A stretch of 64,000 nt of DNA. It comes from a virus. The position numbers and the translations under genes are program-made. This document shows positions 1-64,000 of this stretch, piece after piece (position 1 is the stretch's first letter; every line of letters begins with the position of its first letter). The stretch spans positions 72,890 through 136,889 of the IMG/VR virus record IMGVR_UViG_3300032282_005553; one strand, written 5' to 3'. The notes under the pieces are model-generated. The model did no database searches and had not been told where the DNA came from. It saw nothing but the letters and a program-made list of their open reading frames with translations.

Positions 1-2
1 CA

Positions 3-1121
3 CTTAATAAAAAATATCCTGTTTTTAAAGACACGGATCCGATAGAAATATTAAAAACTCAAACAAATGCTCAAAAAGACGAAAGAGAAAAACTAGAAGA
101 AATTATTGATGGTCTTAAGAACTATGCTGCTGATGCTTATGTCAGCGATATTATTAATAGTCCTGAATTCCAATCTGGTGCTGGTATTTTATCTAGCGAC
201 GCATTTGCGGGCGTCACAGTTTCTAATTTTAGCGGAGGCAATTTTTCAGATCATGTTGTTACCACAAAACCAATAGTAAAAGCTGCTCAATTTAATAAAG
301 GTGGTGTGGTTTACGCTGATGATGGTATGCTCATACCTTATCAGCCAAAGGGAACAGACACCGTCCCCGCAATGCTAACTCCAGGCGAGTTTGTAATAAA
401 TAGAGCTGCTACACAACGTAATTTACCACTACTTAAAGCTATAAATAGTAACACATACGCTAATGGCGGAGTAGTATATGCTACTAAAGGACTAAATCCT
501 CGTCAACAAGAATATTATGATGCTAGACAAGCAAGAAAAGAAGAATACGAAAGAATGCAAGCAGAAAGACGAAGAGCATACGAGAACAAAAATAACGTAA
601 ATAGATTTAGAGATTCTCAAGGAAATCTTTTGAATCAGCAAACACGAAGAAATGTATTAATGGGCAGCAATCAGCAACAAAATATTGGTCAATCACGAAA
701 TAATACAAATAATGTTGATCAGAACATGGGCCAATTTAGTAATAATTTACAAACTATTAATCAACTACTACAAACTTTTGGTAACAGCATCAACACATTT
801 AATACTGTTATATCGCAGATAAATAGACAAATTACCGGTTCGGCTGAGCCAAGGGGTGTATCTAATAATAAAGGCACAGCGCCAAATCTGGACGGCATGG
901 GCGGATTTGTTGCTAAATTTGATGAATTTATTAACCAACTAAAGGGTCTAAACTTGCCACCAGTAATTAATTTACAAGTTGCGCCAATTACATTGAATAT
1001 AACCGGAGGAGAAGCACTTGCAAAAGCACTAGAAGGACCAATGAGTAATCAAATCAAGTCAGAAATAGCGGCAGCATTCCAAAGACTAAACGACGCTACA
1101 GAAGGCGCCATTCAAGTTTAA
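3..1121 (+). CDS. C-terminal part of tail tape-measure-like protein (5' end outside window)
   Basis: Frame is open from base 3, upstream of the called start at 306. Contains 'GTDTVPAMLTPGEFVINRAAT' and two 'GGVVYA' motifs typical of tape-measure C-termini; tail genes follow. Confidence 0.7.
   Translation, partial: LNKKYPVFKDTDPIEILKTQTNAQKDEREKLEEIIDGLKNYAADAYVSDIINSPEFQSGAGILSSDAFAGVTVSNFSGGNFSDHVVTTKPIVKAAQFNKGGVVYADDGMLIPYQPKGTDTVPAMLTPGEFVINRAATQRNLPLLKAINSNTYANGGVVYATKGLNPRQQEYYDARQARKEEYERMQAERRRAYENKNNVNRFRDSQGNLLNQQTRRNVLMGSNQQQNIGQSRNNTNNVDQNMGQFSNNLQTINQLLQTFGNSINTFNTVISQINRQITGSAEPRGVSNNKGTAPNLDGMGGFVAKFDEFINQLKGLNLPPVINLQVAPITLNITGGEALAKALEGPMSNQIKSEIAAAFQRLNDATEGAIQV
855..870 (+). 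promoter_or_regulatory. Candidate phage late promoter motif GGTGTATCTAATAATA
   Basis: Identical 16-mer occurs on the - strand at 63263-63278; both copies point in the direction of local transcription. Confidence 0.5.
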
Positions 1122-1135
1122 AAAGGTTATAAATT

Positions 1136-4100
1136 ATGTCTCAAAATATTATCGATGACTCATTAATACTAGCCACAGGTACCGTATTTGACCACTTAAT
1201 TTCCGTTAGTGGTGGAATAACTACTGTATTGAATAATAACAATAGAGATATTGATTTTCAAATAAAAAGCACAGGAACTAGCTCTTCATTATACTATGAT
1301 GCTTCAACAGGTCGTTTAGGAGTTGGAATTACTGGCGCCCCAGACGCTATGCTTCATGTTAGAGCCCCATGTGCTCAAGATGGTTTAATTTTAGAAAGTA
1401 TTACCAATTGTCCAACGGGCGTTCAATTATTATTATTGCATAATAAAGGTATTTCTCCAACTGGTGGTGATTATCCTGCTGTTATTAATTTAGCAGGAAG
1501 GAATACCGGCGCAACTGTAACAAAGTATGCTCAAATTAAATCAAAAATTTTAGATTCAGAATCTTTAAAAACTAGCGGAGAACTTATATTCTCTGTTGAT
1601 GATAAAGGCTCTCTTGAAGAAGTATTTGCTGTTAATTTATCAAAATTAGTTTTGGGAGGACTAAATAATAATCCTTCTGGGTCAGCAAACTATACTGTTA
1701 TAGGTCAATCTAATTATAGTAGTGGAATATCTTATCTATTAATAGGCAATAATAATTCTGGATTACGATTAGATGATTCATTTTTGTTAGGTGACAATAA
1801 TATTTATCGTGGCCCACAAATTTTTTCTTTATCTAATGACAGTAGTATAACTGGCACAAGATTATTTGTTGCCGGACTAGATAATACTGTTGTTGGAAAT
1901 AGTGGTTTCATTTGCGGAATAGATGGTCAAGTTAATGGATCATACAATTTAGTATTATTGGATAATAGCTCTATTAATTCTAATGGAATGGTTGGTATAG
2001 TAAGAAATGGTGCAGTACTCGGCAACTCTGGTATAATATTAGGATCTGATACTATTAGTAGTGGTAATCTCAATATTAATTTTGGTAATAATAATGTTTT
2101 GTATGGTAGTAGAGTAACTGCTATCGGTTCAAATATATCGTCTGAAGGTAGTCTTAATACTATATTTGGCAATTTAGTTTTAGTGAGCGGAAACAGCATT
2201 ATTTCTATAGGGTCTAGTCAAAGCATCAATGGAATAACAAATGGTATATTGATTGGAAATAATATTGATTTGTCTAATACGTCTAATCTTTTATATTTAG
2301 GTTTTAATAATCATACAGATGAAAGTTTGAACAATAGTATTGTTCTTGGTGGAAACAATATCTTAGATGCTGGAGCACTATCAGATATAATCTTAGTTGG
2401 ACAAAATAATAAAACACAAGATATGGTAAATTCTGTACTTGTTGGAAACAATAATTTAGCTAGTGGTGATTTAAAAAATAATATTATTTTAGGTAGTGGA
2501 AATGCACTAAGAAATAATAGTTATAATAATATATGCCTAGGATTATTAACTAATCAAACGGGAGTTTATGTAGATTCAGACGGAGGCATTGATGGAACCC
2601 CCAGATCAATATCTAGTAATAATATAAATTCTGTAATCGTTGGAGTACATAATCAATCATATCTAAATTTATCTAATGCTATAATTGGAAATAAAAATAT
2701 TACATCTGGTTTGTATATTAATAATTTGGGATCATTTAATGACATAAGAAATACAAGTAAGGCGTATGTTCTCGGTAATTCAAATTCTGTTGAAGGAAAT
2801 AATCTTTGTGTAATTGGATCAAATTCTTTAGTGATAGGAAATGATTCTATTGTTATTAGTAACAAAAATAATTCTAATATTTATGGTAGTGGAATTATAT
2901 CTATTGGAAATAACCCTTATGTAAGTAGTGGAAATGTTATAGTTGGATATGATAATACTGCTGGTATATCAGGATTGATTTATGGAATAAACAATACTCA
3001 GGGTGTTGGTGGAGATTTCTTTACATTTACTAGCGGGTCTAATACAATAACGCTTTATACAACATCGGCCCCTTACCAACTCAATGATCGCCTTTTATTA
3101 CATATCAAAAATCCTATTTCTAAAAATGGAATATTAGTATCTACTGTAACTGCTGATCCTACCATAAATAGAAATAACGGAACAACTACCATAACATTAA
3201 GTGATATTCCAGAATGGTCTAATAGATATTTATCAGTAAATAATAGTTTTGATGAAAATAATACCCCGTCAACGATTGGCAGTGGTATTATCATGCTATA
3301 TTCTAGGGGTACAAATCAGATATATTATGGCTCTAATAATATGATTCTTGGCAATAATAATAGTGTTGCTCTGAATAATAGTATTGTTGTCGGTAATAAC
3401 AGCACCTCTTCCGGTATTAATAATGTTATTATTGGTAATAATATTACTGGTTTAACAAATAATACATTGAGCATTGGTACATCAAATTCTAATAAGGTAG
3501 TTATATCTGATTCTAGTGTAATTTTTAACACAGGAACAGCTCAGCAATCAATCGTTGTTAGAGCTACAGATGGTACAATAACTCAATATAGTGACTTATC
3601 CAATAAAAGATTAGGCATTAATACATCATCTCCAAGATCAGATCTTGATGTTAGTGGAGTAATAACATCACAACAATTAAGAATGGGACTATCTGCCGGA
3701 AGTGGGTATGTATTAACTTCAGATATTGATGGATTTGGTTCATGGACATTGCCGGTTAGGATATCTGGAGCATCAAGTGGATTACTATTCAATTATCCAA
3801 ATTCTAACAATAAGTTAGCTATTAGCAGCACAGATATTTCATTGAATATTCAAAAAGATTTCGGTAATGCTGATACGCACTCTGTAGATTTTTATGGTAA
3901 TTTTGCTATACATAAAACTGGTATTATTCTTAACACAAATAAAGGAAGCTCCATAACTGCTGCTAAATTTATTGTTTGGGGATCTGGTGGACCAGAATGG
4001 TCTGCTCCAACTATTGAAATAGATCCAAACAATAATAATTTGGTTAAAATGTATAATTTATCTTCTGTTAGTGGCAAATTAAATCAATTGAATGTTGATA

Positions 4101-5479
4101 CATATGTTATGTTTCCATCATCAACAACGGGTACAATTCTTTCTATTAGTGGAGACAATAGAACATTAATTGGAAAAACTTTTGACCCTCATTCAATACT
4201 ATACTCTGATATAAACAGTAGGGCTACTGGAACTAAAAACTTTAGATGGTTTGATGATGATAGAGTATTAGCCTTGGGTGGATCAGGTATTATAAATGAT
4301 AATTTAAATCCAGCAAGATATGGCATAGTTCTTAGTACAAACAATACGCAAAGTACCATATTTAATAATTTTGGATTAGGAACAGATTTCTCTATTATCA
4401 AATCAGGTGAAAATGCAGTTAATGCTGGTAGTGGTTTCCACATGTTGTCAAAAAACGGCAAAGTTGGAATTAATACAACAATAAATAAATTAAATGATAT
4501 ATATGAGATCCCTGGCGCTTCGTTGTGTGTAGGTGGTAAAACAGTAACGGATACACTTAGAGTTACTGCATTTAGTCAAGTAGGAGACTATTTGAGAGTA
4601 TCTAGTAATGGCGAAGTAGTTGCTAGTGGCGCTACTTTCGACTCAACATTTGTTGGAACACATCCGATAGATGTTGTTTCGTATGCTGGAAATTCTGATA
4701 TTGAATTTAGTTTATCAAAAACAGACAACGACGGCGTTGCAGAACTTGATTCCTCCGATATAGGTCGCACAGTTGCCTTTAATGGTGTGGATTGGGCGAT
4801 AGCTAGTGGATTAAATATATATGATGTAAGTAATAAAAGAGGTATGTTAGTAGGTTATGATGGATCATTATTTAATTCAGCTGGATTAACAACTAATACA
4901 ATAGGCGCTCAATCGCATTATGTCAATGTTTTTGCTGGTGGTGGATTTAATTCTTTGGGAGCATACTCTTCTAGTAATAATGCTAACACCACTAGAGGAA
5001 CATCTCAGTTTGCTCAATATTTCTTGAGAACGAGAACTAGTGGAAATGTCGTAAGGCCATTATTAATGAATTTTAATACTCTCTCTGACGGCACTATTTC
5101 GAAAACAGTTAATAATACTATAGTTTTTCCTGATAATGCCTATGGAGTATGGACATATACAGCATATATAAATGTTATGTGGAGTGGTAACGCCACAATG
5201 GGTGGCGCTGGATATGTAATCAATGGTTCAGTTGGTAAATTTTCTTTGAATACTAATAACCTTGTTGATCTTGGATATACTGTAGATAGTTGGACATCCA
5301 ACTCACAAGTTACACATAATATAAAACCGGAAGTTAAGCAGGATATAGGTGGTAGTAAGCAGACATTGGAATTTACTGCTTCAGGTAATCCAATGTATAT
5401 CATGTTATGGTCAGCAACAGTCAATATTAATCAAACACATTGGCCAATTGGTTCAGCATTTACTTCTACAATATTATGA
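1136..5479 (+). CDS. Long tail fibre/adhesin-like protein with YadA-head-like G-x-x-N repeats
   Basis: 1447 aa, N/S/G/I rich. Long run of 'IxIGxxN' repeats and three copies of the phage fibre motif (GRLGVG...LHV, RLGINTSSPRSDLDVSG, GKVGINT). Follows the tape-measure gene. Confidence 0.65.
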   Translation: MSQNIIDDSLILATGTVFDHLISVSGGITTVLNNNNRDIDFQIKSTGTSSSLYYDASTGRLGVGITGAPDAMLHVRAPCAQDGLILESITNCPTGVQLLLLHNKGISPTGGDYPAVINLAGRNTGATVTKYAQIKSKILDSESLKTSGELIFSVDDKGSLEEVFAVNLSKLVLGGLNNNPSGSANYTVIGQSNYSSGISYLLIGNNNSGLRLDDSFLLGDNNIYRGPQIFSLSNDSSITGTRLFVAGLDNTVVGNSGFICGIDGQVNGSYNLVLLDNSSINSNGMVGIVRNGAVLGNSGIILGSDTISSGNLNINFGNNNVLYGSRVTAIGSNISSEGSLNTIFGNLVLVSGNSIISIGSSQSINGITNGILIGNNIDLSNTSNLLYLGFNNHTDESLNNSIVLGGNNILDAGALSDIILVGQNNKTQDMVNSVLVGNNNLASGDLKNNIILGSGNALRNNSYNNICLGLLTNQTGVYVDSDGGIDGTPRSISSNNINSVIVGVHNQSYLNLSNAIIGNKNITSGLYINNLGSFNDIRNTSKAYVLGNSNSVEGNNLCVIGSNSLVIGNDSIVISNKNNSNIYGSGIISIGNNPYVSSGNVIVGYDNTAGISGLIYGINNTQGVGGDFFTFTSGSNTITLYTTSAPYQLNDRLLLHIKNPISKNGILVSTVTADPTINRNNGTTTITLSDIPEWSNRYLSVNNSFDENNTPSTIGSGIIMLYSRGTNQIYYGSNNMILGNNNSVALNNSIVVGNNSTSSGINNVIIGNNITGLTNNTLSIGTSNSNKVVISDSSVIFNTGTAQQSIVVRATDGTITQYSDLSNKRLGINTSSPRSDLDVSGVITSQQLRMGLSAGSGYVLTSDIDGFGSWTLPVRISGASSGLLFNYPNSNNKLAISSTDISLNIQKDFGNADTHSVDFYGNFAIHKTGIILNTNKGSSITAAKFIVWGSGGPEWSAPTIEIDPNNNNLVKMYNLSSVSGKLNQLNVDTYVMFPSSTTGTILSISGDNRTLIGKTFDPHSILYSDINSRATGTKNFRWFDDDRVLALGGSGIINDNLNPARYGIVLSTNNTQSTIFNNFGLGTDFSIIKSGENAVNAGSGFHMLSKNGKVGINTTINKLNDIYEIPGASLCVGGKTVTDTLRVTAFSQVGDYLRVSSNGEVVASGATFDSTFVGTHPIDVVSYAGNSDIEFSLSKTDNDGVAELDSSDIGRTVAFNGVDWAIASGLNIYDVSNKRGMLVGYDGSLFNSAGLTTNTIGAQSHYVNVFAGGGFNSLGAYSSSNNANTTRGTSQFAQYFLRTRTSGNVVRPLLMNFNTLSDGTISKTVNNTIVFPDNAYGVWTYTAYINVMWSGNATMGGAGYVINGSVGKFSLNTNNLVDLGYTVDSWTSNSQVTHNIKPEVKQDIGGSKQTLEFTASGNPMYIMLWSATVNINQTHWPIGSAFTSTIL

Positions 5480-5529
5480 CATAAAAAAGGATAGATTATT
5501 TAATTTTATCAAAGGAAAAAGGATAATAT

Positions 5530-7149
5530 ATGGCAACTGGCGTCTTTATGACATATGGATCATTCAAATTTAGTCCATCAGACGGATATCCTATACCGCA
5601 AGTGTCTCTTTCTAAAGAATTTGACAGAGATCAAGCTGGAAGAATTATTGGTGGACGAACTATTGTATCGCTAGAAGGAGTAATATATAATAATATTCAT
5701 GATCTAGATTTTCAAGGTTTTTTAACAAGAGAAAAAGACTTAAGAGAGGCATTTAGTAAAGACACATTTATAAAATTTGGTTGCGGTACGAATGAAAATA
5801 CTCCAAGCTATAGTGGTAATGCTAAAGTTAATAGATTATCAATTGATAAAACAGAAAATCGTTGGGTATCAACAATAGGATATAATGCAGACCTAATAGT
5901 AGAAGATGTCCCAACAATTTCTCAAGAATGTACATCAACCGGAATATATAATATAACAAGTTGTCAAGATGAATGGAACATGGAAATTATAGATGAATAT
6001 AGCTATGTAAATTCTCCGGTTGGTGCAAATGTTCTCAGAGAAGCCCTTAATTTTCCATTAGGCTCAAAATATCCAATATATCGTATCAGTAGAACCATAG
6101 GAGCTGTTGGTAAATTCATTCCAACAGGAAACAATCTTGGAATTAGTGCGATAGCTGGCGCTAAAAAATGGGTAACATGCAGATTAAGTACAGCTCCAGA
6201 ATCGTCTCTTACAGGAATGCTTAGCGGGATAGTTCTGTATAATTTTGTAAGATCGGTTGCAGTAGATGACCCAGGCGGTTCTTATAGACTAACAGATAAT
6301 TGGATAGGAGTTCCAACGGGATACTCTACTTCTGGACTATATATTGAATCTTTTAATATTGATAGTTCATTAGATAGTAGTTATCTTAGAACAGTTACTA
6401 TAAATGGAACAATAAAAGGACTAGAGCCATTTGATAGTGGAAAAATTTATGATAAATCTATAATAGGTACTGGTCTAAAAGGAAGTATATCCCCAATGGC
6501 ACAACTAGTAAGGAGCGACAGTGCAACTAGTAGATTTGATCAAGCATTAAGTGGTTATAATAGTATAAAAAATAGTATGTTTATGAGAGTACAATCTTTT
6601 GTAGAAAAACAGAATAATCCTAGTGGAATATTTAGAAGATTCTTTGGAAGAGATGAAAATACAGTTAATCCTTTACCCCTAAGTGTAACAGAAGGATTTA
6701 ATCCAACCGAAGGTTCCGTAACCTATAGTTGGATCTATAATAATAGACCATTGAACTTAATTTCAGGATCTATTTCTGAAACACTAACAATTAATGATAG
6801 TTTTCCAACACAGGTTGTTGCTGAACTTTTCGTATTGGGCAGGAGATTGGGGCCGGTCATGCAAAGTTTAGGCACTTATACAACAGCATCTAGAGATGTT
6901 ACATTTGATGTTGTTATGCCAAGACCCACAGGATTGGCCGGTATCAAATTTCCTAAAACAGCATATATACAAATTACGGGACTAGTAGAAAGTATGAATC
7001 CGATGTTCTTATTAGGATCAAGTGTTTGCAAATCATTTGTTAAAAATAATACAGAGAATTGGAGTGTAACAGACGGTAGATTTACTAAACAGAAAACTTG
7101 GGTATGGCAGCATTGTTATCAAGATATAACACAAAATTCAAACATATAA
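5530..7149 (+). CDS. Putative tail/baseplate structural protein
   Basis: 539-aa beta-rich ORF inside the tail operon; no family recognised. Confidence 0.45.
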   Translation: MATGVFMTYGSFKFSPSDGYPIPQVSLSKEFDRDQAGRIIGGRTIVSLEGVIYNNIHDLDFQGFLTREKDLREAFSKDTFIKFGCGTNENTPSYSGNAKVNRLSIDKTENRWVSTIGYNADLIVEDVPTISQECTSTGIYNITSCQDEWNMEIIDEYSYVNSPVGANVLREALNFPLGSKYPIYRISRTIGAVGKFIPTGNNLGISAIAGAKKWVTCRLSTAPESSLTGMLSGIVLYNFVRSVAVDDPGGSYRLTDNWIGVPTGYSTSGLYIESFNIDSSLDSSYLRTVTINGTIKGLEPFDSGKIYDKSIIGTGLKGSISPMAQLVRSDSATSRFDQALSGYNSIKNSMFMRVQSFVEKQNNPSGIFRRFFGRDENTVNPLPLSVTEGFNPTEGSVTYSWIYNNRPLNLISGSISETLTINDSFPTQVVAELFVLGRRLGPVMQSLGTYTTASRDVTFDVVMPRPTGLAGIKFPKTAYIQITGLVESMNPMFLLGSSVCKSFVKNNTENWSVTDGRFTKQKTWVWQHCYQDITQNSNI

Positions 7150-7166
7150 ATTAATAGGAGTTTATT

Positions 7167-10100
7167 TTGAGTTATTGTAATTTGCCAGAAAGATTAATTG
7201 GACCATATAATCAAACACTATTTTTAGGATGTAGCGTATCCAATTTTACATGTAATCTTGCATGGGGCGCAGAACAAAGCACATTACAGGTTAATTTAGT
7301 AGAGGATAATTGTTATCATCCACAGTCTATCTTTTATGGCTCTATGGATTTACAATTGGATAGCATAACACAACAGCCAGAAAACGCAAATAGTACAGCA
7401 TTTACAAAAAATGGAGATGTTTTTAATACAAATGATCCTGCTAAAACCGTACATAAAACCATAGCTTTTAGTGAAAAAGATAAAGAGAATGCTAGAGATC
7501 AGGAAAATGCAACTCTATCCTATGATAATAAAGACTATGGTAAGGTTGTATATGATATAAATGGAAATAGGGGCTACTGGACAGAGCCAGATCCTTACTT
7601 TATCGGAGCCCCAGGCAATAAATTTAATAGTAACGGCTATGATATATTAGGTGTGCCAGTAAGATTCAAATTTAATGATTTTAGTTTCGGAGGAATAGTT
7701 TCTTCATGGAAACAAGCAGGATCTCAAGGAGGATTAAGAAGTTTCGATGTAGAAATTAAAAGTTTTGCGAGCTTATTAAATGGGGTTCAATTAATTATAG
7801 GAGGTTACGGTGGAGGAATTTGTGGTATTGTTCCGAATACCAGCAATAATCCAACAGGGAAAAATATAGCGATGCCCATGCCTTATGGTGTTGATTTTTA
7901 TGAAAATTCTCCACCAGTTTTTTCTTTTTTTGATTATACCGCAGATATTGCTCAAGGAAATATTCCTAATGTTATAAATATATATGGACATTTAACATAT
8001 CTTGGATATAAAAATAAAGTATATGGTGGAGCAGGATTGAACCAAGAAGGGATGAGATCGCAGGATATATACGACAGCTTAGAAGCTTTGTTGGGTCTTA
8101 ATAGTCATAATAATATCGATCATATTTCTCCATTCTCACCATACGGCGCTATTATATCGAGATCTATAAGAAATAATTCTACGTCTAGTGAAGTGGATCC
8201 TTTTTCAGAAACTTATAATAATCTTAATTTAACTCATATGGGAATATGTCCAAATTCTATAGCTATAGACGGACATCGTAGATCAAGATTGAAACTTGAT
8301 CTTTCAGAAGTACCAAGACCACCTAGATGGTTGAGAACACAAGGAGAAGTTATAAGTTTAATGCAGTTCATTTCTGATATTTGTGATGGATCTGGATTTG
8401 ATTTTTTTGTTGATTTTGTTCCACCTGATTCTCAGCAGATAGCTCATAATATATCTGGAATTATAAAAATTAGAACCGTATCCAGACGTCAACAACCTAA
8501 AAAAGATCAGATACAAGCCTTAATTAATTATCTAGTAACTAATAATGGAGTAACGTCTTATAATAAAGGAAAAGAATTTACAGATGTTAATACTAGATCA
8601 ATGTATATTGGAGGAAAACAAAAAAGATTACTACAATGTAGAACAGAAAGATTTGCTTTTACTCAAAATACTTTAATATGGGATCCATGGGTCGGACAGC
8701 TTGGAGTATTTATAGACTATAATCCAATAGGGGGTGGCACAAATGCTACTGCTGGAACAAGTGTTGCTTCGAGCATAGCTTACGGAACTAATCTTGTTAG
8801 ACAACCAAATTTATTATCTACCAGAAGGTACTCTTTTAAGAGCTCTGGTGGCGCTGCTGTGGCTAGCGATTCTTATGGGTTCAATGACTCACAGGTATTC
8901 GGACAGACTACAAATTTTTCAAGAGGAAACTATACTGATACGGCTACTCTTGGGGGAGGTCTAGGTTTTGAAAAATTTGAGTATATCTCAAAGGTATTGA
9001 CGGGCTCAGAAGCAGCAGCTTCTACACGAAATTTACCAATTTATACCGACGCTATCTGCCCATATTTTGGAGTAGGGTCAAATGGATTAGTGAGACCGGT
9101 TTATTTTGATAAGAATATGGGACAAATGCAAATTATCTTTCAAATGTCCGATTTAGATGGACTAATATCTTATCCTCTTTCTAGTATACAGGGACCATAT
9201 CCAGACAAACTTAGTATATTTGCAGCGCCAGTTTTCTTGGTATTGGAAAACGAAATAAGAGCAGCTGGCGGAGGATTTATGCAATGGATCACATACTGTT
9301 TCAGTAACATTTTTTCAACGGATATTTCTGAGATACTATATAAGGCTTTTAAAAATCATTTAGGTTTGGGAGGAAAACCAGCTAAAAATTTATGGCTTGC
9401 TGGTATGGATGGGATATTAAAATCTATGGGCAGACAAACTATAGGAATAGATAATAGAGTATTAGATTCTATCAACCTGTCGTCTGTGGCTCCATATTTT
9501 AGAGAATTACATGCTGACTTAGAGAAAGTTCATGGTTTTTTTCAGGGTATTGCTAGCGAATATTATGGTAAAAAATATATGATACGAATGCCTGAATTAG
9601 CATGGTATCAAGATATTTCAGTAGCGACAGATAATAATAATAATGCTATTGTACTAGGTAATGATGAGAGTGGTAATCCGATTTATGCATTAGAAGGGAC
9701 AAATACTGTTTTTACCAATTATTCTGTCTCATCGGATGGTGCTTGGGAAGAGCCCGGAAATATGATAGATGATACAATAGCAGTAGGAGGAATAAAAGCT
9801 TCATTTTTTACAGATGAAACCGGAAAAATTGGACCAATCGTCGGATATAATGCTTCTATGGAAAAAGATACTGGAAGACTATGGGCTAGACAACAATTTT
9901 TAAGTCAAGCTATAAGATATAGACCATATGCGGGTGCTCCATATACCGTGTTTGACTGGAGCCATGTAATGAAATTAAACTACGAAGACCCATTGCTTCA
10001 AGATAATACTCATTGGTATATCCCGCTTAGCTATCAGATAGAAGAATCTATGATTTTGCCATATAATCATCCAGAAGTTAATGTGCCCATGGCTCATAAT

Positions 10101-11330
10101 ATGGGTATGTATAGACAACCAGTGCCTTTTGATAAAAGATATAAAATGTATGCAAAAGGAACAACAGAGAGCGATCTTGTATTTCTAGCACCTAATTCTG
10201 CACAACCCAGAGCTATAGTTAGTGTCCCATCTCCGGTTTTGGTGGGAGTCGGCAGAAACGGGACAGATGATGAATTAAATGCGGTGATGGTACAAGATGC
10301 TCTGGCAAGATTAAGATTTGGAGCTAGTGTGCCACTAGTAGTGCAGGGACTACTTACGCTTGGATCAACTCTTGGTGGAACAGGATTTGCTGCGGGATCT
10401 ACTACAATTTGGGGAGGATTGGGATTGAATCCTGCTTATGAAGATGCTGCTCAAAGAAGTATGATACTGGTTGTTGTTCCGGTTGGAGAAAATACCAGAG
10501 ATCCACAAAAAGGATTCAGTCCAAAATACGGATATACAAGCTACTTTTTGGGAAAAGAGGCTGGAGTAGGAGGATTTGGGGGTGTATCTTTATTGGACTA
10601 TATGATTCGAGATTTAGAATTTACTCATATGATGAGTTTTGGATACGAAAATGAAATTAAAAATTCTAATTATAGAGCACCTGTAAAATTTGACGCACAA
10701 AGAAATAGGATGGGTGTTTCAAGCGAAGATGCTTATGAGCCGAATACTATTTTACCAAGAGCAGCATTTCCATTATTCTGTGCAATTCCACTCGAAATGA
10801 ATGATGCTGTTTATGGTCCATGGATTAATCATCCAGGATTAATTAAAGACAATATTTTTCCAGATAGCAATAATTCATTATTAGATGTAGAAAATCTTGT
10901 AGGAGGAGTAAAAGTAATCGTTGATCCATCCTTGACCCCATGGAATTATGGAGGAATGGGTCCGCTTGATGATGCTGTGATGAGTAAAATTGCAGACGAT
11001 GTAAATTATCAACAGGTTCTAGAGAATGGTAGTGTACAAATACCTGGTTTTGCAAACTTTAATTTGGGTGATGCTATACAATTTTATGGTAGTCAATTTA
11101 ATGGTCCGGTATTAACTAGTATTAATGTTCAGATAGGTGAGAATGGGGTATCTTCTACATATAATTTTAGAACATATATTCGTAAAATTGGATTTTTTAA
11201 CAAAGAAAATGCCGATAGAGTTAAAGCACTCAATCAGGAATCGCTCAAGAGAAACAGAGAAATTAATAATAAATTATTAAAATTGGCATCTAGGATGGGG
11301 ATCTCTCCCGGATCATTTAGGATTATATAA
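7167..11330 (+). CDS. Putative tail hub/tip protein
   Basis: 1387 aa, TTG start after an AGGAG SD. C-terminal 'LTSINVQIGENGVSSTYNF' resembles hub-type C-termini; position in tail module. Confidence 0.45.
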   Translation: MSYCNLPERLIGPYNQTLFLGCSVSNFTCNLAWGAEQSTLQVNLVEDNCYHPQSIFYGSMDLQLDSITQQPENANSTAFTKNGDVFNTNDPAKTVHKTIAFSEKDKENARDQENATLSYDNKDYGKVVYDINGNRGYWTEPDPYFIGAPGNKFNSNGYDILGVPVRFKFNDFSFGGIVSSWKQAGSQGGLRSFDVEIKSFASLLNGVQLIIGGYGGGICGIVPNTSNNPTGKNIAMPMPYGVDFYENSPPVFSFFDYTADIAQGNIPNVINIYGHLTYLGYKNKVYGGAGLNQEGMRSQDIYDSLEALLGLNSHNNIDHISPFSPYGAIISRSIRNNSTSSEVDPFSETYNNLNLTHMGICPNSIAIDGHRRSRLKLDLSEVPRPPRWLRTQGEVISLMQFISDICDGSGFDFFVDFVPPDSQQIAHNISGIIKIRTVSRRQQPKKDQIQALINYLVTNNGVTSYNKGKEFTDVNTRSMYIGGKQKRLLQCRTERFAFTQNTLIWDPWVGQLGVFIDYNPIGGGTNATAGTSVASSIAYGTNLVRQPNLLSTRRYSFKSSGGAAVASDSYGFNDSQVFGQTTNFSRGNYTDTATLGGGLGFEKFEYISKVLTGSEAAASTRNLPIYTDAICPYFGVGSNGLVRPVYFDKNMGQMQIIFQMSDLDGLISYPLSSIQGPYPDKLSIFAAPVFLVLENEIRAAGGGFMQWITYCFSNIFSTDISEILYKAFKNHLGLGGKPAKNLWLAGMDGILKSMGRQTIGIDNRVLDSINLSSVAPYFRELHADLEKVHGFFQGIASEYYGKKYMIRMPELAWYQDISVATDNNNNAIVLGNDESGNPIYALEGTNTVFTNYSVSSDGAWEEPGNMIDDTIAVGGIKASFFTDETGKIGPIVGYNASMEKDTGRLWARQQFLSQAIRYRPYAGAPYTVFDWSHVMKLNYEDPLLQDNTHWYIPLSYQIEESMILPYNHPEVNVPMAHNMGMYRQPVPFDKRYKMYAKGTTESDLVFLAPNSAQPRAIVSVPSPVLVGVGRNGTDDELNAVMVQDALARLRFGASVPLVVQGLLTLGSTLGGTGFAAGSTTIWGGLGLNPAYEDAAQRSMILVVVPVGENTRDPQKGFSPKYGYTSYFLGKEAGVGGFGGVSLLDYMIRDLEFTHMMSFGYENEIKNSNYRAPVKFDAQRNRMGVSSEDAYEPNTILPRAAFPLFCAIPLEMNDAVYGPWINHPGLIKDNIFPDSNNSLLDVENLVGGVKVIVDPSLTPWNYGGMGPLDDAVMSKIADDVNYQQVLENGSVQIPGFANFNLGDAIQFYGSQFNGPVLTSINVQIGENGVSSTYNFRTYIRKIGFFNKENADRVKALNQESLKRNREINNKLLKLASRMGISPGSFRII

Positions 11331-11353
11331 ATATATATTAAGAAAGATGAATT

Positions 11354-13000
11354 ATGGGAACTCAAAATCGTTATAATTTTTTACCAAATGTTTTAGTTGG
11401 AATGAATTTTCAAAATTTTAGGAATTATGGAACACAACTACAGAGCGTCTTAGATTTTTCTCCTGCGTGGTGCGAAAGACCATATTCTTTACAGCCTAAT
11501 ATTAAATATGATGTTTCAAATTATCCTAGAATGCAGTCATCTGTATTTTTAGAAACAAATAATATGCTAAAACGAGAGACTATGGATAGGTTTCAGCTGA
11601 AATCTATGATGAGTCTAGATGGATTATTCTCTCCGATATCTTTTTATCCAACTCCATACACAACAACATTTAGTATTACAAAGTATACAACAGAAAATTG
11701 TCCATTTTGTTATGGTACAAAAATATATAATTATGTTGTCTATCCAGATAATATTGTTACTAATCTCAGAACGACTAATGCTACGTCTCTATCGAATAGT
11801 AGACAAGAAAAAACTATACCGTGTCCATTCTGCGAAACACAGTCTGTAAAAAATGATAAAGTATATAAAAGTTCTTCACCAGCCGAAGTTACTCCACCTT
11901 ATATTATTGCAAGTGGAGATGATCTAAAAATAATATCAAAATTACCAGCTACAGGACTAAGCGGTAATCCTGTCATAAATTATACCACTTTAAATCCTAT
12001 AGTATTATCTATTGGTGAATTTAGTAATTTTCAAAATAAACAAATTAAAGATAGTACAGGACATTGTATCGATCTTGTTTCTAATGGAAGTGCTATTCCA
12101 TACGGATTTGATGATCTAAGACCTGGTAACTCTATTAGTATTGGAAAATCTTATATTGATTATGATCTTAATTTAAAAGAGTATGCTGATGCTGCTCGCG
12201 CTGCCGGAGTTAATATTCCTCCAGTGCCAGATCAAATACAATCTAATACCAGATTTTTTGGATTAAGAGGACCAGTAATGCTTCATGCTTGGGGATATGA
12301 TTTAGAAGGATATCCGGTACCAAATTCTTCTGGCGAACCACTAATACGCAATGGTGCTATTACTAGGGATGCTCAAAATAATATTATTGGCAAAAATCAA
12401 AAACAAAAATCTGATGGAACTTGGACAAAACCATATAAAGAAAATACATTTTACAATGGCTGGGCTCAACAACCAGGAACGTGGCCCGTTGGGCCGATAG
12501 ATTTTAGATGGGATGAAGGTGCTGGATTATGGACTGTTGGATCCAACTATAAAGATTTACATATTGTTATTGAAGAAGATATGGTTGGCACAAATCCTGT
12601 TAGAGGTCAAATAATAGACAGTGCTTTTGATAATTCTCCACTACCAGATGATCTCAGAAGATTGGTTTTTGTAAAAGATAGTATAGGCATTTACTCTGCT
12701 CCAAGAGGTGCGGCTGTTTATTGTAAATATAATTCTAATAATGGTTTTTATGAACCAATAGGACACAGACCTTTCACAACATCTGGCACCATAACATCAT
12801 CTAATACAGTAGACATATATAAGATATATACAAAACCAAATAATCCAAATATAAGACTTTCCGAAGATCCAAAACTAGAAGTATATAATACAACATTTAA
12901 AAATCCATTAAAATTTGATGTATCAATTAACGATGTAGCTTTATTCAATTTTATTGATGGTGCTTGGGTTGTGTACGCATATAATGCTGGAGCCTGCTAA
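11354..13000 (+). CDS. Putative tail tip protein with two CPFC motifs
   Basis: 548 aa; CPFCYG and CPFCET; stop overlaps the next start (TAATG). Confidence 0.4.
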   Translation: MGTQNRYNFLPNVLVGMNFQNFRNYGTQLQSVLDFSPAWCERPYSLQPNIKYDVSNYPRMQSSVFLETNNMLKRETMDRFQLKSMMSLDGLFSPISFYPTPYTTTFSITKYTTENCPFCYGTKIYNYVVYPDNIVTNLRTTNATSLSNSRQEKTIPCPFCETQSVKNDKVYKSSSPAEVTPPYIIASGDDLKIISKLPATGLSGNPVINYTTLNPIVLSIGEFSNFQNKQIKDSTGHCIDLVSNGSAIPYGFDDLRPGNSISIGKSYIDYDLNLKEYADAARAAGVNIPPVPDQIQSNTRFFGLRGPVMLHAWGYDLEGYPVPNSSGEPLIRNGAITRDAQNNIIGKNQKQKSDGTWTKPYKENTFYNGWAQQPGTWPVGPIDFRWDEGAGLWTVGSNYKDLHIVIEEDMVGTNPVRGQIIDSAFDNSPLPDDLRRLVFVKDSIGIYSAPRGAAVYCKYNSNNGFYEPIGHRPFTTSGTITSSNTVDIYKIYTKPNNPNIRLSEDPKLEVYNTTFKNPLKFDVSINDVALFNFIDGAWVVYAYNAGAC

Positions 13001-16000
13001 TGGGATGCTCATGTAGTATATATAAAAAATCTTTATTTTTAGATGCAAAAATAGAAACTTTTAATATAGAAACTTCGTGGCTAAAGAATCTTATCCCATC
13101 ATTTGAGGCAAGAACCAGTGGATTATGGTTGCCTATAATTATTAAACCAAATAATTCTAATATAGAATATACAGATATTTTTACGCGAGCAGAATCTGAA
13201 CAAGGATTATTTGATCCTTGTAATTGTAGCATATCTGAGAATACGGTAGACGATCCGGAAAATGACCAAACATATTGTTCATATTGTTCAACAGATATTA
13301 ATAATTCTTATTCTATTGGTACATGGAAACTAACTGATAAACTGAGTGGGAAAAACGTTAGTGTTGGTGCGGCTACTTGCTGTGATGGAGCATGTGATGT
13401 TAGAATTTCTAAAGATGATTATCTAGCCAAGTTGCCATCCATGAATTCTAGTTATCTCAAACAACCATATGACCTTAAATACAAAAAACAATTTCCAGCA
13501 TGTTCAAATCTGGGATTGGGTAAAGAAAAATTTGCCTATTCTACATCATACGATTCATTTAAAGCTGAGGGACCAGAAATTGTTATAGATTGGAAAATAA
13601 AAGAAAGATTGTCTGAAATACCACCAAATGATATAGACTCATATCACAAAGATATAGACACCCATGAAAAATCATATAAGAGATCGCTGATAACAAGTAA
13701 AACATGCGGTAATTTTATTTTGACAAAATTGAGTTCGGAGTCAGGAAACAATCCGTATTATCCATTATTTAGTGGTATTATTGGAGATATACAAACAACC
13801 GGCAATTACTCTAAACTCTTACCATCTGTTAAAAATTTTACAAAACCGTACGGGTTCAAAAACCAAGATCACTATAATATTTTTGTAAAAACAGAAAAAG
13901 TGGGTTCTCATTGGAAATGGAATTATAGCTCCGGTGTGTTATGCTGGTATAGATATTTTGATGTTGATGCGACTGTAGATGATAGGCTAATTAGAGGTGT
14001 TGACCTGTATATATCAGATGGCGATGTTTTTTATGCCACAAACGATGGACCAGAAAATAGCTCATCGTCGTATAATGAAAATAATCCATCAAATAATGAA
14101 ATACATCAATGTCCGTCAGGATTAAAATTAGTTAAAAATTCTAGAGTAACAGGAATACTCCCTAATAATTCTGAATTCTTGTATATATCAGAAAATATTT
14201 ATGGTAAATTTTATAGTATCCTTAATAAAATAGAAGATCTTGAGGTATCATTAGATATTGATAATTCAAGCAAATTAAAACCTCTGAAAAAATTGGAGCT
14301 AGCTGCACTATTGGCAACTGGACCAAATTATCACGAAGTAACCGTCGATCTGTTAAAAACTGTACAAGACATAGATGACGCCACTAAAGATTATGAAAGA
14401 GATCCATTCAAACAGATAATAAGCTTCAATAAGGCGATGTTGTCAAAACCACAGTATAAGTTAAATAAACTAAATATTGTAAAAACATCTGAAGATTTAG
14501 TAAATACTTTAGCTAATAAATACGGTGCTTATATATGGTTCCCGCCAAATACAGAAAAAAAGCTAGAATTATTGAAGTCATGTCAACCTCATGCCTATTT
14601 AGATCTGGATTTTGAACCAGTCGTTAAAGATAGTGATACTCGTTTTACAACAGAGTGCAAATCAAAACCACCAGAATGTGGAGAAACAGTTGTTTCGAAA
14701 ACTTTCGCCTATAACCAAGAAATAAAAGTTGGTAATTTTGTTTTTAAAACAGATGTAGATAAGCGATACAAGAGCTATGCATGTACGAGTGGTAATTTTA
14801 CTATAGATAAAACAGCAAATATTATTAGTGCTTATTTTAATAATAACTTAATTAAGGAAAGCTATTACGGTAGTGGATGTACTAGATTTTATCAAAAATA
14901 TTTAAGAGTACCATCATATGACCTAGCCTATAAAAAACTAGGAGACTCATTGTGTGAGGATAACGAACTTTGTGATAGTAGACTATCAAAAATATACAAT
15001 AAGCCATCAGGAGAATTCGAAGATAAGTCTGTAATTTTAGACAGAAGATATCCAGCAAATTATTGTAACTCAAATGTTGATAGAATTAGTTTCAATAAAC
15101 AAGGTGGCTTATATTATGATAGTAATATTTTTGGATCAGATAATGTAGTCTTTGTTTCAACATATGGTTCTGAGAACGGTAATTACTCTGTGTCTTTTAA
15201 AACAAAAGACGTTGGTATTAAGTTATATAATTTAGAAATTTGTAAATTACGCGATGAAAAGAATGCTGGATGTAAAACATTTCCGCTCAACCAAGCCTGC
15301 AAATGTTTTCCACTAAGTTATGTTGACGGATATAGATATAATTGCAATGGTACGCTAACTTTCACCAATAGTTTTAACATACTCTATACTCCAAATTTAT
15401 CAACACAAAGTAGTCCTGTTATTAAAAGCTATGGAGGATTTTCTATTCAAGAAGTAGATCAAATACTGGGCTTAGGAAATAGAATACAAAACCATCCTTC
15501 ACCAAATACTGATCTATCAAAAGTAAATAGAATTATTGATCCATTGCATCCGTACGAATGTCAAGAAACTATCACAGTAAATTTTCCAAATTATATTTAT
15601 ACAAAATGGGGGATAACATTACCGACCCAATACAATACATCACACGCAGATATATGGATGAAAATCAATGAAACCGTTGATTTATTCAAGCCAATCAATA
15701 CTTTTTTGGACGAAGAAGATGAGTTAGTTTCTGAGCCAAATAAAAATTATCGTAGATTTACTACTAAAGTAGATATCAATAAAAGTACAATATATGGCAG
15801 TCAACAAAATATCTTATTCTCAAAAGATACTACGCCAAGTTTTGTTAATATAGAATTTACAAATCCATTTTTATATTCATTATTGTCTCAAATATCAAGC
15901 GATATTAATAAAAACAAAATTCTATATACCCCATTGCCCTGCTCGTTGGATGTAAATAGGAATCAGACTCAGGATCCATTTGATTCATATTTAATAAAAT

Positions 16001-19000
16001 CAATATCAATTATTTTTCAAAGATTACCTAGAAAGCAATTTTTAGCATATAAATTTAAACCATTAAATTCTATCGGAACATTAAACAAAACTTTCTTCCA
16101 TCCAAACAGTGGATTAGTATCAGATTTTGCAGACAACAAGACTTCGCTACTATTTAATAGTGGCATATGTACTTTTGATTTCGATTATGAAAGACAACTA
16201 TTTAACAATGGTTCTACCAGGTATTCAGACAGTGGCATAATATATAGTGGTGTCATAACTACACAAGTTAAAAGAATACTGAATTCAGTTGATAATTTAT
16301 TAAATCATAAAAAATTACGTTTATATATAAAATATAATAATGTTTGGTACGAATACACAAATCCACATATTTTTGGATATTATAATCAAATAAACAACAC
16401 AGTTTATCCATCCTATCCTATGTTTTTTGAGTACTCCAAAGAAGAGAAATATAAAACACAACTTAACATATCTGTACCAGTCAATAGCAGAGTATCAGAT
16501 GTGACTACTCTGGTAACAACTGAACCATCAATTTTGATCCCGGCTTCGGCAAAAAAGAACATTGAATTCAAATATGTCTATAACGCATTTAACCATCAGC
16601 CAAAAATTGAATCAAGTAATAATCAAAATATACCACTATTAAATAGTATAATTTCTGTATTGCCCAATAATAATTATCCAGTATTTGATGAAACTTTTGC
16701 AATAGACAAGAACTCAAACAATAAAATTATTATACCTGGTACAAGAGCGTATTTTTTAATAGAGGAAGAAGACAAAGCAGAAAAAATATTGACTACTATT
16801 CAAAATATGTCAGAAACTGATCAAGAAAAAATCCATAAAAACACATTTGTCATAGATGTAAATAAAACTAGATTCAGATATAAAGGAGAAGACTCAAAAA
16901 CTGACGAAAAATCTTATGAAAAAGTTCCCCCAAGAGACTACAGAGATAATAATTTTTCTGAAGAATACATCAAATATAGTAAAACAAATAAGGCCGGATA
17001 TGTAGCTAATACTAATGTTCCTACAAAACTGACTGAAATTATCTTATTATCATTTAATAATCCATATCTATTATATAGATATAAAGTTAAAAGTAAAAAA
17101 ATTATTGCTCCAAAAGGAGATAAATATGGTAATGATATCTCAATATTCGCAACATTAAAATCAAATGAATACTTAAAAACATTTACCGTTTTAGAATTGG
17201 ATGGAGTCTGCGAGGAATGTGAAATACCTCTTAAGGAAGGATATGTAAAGCTTGTCGATCCCGATGGTTCAACTGCAACACCGGAATCAATTATACTATT
17301 CCAAGACTTAAAGAACTTGGTTAAGTCTGAAAATGATTCGTTTCTGAGTAATAGATTTATTCAAACCAAATGGGGAGATGTATTAAGATATGACGAAAAT
17401 GTATTCCAGGATTTAAATAATTCATTAACGGTATCGAATACAATCAAGAATTTATATCCATCTTCTTTGTATGATAATATATTTCATAATATTTCTATTA
17501 ATAATACTAACACTGGAAACTTTAACGCTTTTATAGTAAGTAGGGGGACAGGAGACGGTTCATCGGTGAGTGGAGCATTGAATCACTCTGGATTAGTATA
17601 CTATAATATGCATCAAATATATAATATTGGATTAAATAAATATTTAGAAAATATTGTTAGTAATTATCAAAATTATCTTCCTTTTCTTGATATTAATTTT
17701 TTCAATTCTAATTATATTAGATCTCAGTCTTGGTTTAATAATATTACGAATAACTACGAAAATAATCTTGTGAGTGCTGGAGAAATATATATCAGTGGAA
17801 TAAGAGAGTACGTGCAAACAAAAGAACTTAAAAATAATCCAGAATCAGGATCAACATTTTTCATATCTATAGATAAAAATCAATACCTACAGCCGGTATT
17901 ATTCAATAATAATTTTTATTACGATAGTTTAAGAGTTGATGACGTATATTATCGTTTAGCGTCATTATCTAAAGAAGAGGCTTATAATAACAGTGGTTGT
18001 AGATCTATTTTTAAACCTAGTATCTCTTTTGGCGCAACCACATTTCCTCATTTTTTTAATACGTCGGCATTTTGTATTAGTCCAATCACTGGTCATTATT
18101 TTGAAAATATTCCAATTTATTGTGATATGGATAAAATTGGAAAATGTGCAAATGAACAGTGCGGATTAAAAACAGTGGGATGGACAAAGCTAAGAGCAGG
18201 ATATAATCATTACGAGTATCCATTTATTACTGCCAAAGTTCTGGAATCTTCCAGTAATGTAGAGTATGCTCTATCAGTTGACGAAGGACTGTATAATGTA
18301 ATCGGTAATGATAGTATGCCATATATACAGCGTTTTGAAATAGAACCAAAATCAAATCTGTTTCCGGATACAACTCTTGATAAAAACAATACATGTATAA
18401 AAGGAAATGATGCTCGTCCACCACGACCACAGAACTATATAGATCATGAATATCAAAATAAATTAAAAAACTATATTTTATCTGAAGATAATAAAGGAGA
18501 TCTTGTAAAAAATACTGATATATTGGCTAACGAGATGCTATTTAGAACTATTTATGGAGCCAAACAGCAAATAGAATATGATACGATTAAGAAGAAAACA
18601 GTCAAAGAAGCTATACAATATAAAACTGAAAAATCTATATCTTATCTTTTACAGTATGCCGAACCAAAAACAACACCAGATCTGATTTATAAATTAATAC
18701 CATATGATTATTCTACTCAAAGTGATACATCAAAAAGAAAAATACAAGGAACCATATCTATAGACGGAGTTTTAAAGATAGGTAAAAATGTATCAGTAAA
18801 AATTGGAAATGCTACGTTATCAGTATCTGTACAAAAAATAGAAGGTAAAATTTATGCGATAGGATCTTTGAATGGAATTACTGCTAGCGGAATGATCCAT
18901 GATGAAGATAATATTCAGTACGGTTTAGTTCCTTGGTCTACTAGATCATCGCCCGGAAACACAGAGAACACAAGATATAGAAAACTACAAAGATGTGATA

Positions 19001-21132
19001 TACCAGATACATATAGTTGGTCTAAAAGCAAACATTTTACAACAATGAAATATTCAGATGGAATTAAAACTGTAGATGTTGTTGCCGAGTATTTAAAATG
19101 CATGACTAAGCTGGTACAAGAAAAAACATGTGTAGATAGAATAGATTGGGGTGGAAATCCTCCAGATGGGTCTGTGCTATCTGGTGGAATTGTAGACTGC
19201 GTGGGTAGTCCACCATGTGTAGGATGTTACAGTAGAGGGTATGCTCCAGGACCTGGTCAATATGTGGTATTTGGACAAGTAGAAGCAGACCCTAGAACCT
19301 CTGTACTTTCCGGTGGTTCTACGACACCACCAGTGAGCACACAACCATCAAATTTAGGGGTTAATGGAGGAGCAGCCAGAGAAGGTAGTTTAGAAATTTT
19401 TAATTCTATGTCTCCTAACTGTACGGTTATAACGACCAGAAGTTCCAAAGTTTCAGTCGGCGGATTGGGTAGGGGTAGTTTTGGTAACGGATCTATTTTT
19501 GGAGACTGTCCCGTTAGACAAAATGCATCCATAAGCACAAGCCCATGTCAATTGGGTGGGGATTTTGATAGTGTGCTTGGTGGTTTGGCTGTTATGAATC
19601 TATTTGGTCACAGAAACTGCACTACTGCTCCCTCTCCATGCAAAGGGGCTTGCACTCCATTGGATTTTGAAGACAAATATGGAAAAGTTAATACTCCTGC
19701 AAGATATGCTACTGGTCCAGATGGTTCAAGGTATCCGATTTGTGAATGCGCTAACTATAATTATGGGTATTGTGGTATACCTGATACGACCTGTAGTTGT
19801 CCAGAATATTACCGTGGATTTCCAAAAATATTTGAATATGATTTTGAATATTGCAACTATAATTTCACTAAAATGAGAGGCAATATATGGAAACATGAGG
19901 ACGGAGAACCTCCTGTATGGGGTGGTACACTTTTAGATATAGAATGCAAACAGGCAGACTTAGACTATGGTAACGCTACCGGAGAAGCCACGGAAGAATG
20001 CTATTGGGTAGAATGTTTATCTCCCTCAGAAAGCAAGGATATCTATGAAGCTATAACAACTAATCCAAATCCATATAAGCCATTATGTCCTACAAATTTA
20101 TGTAGTATTAGTTATGATAATAATACTATTACATTAAGTTTACCAGGATCAACTACTTGTTTTAATAATAATATAAGAACAAAATGTCCTGAAATAACAA
20201 TCACGCTACCTGATTCAACATTCACTTTTACGGACACTATTACTAGTGAATGTACTGAATGTAGCGTTGAAAAAAATGCAATTAAAACACCAACATCTCA
20301 AAATCCGAAATGGGATATTATTACAGAAACTAGAACAGCTATTTTAAATTGGACATTGCCTATAGAAGGAGATAAAAATATTGACGCTATGGGCGGAGGT
20401 GGAGCCGTTTATGTGGACAAAGACATATGTGGAGACACTGGGCCTTGTTGCTGTGATAATTGCTATAGGGGAACAGGAGGAATGATACAGTGTGGTCGAT
20501 CCGCTCCGGATAGTTGGGTTTGGTGGCATGGTTTGGCATGTAATCTAAATGGTTCTCCAGACCCCCAGTTCGCCCCATGCAAAAAAAGAGAAGGACAGGT
20601 TGGTATGAAAAATTTACGATCAGGCATAGGCTTTTATACTGGATCAGATAATGGTAAAGTTAAAGCTAGAGTAATACAAGATTGGAAAAATCAAGTTGCT
20701 GCAATATATAAAACTTACGCGCCATGCTTTAATCATAAAGATGGCAGCATAAATGTGGAAGATTTAGTAGAGGGCGTGGTTCCTGGCTCTTGTTCTGATT
20801 TACAGTTTGCTGTAGCTAGTTATCCAATGGTGGCATGGAGAAAAACACTAGATGGAGGAGAACAATCTCAAGGAACTTATGGTGTTCATTATGCATACTT
20901 TACATATCAATACAGAAGACCGCGTACTATACAGGATGTATTATTAGGAGAAGAAATTAGTAATAAATGTAGTACAGCAATTCCGATACTACCTACAGAT
21001 GGTTATAATATAACAGAAAAATATGAAATAAAAAATTGTGATACTATACCAAATTGTTATGATACTAAGCCGGATGTATGCGACAAGGAACATTATTGCT
21101 GTAGAACAGGGCAAAATAGAAGGGATATTTAA
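13000..21132 (+). CDS. Giant Cys-rich virion-associated protein
   Basis: 2710-aa uninterrupted ORF with Cys clusters at both ends; last large gene of the tail operon. Confidence 0.5.
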   Translation: MGCSCSIYKKSLFLDAKIETFNIETSWLKNLIPSFEARTSGLWLPIIIKPNNSNIEYTDIFTRAESEQGLFDPCNCSISENTVDDPENDQTYCSYCSTDINNSYSIGTWKLTDKLSGKNVSVGAATCCDGACDVRISKDDYLAKLPSMNSSYLKQPYDLKYKKQFPACSNLGLGKEKFAYSTSYDSFKAEGPEIVIDWKIKERLSEIPPNDIDSYHKDIDTHEKSYKRSLITSKTCGNFILTKLSSESGNNPYYPLFSGIIGDIQTTGNYSKLLPSVKNFTKPYGFKNQDHYNIFVKTEKVGSHWKWNYSSGVLCWYRYFDVDATVDDRLIRGVDLYISDGDVFYATNDGPENSSSSYNENNPSNNEIHQCPSGLKLVKNSRVTGILPNNSEFLYISENIYGKFYSILNKIEDLEVSLDIDNSSKLKPLKKLELAALLATGPNYHEVTVDLLKTVQDIDDATKDYERDPFKQIISFNKAMLSKPQYKLNKLNIVKTSEDLVNTLANKYGAYIWFPPNTEKKLELLKSCQPHAYLDLDFEPVVKDSDTRFTTECKSKPPECGETVVSKTFAYNQEIKVGNFVFKTDVDKRYKSYACTSGNFTIDKTANIISAYFNNNLIKESYYGSGCTRFYQKYLRVPSYDLAYKKLGDSLCEDNELCDSRLSKIYNKPSGEFEDKSVILDRRYPANYCNSNVDRISFNKQGGLYYDSNIFGSDNVVFVSTYGSENGNYSVSFKTKDVGIKLYNLEICKLRDEKNAGCKTFPLNQACKCFPLSYVDGYRYNCNGTLTFTNSFNILYTPNLSTQSSPVIKSYGGFSIQEVDQILGLGNRIQNHPSPNTDLSKVNRIIDPLHPYECQETITVNFPNYIYTKWGITLPTQYNTSHADIWMKINETVDLFKPINTFLDEEDELVSEPNKNYRRFTTKVDINKSTIYGSQQNILFSKDTTPSFVNIEFTNPFLYSLLSQISSDINKNKILYTPLPCSLDVNRNQTQDPFDSYLIKSISIIFQRLPRKQFLAYKFKPLNSIGTLNKTFFHPNSGLVSDFADNKTSLLFNSGICTFDFDYERQLFNNGSTRYSDSGIIYSGVITTQVKRILNSVDNLLNHKKLRLYIKYNNVWYEYTNPHIFGYYNQINNTVYPSYPMFFEYSKEEKYKTQLNISVPVNSRVSDVTTLVTTEPSILIPASAKKNIEFKYVYNAFNHQPKIESSNNQNIPLLNSIISVLPNNNYPVFDETFAIDKNSNNKIIIPGTRAYFLIEEEDKAEKILTTIQNMSETDQEKIHKNTFVIDVNKTRFRYKGEDSKTDEKSYEKVPPRDYRDNNFSEEYIKYSKTNKAGYVANTNVPTKLTEIILLSFNNPYLLYRYKVKSKKIIAPKGDKYGNDISIFATLKSNEYLKTFTVLELDGVCEECEIPLKEGYVKLVDPDGSTATPESIILFQDLKNLVKSENDSFLSNRFIQTKWGDVLRYDENVFQDLNNSLTVSNTIKNLYPSSLYDNIFHNISINNTNTGNFNAFIVSRGTGDGSSVSGALNHSGLVYYNMHQIYNIGLNKYLENIVSNYQNYLPFLDINFFNSNYIRSQSWFNNITNNYENNLVSAGEIYISGIREYVQTKELKNNPESGSTFFISIDKNQYLQPVLFNNNFYYDSLRVDDVYYRLASLSKEEAYNNSGCRSIFKPSISFGATTFPHFFNTSAFCISPITGHYFENIPIYCDMDKIGKCANEQCGLKTVGWTKLRAGYNHYEYPFITAKVLESSSNVEYALSVDEGLYNVIGNDSMPYIQRFEIEPKSNLFPDTTLDKNNTCIKGNDARPPRPQNYIDHEYQNKLKNYILSEDNKGDLVKNTDILANEMLFRTIYGAKQQIEYDTIKKKTVKEAIQYKTEKSISYLLQYAEPKTTPDLIYKLIPYDYSTQSDTSKRKIQGTISIDGVLKIGKNVSVKIGNATLSVSVQKIEGKIYAIGSLNGITASGMIHDEDNIQYGLVPWSTRSSPGNTENTRYRKLQRCDIPDTYSWSKSKHFTTMKYSDGIKTVDVVAEYLKCMTKLVQEKTCVDRIDWGGNPPDGSVLSGGIVDCVGSPPCVGCYSRGYAPGPGQYVVFGQVEADPRTSVLSGGSTTPPVSTQPSNLGVNGGAAREGSLEIFNSMSPNCTVITTRSSKVSVGGLGRGSFGNGSIFGDCPVRQNASISTSPCQLGGDFDSVLGGLAVMNLFGHRNCTTAPSPCKGACTPLDFEDKYGKVNTPARYATGPDGSRYPICECANYNYGYCGIPDTTCSCPEYYRGFPKIFEYDFEYCNYNFTKMRGNIWKHEDGEPPVWGGTLLDIECKQADLDYGNATGEATEECYWVECLSPSESKDIYEAITTNPNPYKPLCPTNLCSISYDNNTITLSLPGSTTCFNNNIRTKCPEITITLPDSTFTFTDTITSECTECSVEKNAIKTPTSQNPKWDIITETRTAILNWTLPIEGDKNIDAMGGGGAVYVDKDICGDTGPCCCDNCYRGTGGMIQCGRSAPDSWVWWHGLACNLNGSPDPQFAPCKKREGQVGMKNLRSGIGFYTGSDNGKVKARVIQDWKNQVAAIYKTYAPCFNHKDGSINVEDLVEGVVPGSCSDLQFAVASYPMVAWRKTLDGGEQSQGTYGVHYAYFTYQYRRPRTIQDVLLGEEISNKCSTAIPILPTDGYNITEKYEIKNCDTIPNCYDTKPDVCDKEHYCCRTGQNRRDI

Positions 21133-21134
21133 TT

Positions 21135-21605
21135 ATGAATAATAGTCCATATTGTGATCTAATAGATACAAATACTGTATTCAATAATAAAAAAGTTTAT
21201 AGGTGCTCATATTGTGGAATTCAAATTGGATTAGATAATATTGATACAAAAATGATTTGTTTTAAAAAAATGCAAGATTATTCATTGTATGTCAGACAAA
21301 TTGTTCGACCAAATCAAGATGCAACAGTATCAGAATTGAAGCCCGGAGAAATTGCACAGGATTTGGTACTTAACAATCTATTGGAAAAACAAACAATAGA
21401 ACAAGAAAACCAAAATAATCCATCAAATTTATGCACAGATAATGAGATAGAGAGCAGATTATCTATTTGCAGAACATGTGAATTCTATCAAGATGATACA
21501 TGTTCATTATGCGGATGTCATATAGTTAGAGAAGCAAATCATATGAACAAGTTGGCGCATAAAGATCAAGCGTGTCCAGCAGGAAAATGGGGTCCAATCT
21601 ACTGA
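21135..21605 (+). CDS. Small Cys-rich protein, DUF6171-like C-terminus
   Basis: 'RLSICRTC...CSLCGC...K...CPAGKW' pattern plus N-terminal CSYC. Confidence 0.65.
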   Translation: MNNSPYCDLIDTNTVFNNKKVYRCSYCGIQIGLDNIDTKMICFKKMQDYSLYVRQIVRPNQDATVSELKPGEIAQDLVLNNLLEKQTIEQENQNNPSNLCTDNEIESRLSICRTCEFYQDDTCSLCGCHIVREANHMNKLAHKDQACPAGKWGPIY

Positions 21606-22648
21606 TTTCTTTTATAATCAAACTGAAATACATTTACGATACCATTTTGTGGACTTATTTGTATTTGTTTGTCTGTAACTTTATCATCAACCCTTATTCT
21701 TATTCTTACTGTTGTGCTATTAATTTGACACCATTGTCTATAATGATGTACATAAACTATATAGTGTGCATCTGGTGCTCTTCCAGGTGGCCAGAAAATG
21801 TTTTCTACTGGCCTATGTGTAGTTGGCATAGCGTTCATATCTATGTCTAACATACCCATATTAGGTCCTGCTCTATTTTGAAAATTTATTGTGGCCAATG
21901 CCCCAAAATCTGTTGTCATACATACTCCAACATCTATATCATTTAAATCATCCCAAGCAATTGATATTTGTATATCTCCTGTTTTTGCACCAGCCATCGC
22001 CAATCTTTTTTCAAATTCATCACCACCTTTTCCTGCTCCACGCCCAATACCACTACTATTTCCGGTAAACTTACCTGTCTTCCCTCTCGATGGAGGAGGA
22101 GGGGCCGGTTCTCTATCTAGACCAAGTCCTTTGATCACATCGTTCAAATTATTGTCCTGATCCGATTCTGCAACACTATTTTTTGGTTGTGATGTTGTGG
22201 AATCTTCATTTTTGGATTCTTCATTTTCTTGTATAGACAAAGTTTCGTCAATCGAAGAAAGAGCATTTAAGTCTATTGGTTCCTCGGTCATTGGTTGAGC
22301 TATCGTATCGTCAACTAATTCGTTTATATCGGGTTCTAGAAGTTCTGGCTCATCAGATGCTACTTCTGTTTCTTCTGTTATTGGAGCATCGTCGATCATT
22401 TGTTCTGGAACAAGAGAAACTTCCTCTATATTTAGAGCAATTTCTTCTGTGGCCTCAAATGACATAGTGATAGATATTGGCTTAACAGGACTTTCTGTCT
22501 TGATAAAGAGAATAGCTAAAAATAACAAGAGTATTACATTGAAACAGAGGCTCTGTAATACGCCTGTTAGCCAAATATCTTCGCAGATTTTTATTTCTTC
22601 GTCAGTTAAGTATTTGCTGAATCCTGATTTTTTTGCCATTTGTGCCAA
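21599..22648 (-). CDS. Membrane-anchored protein with acidic linker and YfaP/DUF2135-like C-terminal domain
   Basis: TM helix 'LCFNVILLLFLAILFI', E/D/P-rich linker, then 'GDIQISIAWDDLNDIDV...GMLDIDMN...VENIFWP...YIVYVHHY'. Confidence 0.6.
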   Translation of the reverse strand: MAQMAKKSGFSKYLTDEEIKICEDIWLTGVLQSLCFNVILLLFLAILFIKTESPVKPISITMSFEATEEIALNIEEVSLVPEQMIDDAPITEETEVASDEPELLEPDINELVDDTIAQPMTEEPIDLNALSSIDETLSIQENEESKNEDSTTSQPKNSVAESDQDNNLNDVIKGLGLDREPAPPPPSRGKTGKFTGNSSGIGRGAGKGGDEFEKRLAMAGAKTGDIQISIAWDDLNDIDVGVCMTTDFGALATINFQNRAGPNMGMLDIDMNAMPTTHRPVENIFWPPGRAPDAHYIVYVHHYRQWCQINSTTVRIRIRVDDKVTDKQIQISPQNGIVNVFQFDYKRNQ

Positions 22649-22941
22649 CCATTATTAGGTAACCAATTATTGTTGTCATCTTTTCTTTTGGGGAAAAGAG
22701 TACCACCCTTCTTATGCTGTCCGAATGCTAAAATTGCTCCACAGTCATTGCAACGCAATTCATAATAGTCATTGCCGTCTACATTCCTGACGATATATCG
22801 AATATTATTTTTTCCACAAAGTCCGCATTTTTCTTCTCCAAAAATTTCTTGAATTAAAGCTAATTCTTTAAAAATTTCTTTTTGCCCGGATCCTTCTAAT
22901 TCAAATTCTAGCTTACTATTTGGTTTGTATATTAGTTTCAT
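22606..22941 (-). CDS. Hypothetical zinc-ribbon protein
   Basis: CGLC...CNDC; in operon. Confidence 0.6.
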   Translation of the reverse strand: MKLIYKPNSKLEFELEGSGQKEIFKELALIQEIFGEEKCGLCGKNNIRYIVRNVDGNDYYELRCNDCGAILAFGQHKKGGTLFPKRKDDNNNWLPNNGWHKWQKNQDSANT

Positions 22942-22942
22942 A

Positions 22943-23659
22943 TCATTCCTTTCTCTGCCAGTTTGGTTGGTAGGTTAAAATATCTGATGGTATACTAGTG
23001 ATGTCTTGTTGATGTTTTGATAATTCTTTGATTATAAGTACGGCATTATCATGTGAAATTTTATCAACATTTGTTGCATCTATTCCTAGTTGAGACACAA
23101 GAGACAAAACATTAATATTTAATCTCTTTGCCATCACATCAATAAAATTGATCTGATTACTACTAATATTTTGTTCAGAATTATTATCTGGATGATCAGC
23201 AACCTCTTTTGATAATTCTTCCGCGGCCACAACTTTACGTAACTTAAGTGCTCGTCTTAATGCTCGTCCTTCTGCTCGTGTTTCTGCTACCGCTACTGGA
23301 TGATTACGGTAAATCTTATCACAATTACCCCAATAAACGTCTGCGGCACCGCTCACCGTGCGGAATTTAGATCCATCATCAACACCACCATCATTTATAA
23401 TATAGGTCAGAGAATGAACCACAGTGGCCCTACGCTCATTGTCTAGAGCCGGTGCTTGCTCCACAGAGGACTCTGCCCTGACCAGTGTGCAATTGAGGGC
23501 AACTTCAAAAATACGACGTAACCCATCAGTTGTTGGATTACCGGCTATTTTTTCATCATCGGACAGCAAACCCAAAACATAGTCAGTCCATTCTATATCA
23601 TGGATGCACGGAATTTTTTTGGTCAAATCTTCTTCTTTGGACATTTTTTCTTTAGCCAT
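22943..23659 (-). CDS. Putative single-strand annealing protein (Rad52/ERF-like fold)
   Basis: 'VSGAAD...VAVAETRAEGRALRRAL' and C-terminal 'ISSNQINFI' resemble phage annealing proteins. Confidence 0.5.
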   Translation of the reverse strand: MAKEKMSKEEDLTKKIPCIHDIEWTDYVLGLLSDDEKIAGNPTTDGLRRIFEVALNCTLVRAESSVEQAPALDNERRATVVHSLTYIINDGGVDDGSKFRTVSGAADVYWGNCDKIYRNHPVAVAETRAEGRALRRALKLRKVVAAEELSKEVADHPDNNSEQNISSNQINFIDVMAKRLNINVLSLVSQLGIDATNVDKISHDNAVLIIKELSKHQQDITSIPSDILTYQPNWQRKE

Positions 23660-23661
23660 AA

Positions 23662-24453
23662 TTAATCCTCTATCTCTACTGTTTTTCCTTTGGTATTTTT
23701 TAGTTCCTCAATCGCACCCACAAGTTTGGAGTATACCATACCCGCGCGAGTTTTGGAATAGTCGTGTGTTTGTTTAATCCTAATTAACGAAAGTCCTTTA
23801 CCAATAATCAGTCCTGTCTTCTTAGAATCATATTTCTTATTTCTGTTCAGAACATCCTCTCCCCAAACTGGAAGAAAATGAGATGGTCCATCAACTTCGA
23901 TTGCTACACCAATAGTAGGAAGAAACAGGTCGATTTGCAACTTTGTATTTGATAATATCTGTTCTTTATGAAATTCTACTAAATAACCATTACTTAAGAG
24001 TTCATTAAGTAGATACTTTTCTAGTTTTGAACCTAATTTACTACTCTCTCTAACAGCTTTATTTGCAGACTGTATCATATTATCTTTGTGATCTTCATCT
24101 AATGACTGCCAAGCTAATTTACTTTTATTTTTTCTTTGCTTTAGTTCTTTATCACTCAAAGAGTCCCAAGAATTCATAACGGATAGTCCTATCTTGGATT
24201 TTGTCTCATCAGATCTTTTTTTACCCTTGGTAGGATGAGAGTGCCTACCATTCTTTAAGGCATTTGATTGCGCTTCGCTCTTATCTCTAATGGCTATTCC
24301 TAGTTTTTTTGCATCTCGCCTAACCTTATTTGGATACGTATTATATGCAATAGCTATGTCAGCAAAGCTTTTTTTATTATCGATATATTCTTTAGTAAGA
24401 ATATCTAATTTTTGTCTATCATTTAAATTTTCATACTTTTGATATGATGTCAT
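23662..24453 (-). CDS. NUMOD3 + Vsr/DUF559-like endonuclease (putative homing endonuclease)
   Basis: NUMOD3-like 'KGKKRSDETKSKIG'; nuclease motif 'IDLFLP..GVAIEVDGPSH...D..K...LIRI'. Confidence 0.7.
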   Translation of the reverse strand: MTSYQKYENLNDRQKLDILTKEYIDNKKSFADIAIAYNTYPNKVRRDAKKLGIAIRDKSEAQSNALKNGRHSHPTKGKKRSDETKSKIGLSVMNSWDSLSDKELKQRKNKSKLAWQSLDEDHKDNMIQSANKAVRESSKLGSKLEKYLLNELLSNGYLVEFHKEQILSNTKLQIDLFLPTIGVAIEVDGPSHFLPVWGEDVLNRNKKYDSKKTGLIIGKGLSLIRIKQTHDYSKTRAGMVYSKLVGAIEELKNTKGKTVEIED

Positions 24454-24895
24454 ATAGTTCTCTACTATTTATGGTTTGCATTTTTGCAACAGGGGGCTTC
24501 CAACATATCTCCAATAAATCGCTGATTTTTTCGGTTTTTGCTATGCTATCTATATTTTCACTATCTAATATTGATTTCCAAAATAAAAATGGTGTTGGTT
24601 CAGTTGTATTCCAATATATTTCATCGACATAAAGAAATTGTTTTTTATTTGCTGGAAAATTTTTTGTTATCATAGCACTCTTGATGTCAAATACTATCAA
24701 TATTCCTTTAAAATATTTAGCCTGATTAAGATGAATTATGGGAAATTTTTTATTTGTATCAACTCTATTGTATTGGTTATTAAATAGTATAATATTGTCG
24801 TACGGATGCTCACTAACCATATCATTAATAGTTTCAATGATTTTGGTAGTTTTGTCAGAATGATCTGCGTTAATAAGATAAAAACCTATATCCAC
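24431..24895 (-). CDS. Hypothetical protein, Rossmann-like, end of glycosyltransferase cluster
   Basis: 154-aa alpha/beta ORF coupled to the GT operon; resembles an isolated GT-B N-domain. Confidence 0.4.
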   Translation of the reverse strand: MDIGFYLINADHSDKTTKIIETINDMVSEHPYDNIILFNNQYNRVDTNKKFPIIHLNQAKYFKGILIVFDIKSAMITKNFPANKKQFLYVDEIYWNTTEPTPFLFWKSILDSENIDSIAKTEKISDLLEICWKPPVAKMQTINSRELYDIISKV

Positions 24896-24897
24896 AA

Positions 24898-25647
24898 CTA
24901 TGCTCCTATAAAAGATAATGCTTGAGTGTTGACAAAGTTTTTAACAGTATACTTGTCTATGTTTTGCAGAGGCGGCGTGTATTTGTGGTTTGTTATGTTT
25001 GCTAATAAATCGCCATCTAATGAGATATTATTTATACCACAAACAGATGATTCTATGTAAAAATTATTGTCTATATCAATAAATTCTGAAAATGTATTGA
25101 GAGCAGCACACAGATCATTAGTATTTGTAACGCCAATATTTTGTTCATGTTTAAATTGATGATTATTAATTAAACATATTTTGAATTTTGTATTAGGATA
25201 AAGAATATTGTCTAATAATTTATGATTTTTATCCAGATCATTTGATAGCATAACCAGAATTTTATCATTTCTTTGTTGTTTCAAATTACTGTATGTGTTT
25301 TCATCATAAAGGTATTCATACCTTAAAACATTATTTCCATCTAATGATTGAAGTCCTGAAATGACTTTGATACCATTTTTATTAAAATAATCAAATAATT
25401 GTGGGTGATCAATACTTCCAGCATATATTATTATATTTAATTTATCTTTGAATTGATCTATGAAATCATGAAATTCCTGTGAATATTCTTGCAAAGGCAA
25501 GATAAGAGTTTGCGGTTTTATTTTATGGTATACATCAAATATGCATTCGTGTAATACTGTTGCTATAACATTTGTCTTATCTCCAATATTTTGAAGTATT
25601 GGAAGATATAATTTTTCATTAAGCATGTGCGCTAATATTGTGCTCAT
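24898..25647 (-). CDS. Divergent GT-B-like protein
   Basis: C-terminal 'LNTFSEFID...FYIESSVCG' resembles the GT-B E-A-x-x-x-G motif. Confidence 0.4.
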   Translation of the reverse strand: MSTILAHMLNEKLYLPILQNIGDKTNVIATVLHECIFDVYHKIKPQTLILPLQEYSQEFHDFIDQFKDKLNIIIYAGSIDHPQLFDYFNKNGIKVISGLQSLDGNNVLRYEYLYDENTYSNLKQQRNDKILVMLSNDLDKNHKLLDNILYPNTKFKICLINNHQFKHEQNIGVTNTNDLCAALNTFSEFIDIDNNFYIESSVCGINNISLDGDLLANITNHKYTPPLQNIDKYTVKNFVNTQALSFIGA

Positions 25648-26339
25648 ATTTTTTCTTTTATTTTTTCTGAATCTTTACTATTAATGATTTTAACTACGTA
25701 ATTTGATTTTAATCTTATGGGTTCGTACTTTACTCCCAGTTCGATTGTTTTGTTGATAAGTTCGAATAAGAACATGTTTCTCATTGTTTTATTGTATAGA
25801 TTCTTATATATATCAACGGTTTTTGTGTCCAAGTATACGATTTCGTTCCAAACGTTATCTGTTAAATTAAAAAACATATGTTCTATATAAGAATCATTGA
25901 CGCTACAGCCTATGTGAAAATTTGTTTTTTTATCTGTATTCTTCTTTTTGACATAAAAAATCTTTGATAAATTAATATTATCAACTATAATTTCTTTTAC
26001 TATATTATTGAATAGTATTCCATTATTAATAATAATGCATCCATCATATTTTGAGCTATCATAATTAGACAATATAAGCTCCATAGCGTATCCTTGATTA
26101 GCTATATCGTACAGATCATTATTAATAACATTTATATTTTTGTAATCTATTTTTTTCCTTATTCTGTCATTCCCAAATCCAACAATGACAAAAATATCAA
26201 TATTTTTATCTATTATATTTGCAATTTGACAATTAATCAATTCTTTCGATTTTTTAGACTTTAGCAGTCCTTTTGGTCCGAAAGATTTCATCCCTTTTGT
26301 TATCTCATAGCATAGTATAAAACAAGCTAATTTTTTCAT
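25644..26339 (-). CDS. Sugar-phosphate nucleotidyltransferase-like protein (LicC/MobA fold), divergent
   Basis: 'ILCYEITKGMKSFGPKGLL...IFVIVGF...IINN' matches the NTP-transferase pattern 'ILAAGxGxRM...PKxLL', with altered key residues. Confidence 0.65.
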   Translation of the reverse strand: MKKLACFILCYEITKGMKSFGPKGLLKSKKSKELINCQIANIIDKNIDIFVIVGFGNDRIRKKIDYKNINVINNDLYDIANQGYAMELILSNYDSSKYDGCIIINNGILFNNIVKEIIVDNINLSKIFYVKKKNTDKKTNFHIGCSVNDSYIEHMFFNLTDNVWNEIVYLDTKTVDIYKNLYNKTMRNMFLFELINKTIELGVKYEPIRLKSNYVVKIINSKDSEKIKEKI

Positions 26340-26746
26340 ATATTTTTTTGTAATACCATGACTATATATTGATTATCATTATATGATTTGTGAATAGATA
26401 CATTATTAATTTGTGATAATATCTCTATCATGTCTGATTCAATAAATAGAGACTTATTTTCTAGTATAATCTTTGACATGAATTGACTATTAACATTTCC
26501 TTTAGCTACATCCTTACATAATTTAGTAGCATTTAAAAATTTCAAAGTTATGAATCCCAAATTAGCTATCTTTTTTGATATCAAATGAACGATTGCTATT
26601 CTATCGGAATATTCAAGTTTATCTAGAATTGTGCAAATAATCTCGTCGCATGTCCCATTCGTTATGCCTTTTAGTTCTTCTGTATTGAGATTCAAAAAAC
26701 TATCAATTCTGTCTGTATCTGATTGTATTATATTAATTTTTTTCAT
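26336..26746 (-). CDS. Degenerate class I SAM methyltransferase-like protein
   Basis: 'NGTCDEII...LDKL...ISKKIANLGFITL' parallels 'DxSxDxI...LEH...RxLKxGGxLxI'; no GxG motif I. Confidence 0.4.
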   Translation of the reverse strand: MKKINIIQSDTDRIDSFLNLNTEELKGITNGTCDEIICTILDKLEYSDRIAIVHLISKKIANLGFITLKFLNATKLCKDVAKGNVNSQFMSKIILENKSLFIESDMIEILSQINNVSIHKSYNDNQYIVMVLQKNI

Positions 26747-27666
26747 AGTACAAATGCCTCATTATTAGCCGCGATGATTAATTTAGATATATTATCTTTA
26801 AAGGTGTCAAATGAATAATTTTCATGAATATATTCTGTAGAAATAGTGACTCTATGAGATAGGGCCTGTTTAGTACTAGAAATAAGATCCTGTACTGATC
26901 TAGCAGAGAATAGGTTGGGTGTATTGATGTAGTTATTTGATAGCATATCACCCATATAAGTTACAGCACTACAACCACAACTTATTGCACAAAGGATATT
27001 GATTATATTATGTTCATTAAAGTCGATTACGACTTTGTATCTATTTAACAGCTCTCTTATAGCATTGAGATCGCCGGTTAAGTCTTTTATAAGATTGATT
27101 TTTATTCCATTAGACTCTAAAACACCAGCTAAAGATTCGGCATTTTGTGAGTTTTCAAAATTTAAAATTAGCACATCCTCTGTTCTTTCTTCTGTTGGTC
27201 GTGATGAATATAGGATATCTGTTGGTATACCATATTTAATGATAACTTTGTTATTGAACATATTCCATGAATCACTTACGTCTTGTGAGAAAAATACCTT
27301 TTTTTCTCTTGATAGATTATTACTCATCAACAATAGGTCTTCTTTTTTAATTTTACCTGGTCTATAAGAATGAGTAAAAATAAGAGTATTGAGGTGCTGA
27401 GAAGAAAAGAATTTATTTGATGTGTATCCAATAATATTATTGGTGATCCCCACATTGTAGTTATTAAGTCCAATTGTCGAGTTGTCCAGTAAAACTATAT
27501 TGTTTTTGACTGTCTCAAAGAAACCATATTGTTTGTCAAAAAATAGCGTGAATCCGCACTGGGCTAAGATAATATCAAAAAAATTTCTTTGAGGTTCATA
27601 TAGAACGTTAATTTTTTGATTATTGAATTTGTTAATCACATTACCTGTGATAGTACTTAAATACAT
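26743..27666 (-). CDS. Divergent GT-B glycosyltransferase-like protein
   Basis: 'IIKYGIPTDIL...LNRYKVVI...NILCAISCGCSAVT...YSFDTFKDNI' follows the GT4 layout, with C in place of E in LEAMxxG. Confidence 0.6.
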   Translation of the reverse strand: MYLSTITGNVINKFNNQKINVLYEPQRNFFDIILAQCGFTLFFDKQYGFFETVKNNIVLLDNSTIGLNNYNVGITNNIIGYTSNKFFSSQHLNTLIFTHSYRPGKIKKEDLLLMSNNLSREKKVFFSQDVSDSWNMFNNKVIIKYGIPTDILYSSRPTEERTEDVLILNFENSQNAESLAGVLESNGIKINLIKDLTGDLNAIRELLNRYKVVIDFNEHNIINILCAISCGCSAVTYMGDMLSNNYINTPNLFSARSVQDLISSTKQALSHRVTISTEYIHENYSFDTFKDNISKLIIAANNEAFVL

Positions 27667-28757
27667 AAATTTGAACCTATTGAATCGTATGAAAAATTAT
27701 TTAAACTACTAATACCAGCTTCTTTTTTCTTTAATAACTCTGTACTATTTTTAGTATGCATATCATATACTAATTTCATTTTTTCTACAAGATCATAAAT
27801 ATCTATCTTATACCAGTATTCATCTGCGTTGTATATGTCAAAATCTGTAGATAATGGCCTATTCTGCACTATAACAGGAGTCTTGTGACTCTTTACTAAA
27901 AACCCATTAGAGTCATTGATATAATCTTTCATTCCAGTGTTTTTATTTATGATTGGAGTTTTACCCAGAACTAAAGCCTCAGCTGCTGGTCTACAAAATG
28001 CTTCCCCATATGATGGAGCTATAAAACAATCACAATAATTATGTAGACCTATAATATCTTTATATGACATATAGTCAGAGATTATAATTTCTTTTTTGTA
28101 TCTTTTTTTATTACCTAATCTCTTTTTTATTTCGCTAATCTCATGTTCTAGTTTTTGTTCATTATTTGTCTTAATAACTAGACACACAGGATCAGCGTAG
28201 TCAAAAGCTAAATTAAAAGCAACAATTAAATCGGTAATATTTTTTCTATCATTATTGTCACCAATAAAATAAAACTTAAACATATTATCAATTAATGGAT
28301 TCAACTTTATCTTATAGTCTTTATTCTGCTGTATAAATTCAGTATCTAGGGGCTGAGACACAACTCTAATCGGCACTTTAACGCCAGACTTTATTAAGCA
28401 TTGTTCTTCTGTAGATGACGGCACCCAAACTTCATCCATCCTATTTATATTTGCTATGCAGTCCGAGCTTGAAAGATTGTTTGTTTCTAGTTCAAAGAAT
28501 CCTATGTTTTTTTTGTACGATCCATTATAAAATAAGCAATGAGGAAGAGTTTTTTGTATTACTACATCATAATTGTCATAGAGTGAATTTTCATAAGATA
28601 TAATCTCTTCATCATCGAATTTTAAATCTGGAGTCGCTAAATAAACTGGTCGGGTTGTTATATTTTTATGTTTGGTTGCCAATGCTTTTATATAGCTCCT
28701 GGTAGCCATTCCCCAACCGTCTGGCTGTCTGTATGGTCCCACAAATAAAATATTCAT
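27657..28757 (-). CDS. Glycosyltransferase family 4 (GT-B)
   Basis: 'DEVWVPS', 'RKNITDLI', 'CDCFIAPSYGEAFCRPAAEALVLGKTPI' with intact E-x7-E. Confidence 0.85.
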   Translation of the reverse strand: MNILFVGPYRQPDGWGMATRSYIKALATKHKNITTRPVYLATPDLKFDDEEIISYENSLYDNYDVVIQKTLPHCLFYNGSYKKNIGFFELETNNLSSSDCIANINRMDEVWVPSSTEEQCLIKSGVKVPIRVVSQPLDTEFIQQNKDYKIKLNPLIDNMFKFYFIGDNNDRKNITDLIVAFNLAFDYADPVCLVIKTNNEQKLEHEISEIKKRLGNKKRYKKEIIISDYMSYKDIIGLHNYCDCFIAPSYGEAFCRPAAEALVLGKTPIINKNTGMKDYINDSNGFLVKSHKTPVIVQNRPLSTDFDIYNADEYWYKIDIYDLVEKMKLVYDMHTKNSTELLKKKEAGISSLNNFSYDSIGSNLCI

Positions 28758-30421
28758 TTGATACTGTCCTTTATCTGCGCATATTGGATAAAATCTTCAT
28801 TATTTAATTTATCCGGCATATTTTTTGCTGTCATGGAGATGTTATGATTTTTAATAATGGTGTTTAGTGTGTCTATCACCTTTTGTCTTGGATATCCTTC
28901 TGTATTAAATCCATTTACTACGAAACCATACTCAAGATCTTTAATCATATTCAACATTATATTAGATGTACTGATCTGATGATTTGGCAAATGCTTAGAG
29001 ACTAAGAATGTAACAAAGTCATATGCGTTGTTAATATTCTCAGGTATGTCTCTTATCTCTTCTATCATGGGTAGACTTTGAGACCATTTGCCCTGCAATC
29101 CTGTTAACTTTACATTGTCAAAATAATTTTCCCATTTTTTAGCTATATCATCCCAATTATAATGTTGCTCAGTCAACTTTCTAGTCTCAAATCTTTTTTG
29201 TTCTTTTAGGAAATCTGGAGTATTGTAATACTCCTCTAAGATTTGAATAAAATGTTTATTGTCTGGATATACTCTTATTGCTTTAGTTTCGAGTTCTTTA
29301 AAGTATTGACCTACTTTTACAGGAAATCCATTAACTTTATGAACTACGTCATTCATGGCGCTATAATCTACAGCTACTAATGGCACCCCACAAGCAGACG
29401 CTTCAACCTGTGGCATACCAAAACCTTCGCAAATAGCGTATTGAACATAAAGATCAAAGGCATTCATAATGATCGCTAGGTTTTCTGATGACACCCCATT
29501 ACTGACACTAGGCATACTACATGCCTTTTGACCACACCTAGGACATGTGCATACTGGATGCTGAAACAACGATGGATAGAAATAATGACAATTTTGACAA
29601 TGATACGTAAAGAGGACTCTGTTACCAATCTTGTATTCTTTCAAGAGTTGAGGTATGTCCCAACCAGCATCTGGATAACTAGTATGCAAATAAAGATATA
29701 GATTTTTACCTAATGCATGGTTATTCTCTTTTTCACATTTTTCTAGCAATTTTTTAATCGAATAAAATAGATCTGGTATTAATTTTCTCTTCTGATTTCT
29801 CATTACTGATCCAACAATAAACATATCACTATGTAATCCCATAGCTTTTCTTATATGTTGTCTGTCTTGAGCAGGAGAAAAGGTTTTAAGGTCTACTCCA
29901 GGCGATGTAGTGTCTATATAATTTACTTTATTATTGCTTTGTTTTTTAACCGCATCTCTGCCAAAATCAGAATAGGTAAAAATTGCATCGGTATGTAAAA
30001 AAGTATCTATCCAATCTTCTTGTTGTGGTTCGGAGTCAACTGTTGGCATTAGTACCCAGTGAAAAAATGGTCTTAGAGGGGACATTTGCTGGTATGCACT
30101 CATCCAGTAATCCCTAATATCAAAAACAATATCCGGTTGAAAATCTAATAGTACTCTTTCAAATCTCCATCTTCCGAACTGATTTTCTGGCGAAGAACTA
30201 TATTCAGGAAATCGTGGATCTTTATCATCTACCGCATTAGCATAGTATTTCCATTTAATACCAGTATCTTTTGGGTCATTTGTTTTGCCATATGAAGCAA
30301 ATTCTGCTATCTCATATTTACCGGTATCATATAGTCTTGAAAGGATTTCTTTTGCATATGTGCCAAAACCAGAATTTAAAAAACTAGCTTCGGATGCCAT
30401 TAATATTTTGAGCTTTTTCAT
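28754..30421 (-). CDS. Glycosyltransferase family 4 with inserted Zn-ribbon
   Basis: 'PGVDLKTFSP', 'RNQKRK', 'FDLYVQYAICEGFGMPQVEASACGVP'; CQNC...CPRC insertion. Confidence 0.85.
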   Translation of the reverse strand: MKKLKILMASEASFLNSGFGTYAKEILSRLYDTGKYEIAEFASYGKTNDPKDTGIKWKYYANAVDDKDPRFPEYSSSPENQFGRWRFERVLLDFQPDIVFDIRDYWMSAYQQMSPLRPFFHWVLMPTVDSEPQQEDWIDTFLHTDAIFTYSDFGRDAVKKQSNNKVNYIDTTSPGVDLKTFSPAQDRQHIRKAMGLHSDMFIVGSVMRNQKRKLIPDLFYSIKKLLEKCEKENNHALGKNLYLYLHTSYPDAGWDIPQLLKEYKIGNRVLFTYHCQNCHYFYPSLFQHPVCTCPRCGQKACSMPSVSNGVSSENLAIIMNAFDLYVQYAICEGFGMPQVEASACGVPLVAVDYSAMNDVVHKVNGFPVKVGQYFKELETKAIRVYPDNKHFIQILEEYYNTPDFLKEQKRFETRKLTEQHYNWDDIAKKWENYFDNVKLTGLQGKWSQSLPMIEEIRDIPENINNAYDFVTFLVSKHLPNHQISTSNIMLNMIKDLEYGFVVNGFNTEGYPRQKVIDTLNTIIKNHNISMTAKNMPDKLNNEDFIQYAQIKDSIK

Positions 30422-30451
30422 ATATCCTTTATTGCTTTGTATAGAACAACA

Positions 30452-30486
30452 AAAGCATGGCTACGAAACCCTCGTAGCCATACTTT
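30452..30486 (-). terminator. Rho-independent terminator-like hairpin after ssb
   Basis: On the - strand AAAGTATGGCTACGA-GGGTT-TCGTAGCCATGCTTT, followed by a U-rich tail. Confidence 0.75.
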
Positions 30487-30506
30487 GTATTGTTAATGAT
30501 CTATAA

Positions 30507-30881
30507 TCAGAATGCCACAGTTTCTGCATTATCTGACTTATTTTTCTTTGAAGACAACTTTGTGATCTTCGAAAAATTATTTACTCTGACCTTTAGAGTA
30601 TTATGCTTAACTCCATCTTTTTCCCAAGAATCATTTCTTAGTGATCCTTCCACTAGAACTAAATCACCCTTCTTAAATGAATCAGCAATGATTTCCGCTC
30701 CGCTGTCCCATGCTTCACAAGGAACAAATGTTGTTACCTTGTCCTTCTCTCCGTTTGCTTTGGTATATTCCCTAGAAACGGCAACAGTAAAATTAACCAC
30801 TGTTGTTTGCTTACCGCTGCTGTTCACAACTCTAACTTCTGGATCACGAGCTAAATTACCTCTTAAGATATTAATATTCAT
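30507..30881 (-). CDS. ssb: Single-stranded DNA-binding protein
   Basis: 'LRGNLARDPEVR...FTVAVSR...CEAW...KKGDLVLVEGSL...WEKDG', C-terminal 'VAF'; AAGGAG SD. Confidence 0.95.
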   Translation of the reverse strand: MNINILRGNLARDPEVRVVNSSGKQTTVVNFTVAVSREYTKANGEKDKVTTFVPCEAWDSGAEIIADSFKKGDLVLVEGSLRNDSWEKDGVKHNTLKVRVNNFSKITKLSSKKNKSDNAETVAF

Positions 30882-30917
30882 TTATAACTCCTTAGAAAAG
30901 AACCAAATTACTGACAT

Positions 30918-30946
30918 ATTATAACATCCGACCGTCGGAATGTCAA
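30918..30946 (-). promoter_or_regulatory. Perfect sigma70 promoter for ssb with an inverted repeat in the spacer
   Basis: TTGACA-17 nt-TATAAT; spacer contains TCCGAC-G-GTCGGA. Confidence 0.85.
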
Positions 30947-32574
30947 GATTGTGCGATGTACGCTTTTTCTACAACTAGCGAGTCACCGGATTTCGATCTA
31001 TTGCCTTTAACAATGATAACATTATTTTGAAATAGTATATTGCGATAGCTTCTATATTGTTCTGGAAAAAAAACTACAGAATCAAGAACGCCACTATTGT
31101 CTGTAAGAGTAACAAACGCCATCTCTAATCCTGGATTTTTTCCATTTTTAGTTTTTGTTACACTTATATTATCTACTTCGCCACATAAAATAATATTATC
31201 TCTAGTCATATTAGTTTTAAATTCTTTACATGTAGTATTTGTCATACTTATATCATACATATCAACTTTGGAACAAGTTATAGCACACCCCAATACCTCC
31301 TCTTCTGTATCAGAAATCCATTCTGGATTATCTTCTAGAGAATATGGAGGTTTTTTATATGCATTGATTAAATTTTGTATAATAGTTAATCTATTCTTGT
31401 TAAGTTTACCAACAGAAATTAAACCATTTATAGCTTGTAAAAAATTATCATAAAGATATATATTACATAATATAGTTCCAATTTCTTTCTTTGTTAACTC
31501 ATTTATAAGATTGAGTTCAAATAGCATACTGTTTCTGCTCTTTTTTAGATAAGATATCGCCCCGCTTTGGATAAGGGCTTTAGCTCCAATAGAATTAATG
31601 TCTGTAAGAACTAAAAACGCAAATTGAATCCAGTTCAATTGATCTAATTTAAGATCTTTTGTTTTGACTACTGATAAGAGTTTTTTGTAAACCGATCCAC
31701 CAAAACCTTTTATATCTGTTAGTCCAAAATAAATCTTATCATTTTTTAGTATAAAATATTCGTTCAAATTTTTAATGTCTGGTATTGTAACATCTATATC
31801 CATTTCGTTGGCATTTTGTATCAATTCTTTAATCTCGGCTTTTGGATCTATTTTATCTTTAGCGAACCTTAAGTATGAAGAAAAGAATATTTTTGGAAAG
31901 TGAGCTTTTGTGTAAGCAGATAGATATGCATTGATAGCATAACTTACAGCATGGGATTTATTAAAAGAATATCTTTGGCTTTTTTCAATCCATCCGAATA
32001 TTTGTTCGGCAACATCTTCTGATACAATCTTAAGTTCTTTTGCTCCATCAATAAACTTTAATTTTACTTTTGCCATCTCTTCTGGCTTTTTCTTTCCGAT
32101 AGCTTTTCTTAACATATCAGCTTCTTGCAGATTGAATCCTGCTATAGATTTTGCTATTTCCATAGCTTGTTCCTGATAAATCATTTCGCCGTAAGTTGAT
32201 TTAAGGATCAGTTCTAATGAAGGATGAAAATAGTCTATAGATTCTAGTCCATTTTTTTTATCAATATAATGATTTGTCACACTTTTTCCGTCTCTAATAG
32301 CTTCTAAACATCCAGGTCTTAAAATACTAATAAGAGCAGATAATTCTTCTATATTTGATGGTTTTAATTTTTTGGCAATTGATCTGCCTAGGCGACTTTC
32401 AAGTTGAAAACAACCTTTTGTATTACCATCAGATATCAAATCCCATGTTCTTTCGCATTCCAAATTTAGTTTTTCTATTTTTGGATCAAATGCTAATCGC
32501 ATACTGCTATCATCTGAGCCAGAATCCAATTTCTCAAAAGAGCATCCGCAAGAATATAAAAATTTTTGTGTCAT
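30943..32574 (-). CDS. dnaE: DNA polymerase III alpha, C-terminal half (fingers, HhH, OB)
   Basis: 'GCFQLES', 'TYGEMIYQEQAM', 'ADMLRKAIGKKK', 'YSFNKSHA', 'FGLTDIKGFG', 'MAFVTLTD'. Confidence 0.93.
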   Translation of the reverse strand: MTQKFLYSCGCSFEKLDSGSDDSSMRLAFDPKIEKLNLECERTWDLISDGNTKGCFQLESRLGRSIAKKLKPSNIEELSALISILRPGCLEAIRDGKSVTNHYIDKKNGLESIDYFHPSLELILKSTYGEMIYQEQAMEIAKSIAGFNLQEADMLRKAIGKKKPEEMAKVKLKFIDGAKELKIVSEDVAEQIFGWIEKSQRYSFNKSHAVSYAINAYLSAYTKAHFPKIFFSSYLRFAKDKIDPKAEIKELIQNANEMDIDVTIPDIKNLNEYFILKNDKIYFGLTDIKGFGGSVYKKLLSVVKTKDLKLDQLNWIQFAFLVLTDINSIGAKALIQSGAISYLKKSRNSMLFELNLINELTKKEIGTILCNIYLYDNFLQAINGLISVGKLNKNRLTIIQNLINAYKKPPYSLEDNPEWISDTEEEVLGCAITCSKVDMYDISMTNTTCKEFKTNMTRDNIILCGEVDNISVTKTKNGKNPGLEMAFVTLTDNSGVLDSVVFFPEQYRSYRNILFQNNVIIVKGNRSKSGDSLVVEKAYIAQS

Positions 32575-33269
32575 TATTTATTCAGTACAAAAGAGTCCTT
32601 AAATTTGATTTTTTGGGATAAATTTCTGTGCAATTTTAAAAATCTAATAAGAATTTCTGCACAATCTTTTACATCTTTTAGGGCGTCGTGTGCTCCTTCT
32701 TTATTTATTCCAAAATAGTCTCGTAATGTATCCAAAGTATAATTTTTAAGATCATTATTGTGTTCGAACCATAAGAAAACCAAGTTCATTATATCAACAA
32801 CATCTCTTGGGAAAAATACATCCGTAGTTCCCTCTTTATTTGTATTACCGTATTTTTTGCTTAATCTATCTATTATCTTTAGATCAAACCTATGTATATT
32901 ATACCCAGCAGCAATCGGAGCACTAAATTGACTTTTTTTAGATGATCTAGCGTGATACATTTCAAGATAGTTTATGAATAACTTCCAAGATTGTTCTTGC
33001 TGAGGATATTCTTTCCATTGATTTAATATATCATCCTTGGAGGAGCCTCTGACTTTGGCATGAAAGTCCAAAATATCTGTAGTATATGTATAGTTAATGT
33101 TTTTTTCTAAAGTTTCTGGCTTAAAAAAGATATTAAATTCCGACTTTGGTACAACTTCCAATTTAATGGGATCAATAATCACTGCCGCAATTTGAACAGG
33201 ACTACATTCTACTGGGTTTGATCCGTCTGTTTCAAAATCGAATACGCAAATCTTGTTATAGTTAATCAT
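32574..33269 (-). CDS. dnaQ: DEDDh 3'-5' exonuclease (Pol III epsilon-like)
   Basis: ExoI 'VFDFETDG', ExoII 'AGYNIHRFDL', ExoIII 'AHDALKD'. Confidence 0.88.
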   Translation of the reverse strand: MINYNKICVFDFETDGSNPVECSPVQIAAVIIDPIKLEVVPKSEFNIFFKPETLEKNINYTYTTDILDFHAKVRGSSKDDILNQWKEYPQQEQSWKLFINYLEMYHARSSKKSQFSAPIAAGYNIHRFDLKIIDRLSKKYGNTNKEGTTDVFFPRDVVDIMNLVFLWFEHNNDLKNYTLDTLRDYFGINKEGAHDALKDVKDCAEILIRFLKLHRNLSQKIKFKDSFVLNK

Positions 33270-33444
33270 TAACTTCTACTTCCGTAATTGGTGTGATCTG
33301 TATTTTTGTGCTAGGGTCTGTTACTTGCTTTGCATTATTTACTCTACAGCAACTAATTCTTTCATCGGGAATTTTTTCATATTCAATTCCGCCAGTAGTA
33401 AATTTATCGCCCACAGCTAAATCCATAAACTTTTTAAGACTCAT
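33262..33444 (-). CDS. Small hypothetical protein (60 aa) between the dnaE halves
   Basis: GGAG SD in the dnaE-N tail; overlaps the exonuclease start. Confidence 0.65.
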   Translation of the reverse strand: MSLKKFMDLAVGDKFTTGGIEYEKIPDERISCCRVNNAKQVTDPSTKIQITPITEVEVND

Positions 33445-33446
33445 AG

Positions 33447-35321
33447 TTATTCTCCATTCTTCAGTATGTCTTTTATGGTCATAATCTTATCAAGCATTGC
33501 TACGCCAAGAATATCGAACTTAATAACTCCGATACTCTCCAGATCTTGCATTTCCATACCAGCAATCAATTGTTCATTTTTTGAGTCATAAACCATAGGA
33601 CAAGTCTCCTTTAACGGCATTGAACTAATTGCTATACCGGCTGCGTGTTTTGACTGGTTAGACTTGGTGCCCTCTAATCTTATAGCCTGCTCAAATCTTT
33701 TGGCAAGCGGACCCTGTAATTCATTGTTTTCGTCTATAAAACACCATTCCTTAAGTTTGTCCGGATTATTCTCCAGAGCCCATCTGATTATAGATGCTTC
33801 GCCAGTTTCCTCTTTCATTTCTTGAAGTTCATCCGCTATCTTAGCTTCATCAGGTATGTTTTTTGTTATTTTATTCATTTCATCAAATGTAATATTTCCG
33901 TATACTCTTAATACATCTTTTAATGCACCTCTTCCTTTGATAGTATTAAAGGTTACCATTTGTGAAACTTTATCGTGTCCATATTTTTGTTTTATATATT
34001 CTATAATTAGTTCTCGCTTATTAATTGGAACGTCAACATCAATATCTGGCATAGATATATGATCTTTACTATTGCGTCCAGCATTATAAAATCTATCAAA
34101 CATCAGATTGTATCTTAATGGATCAATACTTGTGATACCTATTAAATATGACACTAAACAACCAGCCGCACTACCTCTCCCCGGTCCAGGTAACCAATTA
34201 TTGTGTCTGACATAGTTAACTATATCTTGAACAATTAAAAAGTAGCTAGATAATCCAGCCCCTTGCAAGACTTCTAGTTCGTACTTGATTCTATCGATGT
34301 ACGACTGTTGATCATCTTTTGGTATTGCATTGGCTATTTTTTCTCTCCACCCATCTCTACATAGTTGTCTTAGATATTCATCAGGATTGTATGAATCTGG
34401 GCATTCAAACGGAGGAAGATTAGGATTGCTCAAAATATTATATTCTTCACACATATCAGCAACTAAATTTGTATTTTCTATTTCTTCTTCTGTATGAAGG
34501 CTATTTATTTCTTCCTGAGATAGTATATGAAAGTTATCAGAGGTGAAAAAACAAGATAAAGGAACATCTTCTCCATTAGATATTTTTCTACTGATTTCTG
34601 GAAAAGTAGTTTTGATGTTATTGCATAATAGTATTCTTTGGTCATTAGAATCTTCTTTGCGACAATAATGAGCATCTGGTGTGCATATTACTTTGGTATT
34701 TGTAATCTTGCCCAGTTGTCTAATAACATCAGTAAGATCAACTTGAATAGGAGTATTATCTTTGTCCATCAATTGACTTTCCAAAAAAAAGTTTTCTGGT
34801 CCAAATATGTCTTTCATTTGTTTAATTAAATTAACACCTATTTTTTCCCAATCTTTGACCAATCCATCATTTTTAATAATTTTATCGGCTAAAACCGATC
34901 CTAGATGGCCACAAATCCCTATGAGATCACCGCCAGCAAATGCTGACAGAGCCTCAAAATTGAGCCTGGGCTTGTGATAATAAAAGTCTGGTCTGTTGGA
35001 CTCGGAGATCAGACGTATTAAATTTTTCCAGCCTTTGAGATTTTTGGCCAATACTATAAAATGACTTAGTTCTTTATTTTCTTTGCTTTGTATTGTTGGA
35101 TCATTATTACATATATATAGCTCACAACCTAAAATCGGTTTGATGCCTTTTGTTTTCATTTCTTTGTGAAATTTGATAGAGCCAGCAATATTTCCATGGT
35201 CGGTCAAGGCACAAGCCCTTGCATTAATTTCAACACACCTATCTGCGATTTGTGAAGGTTTAGATAGACCATCCAACAGACTAAACATCGAATGACAATG
35301 AAGAGGAACGTAATTTTTCAT
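33447..35321 (-). CDS. dnaE: DNA polymerase III alpha, N-terminal half (PHP + palm/thumb)
   Basis: 'LHCHSMFSLLDG', 'TDHG', 'GPGRGSAAG', 'PDIDVD', 'SKHAAG', 'KFDILG', then stop. Confidence 0.95.
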   Translation of the reverse strand: MKNYVPLHCHSMFSLLDGLSKPSQIADRCVEINARACALTDHGNIAGSIKFHKEMKTKGIKPILGCELYICNNDPTIQSKENKELSHFIVLAKNLKGWKNLIRLISESNRPDFYYHKPRLNFEALSAFAGGDLIGICGHLGSVLADKIIKNDGLVKDWEKIGVNLIKQMKDIFGPENFFLESQLMDKDNTPIQVDLTDVIRQLGKITNTKVICTPDAHYCRKEDSNDQRILLCNNIKTTFPEISRKISNGEDVPLSCFFTSDNFHILSQEEINSLHTEEEIENTNLVADMCEEYNILSNPNLPPFECPDSYNPDEYLRQLCRDGWREKIANAIPKDDQQSYIDRIKYELEVLQGAGLSSYFLIVQDIVNYVRHNNWLPGPGRGSAAGCLVSYLIGITSIDPLRYNLMFDRFYNAGRNSKDHISMPDIDVDVPINKRELIIEYIKQKYGHDKVSQMVTFNTIKGRGALKDVLRVYGNITFDEMNKITKNIPDEAKIADELQEMKEETGEASIIRWALENNPDKLKEWCFIDENNELQGPLAKRFEQAIRLEGTKSNQSKHAAGIAISSMPLKETCPMVYDSKNEQLIAGMEMQDLESIGVIKFDILGVAMLDKIMTIKDILKNGE

Positions 35322-36361
35322 TCTGTGCTTCCTGGCGCCTTGTATTTTCCTATAGCATACCCCGGTATGGTATACTCGTCAACCACCGTGTCTATACCTT
35401 TTATTTCTATATCGTGCTTAATTTGTTCACATTTCGTCATTAGTCTGTCAACTGGTGTTAGTTGATTATCTCTATATTCGCTTATAGGATGTATATGAGT
35501 GCTATCAAAAGTTGTTTTTCCAAAATGACATAATTTTGTACATTTCCAACTTTTATTTAGTTGTGGAATTTGTGTCTGTTTTATTATTTCAAATTTTTCT
35601 TTCAACATATTTTCTGTAGATATAAGATCGCTATCGTCATAGCATATTGTAAATGGGCCACCATCATTAATAAAATTTATAGTAATCATTACGTGCTTGA
35701 TATCAGGATACAGTTGACTTACGGCATAATGGTAAATTTTCAGCTGTGGATCTTTTTGTAATTTTTCTGGAGTTTTTTCTTCTCCAGTTGCCCAATCCAA
35801 TCTTCTACCAGTTTTCCAGTCTATTATCTCGATAGTGTTATCGTCTACTTTTGTAATTAAGTCTATGGTGCCTTTTATAGCTAAATTTCCTTCTAAAGTT
35901 TGTCCTTGATAATCGTATTTAAATTTTGCCCATTTTCTTTTTATCTCAATATCAAAGTGTTGTTCTGGTTGAAGTATATTTCTGTTTCTAGGATCAAACA
36001 TACCTCCGTTGTAGTCCAGTGCTTTATGAACCCAGGAATGACAATCTTTGTAATCTTTTAGTTCCCATTCATGGTGAGTAAATTGACTAGTATAATAATT
36101 ATATACTTTTTCAATAAGCGTATTAAGATTATATTTTTTAATGTTGATCGACCCAACAACATCGTCTACTATTTTAGTTTCGGAATTTTGTTCGGCTAAC
36201 TTGATGCACGCTAGGATCTCTAATACTTTGTGTACTATTGTTCCTTTATCAGCTTTTTTATTAGATGGCGATCTTATACCCAATACATATTCTATAAAGT
36301 ATTGTTGTGGACACATGCAATGCGTCCCATAAGAACTGCTTCTTAAGTATGTTATTATGAT
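35318..36361 (-). CDS. Cas4/RecB-like PD-(D/E)XK exonuclease
   Basis: 'CP', 'GTIVHKVLE', 'GTIDL...IIDWKTG', 'QLKIY', C-terminal Cys cluster. Start extended beyond the called ATG (36316) to include 'YLRSSS'; exact start uncertain. Confidence 0.8.
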   Translation of the reverse strand: MIITYLRSSSYGTHCMCPQQYFIEYVLGIRSPSNKKADKGTIVHKVLEILACIKLAEQNSETKIVDDVVGSINIKKYNLNTLIEKVYNYYTSQFTHHEWELKDYKDCHSWVHKALDYNGGMFDPRNRNILQPEQHFDIEIKRKWAKFKYDYQGQTLEGNLAIKGTIDLITKVDDNTIEIIDWKTGRRLDWATGEEKTPEKLQKDPQLKIYHYAVSQLYPDIKHVMITINFINDGGPFTICYDDSDLISTENMLKEKFEIIKQTQIPQLNKSWKCTKLCHFGKTTFDSTHIHPISEYRDNQLTPVDRLMTKCEQIKHDIEIKGIDTVVDEYTIPGYAIGKYKAPGSTE

Positions 36362-36996
36362 AGTATCATTCCTTTATTTTTAAGAAATTGAACAATAGCA
36401 TTGTTTCGCTCATCGATTCCTAGGCTCTCATTATCTATGACTAAATCAAAATTATTGGGATCATATCTTTCTGGATCCAATGCAATTTCGCTTAAATGGG
36501 TAGAATTAAACGGATTACGAGTTAGTCTAATTATAAAACCACCAGCATTGCGTATGGCCTCTAATTCATTTGGGAACCGACAATCAGCTATAATAGCAAA
36601 ATCTAGATTTTCATTCTTTATTTTTTTGATCGTGGCATTAGTCCATACTTGATTTAGCATTTTGCGAAAAATATCGGTACCAACAACTTGCATGACTTGT
36701 CTCGCTGTCATAAAACCGCTTGGATCATAATCTGGTTGTTCAGTATAGTTATTTTCGTATCCTACCACATTTTCCCATCTGATATTAGTCAATGAATTTT
36801 TTTGATCATCGTCGCCATAACATTGTTCTTCTGTTAATCCCAATATATTCATGCATATGTCTTGTTTTAACGGGTCTGCAAAATTATAGATTTTGGATGT
36901 GCCGGTTGTATACTGGGAAAATAAAGACTGCATGAATTGAGAACTAGTAGTTTTACCAGATTGTTTTCTTCCAGAAAATGCTATAATTAGTGTCAT
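36355..36996 (-). CDS. Deoxynucleoside monophosphate kinase
   Basis: 'SGRKQSGKT', 'FADPLK', 'TARQVMQVVGTDIFR', 'DCRFPNE', 'HLSE'. Confidence 0.88.
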   Translation of the reverse strand: MTLIIAFSGRKQSGKTTSSQFMQSLFSQYTTGTSKIYNFADPLKQDICMNILGLTEEQCYGDDDQKNSLTNIRWENVVGYENNYTEQPDYDPSGFMTARQVMQVVGTDIFRKMLNQVWTNATIKKIKNENLDFAIIADCRFPNELEAIRNAGGFIIRLTRNPFNSTHLSEIALDPERYDPNNFDLVIDNESLGIDERNNAIVQFLKNKGMILS

Positions 36997-38153
36997 ATTA
37001 TTTTTCCTAAGTACTCTTTGATTTCTTTATTTATTTCTTCTGTTGTCATATCAGCAATATCTGGTTTGGATATTTCTGGTATAAAAATTCTATATGTATT
37101 TTGGCATTTATTTTTTATCTGTTGTGCGGCTTTTTTGCCTGCCTCATCATTATCTGTTAATATAACTATATTCATCGCTCCGCTAGAATCAAGTATGATT
37201 TTTTGTCTATCGCTAAGTGAGGATCCAAAGATTGCTACGCTATTATGAATATTATTTTCTTCTAATTTCCACACGTTGCCGGGACTTTCAACAACAATAA
37301 CAGTATGATTTTTTAGTATATGTTCTTTTGCAAGCCAAAAATTATACAAATGATTTTGGCTTTTAAATTCGTGATTATGCTTCCACTTGGGGAACTTCCA
37401 TCTATCTGACTCATTGGGGCATTTGGTTGTAGGGTTGTGAAAACATCCACATTGTGTACATTTTTCAAAAATGGATCTGCCAGTGCATCCGACAAGATAA
37501 TGATAATTGTTGTCGTATATTGGTGCAACTGCCCTGTTGTACATCTCCTTATCTACTCTATCACAAACTCCGACATCATATTTATCTAATATCTCTTTAG
37601 AAAAGCCTCTATTCATAAAGTAATCTGCTGGAATATTTAAAGATTTTCTAACCATCTCTCTTGTGATTAGAGATTTATTTTCTATTGGAATAGTTTTTTT
37701 TACATGATTAACTACATTTGCAAATAGAGCTTTATTTTTATCGGATTTAGATATTTTGATACTCTTTAAGTCTTTGTTTAAAAAAGATAAACAGTACTTT
37801 AGGGCTTCATCAAATGAGCAATTTTCATCACCAGCTTTTGACCAACCATATTTTTTACTAGATAAAACTCCTCTAACAAACCCTATTATTGATCCTTTAA
37901 AAAATTGTTCACAATTATGGGTTCTACATTTCCAGTTGCCTCTATATGTTTCACCTTGATGATATATATTTACTGCCGATTGGTTGTCTCCATTATGGAT
38001 TGGACAACACATTGATACCATCTTTGAAGACATAGAATATTCAATGTCCAAAGACTGCAATAATGATTCTATATTATCGCATAAATCATCACAAACTACT
38101 TTTAGTTTGGATTGATCAAGCGAAGGGGATTTCTTGTTCATTGTCCTTGTCAT
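36993..38153 (-). CDS. dnaG: DNA primase (CHC2 Zn finger + TOPRIM)
   Basis: 'CPIH...WKC...C', 'YFMNRGFS', 'VVES', 'TDNDEAG'. Confidence 0.85.
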   Translation of the reverse strand: MTRTMNKKSPSLDQSKLKVVCDDLCDNIESLLQSLDIEYSMSSKMVSMCCPIHNGDNQSAVNIYHQGETYRGNWKCRTHNCEQFFKGSIIGFVRGVLSSKKYGWSKAGDENCSFDEALKYCLSFLNKDLKSIKISKSDKNKALFANVVNHVKKTIPIENKSLITREMVRKSLNIPADYFMNRGFSKEILDKYDVGVCDRVDKEMYNRAVAPIYDNNYHYLVGCTGRSIFEKCTQCGCFHNPTTKCPNESDRWKFPKWKHNHEFKSQNHLYNFWLAKEHILKNHTVIVVESPGNVWKLEENNIHNSVAIFGSSLSDRQKIILDSSGAMNIVILTDNDEAGKKAAQQIKNKCQNTYRIFIPEISKPDIADMTTEEINKEIKEYLGKII

Positions 38154-39576
38154 CTACTATTTTAAATCCTTTATCAGATCCTGTTTTGTTATTTACTACA
38201 TCTAGACGCGTTCTTCCTTCTGTTATTTTTGCACACCAACCTTTCATGTAGCAATTAATATAATCATTATCGTCTAATCCTCCACCGTGGCGACTAATGA
38301 GTGGGACCAATTTTCTGTTACCGTTATTTGGTCCATCTTCTGCAATTTCTTCGTCACTCTTTCTTTTGAATATGGTAAAGTTGCTACACAGCCAAATGAT
38401 TCTATCTGAGCCAGAAGCGGTGTCTGTACTTTCTTTTGTAATCCCGTCTCTATTTAATTGTACGAAAGCTACAATAGGTACTTTATATCTTATTGCAAAA
38501 TTATGCAGACTTGTCATCATGAATCCAAGAACCTGGTATTCTTTCATATCTTGTGATATCCCAACACTATCCATAAGTTTTAAATAATCATAAAAAATTA
38601 CGCAGTCTTTTGCTGTGCCGTCATCATTTAATCCAACTTCTTTAACTAGCCATCTTCTCATTATTGCCAATTGATCTTCGAAAGGTTTCCCCGCAATGCT
38701 TTTGTGATAAATCTGCATTGTTTTAACTGATGATACTGCTTCTGTTATTTTTGTTTTTTTGTCTATTGATTCAGAGAATCTGCCTGTCTCTATATCATTG
38801 ATCTCTATCTCTGTCATCATTGCCAATATTCTATTAATATGATCCTCTTTAGTCATCTCGGTATCCATATTTAGTATTGGTATACCAAGTTTAGCTATAT
38901 TTGTGCTCATATTATCTGATAATAATGTTTTGCCTGTTTTTGGTCGTGCGGCAATAACATTAACAGTTCCTTTTCTTAATCCTCCACCGATAGATTGATC
39001 ATATATCGGAAAACCAGTCGGTATACCAATTTGATCAACCTTGTTAGTTTCTAGATTTTTTATGTAATCATCTAGTGATTTGCCTATTTTTTCTGGAGAG
39101 TTATCGGTATCATTCAGTAACGAAGTGAAATTAAAAATACTATCTTCAGCTAATCCTATGATCGATGATATAGGCTCACTACCTGTTACATCCAGAATTT
39201 TATCTTGAGCTAATTCTAGTTGTTGTCTAAGTAATCTTGCTATTTCTAGTTTTCTTATCTTGGCAGCAAATTTTCTAACATTTTCTTGGCTAACAGGAAA
39301 ATCCATGATAGCTTTTAGGTGTTGTGCTTCTTCTTTCTTTAGCAGAACATGGTCCAGACTTAATTCTTTTGCAGCAGAATAGATCGAGGCTATGTCTATT
39401 GCATTATTTGTTCCAGATTCGCATATTCTTTTCAAGCACTTGAAAATAATAGAATTACTGTCGATTGTAAACGATGTCTCTTGAATAATATCTGCGACAT
39501 CATAATATGCCTCATCATTATAAGAGCATATACCAGCCAAAACTGCTCTTTCGGCAGCGGGATCACTTAGAATCAT
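38116..39576 (-). CDS. dnaB: Replicative DNA helicase
   Basis: 'AERAVLA', 'IPTGF', Walker A 'AARPKTGKT', 'DYLKLM', 'QLNR', 'RHGG'. Confidence 0.93.
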   Translation of the reverse strand: MILSDPAAERAVLAGICSYNDEAYYDVADIIQETSFTIDSNSIIFKCLKRICESGTNNAIDIASIYSAAKELSLDHVLLKKEEAQHLKAIMDFPVSQENVRKFAAKIRKLEIARLLRQQLELAQDKILDVTGSEPISSIIGLAEDSIFNFTSLLNDTDNSPEKIGKSLDDYIKNLETNKVDQIGIPTGFPIYDQSIGGGLRKGTVNVIAARPKTGKTLLSDNMSTNIAKLGIPILNMDTEMTKEDHINRILAMMTEIEINDIETGRFSESIDKKTKITEAVSSVKTMQIYHKSIAGKPFEDQLAIMRRWLVKEVGLNDDGTAKDCVIFYDYLKLMDSVGISQDMKEYQVLGFMMTSLHNFAIRYKVPIVAFVQLNRDGITKESTDTASGSDRIIWLCSNFTIFKRKSDEEIAEDGPNNGNRKLVPLISRHGGGLDDNDYINCYMKGWCAKITEGRTRLDVVNNKTGSDKGFKIVDDKDNEQEIPFA

Positions 39577-39579
39577 TTT

Positions 39580-39981
39580 TCATCCAGCGGAGGTAGAACA
39601 CTTGTTACATTTATATCTATCGACAGAATCCTGAATAAGTCCAGGACTCACTTCTTCACGCCTTCCACAAACCCTGCACACAACTTTGATCATGCTGAAC
39701 TTTCTTGCTCTAGGCACAGAAGGTTGAGTTCTAAGTTTTTTATCAATAATTGTATCCTCTTTATGAAGATTTTTTTCTGGCATTGAATTAAACTTGTTTG
39801 TATGTTTTTCTTTTTTGTGTCGTCTTTTTGTTTTAATAGATTTGACGACAAAGTCTTCATCATCAGTTTCTTGATGGTTATTCGTATCCGTATTCTCGAT
39901 TTGAGTTTTTTGTACAGAGGGAAGCATCCCTTGGAGCATCTGTATCATAGCCTGTATTTGTTCTGGTGTCAGATTATCCAT
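39580..39981 (-). CDS. Hypothetical protein with C-terminal Zn ribbon
   Basis: CRVC...CNKC; immediately upstream of dnaB. Confidence 0.6.
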   Translation of the reverse strand: MDNLTPEQIQAMIQMLQGMLPSVQKTQIENTDTNNHQETDDEDFVVKSIKTKRRHKKEKHTNKFNSMPEKNLHKEDTIIDKKLRTQPSVPRARKFSMIKVVCRVCGRREEVSPGLIQDSVDRYKCNKCSTSAG

Positions 39982-40465
39982 TTTTGATTACCTTTATTTT
40001 CTGTATAGACAATAAAATGTCTGATAAATTTTTGATACCATTAGCTAAATATGATAGTCTATCACTTCTTTGCTTAGCATACTTCTTGATTTTGTTTAAA
40101 GATATAGCTCTATCATTATGTTTTATCGCTTGATAAGATTTTTCAATATAGCCATACCCTTTATAATTATTTACTTCATCCGATATAACTTCTTTGATGG
40201 TCTCTTCGACCCAATTGTATCTTGCTATTTCTCTATTTATCGTTCGTTGAATATGAAAAGAAAATTGACCTAATCTATAAGATATTTGGGCACAATCTTC
40301 TGGAGTTAATTTTTCTAATTGATCTCTGCTCATGTGCAGATATTCATTTAATTCATTTTCTGGTAAACAATTGTTACTATACTTCGGTAGACCAAGTCCA
40401 TTCTCATATTCATCTAGAAGATTATCCCACTCATTAAGTTCTTCTTTAGACGTTTTGGTTGTCAT
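39974..40465 (-). CDS. Helical hypothetical protein (possible UvsY-like mediator)
   Basis: All-helical 163 aa two genes downstream of recA; function inferred from context only. Confidence 0.4.
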   Translation of the reverse strand: MTTKTSKEELNEWDNLLDEYENGLGLPKYSNNCLPENELNEYLHMSRDQLEKLTPEDCAQISYRLGQFSFHIQRTINREIARYNWVEETIKEVISDEVNNYKGYGYIEKSYQAIKHNDRAISLNKIKKYAKQRSDRLSYLANGIKNLSDILLSIQKIKVIKNG

Positions 40466-40865
40466 GTTCTATTCTTTCTTTCCATTGATCTGTGTTTTCA
40501 TTGTATGGTAATTCAACATATTTAATATTGTTTATTTCGCACCATTCTTGCTTTTCTCTGTCTCTTTTTTGAGACTTTAAGAAGTTCAATATCGTGCTAT
40601 GATAAAATGGAATAAATTTATAGTGCTGTTCTCCATGTACCTCTATACATACTTTTTTTAATGGTATGTAGAAATCTAAATATAGTGTTTCTCCTTTTCT
40701 CAATTGAATAGGAACTTCTTCCAAAATTTGCATTGTAGGATACAATTTATTAATCATGGATCTTGCTTGAAGATGAAAACTAGATTTATTTATTATTTTT
40801 CCTTTTGCAATGTGTCCTGTTAGTGTCCAGTTAACATTGTTCCCATCCAAGTCCTTGATTAGCAT
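40446..40865 (-). CDS. Vsr/DUF559-like endonuclease
   Basis: 'LYLDFYIP..KVCIEVHGEQH...RDREKQEWC..NNIKYVEL'. Confidence 0.75.
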   Translation of the reverse strand: MLIKDLDGNNVNWTLTGHIAKGKIINKSSFHLQARSMINKLYPTMQILEEVPIQLRKGETLYLDFYIPLKKVCIEVHGEQHYKFIPFYHSTILNFLKSQKRDREKQEWCEINNIKYVELPYNENTDQWKERIEHDNQNV

Positions 40866-41872
40866 TTTAGGCCCATTGTATCTTTTATGTTCTTTACCAA
40901 AGAGGTGTATGCCTTTTGGTTTTCCAATAAGTAGTTTCTAACTTTTTCAGTACCTTGAAACTTGGGTTTATCTTCGAGAGAGGTAAGGGTATACCAAGCG
41001 CCTCCTTTATGAATCAAACCCATATCAGAAGCTAAAACTATTGCCTCGGTATATTTATCTATACCTTCTCCATATCTCAGATAGCTAGTAATATTTCCTC
41101 CCGGTGGACCGAGAGCGGAGCATATCACTTGCCATTCAATTTCTTGGCCTATTTGTGTACTATCAGCACTCAATGTCCAAGGCTTAAAGGTTTTGGCTCT
41201 TAACTTTATATCTGTTTGATACGCTATCGCCTGTCCGCTTTTCTCTTTAAATTCTGCACCATATCCGGTTGGATTACCCATCAAGTGTGTGATTCCTATT
41301 ACTATATTTTTATTAACAGGAATTACATTTGCTACCTTACGACAAAATTTTGCTAACAGTTTGGCACCATCTGCACGTTGCATCTTATCCATTTCGCTAG
41401 TAATTTCTGCTTCTGTGCATAATGCAGAATAAGAATCTATAATCAGAACAGACCCTGGAACCTCATTGATGATTTTTTCAGCAATTTGTAGATACTCTTC
41501 TGCGTGTAAAATTTTACCCTGTTGACTTCCTATTACATGAAATTTATCTAAATTAATTCCTGGTATTCCTTCTAAATCACGTTTTTTCAATCTACCCTCG
41601 ATGTTCAGGTAGTACACTTCTCTTGTCTCTTTCAGATCTCCTTTGTATTCTGCTCTTTGTGCTGTAGCCGCAAAATCTAGTGAAGTTGTTGTTTTTCCGC
41701 ACTTTGGTTGGCCCGTTAACACTACGAAACTACCTTCTGGTATTCCTCCATTAAGTATAATATCTAATGATGGACTTACCGGTATCACTGTATTTTTTCT
41801 ATCAACTATGGCATTACCACTAAGAATGATATCGTCACCAAAATTTTTCACTACATCTTCTTTAAGACTCAT
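40859..41872 (-). CDS. recA: RecA/UvsX-like recombinase
   Basis: 'SLDIILNGGIPEG', Walker A 'GQPKCGKTT', Walker B 'LIIDS', 'GAWY'. Confidence 0.9.
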   Translation of the reverse strand: MSLKEDVVKNFGDDIILSGNAIVDRKNTVIPVSPSLDIILNGGIPEGSFVVLTGQPKCGKTTTSLDFAATAQRAEYKGDLKETREVYYLNIEGRLKKRDLEGIPGINLDKFHVIGSQQGKILHAEEYLQIAEKIINEVPGSVLIIDSYSALCTEAEITSEMDKMQRADGAKLLAKFCRKVANVIPVNKNIVIGITHLMGNPTGYGAEFKEKSGQAIAYQTDIKLRAKTFKPWTLSADSTQIGQEIEWQVICSALGPPGGNITSYLRYGEGIDKYTEAIVLASDMGLIHKGGAWYTLTSLEDKPKFQGTEKVRNYLLENQKAYTSLVKNIKDTMGLKC

Positions 41873-42302
41873 TATCTAATTCCTTGAGTTTTGATAAAAT
41901 ATTTTTCTTTCCGATATTGTTTTGAAAAACAACATCTTTTGATTCCTTAATATCCATCTTTTTTGATATGGATGCATTCTTACTTTGATTTGCAGCAATG
42001 ATTTTGACTTGCTGCTCTATCATACCGACAAGGTGTGGTGCTCGCAAAGAATAGATTTTTCTTCCTACGTCGCTATTTAAAGCTTTTATAATGGCTTGAG
42101 GAGGATATTGTTTTACTAATTTATTGGCTGATGCAATTTGATTTCTATAAAACATCGCCCAACTTTTTTGTAACCAAAATCTATAATGCAAATCTAATTT
42201 GTCTTTGGTTGCTTTTCTTTCACATATAATTTCTGTAATATATTGTGCTGCTGATACAGTTTTTCCATTTGAGTACTTGGAGTAATATTTTTCATCCATC
42301 AT
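41862..42302 (-). CDS. Hypothetical protein
   Basis: 146-aa ORF overlapping its neighbours in the operon. Confidence 0.6.
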   Translation of the reverse strand: MMDEKYYSKYSNGKTVSAAQYITEIICERKATKDKLDLHYRFWLQKSWAMFYRNQIASANKLVKQYPPQAIIKALNSDVGRKIYSLRAPHLVGMIEQQVKIIAANQSKNASISKKMDIKESKDVVFQNNIGKKNILSKLKELDNES

Positions 42303-42702
42303 ATTCTTGTTTAGTAAATGTTTCTTGACATGTCTCTGTCAATTTTTGTTGAAAACGACTAGTAAACTTTTGTACATATGTGTTATAGTCTTTTTGAGCT
42401 GGTACTGGGATATGATAATTTTTCTTTATCATTTCTTTTGTTTCTTTGAGATATCCTTTTTCATCTACTTCACTGATCTCTATGGTCATTGAAACTCTTA
42501 TTTCGTGAGGATTTTTGCCTATATGTACTGGTTCGATAACTTCTGGATGTTTTTGGGAAAAATCTAATGGCTGATCCTGATTTAATTCATCGAACTTAGC
42601 CTCTCGTGCAGCATCAAATTTTTCTTTTATCCTATTTTCTATTTTAGAAAGAAGTTTTTTTTCTTCTTCAGATAATGTTTCTAGTATGTCATTAGTTTCC
42701 AT
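42292..42702 (-). CDS. Hypothetical protein
   Basis: 136-aa ORF overlapping its neighbours in the operon. Confidence 0.6.
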   Translation of the reverse strand: METNDILETLSEEEKKLLSKIENRIKEKFDAAREAKFDELNQDQPLDFSQKHPEVIEPVHIGKNPHEIRVSMTIEISEVDEKGYLKETKEMIKKNYHIPVPAQKDYNTYVQKFTSRFQQKLTETCQETFTKQEYDG

Positions 42703-43027
42703 TTGGTCTATATATTCCTGGGGTGTCTTGTTTTACGGTACTGGTTCTTTTTTTCTTTGCTTCATCATTGATCATAGATGATTCTTTGGTCATTATAGCA
42801 ACATGAGATTTTTTGTTTGCTGTTTCTCTTATCATCATGTTTTTAGACTGAGAATTGCCTACTGGTTCTGATTTAGTTTTTACCTTGTTTGTATTGTCTA
42901 CAGACGATATTGCAGTTTGTACCTGTTTTTCTGGTATGTCTAGTTCTTCGGCAATTTTTTCTGTTGACCAACTACTATGGTTTAGCCATAGAATAGCGTA
43001 CTTTTGTATTTTATTTAATTTAGCCAT
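42692..43027 (-). CDS. HTH-domain protein
   Basis: 'STEKIAEELDIPEKQVQTAI' helix-turn-helix. Confidence 0.6.
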   Translation of the reverse strand: MAKLNKIQKYAILWLNHSSWSTEKIAEELDIPEKQVQTAISSVDNTNKVKTKSEPVGNSQSKNMMIRETANKKSHVAIMTKESSMINDEAKKKRTSTVKQDTPGIYRPNGN

Positions 43028-43030
43028 GAT

Positions 43031-43426
43031 CTATTCAGTCTCCCTTTCTGCATTAAAAAGCCATGAAGTATTTTTTGTATTCAAAAATTTTATATACCAA
43101 GCAAATGTTTTTTCATTAACTTCTTTAAATTTTTTATTCCCTCTACAGATTCTATTTAAAAATGTTATTTCGTTTTCTGATCCATATATAGAAATTGGAT
43201 TATAAAATTTACCACTATTTGATAGTCTTATAGTATATTTGACTGATCCGTCTTTTCTAAGACTTTTTTTAGCAAAAACTTTATCTCCGTCTTTATTTTT
43301 TTTTGCAGAACCTTCGTCATCGATGAAATCTTCTTGACCTACCAAAGTATAGTAGTCATTAGTTTCGGTTTCTTTTTCTGTCTTACCAGAAAAAACACTT
43401 CTTGGGTTAAAAATAAAATTGCTCAT
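43031..43426 (-). CDS. Hypothetical protein
   Basis: Likely start MSNFIF at 43426, directly after the upstream stop; avoids the long overlap of the called ORF. Confidence 0.6.
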   Translation of the reverse strand: MSNFIFNPRSVFSGKTEKETETNDYYTLVGQEDFIDDEGSAKKNKDGDKVFAKKSLRKDGSVKYTIRLSNSGKFYNPISIYGSENEITFLNRICRGNKKFKEVNEKTFAWYIKFLNTKNTSWLFNAERETE

Positions 43427-43427
43427 A

Positions 43428-43772
43428 TTATGTCCATTTTGGTTTTTGTTTAGGTTTCTTAATTCTTGACATGCCTTTAGGTAATTCTTTTTCAGATGCT
43501 GTTTCTTTATATGAATTATGTTTGATATGTAATGCTTCTGCTTGATCTTCTGACATACGATCTCTATTTCTGTTTGCAAGATCTCCTATTGTTTTAAGCT
43601 CACTGTCAGACTTTTTAACAGATCCCATTATCGATGAGACATCCTGAATATAATCTCTTTCAGTGTTTTTGCTGCCGCATTCGCATATGGGATTAGAAAT
43701 ATAGTCTTTAATATAAAAAAATAATTCAAAATATGAATTACACTTATTGCAATAATATGAATATGTTGGCAT
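43428..43772 (-). CDS. FmdB-family zinc-ribbon regulatory protein
   Basis: 'MPTYSYYCNKCNSYFE...CECGS'; ATG overlaps the HNH stop (TAATG). Confidence 0.8.
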   Translation of the reverse strand: MPTYSYYCNKCNSYFELFFYIKDYISNPICECGSKNTERDYIQDVSSIMGSVKKSDSELKTIGDLANRNRDRMSEDQAEALHIKHNSYKETASEKELPKGMSRIKKPKQKPKWT

Positions 43773-44356
43773 TATGAAAAATAAGATTTTGGTAAATAAA
43801 TCGCCCACTCATCGGGTATATCCTGTATTATTCTAGAGATGAACATGGTCACTGGCAAGTACTTGATATTTTTCATGGGCTCTTGCGGTAATTTAATAAG
43901 AGGCATTTTAGCTTGTTTTGGAGTTTTGTTACTTTTTTTTCTATTACATCTGACGCAAGCGGTTACGATATTTGTCCAGTTTGTTGGAGATCCATTCTCA
44001 TATGACCATATTGATTTTGGAATTACATGATCATAGGTTAATTCATCTATATTTTTTACAATTCCACAGTATTGACATGTATAATTATCTCTAATAAATA
44101 GATTTTGTCTACAAAAATTAACCCGTTTGTTGCTCAACTTCAAATATTTGATAATCTTTGCAACAGCAGGAACAGGAAATTTTTTACCATTCGGTCCTAA
44201 TATATGATCATTTTTATAGAAATCTATAATTTCGATTCCCATATTTGGATTATCTTGATATCTAATAGACCATACAAGTGCCCTCTTCCAATTTATTACT
44301 GTTAAAGGCGTATAGTCAGAATTTAATACTAAACATCTACTATTTTTCTGATCCAT
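43772..44356 (-). CDS. HNH endonuclease (McrA/HNH_5-like)
   Basis: 'LVLNSDY.PL', 'RDNYTCQYCG', 'TYDHVIPKS', 'WTNIVTACVRCNRKK'. Confidence 0.9.
   Translation of the reverse strand: MDQKNSRCLVLNSDYTPLTVINWKRALVWSIRYQDNPNMGIEIIDFYKNDHILGPNGKKFPVPAVAKIIKYLKLSNKRVNFCRQNLFIRDNYTCQYCGIVKNIDELTYDHVIPKSIWSYENGSPTNWTNIVTACVRCNRKKSNKTPKQAKMPLIKLPQEPMKNIKYLPVTMFISRIIQDIPDEWAIYLPKSYFS
43830..43858 (-). promoter_or_regulatory. sigma70-type promoter inside the HNH 3' end
   Basis: TTGCCA-17 nt-TAGAAT about 60 nt upstream of the FmdB-like ATG. Confidence 0.6.
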
Positions 44357-45080
44357 TTTGACGTTCCAGATACTCTAATCTAGATAATATTTTAGCTATA
44401 ATAGGATTACGTACAATATCTGAAAAGTCAAGTTTAGAAATGCCTATTCCTGGCACATTATCAAGAGCATTGCTCATGTCGTAAAACCCGCCCTGAGCAT
44501 GTCTGTGAAGATCAGACTGTGTAGTATCACCCGTAAGGACCATTTTACTATCTGTACCTAACCTAGTCAATAACATCTTTATTTGCTCATAGGAGGCGTT
44601 TTGGCATTCGTCTGCTACTATAAATGAATGATGAAAATTTCTGCCTCTCATCAGTCCTAATGGTACGATTTCAATCTTGTTATTAAGTTTTAATGAAACA
44701 AATTGTGCTGTACTTATAAAATAATTTACCTCATCTAATAAGGGTAATAAATATGGATGCAATTTCTCTTCTGCTGTACCAGGAAGATATCCAATCTTTT
44801 CTCCGCTTTCTACTACTGGTCTGGTAATAACAATTTTTTTGACTTTATTATCTAATAGATATTCCAAAGCCATACCAATAGCAATATGTGTTTTACCGCT
44901 TCCAGCAACACCATGACAGAATGTAATGTCATTTTCTGCCACAGTTCTGATGTAGTTTTTTTGGTTTTCTGTTCTTGGCCTTAATCTATTTTTATAGCCG
45001 GGCTCTAAAACTTCATCGCCAAGTGGATTTGTAGCATCAATAATTCTTTTCTTTTTGTTATTTTTAGAATTTTTTCTCAA
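44340..45080 (-). CDS. phoH: PhoH-family ATPase
   Basis: 'GVAGSGKT', 'TRPVVE', 'GYLPG', 'MRGR', 'DECQN', 'LTRLG', 'GDTTQSD'. Confidence 0.95.
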   Translation of the reverse strand: MRKNSKNNKKKRIIDATNPLGDEVLEPGYKNRLRPRTENQKNYIRTVAENDITFCHGVAGSGKTHIAIGMALEYLLDNKVKKIVITRPVVESGEKIGYLPGTAEEKLHPYLLPLLDEVNYFISTAQFVSLKLNNKIEIVPLGLMRGRNFHHSFIVADECQNASYEQIKMLLTRLGTDSKMVLTGDTTQSDLHRHAQGGFYDMSNALDNVPGIGISKLDFSDIVRNPIIAKILSRLEYLERQNGSEK

Positions 45081-45103
45081 TGTTTACCCTTTGCTTAATA
45101 GAG

Positions 45104-47299
45104 TTAAATTAGACACGCGCCACCAGCACAACTAATTTCCTCTATACCAGCAGTATTATCCTCTGTCTCAGATAGTTGTGTATAATCGACTTTCTTAAAA
45201 CTATTGAACAGATCACAGTAGATCTTCCAATTGTATACGTCTTTCATACAATAGGTTAATCTCTTAACATCACCATCAAAATATTTTCCTGAAAAGTTTT
45301 TCATCTTTGTTACAAAGACGAGCTTATTCTCATTATGATCTTTATTTGCTTGGTTTAATGTCACATAATCGCAGGCCGCCCACAAATTATTATCGAATGC
45401 ATTGAGGGCTAATTCGATTAATCCAGAGCACCATAGTGCAGCATCTCCGTATTCTTTAACGATTTCACGACTAGTGTAAACAGTAGTAAAAGGAGCCTGT
45501 GGATAATCCTTATCTCCGCTTTGGGGGATAAGGCTTATACCAGCAAAATATTTACGATTATTATAGATATATTTTGTAACATCATCCCATTCGTCTGGTT
45601 TTACGGTAACTGTATTGCTAACATTATGACTAAGATAATCTTGTGTGCATAATGCTCTATTTTTACCAGAATTAACCCAATTTTTTTGTGTATCTTTTAC
45701 TATTGATAACATTTCTACTGCTGGTAATTGATTTTTAGTTTTTGCTCCATCGGGAACTTCAACTGGAAATTTTATTATTTCATCGGTATTATTCGCTGAC
45801 CATGCTGATTTGTCGCAAGCCTGCGGGTTATATTTCTTAAAGTGTTGGTATGGTGCCTCTAAAACATTGGCCTGTACGTGGCGTATGTAGCGTTTGGCGT
45901 GATGAGGATGAATACCGGAGCTAGTTCCCAACATACTGCTACTGGTGCCTTCTGGTTTTAAACAGGTTACTCTTGCAGCCTGATTAATTTTTATTTTTTT
46001 GGCTATTTCTTTGTTAGTTTCAACTGCTATTTTGGCACCTTTTGTTAATACTTTTTCGGTCAATACTAGATCATGCTTTTCCATGATGCCAGTTAATGAA
46101 ACTCCTAATAAAGCTTCTCTTTCGAATATTTTTTGACTTATTTCTCCAAGGTATTCTAATGTTGTAAATCCAGCCTGTAGAGTACCTATAATAGCAGCAG
46201 CACGGCATCTTTCAAAGAAATCATCTTCGTCTTCGACACTGGAACAATTGATGGTGGATAAATTACATCCTTGCCATCCGCTTTTGCCGCTTTCTTCGTC
46301 AACAGGCCACATTCCAATTTCAACGCATGGATTGAAAATCATTTCTGTTGATTCACTCCAAATGAATCCAGGTTCTCCAAACTCTTTCACACTTTCCATC
46401 AATGTTTGAAATTCTTCAAATGTTGTTTCGTCTTTGAGTAATAGGGCGGAGTTATTACTACGTGCTCTTTGTGGATTTTCAATATACCAATTTCCTGTTT
46501 TAGCTTTTGCCATTTCTTCATCATCCGGACTGAATAACGCAAGGCTAGCAGAGCGACGTACTCCGCCACTAAGTACAGCATCACTACTATGCATGACTAT
46601 ATCATAGGCATCTATTGGTCTTAGTTTTTTTTGTCCACTAGAAATATAACGATCTAGTAAACCACGAATTTTTTCTAGACCATTTTGTAATGGTTCAAAT
46701 CCTGGTGCTTTTCCTACTCCAGAACTTAGTGCTGTGCCTTTTTGTCTTATTTGAGAGTAATCAAATACAACATAGCTATTTTTGTACATTTTGAATTCTT
46801 CGATTGGTTTACTGAAATAGCTACTCAATAGTACTCCGAGAGCATCGGCCCATCCTTCTATGCTATCTTCTATTGTGTATTTGATACCTATTGCATTTTC
46901 ATCGATTTCGTGTTCTAGTGTTGGTAATTTACTTACGTGGTGTTTTTGCACACTAAAACCGGTACCACTACCGCAAAGAAGCAACCAAAAGCATTCTTGG
47001 AAAAAGCGTAATCTATCACAGTAAGAACTTGTGCAATTATAGATTTTTGCGTGTCTTTTTAAAATTGGGTCACCACCAAACTGCAATGCTCTTTGACTAC
47101 CTAGAACCTTTTTCTTATACATCACATCGTATGCCCAATCTATCTCTTCAGAAATTCCAAAATCAGCATACTTGGTATGCATCATATTGCGAACTCTGTC
47201 CACCGCTTCTTTCCAAGTTTCTCTTCTATTTTTATTTTCTAACCAACGAGCATATTTGCTTACGAATGTATAATTTTGAAGTTCTTGAAGAGCGGACAT
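45104..47299 (-). CDS. nrdJ: Class II (adenosylcobalamin-dependent) ribonucleotide reductase, RTPR type
   Basis: 'SKYARW', 'YNC', 'GGVRRSA', 'NPCVEI', 'KPEGT', C-terminal 'CAGGAC'; no ATP-cone and no adjacent beta subunit. Confidence 0.85.
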   Translation of the reverse strand: MSALQELQNYTFVSKYARWLENKNRRETWKEAVDRVRNMMHTKYADFGISEEIDWAYDVMYKKKVLGSQRALQFGGDPILKRHAKIYNCTSSYCDRLRFFQECFWLLLCGSGTGFSVQKHHVSKLPTLEHEIDENAIGIKYTIEDSIEGWADALGVLLSSYFSKPIEEFKMYKNSYVVFDYSQIRQKGTALSSGVGKAPGFEPLQNGLEKIRGLLDRYISSGQKKLRPIDAYDIVMHSSDAVLSGGVRRSASLALFSPDDEEMAKAKTGNWYIENPQRARSNNSALLLKDETTFEEFQTLMESVKEFGEPGFIWSESTEMIFNPCVEIGMWPVDEESGKSGWQGCNLSTINCSSVEDEDDFFERCRAAAIIGTLQAGFTTLEYLGEISQKIFEREALLGVSLTGIMEKHDLVLTEKVLTKGAKIAVETNKEIAKKIKINQAARVTCLKPEGTSSSMLGTSSGIHPHHAKRYIRHVQANVLEAPYQHFKKYNPQACDKSAWSANNTDEIIKFPVEVPDGAKTKNQLPAVEMLSIVKDTQKNWVNSGKNRALCTQDYLSHNVSNTVTVKPDEWDDVTKYIYNNRKYFAGISLIPQSGDKDYPQAPFTTVYTSREIVKEYGDAALWCSGLIELALNAFDNNLWAACDYVTLNQANKDHNENKLVFVTKMKNFSGKYFDGDVKRLTYCMKDVYNWKIYCDLFNSFKKVDYTQLSETEDNTAGIEEISCAGGACLI

Positions 47300-47300
47300 A

Positions 47301-47462
47301 CTATCTCCTGTTATGGTATAAATTATCTATAAGACTAAAAGTAGTTAAGAATCCGAGTATTACTATTCCTTTAAAAGACTTTTCTATCATCGGTAAATTA
47401 CCAGTAATACTATAAAAAATAAAAACGCACAATACGATAAAGAATATTATTCTGTATGTCAA
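47301..47462 (-). CDS. Small two-TM membrane protein (53 aa, below the ORF-track cutoff)
   Basis: TTG start; MTYRIIFFIVLCVFIFYSITG...GIVILGFLTTFSLI; stop abuts the nrdJ start. Confidence 0.5.
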   Translation of the reverse strand: MTYRIIFFIVLCVFIFYSITGNLPMIEKSFKGIVILGFLTTFSLIDNLYHNRR

Positions 47463-47512
47463 TATACACCATTTATCACTGTTGTGATTTGTATTTGTTT
47501 GAGATGTATATT

Positions 47513-47540
47513 GTTATATTGATCAAAAAAGTGTTGTCAA
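47513..47540 (-). promoter_or_regulatory. Possible sigma70 promoter for the nrdJ operon
   Basis: TTGACA-16 nt-TATAAC in an intergenic gap. Confidence 0.45.
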
Positions 47541-47556
47541 TCAATGGAAATTTAGA

Positions 47557-48327
47557 TCAAATATATTTTTGGTTATTGATCGGATTATGTTTTATGTACG
47601 ATCCCCATTTGTATCTGCCGTACTCATGACAAAGACGTTCGTATTGCTGGGCTTTTGATTCCTGTTCCTTCGATTTGGCTGAAAGTGAAACGAAGTGATA
47701 GAAATGACATTTATAACTTCTTATCATTTTCATATTGTTTAATAAGCATTTTAGGAAAAAATCCCAATCAGAAACAAATCCAGATGGCGAAGGATAGTTT
47801 TCATCAAATCCTCCTATTTTAAGATAGTTAATTTTTGAAATCAAGAATGGAAAAGCACAACCATTGTTATCTATTAAATTTTTAGAAATATCTTTTGCAT
47901 AATTCCAAAAACCTAATAAATCAAATGTCTTAGGATCTCTACCCATATTATGTATATGTATCTGATGAAAAATTGATGGGAATGGTTCTATTTGATTAGG
48001 AGTCAATACACTGTTGGGATCATAGTCTTTTTCTAGGATTTCATCCCATTTTTCAGGAAAAACATTGTCATCATTTACTATTAATATTTTGTCATAAATA
48101 GCATGATACACACCAATATTCGTTGCTCTACAGGTGCCTACATTTTGTTCTATATTAACGACCAAAATTTTATTTAAATATTTTTCTATTACAGATCTAT
48201 TGATGTCTAAAAATCCATCTACAACAACAATAATTTGATTATTATTTATTTGTCCTTTAATAGCGGAATCTAAACATAAATCCAGAGCTTCTGGTGTTTT
48301 ATATGTTGGTATAATTACACTAATCAT
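47557..48327 (-). CDS. Glycosyltransferase family 2
   Basis: 'ISVIIPTY', 'IIVVVDG', 'VNDD', 'IGGFDE', 'DWDF'. Confidence 0.88.
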   Translation of the reverse strand: MISVIIPTYKTPEALDLCLDSAIKGQINNNQIIVVVDGFLDINRSVIEKYLNKILVVNIEQNVGTCRATNIGVYHAIYDKILIVNDDNVFPEKWDEILEKDYDPNSVLTPNQIEPFPSIFHQIHIHNMGRDPKTFDLLGFWNYAKDISKNLIDNNGCAFPFLISKINYLKIGGFDENYPSPSGFVSDWDFFLKCLLNNMKMIRSYKCHFYHFVSLSAKSKEQESKAQQYERLCHEYGRYKWGSYIKHNPINNQKYI

Positions 48328-48959
48328 ATTAGTTTATAATATTCCCCTATCTGGAATTTAGATTTTGTATTCATTGATCCATGTTCACTTGGTATATAAT
48401 TAGAAGATTTTATAACTCTGAAGTCAACACTGACTCTGGCTTTTCCTGTAAGATTTGTCTTATTACCATGCATAAGATTTGAACCATCCCATTGTATAAA
48501 TTCGCCATACAAACAGTTCATTGGAGAAAAATCTCCTTTATCTTCTTCTGATTCCACCCATATTGTATTGGTATCAAATGCATTGGTGAATGGCAAATAA
48601 AAATTATCTTCTTTGACATATTCTGCCCATGATTGATCTCTATAAAATTTATCTTTATGAAATTCTCCAACAGCTATATTGTTTGGATATGCCACTCTAA
48701 ATGTTGGTATTTTTTGACAAACGATTTCTTCATTATATATAGGTTTTATGTAATGCAAAATAAAATTATCATATAGAGAGGAAAATTCTTGTGATCTTGA
48801 CCATTCATAGTATAATTTATGCCAATGTGTTTTTTGATCATTTTCTCTTGTAAAAATTTTTATATCATCATTTAATGATGCTAACTCTTCAATGTCAAAA
48901 ATTTTTTCTAGTTTAGATTTAAAATTATATTTATCTGTATCGTAGTTAAATTTTTTCAT
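48324..48959 (-). CDS. 2OG-Fe(II) dioxygenase, StrG-like
   Basis: 'PTFRV', HxD 'FHKD', distal 'HGN', 'RVSVDFRV'. Confidence 0.75.
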   Translation of the reverse strand: MKKFNYDTDKYNFKSKLEKIFDIEELASLNDDIKIFTRENDQKTHWHKLYYEWSRSQEFSSLYDNFILHYIKPIYNEEIVCQKIPTFRVAYPNNIAVGEFHKDKFYRDQSWAEYVKEDNFYLPFTNAFDTNTIWVESEEDKGDFSPMNCLYGEFIQWDGSNLMHGNKTNLTGKARVSVDFRVIKSSNYIPSEHGSMNTKSKFQIGEYYKLI

Positions 48960-49648
48960 ATACTACTCCAGTCTGTTAGTGGTGCTAGAAATTCAGTTTC
49001 TCCATGAGTACAAAATCCGGGAACAGCGGTTATTAAAAATTCACGATTATCTCTAAGCTCAAGGAACATATTAAAGTCATGGGGATAATCATTGATATTT
49101 GTCCATTTCCTTAGAAATCTTTCAGATCTTTTAAGAGTGGAAACTTTAGATGCAAAAGTCATTGTTGTAGAATTCGTAAGTTTCCAATGAGAAGATCTAG
49201 TAAGAAATAACCTAGTAAGTTCAGATCCTCCGGAACAATATGGATTTCCTCCATTAGAAGGGTCTTTGTATTTGTCTGGATGATCATATAAAGAAACAAA
49301 AGAAAAGCCTAAATCAAAACCTTCTTTTAAGATCACATCAGATCCTTGCTTATGAACATAATCATTTTCAACAAAATAAATGATTTCATCATTATCATAT
49401 TGTAGGGCTTGATTAAGAGCTAAATTAAATGTTCCCGCTCCATGTCCGACAGAAACAGATTCTATTTTTGAACTGTCAATATATTGCAATATCATTTGAT
49501 ATGTATTATTACAAACATTATCTGCAATAATCATAATATCAGAATTTGAGAATACATCACAAAAATTTTTAAGACAATTTTCGTTATTTATATAGTCTGG
49601 TTTAATTTTTTTATATCCAGAATCAGAAATACGATAGATAATTTTCAT
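48956..49648 (-). CDS. GT-A fold glycosyltransferase-like protein
   Basis: 'IIADN', 'IYFVENDY', 'STTMT', 'PGFCTH'. Confidence 0.65.
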   Translation of the reverse strand: MKIIYRISDSGYKKIKPDYINNENCLKNFCDVFSNSDIMIIADNVCNNTYQMILQYIDSSKIESVSVGHGAGTFNLALNQALQYDNDEIIYFVENDYVHKQGSDVILKEGFDLGFSFVSLYDHPDKYKDPSNGGNPYCSGGSELTRLFLTRSSHWKLTNSTTMTFASKVSTLKRSERFLRKWTNINDYPHDFNMFLELRDNREFLITAVPGFCTHGETEFLAPLTDWSSI

Positions 49649-50301
49649 TTTTGAGTATCGGCTAAAACCTTATCGTATAATTCATTTTGATCTCGTTGTC
49701 TTGCAATATCTTTTTTATGAATAATTGCAAAATTTTCTAATGAATCTAGACCAACAACATCTGATGCTCCAATCACACCACAATGAGGTCCACCAGTCCA
49801 TTGAATATTTTTTGTATTTTTATATAGTCTTGGTTGATAGTCTGGCCAATTTATCCAACCAAATTCATTGACATGCCAATTCCATTTTTTGATATCCTCA
49901 TCAGTTAAACCATCTACTGTATTAATTCTTGGTATATATACGAGACCAAAATTATTTTTGCGCACAATATCTCTTAGTATATCAAAAGACTCCTCTGGAT
50001 AATCTTCATCAGAATCTAAATTAAATATATATGGTTTTGTAGCAAATGTATTCATATGATTCTTTAGGGAAGGAAAAGCATCATAGTTATTTTGCATAAA
50101 ATGATATGTTCCATAGATAATTGGATAAGATTTAACGATTTCTGTTATTTCTTTATACCAATTTTCTTTTTGTTCAGAAATTTCTCTATATGTTTGTATA
50201 ACAACTATTTCTTCGTCTTCTTGTAGGACTTTTGTAAATTTGTCTAGTAAAGTTTTGATATATTCTTTTTCATTATATACTGTTGTGCAATACGATATCA
50301 T
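49645..50301 (-). CDS. Glycosyltransferase family 2
   Basis: 'ISYCTTVYNE', 'LDSDE', 'PDYQPRLY', 'WTGGPH'. Confidence 0.8.
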   Translation of the reverse strand: MISYCTTVYNEKEYIKTLLDKFTKVLQEDEEIVVIQTYREISEQKENWYKEITEIVKSYPIIYGTYHFMQNNYDAFPSLKNHMNTFATKPYIFNLDSDEDYPEESFDILRDIVRKNNFGLVYIPRINTVDGLTDEDIKKWNWHVNEFGWINWPDYQPRLYKNTKNIQWTGGPHCGVIGASDVVGLDSLENFAIIHKKDIARQRDQNELYDKVLADTQK

Positions 50302-50762
50302 GTTTTTAGTCTCTCAAGCCAGGTTAATTCTGTTTCTATATATTCTATACTTAAGCCACTCATCTCTATAAATAGATCGAATCTAGATTTACTATTTTCG
50401 TCAAATAAATGAGTACCATGTGATTTGTGCATGTAAACTTTTTTAATTCCTTCTTGCCACAGAGCCATTATACAATCGTTACATGATTGTCCCGTGATAT
50501 AAGCTATTCCGTTATCTGGACGTATGACACAATTTGATAGAGCATTTCGTTCTGCATGAATCATCCAAGGGTATTTATCTGGTCGAGTATTTGGAAGTTT
50601 AGAATCGTCTAGTCCTTTTGGAAAACCATTATATCCAACGCCAAGAATTCTGTGATTATTATCTGTTATAATGCATCCATGCTGTGTCTGAATATCGTGA
50701 CTCCTAAGAGACACGACTTTTGCCAAGCCTAAAAAATATTCGGTCCACGATGGTCTGTCCAT
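50298..50762 (-). CDS. dCMP deaminase (ComEB-like)
   Basis: 'RPSWTEYF', 'GYNG', 'HAERNAL', 'SCNDC'; likely start MDRPSW at 50762. Confidence 0.9.
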   Translation of the reverse strand: MDRPSWTEYFLGLAKVVSLRSHDIQTQHGCIITDNNHRILGVGYNGFPKGLDDSKLPNTRPDKYPWMIHAERNALSNCVIRPDNGIAYITGQSCNDCIMALWQEGIKKVYMHKSHGTHLFDENSKSRFDLFIEMSGLSIEYIETELTWLERLKT

Positions 50763-50768
50763 AACTGT

Positions 50769-50796
50769 ATTATATTGAATCCGGGATAGGTCGCAA
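50769..50796 (-). promoter_or_regulatory. sigma70-type promoter, probably giving a leaderless mRNA
   Basis: TTGCGA-16 nt-TATAAT, then 6 nt, then ATG; no SD. Confidence 0.6.
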
Positions 50797-50797
50797 G

Positions 50798-53700
50798 TCA
50801 TGGACAACCTAATCCACTACATCTACCAATGACCGTGCCCTCATTATATGACGGAGGAAAGAAATATGCATCACCGTATACTGTTCCTCTGTTTATTGAT
50901 GGTATCAAAGACCCATTTGCTCCATCTGTATTTTTAAAATAGCCATTGCCTTGAATTATACCATCATTGTAAGATCCATAAAATGTTCCACTACTCATTA
51001 ATATTCCTTGGTTAATTGATGAACCAATAAATATGGCATGTCCGGCCACTACTCCTGTCATTGGTTGCTGCTGGTTTCCATATTGATCTATATTGGATTT
51101 TAGTCCATTAATTGATTCTTCTTTGAATTCACAATTATTGGTAACCGATCCGTAATTGGTTGAACTAATAAATAATCCACTACCATCTATTATTCCACTA
51201 TTTATTGATTGATTAATAAATTCAGCATATATATTTATAATCGCAGATTCACCATTAAAAGAAAAATATGACAAAAATGCTCCTTTTGCTAAGGTTCCTT
51301 GGTTTTTTGATTCTGTCATAACAGAATAGCCATCCACGGTTCCATAATTAATGCTTTCAGAAAATAAAATAGAATTAATATCATTTTTTATAGTTCCAAA
51401 ATTTATTCCACCAAAAGTTATAATTCCACCATAATTGCTTGTTGAGCTAGATACTTCTATATTTCCAGAATTGACACCCGTAAAATCAATGTCACTATCA
51501 ATTAAAGAGATAAGACCCATATTTATGTTTGTAAAACTAAAATCAATTCCACTAGATTTTATTACTCCACTATTTACTGAATCTGAGAAATTTATACTTT
51601 CTTTAATATCTTTAATATAACCATGGTTATCAGAGTATGTAAATACAACATTCTCTGTACTATCAATTATTCCTTTATTTGTTGATCGACCAATAGTAGG
51701 ATGAAATTGATTAAAATAATTTTTGACCCCTATAAAAGAACAATTAGATCCACTTAGAAGAATGCCATTATTTACAGTATAATAATTTCTAAAAAATTGC
51801 TCCCCAATAGAGGCTGAGAATAAAGTATTTCCTATTATAAATCCATTATTAATTGCGTTATCAAAAAAATATCCCCCAGATAATGGACTATTGTTTATGC
51901 TTCCTTGCATAAAAGTGAAATTTATTCCAGTATACATAGAATTATTTATACTTGATCCATAAAATCCTGCTCCTCCATCGCATTGACCAATGTTAACGGC
52001 ACTATCAAAAAAAGATCCTGAGCCCAAAACGTGCCCCATATTTTTTGACCAATTAGCAAAGACAGGATTTTCAGTTATAATACCATAATTAATAGAACCT
52101 GATTCAAATAATGCCCCAGTTTGTATGACTCCGAAATTTTTTGCGTCTTCACTGAATGTTGGTATTTTTTTGCAAATTCCACTTAGTGTATTTTGAGAAT
52201 TACATGTAAATAATATTGTATTACAATCTAGCAGTCTTTCATTTTTAGAGTTATCACAAAAAGTTGCAGAATTTATACACTCTCCTCTATTTATGGATCT
52301 ACTATAAAATTCACCATTGCTCACCGTACCAGAAATAGAATTTTCTGATTGATCATAAAATGAAGCATTAGTAATTTTTCCATGATTTTTAGATTCATTG
52401 AATAAAAAACCATAATTTATATCTGTTAATTCAAGAGAATAATTTATTGTAGAATCATATAGTGCTACTATATAAACTTTACCTAGATTAATACTTTTAT
52501 TTTTAAAAATACCATAATTTACAGTACTATTTAATCCACTGCTATTAATGCTATAATTATTGAATACTGCCTTATCAGAAACTATGCCTGAATTAATAGT
52601 TCTATTATTAAAAATAGCATAATTAATTGTGCCTTTATTAACTGACTGATCTTCCAATATTATAAATCCGCTAGAAGTACCTAGACATATTCCATTATTT
52701 ATCGCATTTTTATTAAAAGTTGTTGATCCACTTGTAAACGAAATTGTTCCAACGTTAACTGAATCTAATCCAAATGACGTATTGGATTGTGATATACTTG
52801 CAGAATTATATCCTGTTAAGTTAAAAGTAATGGTAGATAAATTAATATTTCCATAATTTATAGATGTATTGAAGTTATATGTTCCATTACTAAGATTACC
52901 ATAGTTTGTGGATTTATTAAATACTATGCTTCCACTATACATATCTCCATAGTTATTGCTATATTGATTAAATGTTGCAGATCCGTCTAGTCCTCCGTTA
53001 TTGTCGGAATAATTGTCGAATGTCGAGGTTCCTGATAGTGTTCCGACATTAGTTGAATATATAAATTTTGAATTACCAATTACATTACCATTATTTATCC
53101 CACTAGTACACTGTAAACTACCAGAAACATTTCCATCATTAGTGGATTGAGTATATATACTAATATTTCCTACAACATCACTAGAGTTTGTGGAGTTACT
53201 ATGTAGTATTACTGTTCCAAGAATTCTATTATTGTTAGTGCTATTACCACTAAAATAATAAAATGATCCAGAATTTATACCATTGTTAGTACTGTTGTCT
53301 ATGAAATATCCTTCTGAAAAAGTTATACCATTATTGATTGATGAACCACTAAAAATACATCTACCATAAAGTTTGGATTGCTGTGAACTTGTTGATTCAT
53401 TATAGAAAGAACTATTTCCATAGCATTTTCCATTATTTTCACTATTAAAAAACTGACTCTCTGATTGCAATAATCCATTGTTAATTGCAGAATTTTTAAA
53501 TATACATAGACCTTCCATAGTACCATTGTTGGTGCTGTCATCCAATATTGACGATGGTGCTGTTATACTACAATTTTTTGTGATTATACTCTTATTATTA
53601 AAATGCACTCCAAGCGGAACTTTTTTGATAGAGCTTGGATCATCTGTTGCTATATCTTCTATAGCAGAGGACACTTCATCTGCATTTGAGGCACCACCAA

Positions 53701-54139
53701 CAGTTATAGTAGTAGTTATTTGACTAATATTATATGGTAGTATATTGCTATATAATATAGATGCGTTCGAAATAAATCTTTTTGATGTATTTATTTGAAT
53801 AAATGGTGAGGTTTTTTGGCTTTGGGAATATAAATCAACCTTATACAAATAAATATTTTTTGCTATAATTTCACCAAAATTCATAAGCTTACGAGGCTCA
53901 TTGTCATTATTTGCCCCTATCAGAAATAAAGTATTTTTTACATTCAAAGATTTTATCCCATCCAAAGATTTATCTCTTGTTGGCAATAAACATGCGTTGA
54001 TTTGGCCATATCCTGCAGGATCAAGGGATACAGTGGGCGGCTTGACTACTATTATATCTGTTTCGTGTGTTGGCAATGAGTCTGATTGATCAGATAAGTT
54101 AGAATTAGTAAACCATTTTGATAGATCGCAATACGACAT
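50798..54139 (-). CDS. Large beta-solenoid repeat protein
   Basis: Dozens of imperfect 'F-x3-S-x-N-x-G' repeats with a period of about 15-17 aa. Confidence 0.7.
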   Translation of the reverse strand: MSYCDLSKWFTNSNLSDQSDSLPTHETDIIVVKPPTVSLDPAGYGQINACLLPTRDKSLDGIKSLNVKNTLFLIGANNDNEPRKLMNFGEIIAKNIYLYKVDLYSQSQKTSPFIQINTSKRFISNASILYSNILPYNISQITTTITVGGASNADEVSSAIEDIATDDPSSIKKVPLGVHFNNKSIITKNCSITAPSSILDDSTNNGTMEGLCIFKNSAINNGLLQSESQFFNSENNGKCYGNSSFYNESTSSQQSKLYGRCIFSGSSINNGITFSEGYFIDNSTNNGINSGSFYYFSGNSTNNNRILGTVILHSNSTNSSDVVGNISIYTQSTNDGNVSGSLQCTSGINNGNVIGNSKFIYSTNVGTLSGTSTFDNYSDNNGGLDGSATFNQYSNNYGDMYSGSIVFNKSTNYGNLSNGTYNFNTSINYGNINLSTITFNLTGYNSASISQSNTSFGLDSVNVGTISFTSGSTTFNKNAINNGICLGTSSGFIILEDQSVNKGTINYAIFNNRTINSGIVSDKAVFNNYSINSSGLNSTVNYGIFKNKSINLGKVYIVALYDSTINYSLELTDINYGFLFNESKNHGKITNASFYDQSENSISGTVSNGEFYSRSINRGECINSATFCDNSKNERLLDCNTILFTCNSQNTLSGICKKIPTFSEDAKNFGVIQTGALFESGSINYGIITENPVFANWSKNMGHVLGSGSFFDSAVNIGQCDGGAGFYGSSINNSMYTGINFTFMQGSINNSPLSGGYFFDNAINNGFIIGNTLFSASIGEQFFRNYYTVNNGILLSGSNCSFIGVKNYFNQFHPTIGRSTNKGIIDSTENVVFTYSDNHGYIKDIKESINFSDSVNSGVIKSSGIDFSFTNINMGLISLIDSDIDFTGVNSGNIEVSSSTSNYGGIITFGGINFGTIKNDINSILFSESINYGTVDGYSVMTESKNQGTLAKGAFLSYFSFNGESAIINIYAEFINQSINSGIIDGSGLFISSTNYGSVTNNCEFKEESINGLKSNIDQYGNQQQPMTGVVAGHAIFIGSSINQGILMSSGTFYGSYNDGIIQGNGYFKNTDGANGSLIPSINRGTVYGDAYFFPPSYNEGTVIGRCSGLGCP

Positions 54140-54152
54140 AAATCACCCTGTA

Positions 54153-55817
54153 TTAGTCTGCTGCTTGGGTGCCATCAAGATACAAGACCAATTCTTCTTC
54201 ATACGAGTTTTCTCTGACTTTATAGAATTGAGTATAATTCAATTCATTTTTTGGAAATCCGTCATACAAAGATAGGGCAAAAACCATTCCTAGTGCTTTT
54301 TGTTTTGTGTCGCAAGACCACGGAGAACATAATGTGTCTCCTATATCTGAATTAACGCATCCTTTAACCTCCGGTTCAGCAGGATCAGCAGGCTTATATC
54401 CTTTGCATGATTTTTGATCAGTCCTCAACAATTTTAGCATACATTTCAAATGAGATTCTGTAACTAAAAAACTGCCATCTGGAATCGGTCCCCACGTAGG
54501 ATGTCCGCCATCGTTCCATTTTCCCCAGCTATTGGCTAATAAAAATACGCATTCATTATAGTCTACTTTTCGATCATCATATCCTATTATTGCATATGAA
54601 TGATACCATATTCTATCGGGATATGACAGACCAGAAGAATCTCTAACATTAGAAAAACCAACATTGGTCATTATAACAACACCGTAACCATTATAACACA
54701 AATCTTTAATAGATTGCATCATATCTTCGGACGATCTGGAATGTAAAAGAGATATTGTTTTTACTCTCTGTATTCCAGGAATATTATTATTTTTACAATT
54801 TTTTAAGGGAGAACTACTGTATTCTATATTTGTGTGCGTTATATAATTGTATCCATTAATTTTTTGGAAATATTTCAGTAGTAAATCACCTGGACAACTA
54901 TAGAAATTTGGTCCACTATTATTTAATAAATTTACATATCCTCCATATGATTTACGTTTTAATATTCCAATATGTATTAATGGATATTCTTCTACTGGTA
55001 AATTAATCTCATCTTGTGTGATGTCGTAATATCTTCTTGAGCCAAGACCCACCCTAAACTGACCATCTCTTTCTCCGGTAACATCATCACAGCAGAGATT
55101 CATTTGTTGGACACAGCTCAATCCTCCGGTACAGCATGGATCCTTGCTATTATCTTCTTTGCATTCTTTGCAGGGGCTACAAATAGCTGGCTTGGTTCCA
55201 TCTCCATCAGTTTTGCACTTAAATTTCGGAGACCCTAATGCGGAGCCTTGATTGCTACCTGTAGATTGATTTCTCCATGAGGGGAGACAGTCCATATCTC
55301 CGCAACCCGTTGCTCTATCATATAATGCCTTTGCTGTGTCAACTAAATTTGGTCCTAGAGTCATTAAACAGTCAGTAATAAAATTATCGCCAAAATGTTG
55401 TATATATTCTGTGGCGCCTCTGTGTTCCCAACTTGTATAATTTTTACTCTTTTCTAAATCACAAGCTCTCATAATGTCACAAGCATTTCTTATTGCGTGT
55501 GATGTTCCACTGCGAATATCTGGTTGAACTTCTGTAAATGCTTCTACGTCGAGCCTTTGTAGAAACCTAAAAGCTAAGCACAATTTGTCGGATCCAGTAT
55601 TCAATATGCCGGATGGATTTTGTTGAGGAGTTTGTTTTCCAAATGGCGTCTTATCAAAGCAAGGATACTTAAGCTGTTTCAGAAAATTAGATAATCTTTG
55701 AAGATCATACGGGGTTCCTGCTCCTATATCTCCTTGTTGTTGACCCAAAAAATCAGAATACCCAGGCTCACACGGCTCTGCTGTATACTGATAATACAAT
55801 TCCTTTGGACTTAACAT
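54153..55817 (-). CDS. Papain-like (C1) peptidase paralog lacking the catalytic Cys, with Cys-rich insertions
   Basis: 'QPDIRSGTSH', 'WYHSYAIIGY', 'ANSWGKWNDGGHP'; clear paralog of 60721-61647. Confidence 0.8.
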   Translation of the reverse strand: MLSPKELYYQYTAEPCEPGYSDFLGQQQGDIGAGTPYDLQRLSNFLKQLKYPCFDKTPFGKQTPQQNPSGILNTGSDKLCLAFRFLQRLDVEAFTEVQPDIRSGTSHAIRNACDIMRACDLEKSKNYTSWEHRGATEYIQHFGDNFITDCLMTLGPNLVDTAKALYDRATGCGDMDCLPSWRNQSTGSNQGSALGSPKFKCKTDGDGTKPAICSPCKECKEDNSKDPCCTGGLSCVQQMNLCCDDVTGERDGQFRVGLGSRRYYDITQDEINLPVEEYPLIHIGILKRKSYGGYVNLLNNSGPNFYSCPGDLLLKYFQKINGYNYITHTNIEYSSSPLKNCKNNNIPGIQRVKTISLLHSRSSEDMMQSIKDLCYNGYGVVIMTNVGFSNVRDSSGLSYPDRIWYHSYAIIGYDDRKVDYNECVFLLANSWGKWNDGGHPTWGPIPDGSFLVTESHLKCMLKLLRTDQKSCKGYKPADPAEPEVKGCVNSDIGDTLCSPWSCDTKQKALGMVFALSLYDGFPKNELNYTQFYKVRENSYEEELVLYLDGTQAAD

Positions 55818-55826
55818 TATATGATA

Positions 55827-56075
55827 TCATTTTTGGTTAAGTTTGTTATAAAGTACAAGAGCTAAAACAGAACCAGCAACACCCATAACTAATCCAGCTG
55901 GTGAAACAGTTTGATACTGACCCAGAAGATAAAGAATGGCGCCTCCCAAATATGAGCCAGCAACACCAAGAGCAACAGTTTTTACAAAACCGAAATTTTC
56001 TTCTCCGGGTACTATGCTTTTAGCAATAGCTCCGACAAAAATACCATATACACACCATATTAATATACTAAACAT
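55827..56075 (-). CDS. GlsB/YeaQ/YmgE (transglycosylase-associated) membrane protein
   Basis: 'GIFVGAIAKSIVPG...TVALGVAGSYLGG...GVAGSVLAL'. Confidence 0.85.
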   Translation of the reverse strand: MFSILIWCVYGIFVGAIAKSIVPGEENFGFVKTVALGVAGSYLGGAILYLLGQYQTVSPAGLVMGVAGSVLALVLYNKLNQK

Positions 56076-56454
56076 TTGCAGCCTCCACTAATGAATAAAC
56101 TTCATCATCCTTGAGATTTTCGCCAACATCCATTAAACTTTCTGTTAGTTTGATACTATATTTTTTATATTGTTCTGAATTAAGATGATTTTTAATAATA
56201 CGTTTTATGCGTAGTCTGGTAAACCATCCTCTTTTTTTGCTGAATGTTCTTATAGACTCGCCGTAAATTGGTGTTTTGTCTTGGGCTATCATATTTTCAG
56301 TTTTATTTTTATTACATTCTTGTAATACTCTTATTAAAGTTAAAATAATGCTAATTACCATTAGTATGGCTATAACACTACCAAATTCTTCTTCCTCTGG
56401 TATGCCAGCTTTGTTCATTACATTTTTAGCGATGCCTTTAACTTCACTATTCAT
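56068..56454 (-). CDS. Membrane protein, one TM
   Basis: 'VIAILMVISIILTLIRVLQEC' followed by a basic helical domain. Confidence 0.65.
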   Translation of the reverse strand: MNSEVKGIAKNVMNKAGIPEEEEFGSVIAILMVISIILTLIRVLQECNKNKTENMIAQDKTPIYGESIRTFSKKRGWFTRLRIKRIIKNHLNSEQYKKYSIKLTESLMDVGENLKDDEVYSLVEAANV

Positions 56455-56459
56455 GATAT

Positions 56460-56816
56460 TTACCTTTGTAAATTAGTGCATGATCCATCATTGCATCTGG
56501 GTTTAGAGTTTAGTATGATTGGTGGATGTACAATAACTTTTGGTTTACTGTATGCTGGAGCAGTCGGCTCAGGTTGTTTGGTGTCTGGTATACAGTAACC
56601 ACACGGTACTCTGGTTATTTTATCTCCACTGACATAGTAACCTTTACCTAAGCATATTGAACAATCTTTTCTTTTATATTTTTTTACATTATCGACGTGT
56701 TGTGCTTTTACTATACCGCCAGCAACGACAACAGATGCTGTTGTTGATCTATCATAGCTGTAATCTCCAGCAGCAAAAATAGAAGATATTAATAATAAAC
56801 AAAATAATTTATTCAT
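56460..56816 (-). CDS. Secreted small Cys protein with a DnaJ-like Zn-finger motif
   Basis: Signal peptide; 'CSICLGKG...CGYC'; C-terminal 'CNDGSC'. Confidence 0.65.
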   Translation of the reverse strand: MNKLFCLLLISSIFAAGDYSYDRSTTASVVVAGGIVKAQHVDNVKKYKRKDCSICLGKGYYVSGDKITRVPCGYCIPDTKQPEPTAPAYSKPKVIVHPPIILNSKPRCNDGSCTNLQR

Positions 56817-56988
56817 TTTTAGGTGCCTTTGGTCTAGGTAATATTTTTTTACGTCTATTTGGCTTAGCAGGAATAATTGGAGTATCTTCTTCTTTGATTT
56901 TTGGAGCTATTAGTTTTAATACACCTAATATGAACCCCGATATCATACTAATTAGCCTATTTAATAATATTCTGTCTAATAATCTCAT
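56809..56988 (-). CDS. Small membrane-associated protein (59 aa, below the ORF-track cutoff)
   Basis: GAGGTG SD; MRLLDRILLNRLISMISGFILGVLKLIAPK... with a Pro/Lys-rich tail; overlaps the next start. Confidence 0.65.
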   Translation of the reverse strand: MRLLDRILLNRLISMISGFILGVLKLIAPKIKEEDTPIIPAKPNRRKKILPRPKAPKNE

Positions 56989-57070
56989 AATTCACCTCAT
57001 TAAAAAAATAGATACTAAGTTATACTCCGTTCGATCATTAATCCTAAAATAACTTAAGAAATATTGTTTA

Positions 57071-60000
57071 TTAACAAGGTACTAGATTAATTGGAATTTC
57101 GCCAACAGGAGTGGTACTGCATCTACTATTCCAATATAAATCATTATATGGCCAATTATAAACTAAGCCAGTAACTTTGATTTCAGGAGTGGCTCCGTTG
57201 ATTACTGTATCTAAATTTTTAACTGTAGCATACTTAAGATACTTACATGCCCATTCCCTAGTTGCATCAACACCTGTACCAGCATAAAGCCTAACAATAT
57301 CTGTAGATGCATTAAGAGTTGTTGTATCATAAATCACATCATTTATTACAGGAACTGCCCCCAAGTTTTTTGGTTGAAAATATAGTACATATCCAGTAGG
57401 ATTAAATGCTGCAAAAGCTGACGAGTCTGGACGTATTGAGTATGAAGGACATACTGATACATCTATATCAATTGGTCTGCCACTATCTCTTGGTAATTGA
57501 TAACTATTTAATGTTGATACATCAATTATATTACGACAAGGATTAGTGTATTCTGTACAATTACTTAGCGATGGTGTTACTACTCTGCATGTGTCTAGAA
57601 ATTTTATAGCTAAAGAATATAGGTCGCTGCCGCTATCACAACTTGGTGGAAATGCAGATGAATTAGGCTGATTTTCACAAGTTCCGTTTTCGGTTTCTGT
57701 ATCTCCAGCACACATAATAACAGTATATGAGTCTGCTATTGTATAGTCATTATATGCTCTTCGATATCTAGTTTTTATAGGAATATTAATTGATGTCAAC
57801 TCTGCAGGAAGAGGACCAACACGGCCATCTTGAACAGTGTCACTTAGTGATAAATACATAACAGAAGATGAAGCATTAGAAGTAGAAGAAACCCCAAAAG
57901 TTAAGCCCCATGGAGAATCATCTATTGGAGTATAAAACAATGAAACGCCATCTACTGGTGGATCAATACGAGTTCCACTAAATGAGTAGGATCTATTTAA
58001 TTCAGGATAATATGGATGATTAGATATTGTAATATTTATAAATTTACTTATATATAGAGATAAATTATCTCCTGCTGAAGGAGGAGAGGATGGCATATCA
58101 GATAGATTAATTAAGCATCCTGTTAGTGCTGCGCTTGGTATGTCGAGACCAGTTAAAGGTATACAATTTAGTGATGGATTCCATCCAGTAGAACAGTCGA
58201 TATCTATTGGGGGGATAGATCCTTTAGAATAAATACCAGGAGAACCGGTTGCATAAGCAATAGGACTTCCCCCTGATCCTACATATGCACCCTTATAATT
58301 TGGCGTACTATAGCCAGTATTTACAATATTATTGTTATTATATTCCCAATAGAATGAACGATTGGTTATAGCTTGACCAAAAGATACTCCAGTGAAATAG
58401 ATCCAAGAATTTTGGGAAGAACCAGAAGGAACAAATAAGTGAGTACCATCTCCGTTAGAACTAAACGAAACGGCAGATCCTGAATAATATCCTATCTTAG
58501 TAGTAGATGGTAAACTCCAAAACTGTCTAAATGCTGGAATAGCCACAGCTGGATTATTTGTTTCGATAAATACCGCCGACTCACCAGAACCTAGAGATGT
58601 CCAACCGGATGGAATAATAGATACTGCATAATTTATGCTCTTACTATCGTCGTCCATTTTCCAGCCAGAAATGTTAATTCCAGAAGTATCAAAATTTGTA
58701 ATTTCAAACCAGTCCGGGGCCGAAGATAATCCATATTTTGCGGTAGAGTTGCTCATAACTTCTGTTATTCCAATTTTCATAGTAGGAACATATGGAGTAT
58801 CAACAGGTGGCGTTACGGCACTAGATCTAGCTAATATTGGTTGTGCGGCAAATCCCCAGAGGTCGTTAACTCCTTTAGGAACAACACTAAAATATAATCC
58901 TCCAAATAAGTTTGGAATATCGCTCATTTCGCTTTGTAATATAGTGTACAAAGAGTCCATGTTTCCAGAAGATACTGTATAAGTAGTATTATTAGTACTC
59001 ATTCCATGACTAGTGTTTGAGGAAGAATATCCTCCATAGCGATACTTATGATCTATAGAAGCTAAAAATATAATTTCATAAGTAATATTAGCAATAGATT
59101 GACCAGAGACATTTGTCGTAACAGGATCCCAATTCATTACAAAATTACCATTAACTAGTTGACCAGTAAGGTTGGTAACTGGCCTTGGTCTACTTAGAAA
59201 GTAATCGACTCTATCATCGCTATCTTGTATGAAATTTATTAAATTATTTTTTCCAGTTGTGATGGTTGAAGATGTTGTGGAACTTGGTTGTTTCATATCA
59301 CTATTAAAGGTATCTATTTTTTGATCAAAGATAGTATTAATATAGTTTATTATATTAGAATCATTTTTCAACCAATTATTGAATGCTACTAGTTCTGTAG
59401 CAAACTGGGTGAGTGTTGTATTATTTGCCCAGCATTGTTGTAAAAATCTACCATAGGCAAACCATGCTAATGCATTAAGAGCATCCTCGCTACAATAGCT
59501 GTCTGCGCCCCATGGTATAACATGAAATTTATTGTTGTTATCAGCAGCTAGATAACTATTATTTAAAAAAGTATTGTATCCGTCCATCTGCCCCAATAAA
59601 AGTTCAATGACAGCAAATTTAATGAACTGATTAATGTTAGCATAATTAGAAAAATTAGTATACCAATTAGAGGTAGAAGCTAACGCTGTTAAAAAATTGT
59701 TAATATTAGAACGACTCGATCCATATTCTCTACTATAGTATAAATCACTAGACGGAACATTTAGTTCTTGATTAGTTGTTGTTACTCCTAATTCATATAA
59801 TCCAGTAGTATTATTTGTGCCAAAAAATTCATTAATTTTGTAAAGATTTTTTAAATTTTCTACATTGATATATTCGCCATAGTCAGTATAAAATTCTATA
59901 TTTACACTAGATAGATCCGATAAAGTATATTCTGTCCCATTTAATGTTTCAGAAATTTTGAAAGATGTATCTGTTCTGTCCGAAGATATCACATAAAAAA

Positions 60001-60724
60001 TGCTATCATTTGATATATTTCCCAAACCCACAAATTTTACTCTCATTCCAGGAAATAAATAATGATTATTATTAGTAGTTATAGTATTATTTGTTACGCT
60101 GATAATTTTGGTGGTACTATCATTTATAAAAACTCTAATAAAATTAGTTCTAGGTGCTAACATTCCATAATCTCTATAGATTTTATATATGATATGTTCT
60201 GTTATTTTTGCCCCACTTTGTATCATATTATTGATAGTAAGATCAGTAGCAGTACCTAAGCCACCTATAGATGATGTTGATTTAACTCTTAGTGGCATTT
60301 TTCTATTATATGGTAAAAAACTGCCGTATCCTTTGACTCTTGCTTCTACGTTATGAGGACCATATTTTTGAACTTTATTATTTATCTTATATGAAATAGT
60401 AAGTTCAACAAAAGAATAGGTTTGTTTCCATCCCAGTGGATTTTGGCCACGAGCTATAATTTGAGCATCAGTTAGAATCGTAGGGGCTAAAAATTTTTCT
60501 GTATCATACAACATTCTTGATGGACTATACCTATCAGGAACCTCCATCAAATTTGCTTTAGCTGTGCTGTCTATCCTAAAATCAAAACTAATATCAGAGT
60601 TAATAGAATAAAATTCTTCTGGAAAATTAAAAATGATTCCATCATTATTGTAAACGTATATCTGATTGTTTCTAAAACTAACATAAAATTTATTATCTAG
60701 TTTTCTAACGCAAAAATTTGTCAT
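57071..60724 (-). CDS. CotH-kinase-like protein with FN3-like and lamin-tail domains
   Basis: 'RVKGYGS', 'LTINNMIQ', 'APRTNFIRVFIN', 'YINVE', 'GQMDGY..NNSYL', 'IPWGAD'; FN3-like 'PVTNLTG...MNWDPV'; LTD 'ITEVMSN...DWFEITN...ISGWKMDD'. Confidence 0.75.
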   Translation of the reverse strand: MTNFCVRKLDNKFYVSFRNNQIYVYNNDGIIFNFPEEFYSINSDISFDFRIDSTAKANLMEVPDRYSPSRMLYDTEKFLAPTILTDAQIIARGQNPLGWKQTYSFVELTISYKINNKVQKYGPHNVEARVKGYGSFLPYNRKMPLRVKSTSSIGGLGTATDLTINNMIQSGAKITEHIIYKIYRDYGMLAPRTNFIRVFINDSTTKIISVTNNTITTNNNHYLFPGMRVKFVGLGNISNDSIFYVISSDRTDTSFKISETLNGTEYTLSDLSSVNIEFYTDYGEYINVENLKNLYKINEFFGTNNTTGLYELGVTTTNQELNVPSSDLYYSREYGSSRSNINNFLTALASTSNWYTNFSNYANINQFIKFAVIELLLGQMDGYNTFLNNSYLAADNNNKFHVIPWGADSYCSEDALNALAWFAYGRFLQQCWANNTTLTQFATELVAFNNWLKNDSNIINYINTIFDQKIDTFNSDMKQPSSTTSSTITTGKNNLINFIQDSDDRVDYFLSRPRPVTNLTGQLVNGNFVMNWDPVTTNVSGQSIANITYEIIFLASIDHKYRYGGYSSSNTSHGMSTNNTTYTVSSGNMDSLYTILQSEMSDIPNLFGGLYFSVVPKGVNDLWGFAAQPILARSSAVTPPVDTPYVPTMKIGITEVMSNSTAKYGLSSAPDWFEITNFDTSGINISGWKMDDDSKSINYAVSIIPSGWTSLGSGESAVFIETNNPAVAIPAFRQFWSLPSTTKIGYYSGSAVSFSSNGDGTHLFVPSGSSQNSWIYFTGVSFGQAITNRSFYWEYNNNNIVNTGYSTPNYKGAYVGSGGSPIAYATGSPGIYSKGSIPPIDIDCSTGWNPSLNCIPLTGLDIPSAALTGCLINLSDMPSSPPSAGDNLSLYISKFINITISNHPYYPELNRSYSFSGTRIDPPVDGVSLFYTPIDDSPWGLTFGVSSTSNASSSVMYLSLSDTVQDGRVGPLPAELTSINIPIKTRYRRAYNDYTIADSYTVIMCAGDTETENGTCENQPNSSAFPPSCDSGSDLYSLAIKFLDTCRVVTPSLSNCTEYTNPCRNIIDVSTLNSYQLPRDSGRPIDIDVSVCPSYSIRPDSSAFAAFNPTGYVLYFQPKNLGAVPVINDVIYDTTTLNASTDIVRLYAGTGVDATREWACKYLKYATVKNLDTVINGATPEIKVTGLVYNWPYNDLYWNSRCSTTPVGEIPINLVPC

Positions 60725-61647
60725 AGATAATCAAAGCCATAATCCGGTAATTTCTGAAGTGGGAATCCATCAAAATTACTAAATGCATAACTACCATTAG
60801 CGGCTAGCATTCCAGCTGCAACTTCAGCTCTGATTAGAAAACTTCCATCTGGAATAGGACCCCAATCTGGATGTCCACCATCATTCCACTTACCCCAACT
60901 ATTTTGAACTAGAAATAGTGGTTCACTACCAGTATCATCACAGGCTATCCAAGCCATACAATGAGCCCAGTTACCACTAGTATTAGCAATACCTTTTTTA
61001 TCTCGCTTATTGCTAAATCCATAGTTAGAACACACAGCTAATCCATAACCATTAGCTAATGCATCTCTTGCTTCTTCAATAGTTTTTATAAGACTTGCTG
61101 TTTTAATTTGATGATCGTTAGCAAGATCAATCACTGGATCTGGCAATCCTCTACCTCCCCAGCCTGCCCCTAGATTACCATTGTATTTACTAAAATCAGC
61201 AATACCTTTATAGTTTTGACGTAGTACTATTCCGCCATTCTCACTAACAAACGTGGCTGCTCTTGCGCAACTCATTCCTTCTCCACCATGGCCTCTAGCT
61301 CCATAAATTGCCTCAGTTGCACCTCTAGCAATCCATGCTTCACGTTCACCATTAACATCAATTTCTACGGCTCTACTAACATCACATGCGTTTCTTGTTC
61401 CATGACTTACACAATCACCAGTAGTTTGTCTTTCTTCATATGCTTTTTTGTCAAATTTTAAAACACTTTTATAAGGAGTAGACAGTTTGCCTTTACCACT
61501 ACTTTTAAATTTCTTTCCAATAGCATCTCCAAACAATGGATATTTACTATTTTCCATTAATTGATCAAATACATGCTGTTCCCATAAACAGCCACTAAAA
61601 CCTTTTCTATAATTATTATAGAGTTCGTCTGGAGTATACCTTGGCAT
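60721..61647 (-). CDS. Papain-like (C1) cysteine peptidase
   Basis: 'QTTGDCVSH', 'WAHCM', 'QNSWG': complete Q/C/H/N catalytic set. Confidence 0.85.
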   Translation of the reverse strand: MPRYTPDELYNNYRKGFSGCLWEQHVFDQLMENSKYPLFGDAIGKKFKSSGKGKLSTPYKSVLKFDKKAYEERQTTGDCVSHGTRNACDVSRAVEIDVNGEREAWIARGATEAIYGARGHGGEGMSCARAATFVSENGGIVLRQNYKGIADFSKYNGNLGAGWGGRGLPDPVIDLANDHQIKTASLIKTIEEARDALANGYGLAVCSNYGFSNKRDKKGIANTSGNWAHCMAWIACDDTGSEPLFLVQNSWGKWNDGGHPDWGPIPDGSFLIRAEVAAGMLAANGSYAFSNFDGFPLQKLPDYGFDYL

Positions 61648-62141
61648 TATTTGCTTCCTTCATTACAGGCCCATGCTAGTACTTTAAATCCTTCTACAGC
61701 TTTAGCTCTGAGATCATTACTCAATAAAACTTGATCATCACCTATTGCTTGTATAACCAATGCTTGTGCTGCTGCTGATAGTTCCGGATATTTTCCTTTA
61801 ATATTCAGCTTAAGCATTGCACCAGCTAGTCTATTAGCTTGTCTAATTTCTTCTGTATTAGTAATTACCTGATCTTTTTCGTCTAATGATACTAAAGTAG
61901 CTATATCATTATATAGTTTAGCTAATTTTTTACCATCTATAGATCTATCATTATTAACAGACAATGCCTTTATAACATCATCACATTTTGCTTTTAACTC
62001 ATCTGATGTGGGGGCAACGAATTCTTTTTCATCGACTGATACAACTGATCTATTATTGAAAATATTGTTGATAAATACTGGTTTAAATAAACCGATTGTC
62101 AATAATAGTCCTGCTAAAATTAATAGTTTATTATTTATCAT
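61647..62141 (-). CDS. Exported/membrane-anchored helical protein
   Basis: N-terminal hydrophobic segment; coupled to the peptidase (TAATG). Confidence 0.6.
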   Translation of the reverse strand: MINNKLLILAGLLLTIGLFKPVFINNIFNNRSVVSVDEKEFVAPTSDELKAKCDDVIKALSVNNDRSIDGKKLAKLYNDIATLVSLDEKDQVITNTEEIRQANRLAGAMLKLNIKGKYPELSAAAQALVIQAIGDDQVLLSNDLRAKAVEGFKVLAWACNEGSK

Positions 62142-62542
62142 ATAACTTTATCCTTTACGTCTTCTTTTTGACAAGAATTTGGACTTAAAAATGGAAACAT
62201 ATCATCAGCTACTTTTACTGCTTTATCACATCCGCTCTTAACAGCAAGATCTCTTGTTTTTTTCCAAGATGATACTAGATCAAAGAAAGTGCTATCTGTG
62301 CTAACAACATTCTTAGTATCTGTTTTGATTACATTAACTATTGATGATCCTAGGGTTTGTGGAGCAGATCTATTTACGATTAATTTTTCATAGGCATTTT
62401 TAATAAATAATGCTACTGGACTTAATTTATCCTTAAATAAAATCCATAATATTAATCCTATTCCAGCATATAACGCCAAATCCGTTGGTGTTGTTTTTGT
62501 TGCGAACTGATCAAAACTCTGAGTCAAAATTTCAGTATTCAT
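62138..62542 (-). CDS. Membrane protein, one TM
   Basis: Likely start MNTEIL with a GAGG SD; 'LALYAGIGLILWILF'. Confidence 0.6.
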   Translation of the reverse strand: MNTEILTQSFDQFATKTTPTDLALYAGIGLILWILFKDKLSPVALFIKNAYEKLIVNRSAPQTLGSSIVNVIKTDTKNVVSTDSTFFDLVSSWKKTRDLAVKSGCDKAVKVADDMFPFLSPNSCQKEDVKDKVI

Positions 62543-62558
62543 ACTATTCCTCTGATTA

Positions 62559-62942
62559 TTAATTTTTAGAAAAAACACCGACCTGTTTGAATGTTGTAAC
62601 CATCGCATCTATTGATGATCCAACGAGAATCATCAAAAATGTTTTGACGTACTTATGTATTATAGGCTCAATAAATGGTGGAACAAAGGGAATATCTATA
62701 ACAACAAAAACGCTATTGTAGAATTTATCTAATAAATTCATTGCTATAATTTTTTTATCTGGCCCTGAGATATCTTTAGCATTAGCTTGTATGGTTTGAA
62801 TCACACTAGCAATAGTTAGTTGTAAAATTTTCCAAACTTGAGATATGGCAACTTTTTTAATCTCACCTAAAGCTTCTTTAGTTTTATTTATTAGATTTTC
62901 TAGTTCTGGTTTTAGAAGTTGTTCTAGTTCTTGGATTGTCAT
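62559..62942 (-). CDS. Hypothetical amphipathic helical protein
   Basis: Likely start MTIQE with a GAGG SD; 'GPDKK..A...DIPFVPPFIE...IDAMV'. Confidence 0.6.
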   Translation of the reverse strand: MTIQELEQLLKPELENLINKTKEALGEIKKVAISQVWKILQLTIASVIQTIQANAKDISGPDKKIIAMNLLDKFYNSVFVVIDIPFVPPFIEPIIHKYVKTFLMILVGSSIDAMVTTFKQVGVFSKN

Positions 62943-63231
62943 TTTCTGTGCCTCTTTTACGAACATTTCTTTTATTAGCTTCTTCTCTTTCAATTGGAGA
63001 TGCTGTGTTCCACCAAACTTTCTTTATTTCATTTCTACCTTTAATATATTTGAATAATACAGTTAGTTGTCCAATAATCAATACTACAGCCTCTAATCCT
63101 TTACTTGTTTCATTAATTAAATCTTCTTTTTGACTATTACTATCTAATAATCCAAGCAGATACAGTCCGCTAAAAAGAAAACTTACTAATGTAAACCAAA
63201 ATTCACTAGTTTTATAACCAGGTTTGACCAT
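62884..63231 (-). CDS. Holin-like membrane protein
   Basis: 'KPGYKTSEFW', two hydrophobic segments and a strongly basic C-tail; GGAG SD before MVKPG. Confidence 0.55.
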   Translation of the reverse strand: MVKPGYKTSEFWFTLVSFLFSGLYLLGLLDSNSQKEDLINETSKGLEAVVLIIGQLTVLFKYIKGRNEIKKVWWNTASPIEREEANKRNVRKRGTENDNPRTRTTSKTRTRKSNK

Positions 63232-63262
63232 TTTAAACTCCAATAAATGTAATAATAGTAAC

Positions 63263-63278
63263 TATTATTAGATACACC
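63263..63278 (-). promoter_or_regulatory. Candidate late promoter motif GGTGTATCTAATAATA
   Basis: Intergenic, 31 nt upstream of the holin-like ATG; identical to 855-870. Confidence 0.55.
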
Positions 63279-63287
63279 TAATCTAAA

Positions 63288-63929
63288 TTAAGTATTTTGA
63301 TCCACAAATCCAAAACAAACTGTGCAGTAATACTCTGGAACAGTATAGTTAAACGTTACACTACTCATTGTCCCGTCGATGCGAATGATGTTGAAACCTT
63401 CTGCGCCGGTAAATTGTGTGTACTGCGTGGGACTTACTTGATTTAGATACGTTGTTTGCGACCACGACTCACTGGTTAACGCCCAAATAGGAGTAAACGG
63501 TTTTGGAGCGCCGTTTTCATCAAACACAAGCACCGGCACAGTGGTACTGGGATTACCTACACTGGCAAACGCAACCAAGGCGTCTGTTATTGGAGAGCTA
63601 AACGTCGCAGTAAATACGCCAGCGTGAGTGTTGGCAATCTGCACTCCGTCAATTGGTACGCCGTATTCCATCGGAAAAGTTTGAGCTGCATACATACCAT
63701 TATGTTGAAACATACCTCCGCCATTTTGAGTAATCTCGACTGTGATATTATTTTGACCTATTCCAGATGCTGCGGATTCTGTGATAGAAGTCATTGTCAT
63801 CCATTGAAATCCTGAACTACCAAAAGATGAGGCTGGAAAAACTAAATTATTTCCTAAAAATATTTTAGAAACATCACTATTTCCTAATTTAATAGAAGAT
63901 ATATTAGAACTATTTAAAAATATAGACAT
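63288..63929 (-). CDS. Virion accessory-type protein with a variable C-terminal beta domain
   Basis: N-terminal 'ISSIKLGNSDVSKIFLGNNLVF' motif common in phage tail/decoration proteins. Confidence 0.55.
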   Translation of the reverse strand: MSIFLNSSNISSIKLGNSDVSKIFLGNNLVFPASSFGSSGFQWMTMTSITESAASGIGQNNITVEITQNGGGMFQHNGMYAAQTFPMEYGVPIDGVQIANTHAGVFTATFSSPITDALVAFASVGNPSTTVPVLVFDENGAPKPFTPIWALTSESWSQTTYLNQVSPTQYTQFTGAEGFNIIRIDGTMSSVTFNYTVPEYYCTVCFGFVDQNT

Positions 63930-64000
63930 TATGAGATAACATATAGGGTGCTAGAATTTTTAGTAACAAGAGCATCATAATTTGCTTGAGATATACTAAC
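63929..64000 (-). CDS. C-terminal end of a phage tail-type protein (partial)
   Basis: 'VSISQANYDALVTKNSSTLYVIS*' matches the common phage 'YDALxxKxxxTLYxI' motif; TAATG overlap. Confidence 0.6.
   Translation of the reverse strand, partial: VSISQANYDALVTKNSSTLYVIS

What the first reader, a model, noticed from the sequence alone, without database searches (positions are those of the whole stretch)
55827..63231. Lysis-like cassette with a papain-type protease where an endolysin is expected
Seen: late motif, then holin-like gene, amphipathic protein, two membrane/exported proteins, an active C1 peptidase (TAATG-coupled), CotH-like protein, small membrane proteins, a secreted Cys protein, GlsB/YeaQ and the pseudo-papain. 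No amidase, lysozyme, M15/M23 or CHAP gene is recognisable in the window. Inference: an undescribed exit or envelope-remodelling system for a host with a protein-rich or atypical envelope (PVC superphylum suspected), with the membrane proteins as spanin or holin equivalents.
Basis: inference. Interest (0 to 1): 0.7.

Follow-up and report, generated by a model that had tools for sequence, protein, structure and literature searches.

The report
Phage exit module built on papain-type protease
An uncultured freshwater phage and its many relatives carry no recognisable cell-wall-digesting enzyme, but keep a conserved cluster of membrane proteins around an active papain-type protease that probably acts in the host envelope, most likely to break the cell open.

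Summary
On the minus strand a promoter-like GGTGTAT motif precedes a 2-TM holin-like gene. Then come three membrane proteins, a 308-aa peptidase TAATG-coupled to the gene before it, CotH-LTD, small membrane or exported proteins, GlsB and a Cys-less paralog.

The peptidase is a true but divergent C1 enzyme:
- AF2 pLDDT 95; xylellain Z 21.3.
- C79 and H229 are invariant; Q74 and N249 are at least 90% conserved.

The core order holin-g144-g156-g164-peptidase-(g59)-Cys-rich-g128-GlsB recurs in about 70 of 80 related viral loci. CotH (1 of 80) and the pseudo-papain (12 of 80) are accessory insertions.

New evidence:
- g164 sits directly upstream of the peptidase even at 35-42% identity, and in other phages it is fused to it behind an N-terminal membrane anchor.
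- A whole subclade carries twin-arginine export signals, so the enzyme works in the periplasm or envelope.
- One distant locus places it beside a u-spanin-like gene and the terminase.
- Fourteen peptidoglycan-hydrolase families give no over-threshold match in this contig, three complete relatives or a distant 96%-complete carrier.

Best reading (about 0.5): a proteolytic lysis module. Substrate and host are unknown, and the PVC idea is untested. The contig is truncated (92% complete).

The parts
63272..63278 (-). Promoter-like motif GGTGTAT, 46 nt upstream of the first gene of the module
   Evidence: Sequence read. The same hexamer lies 34-55 nt upstream of 5 structural genes (6 observed against 0.49 expected). 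Exact GTGTAT occurs upstream of the homologous gene in 38 of 73 relatives.
62884..63231 (-). Holin-like protein (115 aa from ATG; MVKPGYKTSEFW...): 2 TM segments, basic C-terminal tail
   Evidence: Homolog found in 75 of 80 loci. No holin family match.
62559..62993 (-). g144: amphipathic N-terminal half and hydrophobic C-terminal half. The true start is probably the ATG at 62942.
   Evidence: Found in 77 of 80 loci.
62138..62608 (-). g156: N-terminal TM anchor and a conserved C-terminal domain with 2 conserved Cys. The true start is probably 62542.
   Evidence: Found in 79 of 80 loci.
61647..62141 (-). g164: N-terminal TM anchor plus a helical-bundle domain. It is the obligate partner of the peptidase.
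   Evidence: Found in 79 of 80 loci. Directly upstream of the peptidase in distant loci (HMM E from 2.6e-6 to 5e-14). Fused N-terminal to the peptidase in 8 of 150 family representatives. AF2 pLDDT 85, no PDB fold match at E<=0.001.
60721..61647 (-). pep308: active C1 (papain-family) cysteine peptidase with no signal peptide. Start overlaps the g164 stop (TAATG).
   Evidence: Found in 80 of 80 loci by construction of the search.
57071..60724 (-). CotH + lamin-tail-domain protein (1217 aa); accessory insertion
   Evidence: Pfam hits. Found in 1 of 80 related loci.
56809..56988 (-). g59: one TM segment and a basic Pro-rich tail
   Evidence: Found in 46 of 80 loci.
56460..56816 (-). cys118: N-terminal signal-like segment, conserved CxxCxGxG...CxxC, C-terminal C..G.C
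   Evidence: Found in 74 of 80 loci. A similar Cys pattern sits directly after the peptidase in L089.
56068..56454 (-). g128: single-TM protein with a conserved C-terminal domain
   Evidence: Found in 73 of 80 loci.
55827..56075 (-). GlsB/YeaQ/YmgE ('transglycosylase-associated') 3-TM protein
   Evidence: PF04226, 31.8 bits, over cut-off. PRK10457 E = 1.4e-11. Found in 73 of 80 loci.
54153..55817 (-). Pseudo-papain paralog (554 aa, 26 Cys). Catalytic Cys absent; His and NSWG kept. Accessory.
   Evidence: BLASTP against pep308, E = 1e-27 and 2e-10. More than 50% coverage in 12 of 80 loci.
50798..54139 (-). 1113-aa repeat protein that travels with the pseudo-papain; accessory and variable
   Evidence: Similar to a variable bactofilin-like fibre family found upstream in relatives.

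Best explanation
This is the phage's lysis (exit) module. A divergent papain-family (C1) cysteine peptidase does the envelope-degrading job that a muralytic endolysin normally does.

Proposed sequence of events:
1. A phage-specific promoter, of the type that also fronts the structural genes, switches the operon on late. This step is inferred.
2. The 2-TM protein with the basic tail, possibly with the GlsB-type 3-TM protein, accumulates in the inner membrane and opens it. This rests on topology only.
3. The folded, signal-less peptidase reaches the periplasm. Its first ~50 residues lie where the end of a C1 propeptide lies, so it may be latent until then. This step is inferred.
4. There it works together with g164, a membrane-anchored helical-bundle protein. 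The association is shown by conserved adjacency and by natural fusions. Physical binding is not shown.
5. It cleaves a peptide substrate of the envelope. That substrate is either the peptide part of peptidoglycan or structural envelope proteins, and it is unknown.
6. The exported CxxCxGxG protein may supply redox chemistry, and the other small membrane proteins may be regulators or outer-membrane disruptors. This step is speculative.

CotH-LTD, the pseudo-papain and the repeat protein are lineage-specific insertions, not parts of the machine.
For: The enzyme is real and active-looking:
- AF2 model has pLDDT 95.2.
- The Foldseek PDB rows shown are all C1 enzymes (xylellain 7e-9).
- VIA-align gives xylellain Z 21.3 (rmsd 2.9, 233 aligned) and the papain family Z 17-19.
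- A family profile hits caricain at 1.1e-5.
- C79, H229 and W251 are invariant, and Q74, N249 and S250 are at least 90% conserved, in 55 sequences.

It is a module:
- The order holin-g144-g156-g164-pep-(g59)-cys118-g128-glsB is the commonest pattern.
- Each core gene is found in 73-80 of 80 loci, and g59 in 46.

It has a late-type promoter motif.

Its site of action is the envelope:
- 17 of 150 family representatives start with a TM segment or signal.
- In 11 of the 15 TM-anchored ones, the charges fit an N-in/C-out topology.
- 8 of them carry a g164-homologous domain before the peptidase (E from 5e-9 to 1.5e-3).
- The L093 peptidase, and at least 48 of its 82 full-length relatives, have twin-arginine signals.

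Lysis-cassette context in a distant phage, L093/L094:
- The gene order is Sec-signal partner, Tat-peptidase, WCxxC thioredoxin-like protein, a 127-aa protein with an IMAC lipobox-like N-terminus and a C-terminal TM (u-spanin architecture), then the large terminase.

No alternative lysin was found:
- 14 Pfam peptidoglycan-hydrolase families were searched six-frame. None gave an over-cut-off match in G000 or in three 100%-complete relatives; the five families were also negative in G005 (96% complete).
- Controls rang for 12 of the 14 families.
- Pfam scans of the ORFs called in G005 and in G004 (62% complete) show no lysin (with the module-region ORFs; ORFs of 70 aa or more, a few short ones not scanned).
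- Pfam and PHROG scans of this contig show none.

The family occurs in ordinary 56-60 kb phages without giant proteins. This, together with the export signals, argues against a virion-processing role.
Against: - No C1-family enzyme is known to me to cut peptidoglycan, and no cell-wall-binding domain is fused to any family member scanned (30 long members).
- No holin or spanin family matched. No lipoprotein ORF exists in 54000-64000, so two of the three canonical lysis functions are unassigned in this phage.
- Eight membrane or exported proteins is more than a lysis cassette usually needs.
- The peptidase is unusually conserved for a lysin: median 83% identity, against 88% for RNR and 73% for PhoH. 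This comparison is biased, because the 80 loci were chosen by peptidase similarity.
- The gene hosts inteins at its two catalytic residues. That is a habit of core replication-type genes.
- The module sits at the head of the strand that carries the nucleotide-metabolism and replication genes, and GTGTAT also occurs upstream of RNR. 'Late' timing is therefore not proven.
- A divergent, unrecognised muralytic enzyme among the many unannotated ORFs cannot be excluded.
- The window's contig is truncated just upstream of the module.
- In L089/G005 the neighbours are nucleases, a methylase and a resolvase, not late genes.
Confidence: 0.5

Rival explanations
1. It is a periplasmic protease module with a role other than lysis. 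Candidates are cleaving or masking the phage's own receptor, superinfection exclusion, or remodelling the envelope during infection. Lysis would then be done by unrecognised genes.
For: - The envelope location is supported, but it says nothing about timing or outcome.
- There are many small membrane proteins with no holin or spanin family match.
- The module lies next to variable fibre-like genes in relatives.
- Tat export before lysis would expose the cell to the enzyme throughout expression.
- The high conservation and the inteins are atypical for lysins.
Against: - No other lysin candidate appears in three complete relatives or in a distant 96%-complete carrier.
- In L093 the context is u-spanin-like gene then terminase.
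- The first gene has holin-like topology, and the promoter motif is shared with structural genes.
Confidence: 0.2
2. It is a true lysis cassette, but the peptidase is an auxiliary enzyme. It would cut outer-membrane-to-wall tethers, an S-layer or a capsule protein, doing a spanin-like or LysB-like last step. An undetected, divergent muralytic enzyme would degrade the peptidoglycan.
For: - C1 enzymes and the S8 subtilase found in the same module in L089/L091 (8.5e-53) are protein-cutting enzymes.
- No spanin was identified in the window, so the outer-layer step needs an agent.
- Many ORFs have no annotation.
Against: - 14 muralytic families are negative in the relatives and carriers listed under the main explanation.
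- The only sub-threshold hits are a false one in DnaE and a 15-bit NlpC/P60 hit in a fibre-like ORF of one relative.
Confidence: 0.17
3. It is a cytoplasmic protease. It would either mature virion proteins, such as the 6532-, 3440- and 2710-aa giants of this phage, or cleave host proteins during takeover. The neighbouring membrane genes would be unrelated.
For: - pep308 itself has no signal peptide.
- This phage has giant ORFs, including a 6532-aa ORF with a tape-measure domain.
- The gene shows core-gene-like conservation and carries inteins.
Against: - Homologs are Tat-exported or anchored N-in/C-out.
- The partner g164 is membrane-anchored and naturally fused to the peptidase.
- The family occurs in 56-60 kb phages whose largest ORFs are about 1270 aa.
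- The gene lies far from the head genes. A separate 499-aa ORF sits between the portal and capsid-region genes, and relatives have a ClpP-like gene.
Confidence: 0.06

Closest known systems
Holin-endolysin-spanin lysis cassettes of tailed phages (lambda S/R/Rz/Rz1 type; from my own knowledge)
   Same: - A small 2-TM protein with a charged C-terminus heads an operon that holds a signal-less hydrolase and several membrane or periplasmic proteins.
- In a distant carrier the block sits just before the terminase, with a u-spanin-like gene.
   Different: - The enzyme is a C1 peptidase, not a glycosidase, amidase or known peptidoglycan peptidase.
- No component matches a holin or spanin family.
- An obligate membrane-anchored partner (g164) has no counterpart in those cassettes.
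Clan CA cysteine-peptidase lysins: CHAP and NlpC/P60 endolysins, and the pseudomurein endoisopeptidases PeiW/PeiP of methanogen viruses (passages of PMC10318531 read)
   Same: They use papain-like Cys-His catalysis to cut wall peptides for virus release. PeiW/PeiP show that atypical walls are met with atypical cysteine peptidases.
   Different: - Different families: PF05257 and PF00877 are negative here.
- This enzyme has the full two-lobed C1 fold with Gln/Cys/His/Asn and the NSWG motif.
- No wall-binding domain is present.
Xylellain and the papain/cathepsin family (MEROPS C1A)
   Same: - Best structural match: Z 21.3 to xylellain and Z 17-19 to papain, cathepsins, actinidin and ficin.
- Zymogen structures align from model residue 5, and mature enzymes from about residue 50.
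   Different: - Only 11-17% identity.
- Pfam PF00112 reaches only 13.7 bits against a cut-off of 20.7.
- No long ERFNIN-type prodomain.
- Phage-encoded and paired with a membrane anchor.
SAR endolysins and secreted endolysins (from my own knowledge)
   Same: The family shows the same three delivery styles seen in endolysins: signal-less, N-terminal membrane anchor, and cleavable export signal.
   Different: - Export here is by twin-arginine signals or by a stable-looking anchor followed by a 150-aa helical domain.
- Release from the membrane has not been examined.
Cwp84 of Clostridioides difficile, a C1A protease that processes the S-layer precursor (function from my own knowledge)
   Same: It is a bacterial-world C1 enzyme acting on envelope protein. 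It appears among the profile hits (4d59 and 4ci7, E = 0.028-0.037).
   Different: - The match is weak.
- Cwp84 is a cellular maturation enzyme, not a phage exit enzyme.

Membership tests
Peptidase family C1 (papain) | Two-lobed papain fold | tested here: met
   AF2 model pLDDT 95.2. VIA-align Z 21.3 to xylellain (rmsd 2.9, 233 aligned) and Z 17-19 to about 50 C1 entries. All Foldseek rows shown are C1 enzymes.
Peptidase family C1 (papain) | Catalytic Cys and His, with Asn and the oxyanion-hole Gln, in the C1 order and motifs (QxxxxC ... H ... NSWG) | tested here: met
   C79, H229 and W251 invariant; Q74, N249 and S250 at least 90% conserved, in 55 sequences. The His/NSWG block aligns to caricain H159/N175-S-W.
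Peptidase family C1 (papain) | Sequence match to Pfam PF00112 over its gathering score | tested here: not met
   E = 0.068, 13.7 bits against a cut-off of 20.7. One relative, P0228, reaches 19.5 bits. A family profile reaches PDB C1 enzymes at 1.1e-5. It is therefore a divergent branch outside the curated model.
Peptidase family C1 (papain) | Inhibitory N-terminal propeptide (zymogen) | tested here: inconclusive
   Zymogens align from model residue 5 and mature enzymes from about residue 50. Whether residues 1-50 block the cleft was not inspected.
Endolysin (phage peptidoglycan hydrolase) | Belongs to a known muralytic family | tested here: not met
   None of 14 Pfam families is found anywhere in the genome. 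pep308 matches only C1.
Endolysin (phage peptidoglycan hydrolase) | Cleaves peptidoglycan and is required for lysis | not testable with these tools
   Needs an enzyme assay on sacculi and phage or host genetics.
Holin | Small protein with one or more TM segments and a charged hydrophilic C-terminus, encoded next to the lytic enzyme | tested here: met
   115 aa; hydrophobic segments 15-35 and 49-67; 23 K+R, concentrated in the C-terminal tail. It is the first gene of the operon.
Holin | Match to a described holin family | tested here: not met
   No hit in Pfam at E<=10, PHROGs at 1e-3 or NCBIfam at 0.05.
Spanin (i/o pair or u-spanin) | Outer-membrane lipoprotein signal (lipobox Cys), with a type II partner or a C-terminal TM | tested here: not met
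   No lipobox-bearing ORF of 30 aa or more on either strand of 54000-64000. A u-spanin-like architecture is seen only in the distant locus L093.
GlsB/YeaQ/YmgE (Pfam Transgly_assoc) | Match over the Pfam gathering score; about 80 aa with 3 TM segments | tested here: met
   PF04226, 31.8 bits against 25.3. 3 hydrophobic segments. PRK10457 E = 1.4e-11, below the equivalog cut-off.
CotH kinase family | Match over the Pfam gathering score | tested here: met
   PF08757, 55.6 bits against 23.8, covering profile positions 78-218 of 322. LTD 34.7 bits against 34.3. Kinase residues were not examined.
SAR (signal-anchor-release) endolysin | N-terminal signal-anchor on the enzyme itself | tested here: not met
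   pep308 has no hydrophobic N-terminus. 15 of 150 representatives do have one, but on a g164-type domain fused upstream.

The most novel reading that the evidence does not exclude
A large, undescribed class of phage lysis enzyme: C1 papain-type 'proteolytic endolysins' with an obligate membrane-anchored partner. The family has about 1,400 clusters at 50% identity, and nearly all that could be placed lie on phage-like contigs. In whole lineages these enzymes would have replaced muralytic enzymes. They are delivered in three ways: holin-dependent, membrane-anchored fusion, or Tat-exported. They would open the cell by cutting envelope peptides or proteins, helped by dedicated thiol-redox proteins.
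Probability: 0.35. Interest if true: 0.85.

Novelty: new variant of a known kind. Interest (0 to 1): 0.72.

Why it matters
Phage lysis is thought to need a peptidoglycan hydrolase. Genomes without one are usually put down to poor annotation.

Here a specific, testable substitute is named: a conserved papain-type enzyme with a fixed partner and clear envelope targeting, found across more than a thousand sequence clusters of uncultured phages. If it lyses cells, three things follow:
- It adds a new enzymatic class to phage lysins.
- It gives a handle on the envelope biology of abundant uncultured freshwater hosts.
- It explains many viral genomes with 'no endolysin found'.

Inteins sitting exactly at the catalytic Cys and His are also unusual outside replication-type genes, as far as I know.

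Tried and rejected
- Close cultured relatives: none. tblastn of the peptidase against 50,697 phage records found no match. TerL reaches only about 25% identity to Bacillus siphophages, and DnaE and RNR hits are all below 60%.
- Prokaryote genomes: a peptidase pattern scan found no relative. The alignment was too variable for a pattern scan.
- Host clue from GDP-mannose dehydratase: 45-53% identity to many phyla, so uninformative. No tRNA genes.
- Two-copy peptidase idea: long homologs with two matched stretches are intein-split genes, not tandem duplications.
- Wall-binding domains fused to long homologs: none in the 30 scanned.
- g164 fold: helical bundle with no PDB match at E<=0.001. A likeness to a C1 propeptide or cystatin is therefore not shown.
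- Sub-threshold lysin hits in G001: the M15_4 hit lies inside DnaE, so it is false. The NlpC/P60 hit (15 bits) lies in a fibre-like ORF that has only fibre-repeat similarity in this genome.
- Sigma-70 promoter scan of 54000-64000: 43 sites against 50.7 expected, so no signal. The exact 8-mer TAGTGTAT is not enriched in the window.
- Complex prediction for peptidase plus g164 was not available.
- Literature: five full-text searches returned no paper describing a C1-family phage lysis enzyme. I saw listings and abstracts only, plus passages of PMC10318531.

Full report
**Setting.** The window is the last 64 kb of a single 136,889-bp virus contig. The contig has no terminal repeat, and CheckV rates it 92% complete.
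- The plus-strand block holds terminase, portal, cement and capsid-region genes, many Mtd_N/BppL-type fibres and giant ORFs. These include a 6532-aa ORF with a tape-measure domain and a 3440-aa ORF.
- The minus-strand block holds split DnaE, DnaB, primase, RecA, PhoH, class II RNR, dCMP deaminase and glycosyltransferases.
- The finding sits at the head of the minus-strand block.
- A gene is cut by the contig end just upstream. Relatives carry further genes there (IMPDH/GMP-reductase, ferritin, sigma r4, ClpP-like, fibre-like) that this contig lacks.

**Observation.** All listed genes exist at the stated places.
- The first gene, read from the ATG at 63231, has two hydrophobic segments and a strongly basic tail.
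- g156 and g164 have N-terminal anchors. g59 and g128 have one TM segment each.
- cys118 has a signal-like N-terminus and a conserved CxxCxGxG...CxxC block.
- The last core gene is a GlsB/YeaQ protein, over the Pfam cut-off.
- The g164 stop and the peptidase start overlap as TAATG.
- CotH (55.6 bits) and LTD (34.7 bits) are confirmed.
- The 554-aa paralog aligns to both halves of the peptidase but has no Cys at the catalytic position.
- A GGTGTAT motif lies 46 nt before the first gene. GTGTAT occupies the same 30-60 nt position before five structural genes: 6 of the genome's 42 sites, against 0.49 expected, P = 1.3e-5. It recurs before the homologous gene in 38 of 73 relatives, with near-variants in others.

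**The peptidase.** Pfam sees it only weakly (PF00112 E = 0.068, below cut-off), and phmmer against PDB finds nothing meaningful.
- An exhaustive search found 1421 representatives at E<=0.001.
- In an alignment of 55 single-domain members, C79, H229 and W251 are invariant, and Q74, N249 and S250 are nearly so.
- The profile hits caricain at 1.1e-5, and the hits shown are almost all C1 proteins.
- The AF2 model is confident (pLDDT 95.2).
- Foldseek and VIA-align return C1 enzymes only in the rows shown. Xylellain scores Z 21.3, and papain, cathepsins, actinidin and ficin score Z 17-19.
- Zymogen entries align from residue 5 and mature enzymes from about residue 50. The N-terminal segment therefore lies where the end of a propeptide lies.
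- It is a genuine but divergent C1 enzyme with a complete catalytic set.

**Conservation and what belongs to the module.** 144 IMG/VR stretches encode a relative. The best 80 (77-98% identity, contigs up to 230 kb) were fetched with flanks. Many of these loci are cut by contig ends.

| Gene | Loci with a homolog (of 80) |
|---|---|
| holin-like | 75 |
| g144 | 77 |
| g156 | 79 |
| g164 | 79 |
| g59 | 46 |
| cys118 | 74 |
| g128 | 73 |
| GlsB | 73 |
| CotH | 1 |
| pseudo-papain (>50% coverage) | 12 |
| repeat protein (>50% coverage) | 11 |

(Counts.)

- The commonest order is holin-g144-g156-g164-pep-g59-cys118-g128-glsB-dCMP deaminase-RNR-PhoH.
- The core is therefore eight or nine genes. CotH, the pseudo-papain and the repeat protein are insertions.
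- Median identities are: peptidase 83%, RNR 88%, GlsB 77%, PhoH 73%, and the small membrane proteins 51-66%. The set was selected on the peptidase, which inflates its figure.

**Where the enzyme works.** Three lines of evidence put it in the envelope.
1. *Conserved neighbour.* In distant phages (peptidase 35-42% identical, 56-60 kb contigs, GC 48-51%), a g164 homolog is still the gene directly upstream. The HMM gives E from 2.6e-6 to 5e-14 in four of six loci. The other two loci have a Sec-signal protein in that place.
2. *Natural fusions.* 17 of 150 family representatives begin with a hydrophobic segment.
   - 8 of them have a g164-homologous domain between that anchor and the peptidase.
   - In 11 of the 15 anchored ones, the charges flanking the anchor fit N-in/C-out.
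3. *Export signals.* The L093 peptidase has a twin-arginine signal. So do at least 48 of its 82 full-length relatives, and more are visible by eye.

The family thus has signal-less, anchored and exported members, as endolysins do. This makes a cytoplasmic or virion-maturation role unlikely.

**Context in distant carriers.**
- In L093/L094 the peptidase is followed by an exported WCxxC thioredoxin-like protein.
- Next comes a 127-aa protein with a lipobox-like IMAC and a C-terminal TM (the u-spanin architecture), then a small ORF and the large terminase. This is the classic place for a lysis cassette.
- In L089/L091 the block is TM protein, S8 subtilase (8.5e-53), 79-aa TM protein, g164-like protein, peptidase, then a Cys-rich protein with the same CxxCxGxG pattern.
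- A second protease and recurrent thiol-type proteins point to protein or peptide chemistry in an oxidising compartment.

**Is there another lysin?**
- Pfam and PHROG scans of all ORFs of 50 aa or more in the contig show none. The giant ORFs were scanned in pieces.
- Six-frame searches covered Amidase_2, Phage_lysozyme, SLT, CHAP, M23, M15_4, Amidase_3, GH25, NlpC/P60, GH19, M15_3, GH108, Glucosaminidase and Phage_lysozyme2.
- No over-cut-off match was found in G000 or in three 100%-complete relatives, one of which has terminal repeats. Amidase_2 was searched in the three relatives and in G004-G008 but not six-frame in G000, where the Pfam ORF scans stand in for it. The last four families and Amidase_2 were also negative in G005.
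- Controls were silent for GH19 and GH108 only.
- Two sub-threshold hits in G001 were a false hit in DnaE and a 15-bit hit in a fibre-like ORF.
- Pfam scans of G005 (96% complete) and G004 (62% complete) also show no lysin.
- Absence by profile search is not proof, but it now holds for separate lineages that share the module.

**Weighing.**
- The lysis reading explains the operon structure, the promoter motif, the envelope targeting, the spanin-and-terminase context and the missing lysin.
- It leaves open the substrate, the identity of the holin and spanin functions in this phage, and why the gene is so conserved.
- The intein finding is relevant here. Long homologs carry inteins inserted exactly before C79 and exactly after H229, with Cys as the +1 residue. 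This marks the gene as a stable, strongly conserved core gene of these phages.
- I put the lysis module at about 0.5. A non-lytic envelope protease module gets 0.2, an auxiliary role beside a hidden muralytic enzyme 0.17, and a cytoplasmic or virion role 0.06.

**Host.** Unknown.
- There are no tRNAs and no cultured relatives. The Gmd gene is uninformative.
- One distant carrier has an ECF sigma of Pfam PF07638 and a sulfatase. From memory, these are common in Planctomycetes. That is a lead only, and it does not concern this 33%-GC phage.

**From memory, not from any call:**
- TCDB lists the GlsB/YeaQ family as a putative holin family.
- The xylellain crystal structure has an N-terminal segment over its active site.
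- Cwp84 processes the C. difficile S-layer precursor.

**Literature.** Five searches (listings and abstracts seen) and passages of PMC10318531 show cysteine-peptidase lysins of the CHAP, NlpC/P60 and Pei types only. None is of family C1.

Noticed in passing
Homologs P0121, P0122, P0124, P0130, P0134, P0147 and others, relative to window 60721-61647: Many homologs of the peptidase carry one or two inteins, with LAGLIDADG endonuclease domains. One is inserted exactly before the catalytic Cys79 and one exactly after the catalytic His229, each with Cys as the +1 residue. I know of no other intein host of this kind outside replication-type genes.
   Followed up: partly
Genome 54412-74010 (its end is window 3-1121) and genome 29307-39629: A 6532-aa ORF has a tape-measure (PhageMin_Tail) domain near its N-terminus. 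A 3440-aa ORF has no Pfam match. There are further ORFs of 2710, 1447, 1413 and 1387 aa. If the 6532-aa protein sets tail length, the tail would be extraordinary.
   Followed up: no
window 30943-35321, minus strand: DNA polymerase III alpha is split into two ORFs (PHP+NTPase, and finger+HhH+OB). An RNase_T/DnaQ-like exonuclease gene lies between them.
   Followed up: no
window 63930-64000 / genome end: The contig is truncated here. A gene homologous to an 86-aa 'phage tail tip domain' family is cut by the contig end. Relatives carry about 10 kb of further same-strand genes upstream (IMPDH/GMP reductase, GT, ferritin, sigma r4, ClpP-like).
   Followed up: yes
L089:4487-5365 and L091:4403-5353: A Peptidase_S8 subtilase (E = 8.5e-53) sits two genes upstream of the C1 peptidase, inside the same block of small membrane proteins, in a distant 56-kb phage lineage.
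   Followed up: partly
L093:6793-7601: Directly after a Tat-signal peptidase come an exported thioredoxin-like WCxxC protein and a 127-aa protein with twin-Arg/lipobox-like N-terminus and a C-terminal TM (u-spanin architecture). The large terminase follows.
   Followed up: partly
window 56924 and 47469, minus strand: Two further GGTGTAT sites. One lies inside the g59 coding sequence, 108 nt before cys118. The other lies in the GT-RNR intergenic region, about 170 nt before RNR. The motif may therefore not be restricted to late genes.
   Followed up: no
window 63288-63929 and 50798-54139; genome 13930-48709: There are many fibre-like genes (Mtd_N, BppL_N, Laminin_G_3, bactofilin-like repeats) on both strands. 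Those flanking the module differ between relatives, which suggests a host-range cassette next to it.
   Followed up: no
G004 (L098-L101): A distant carrier of the module encodes an ECF sigma (PF07638), a sulfatase, a sulfotransferase and two ParB-like proteins. This is a possible hint of a PVC-type host and of a temperate or plasmid-like lifestyle.
   Followed up: no
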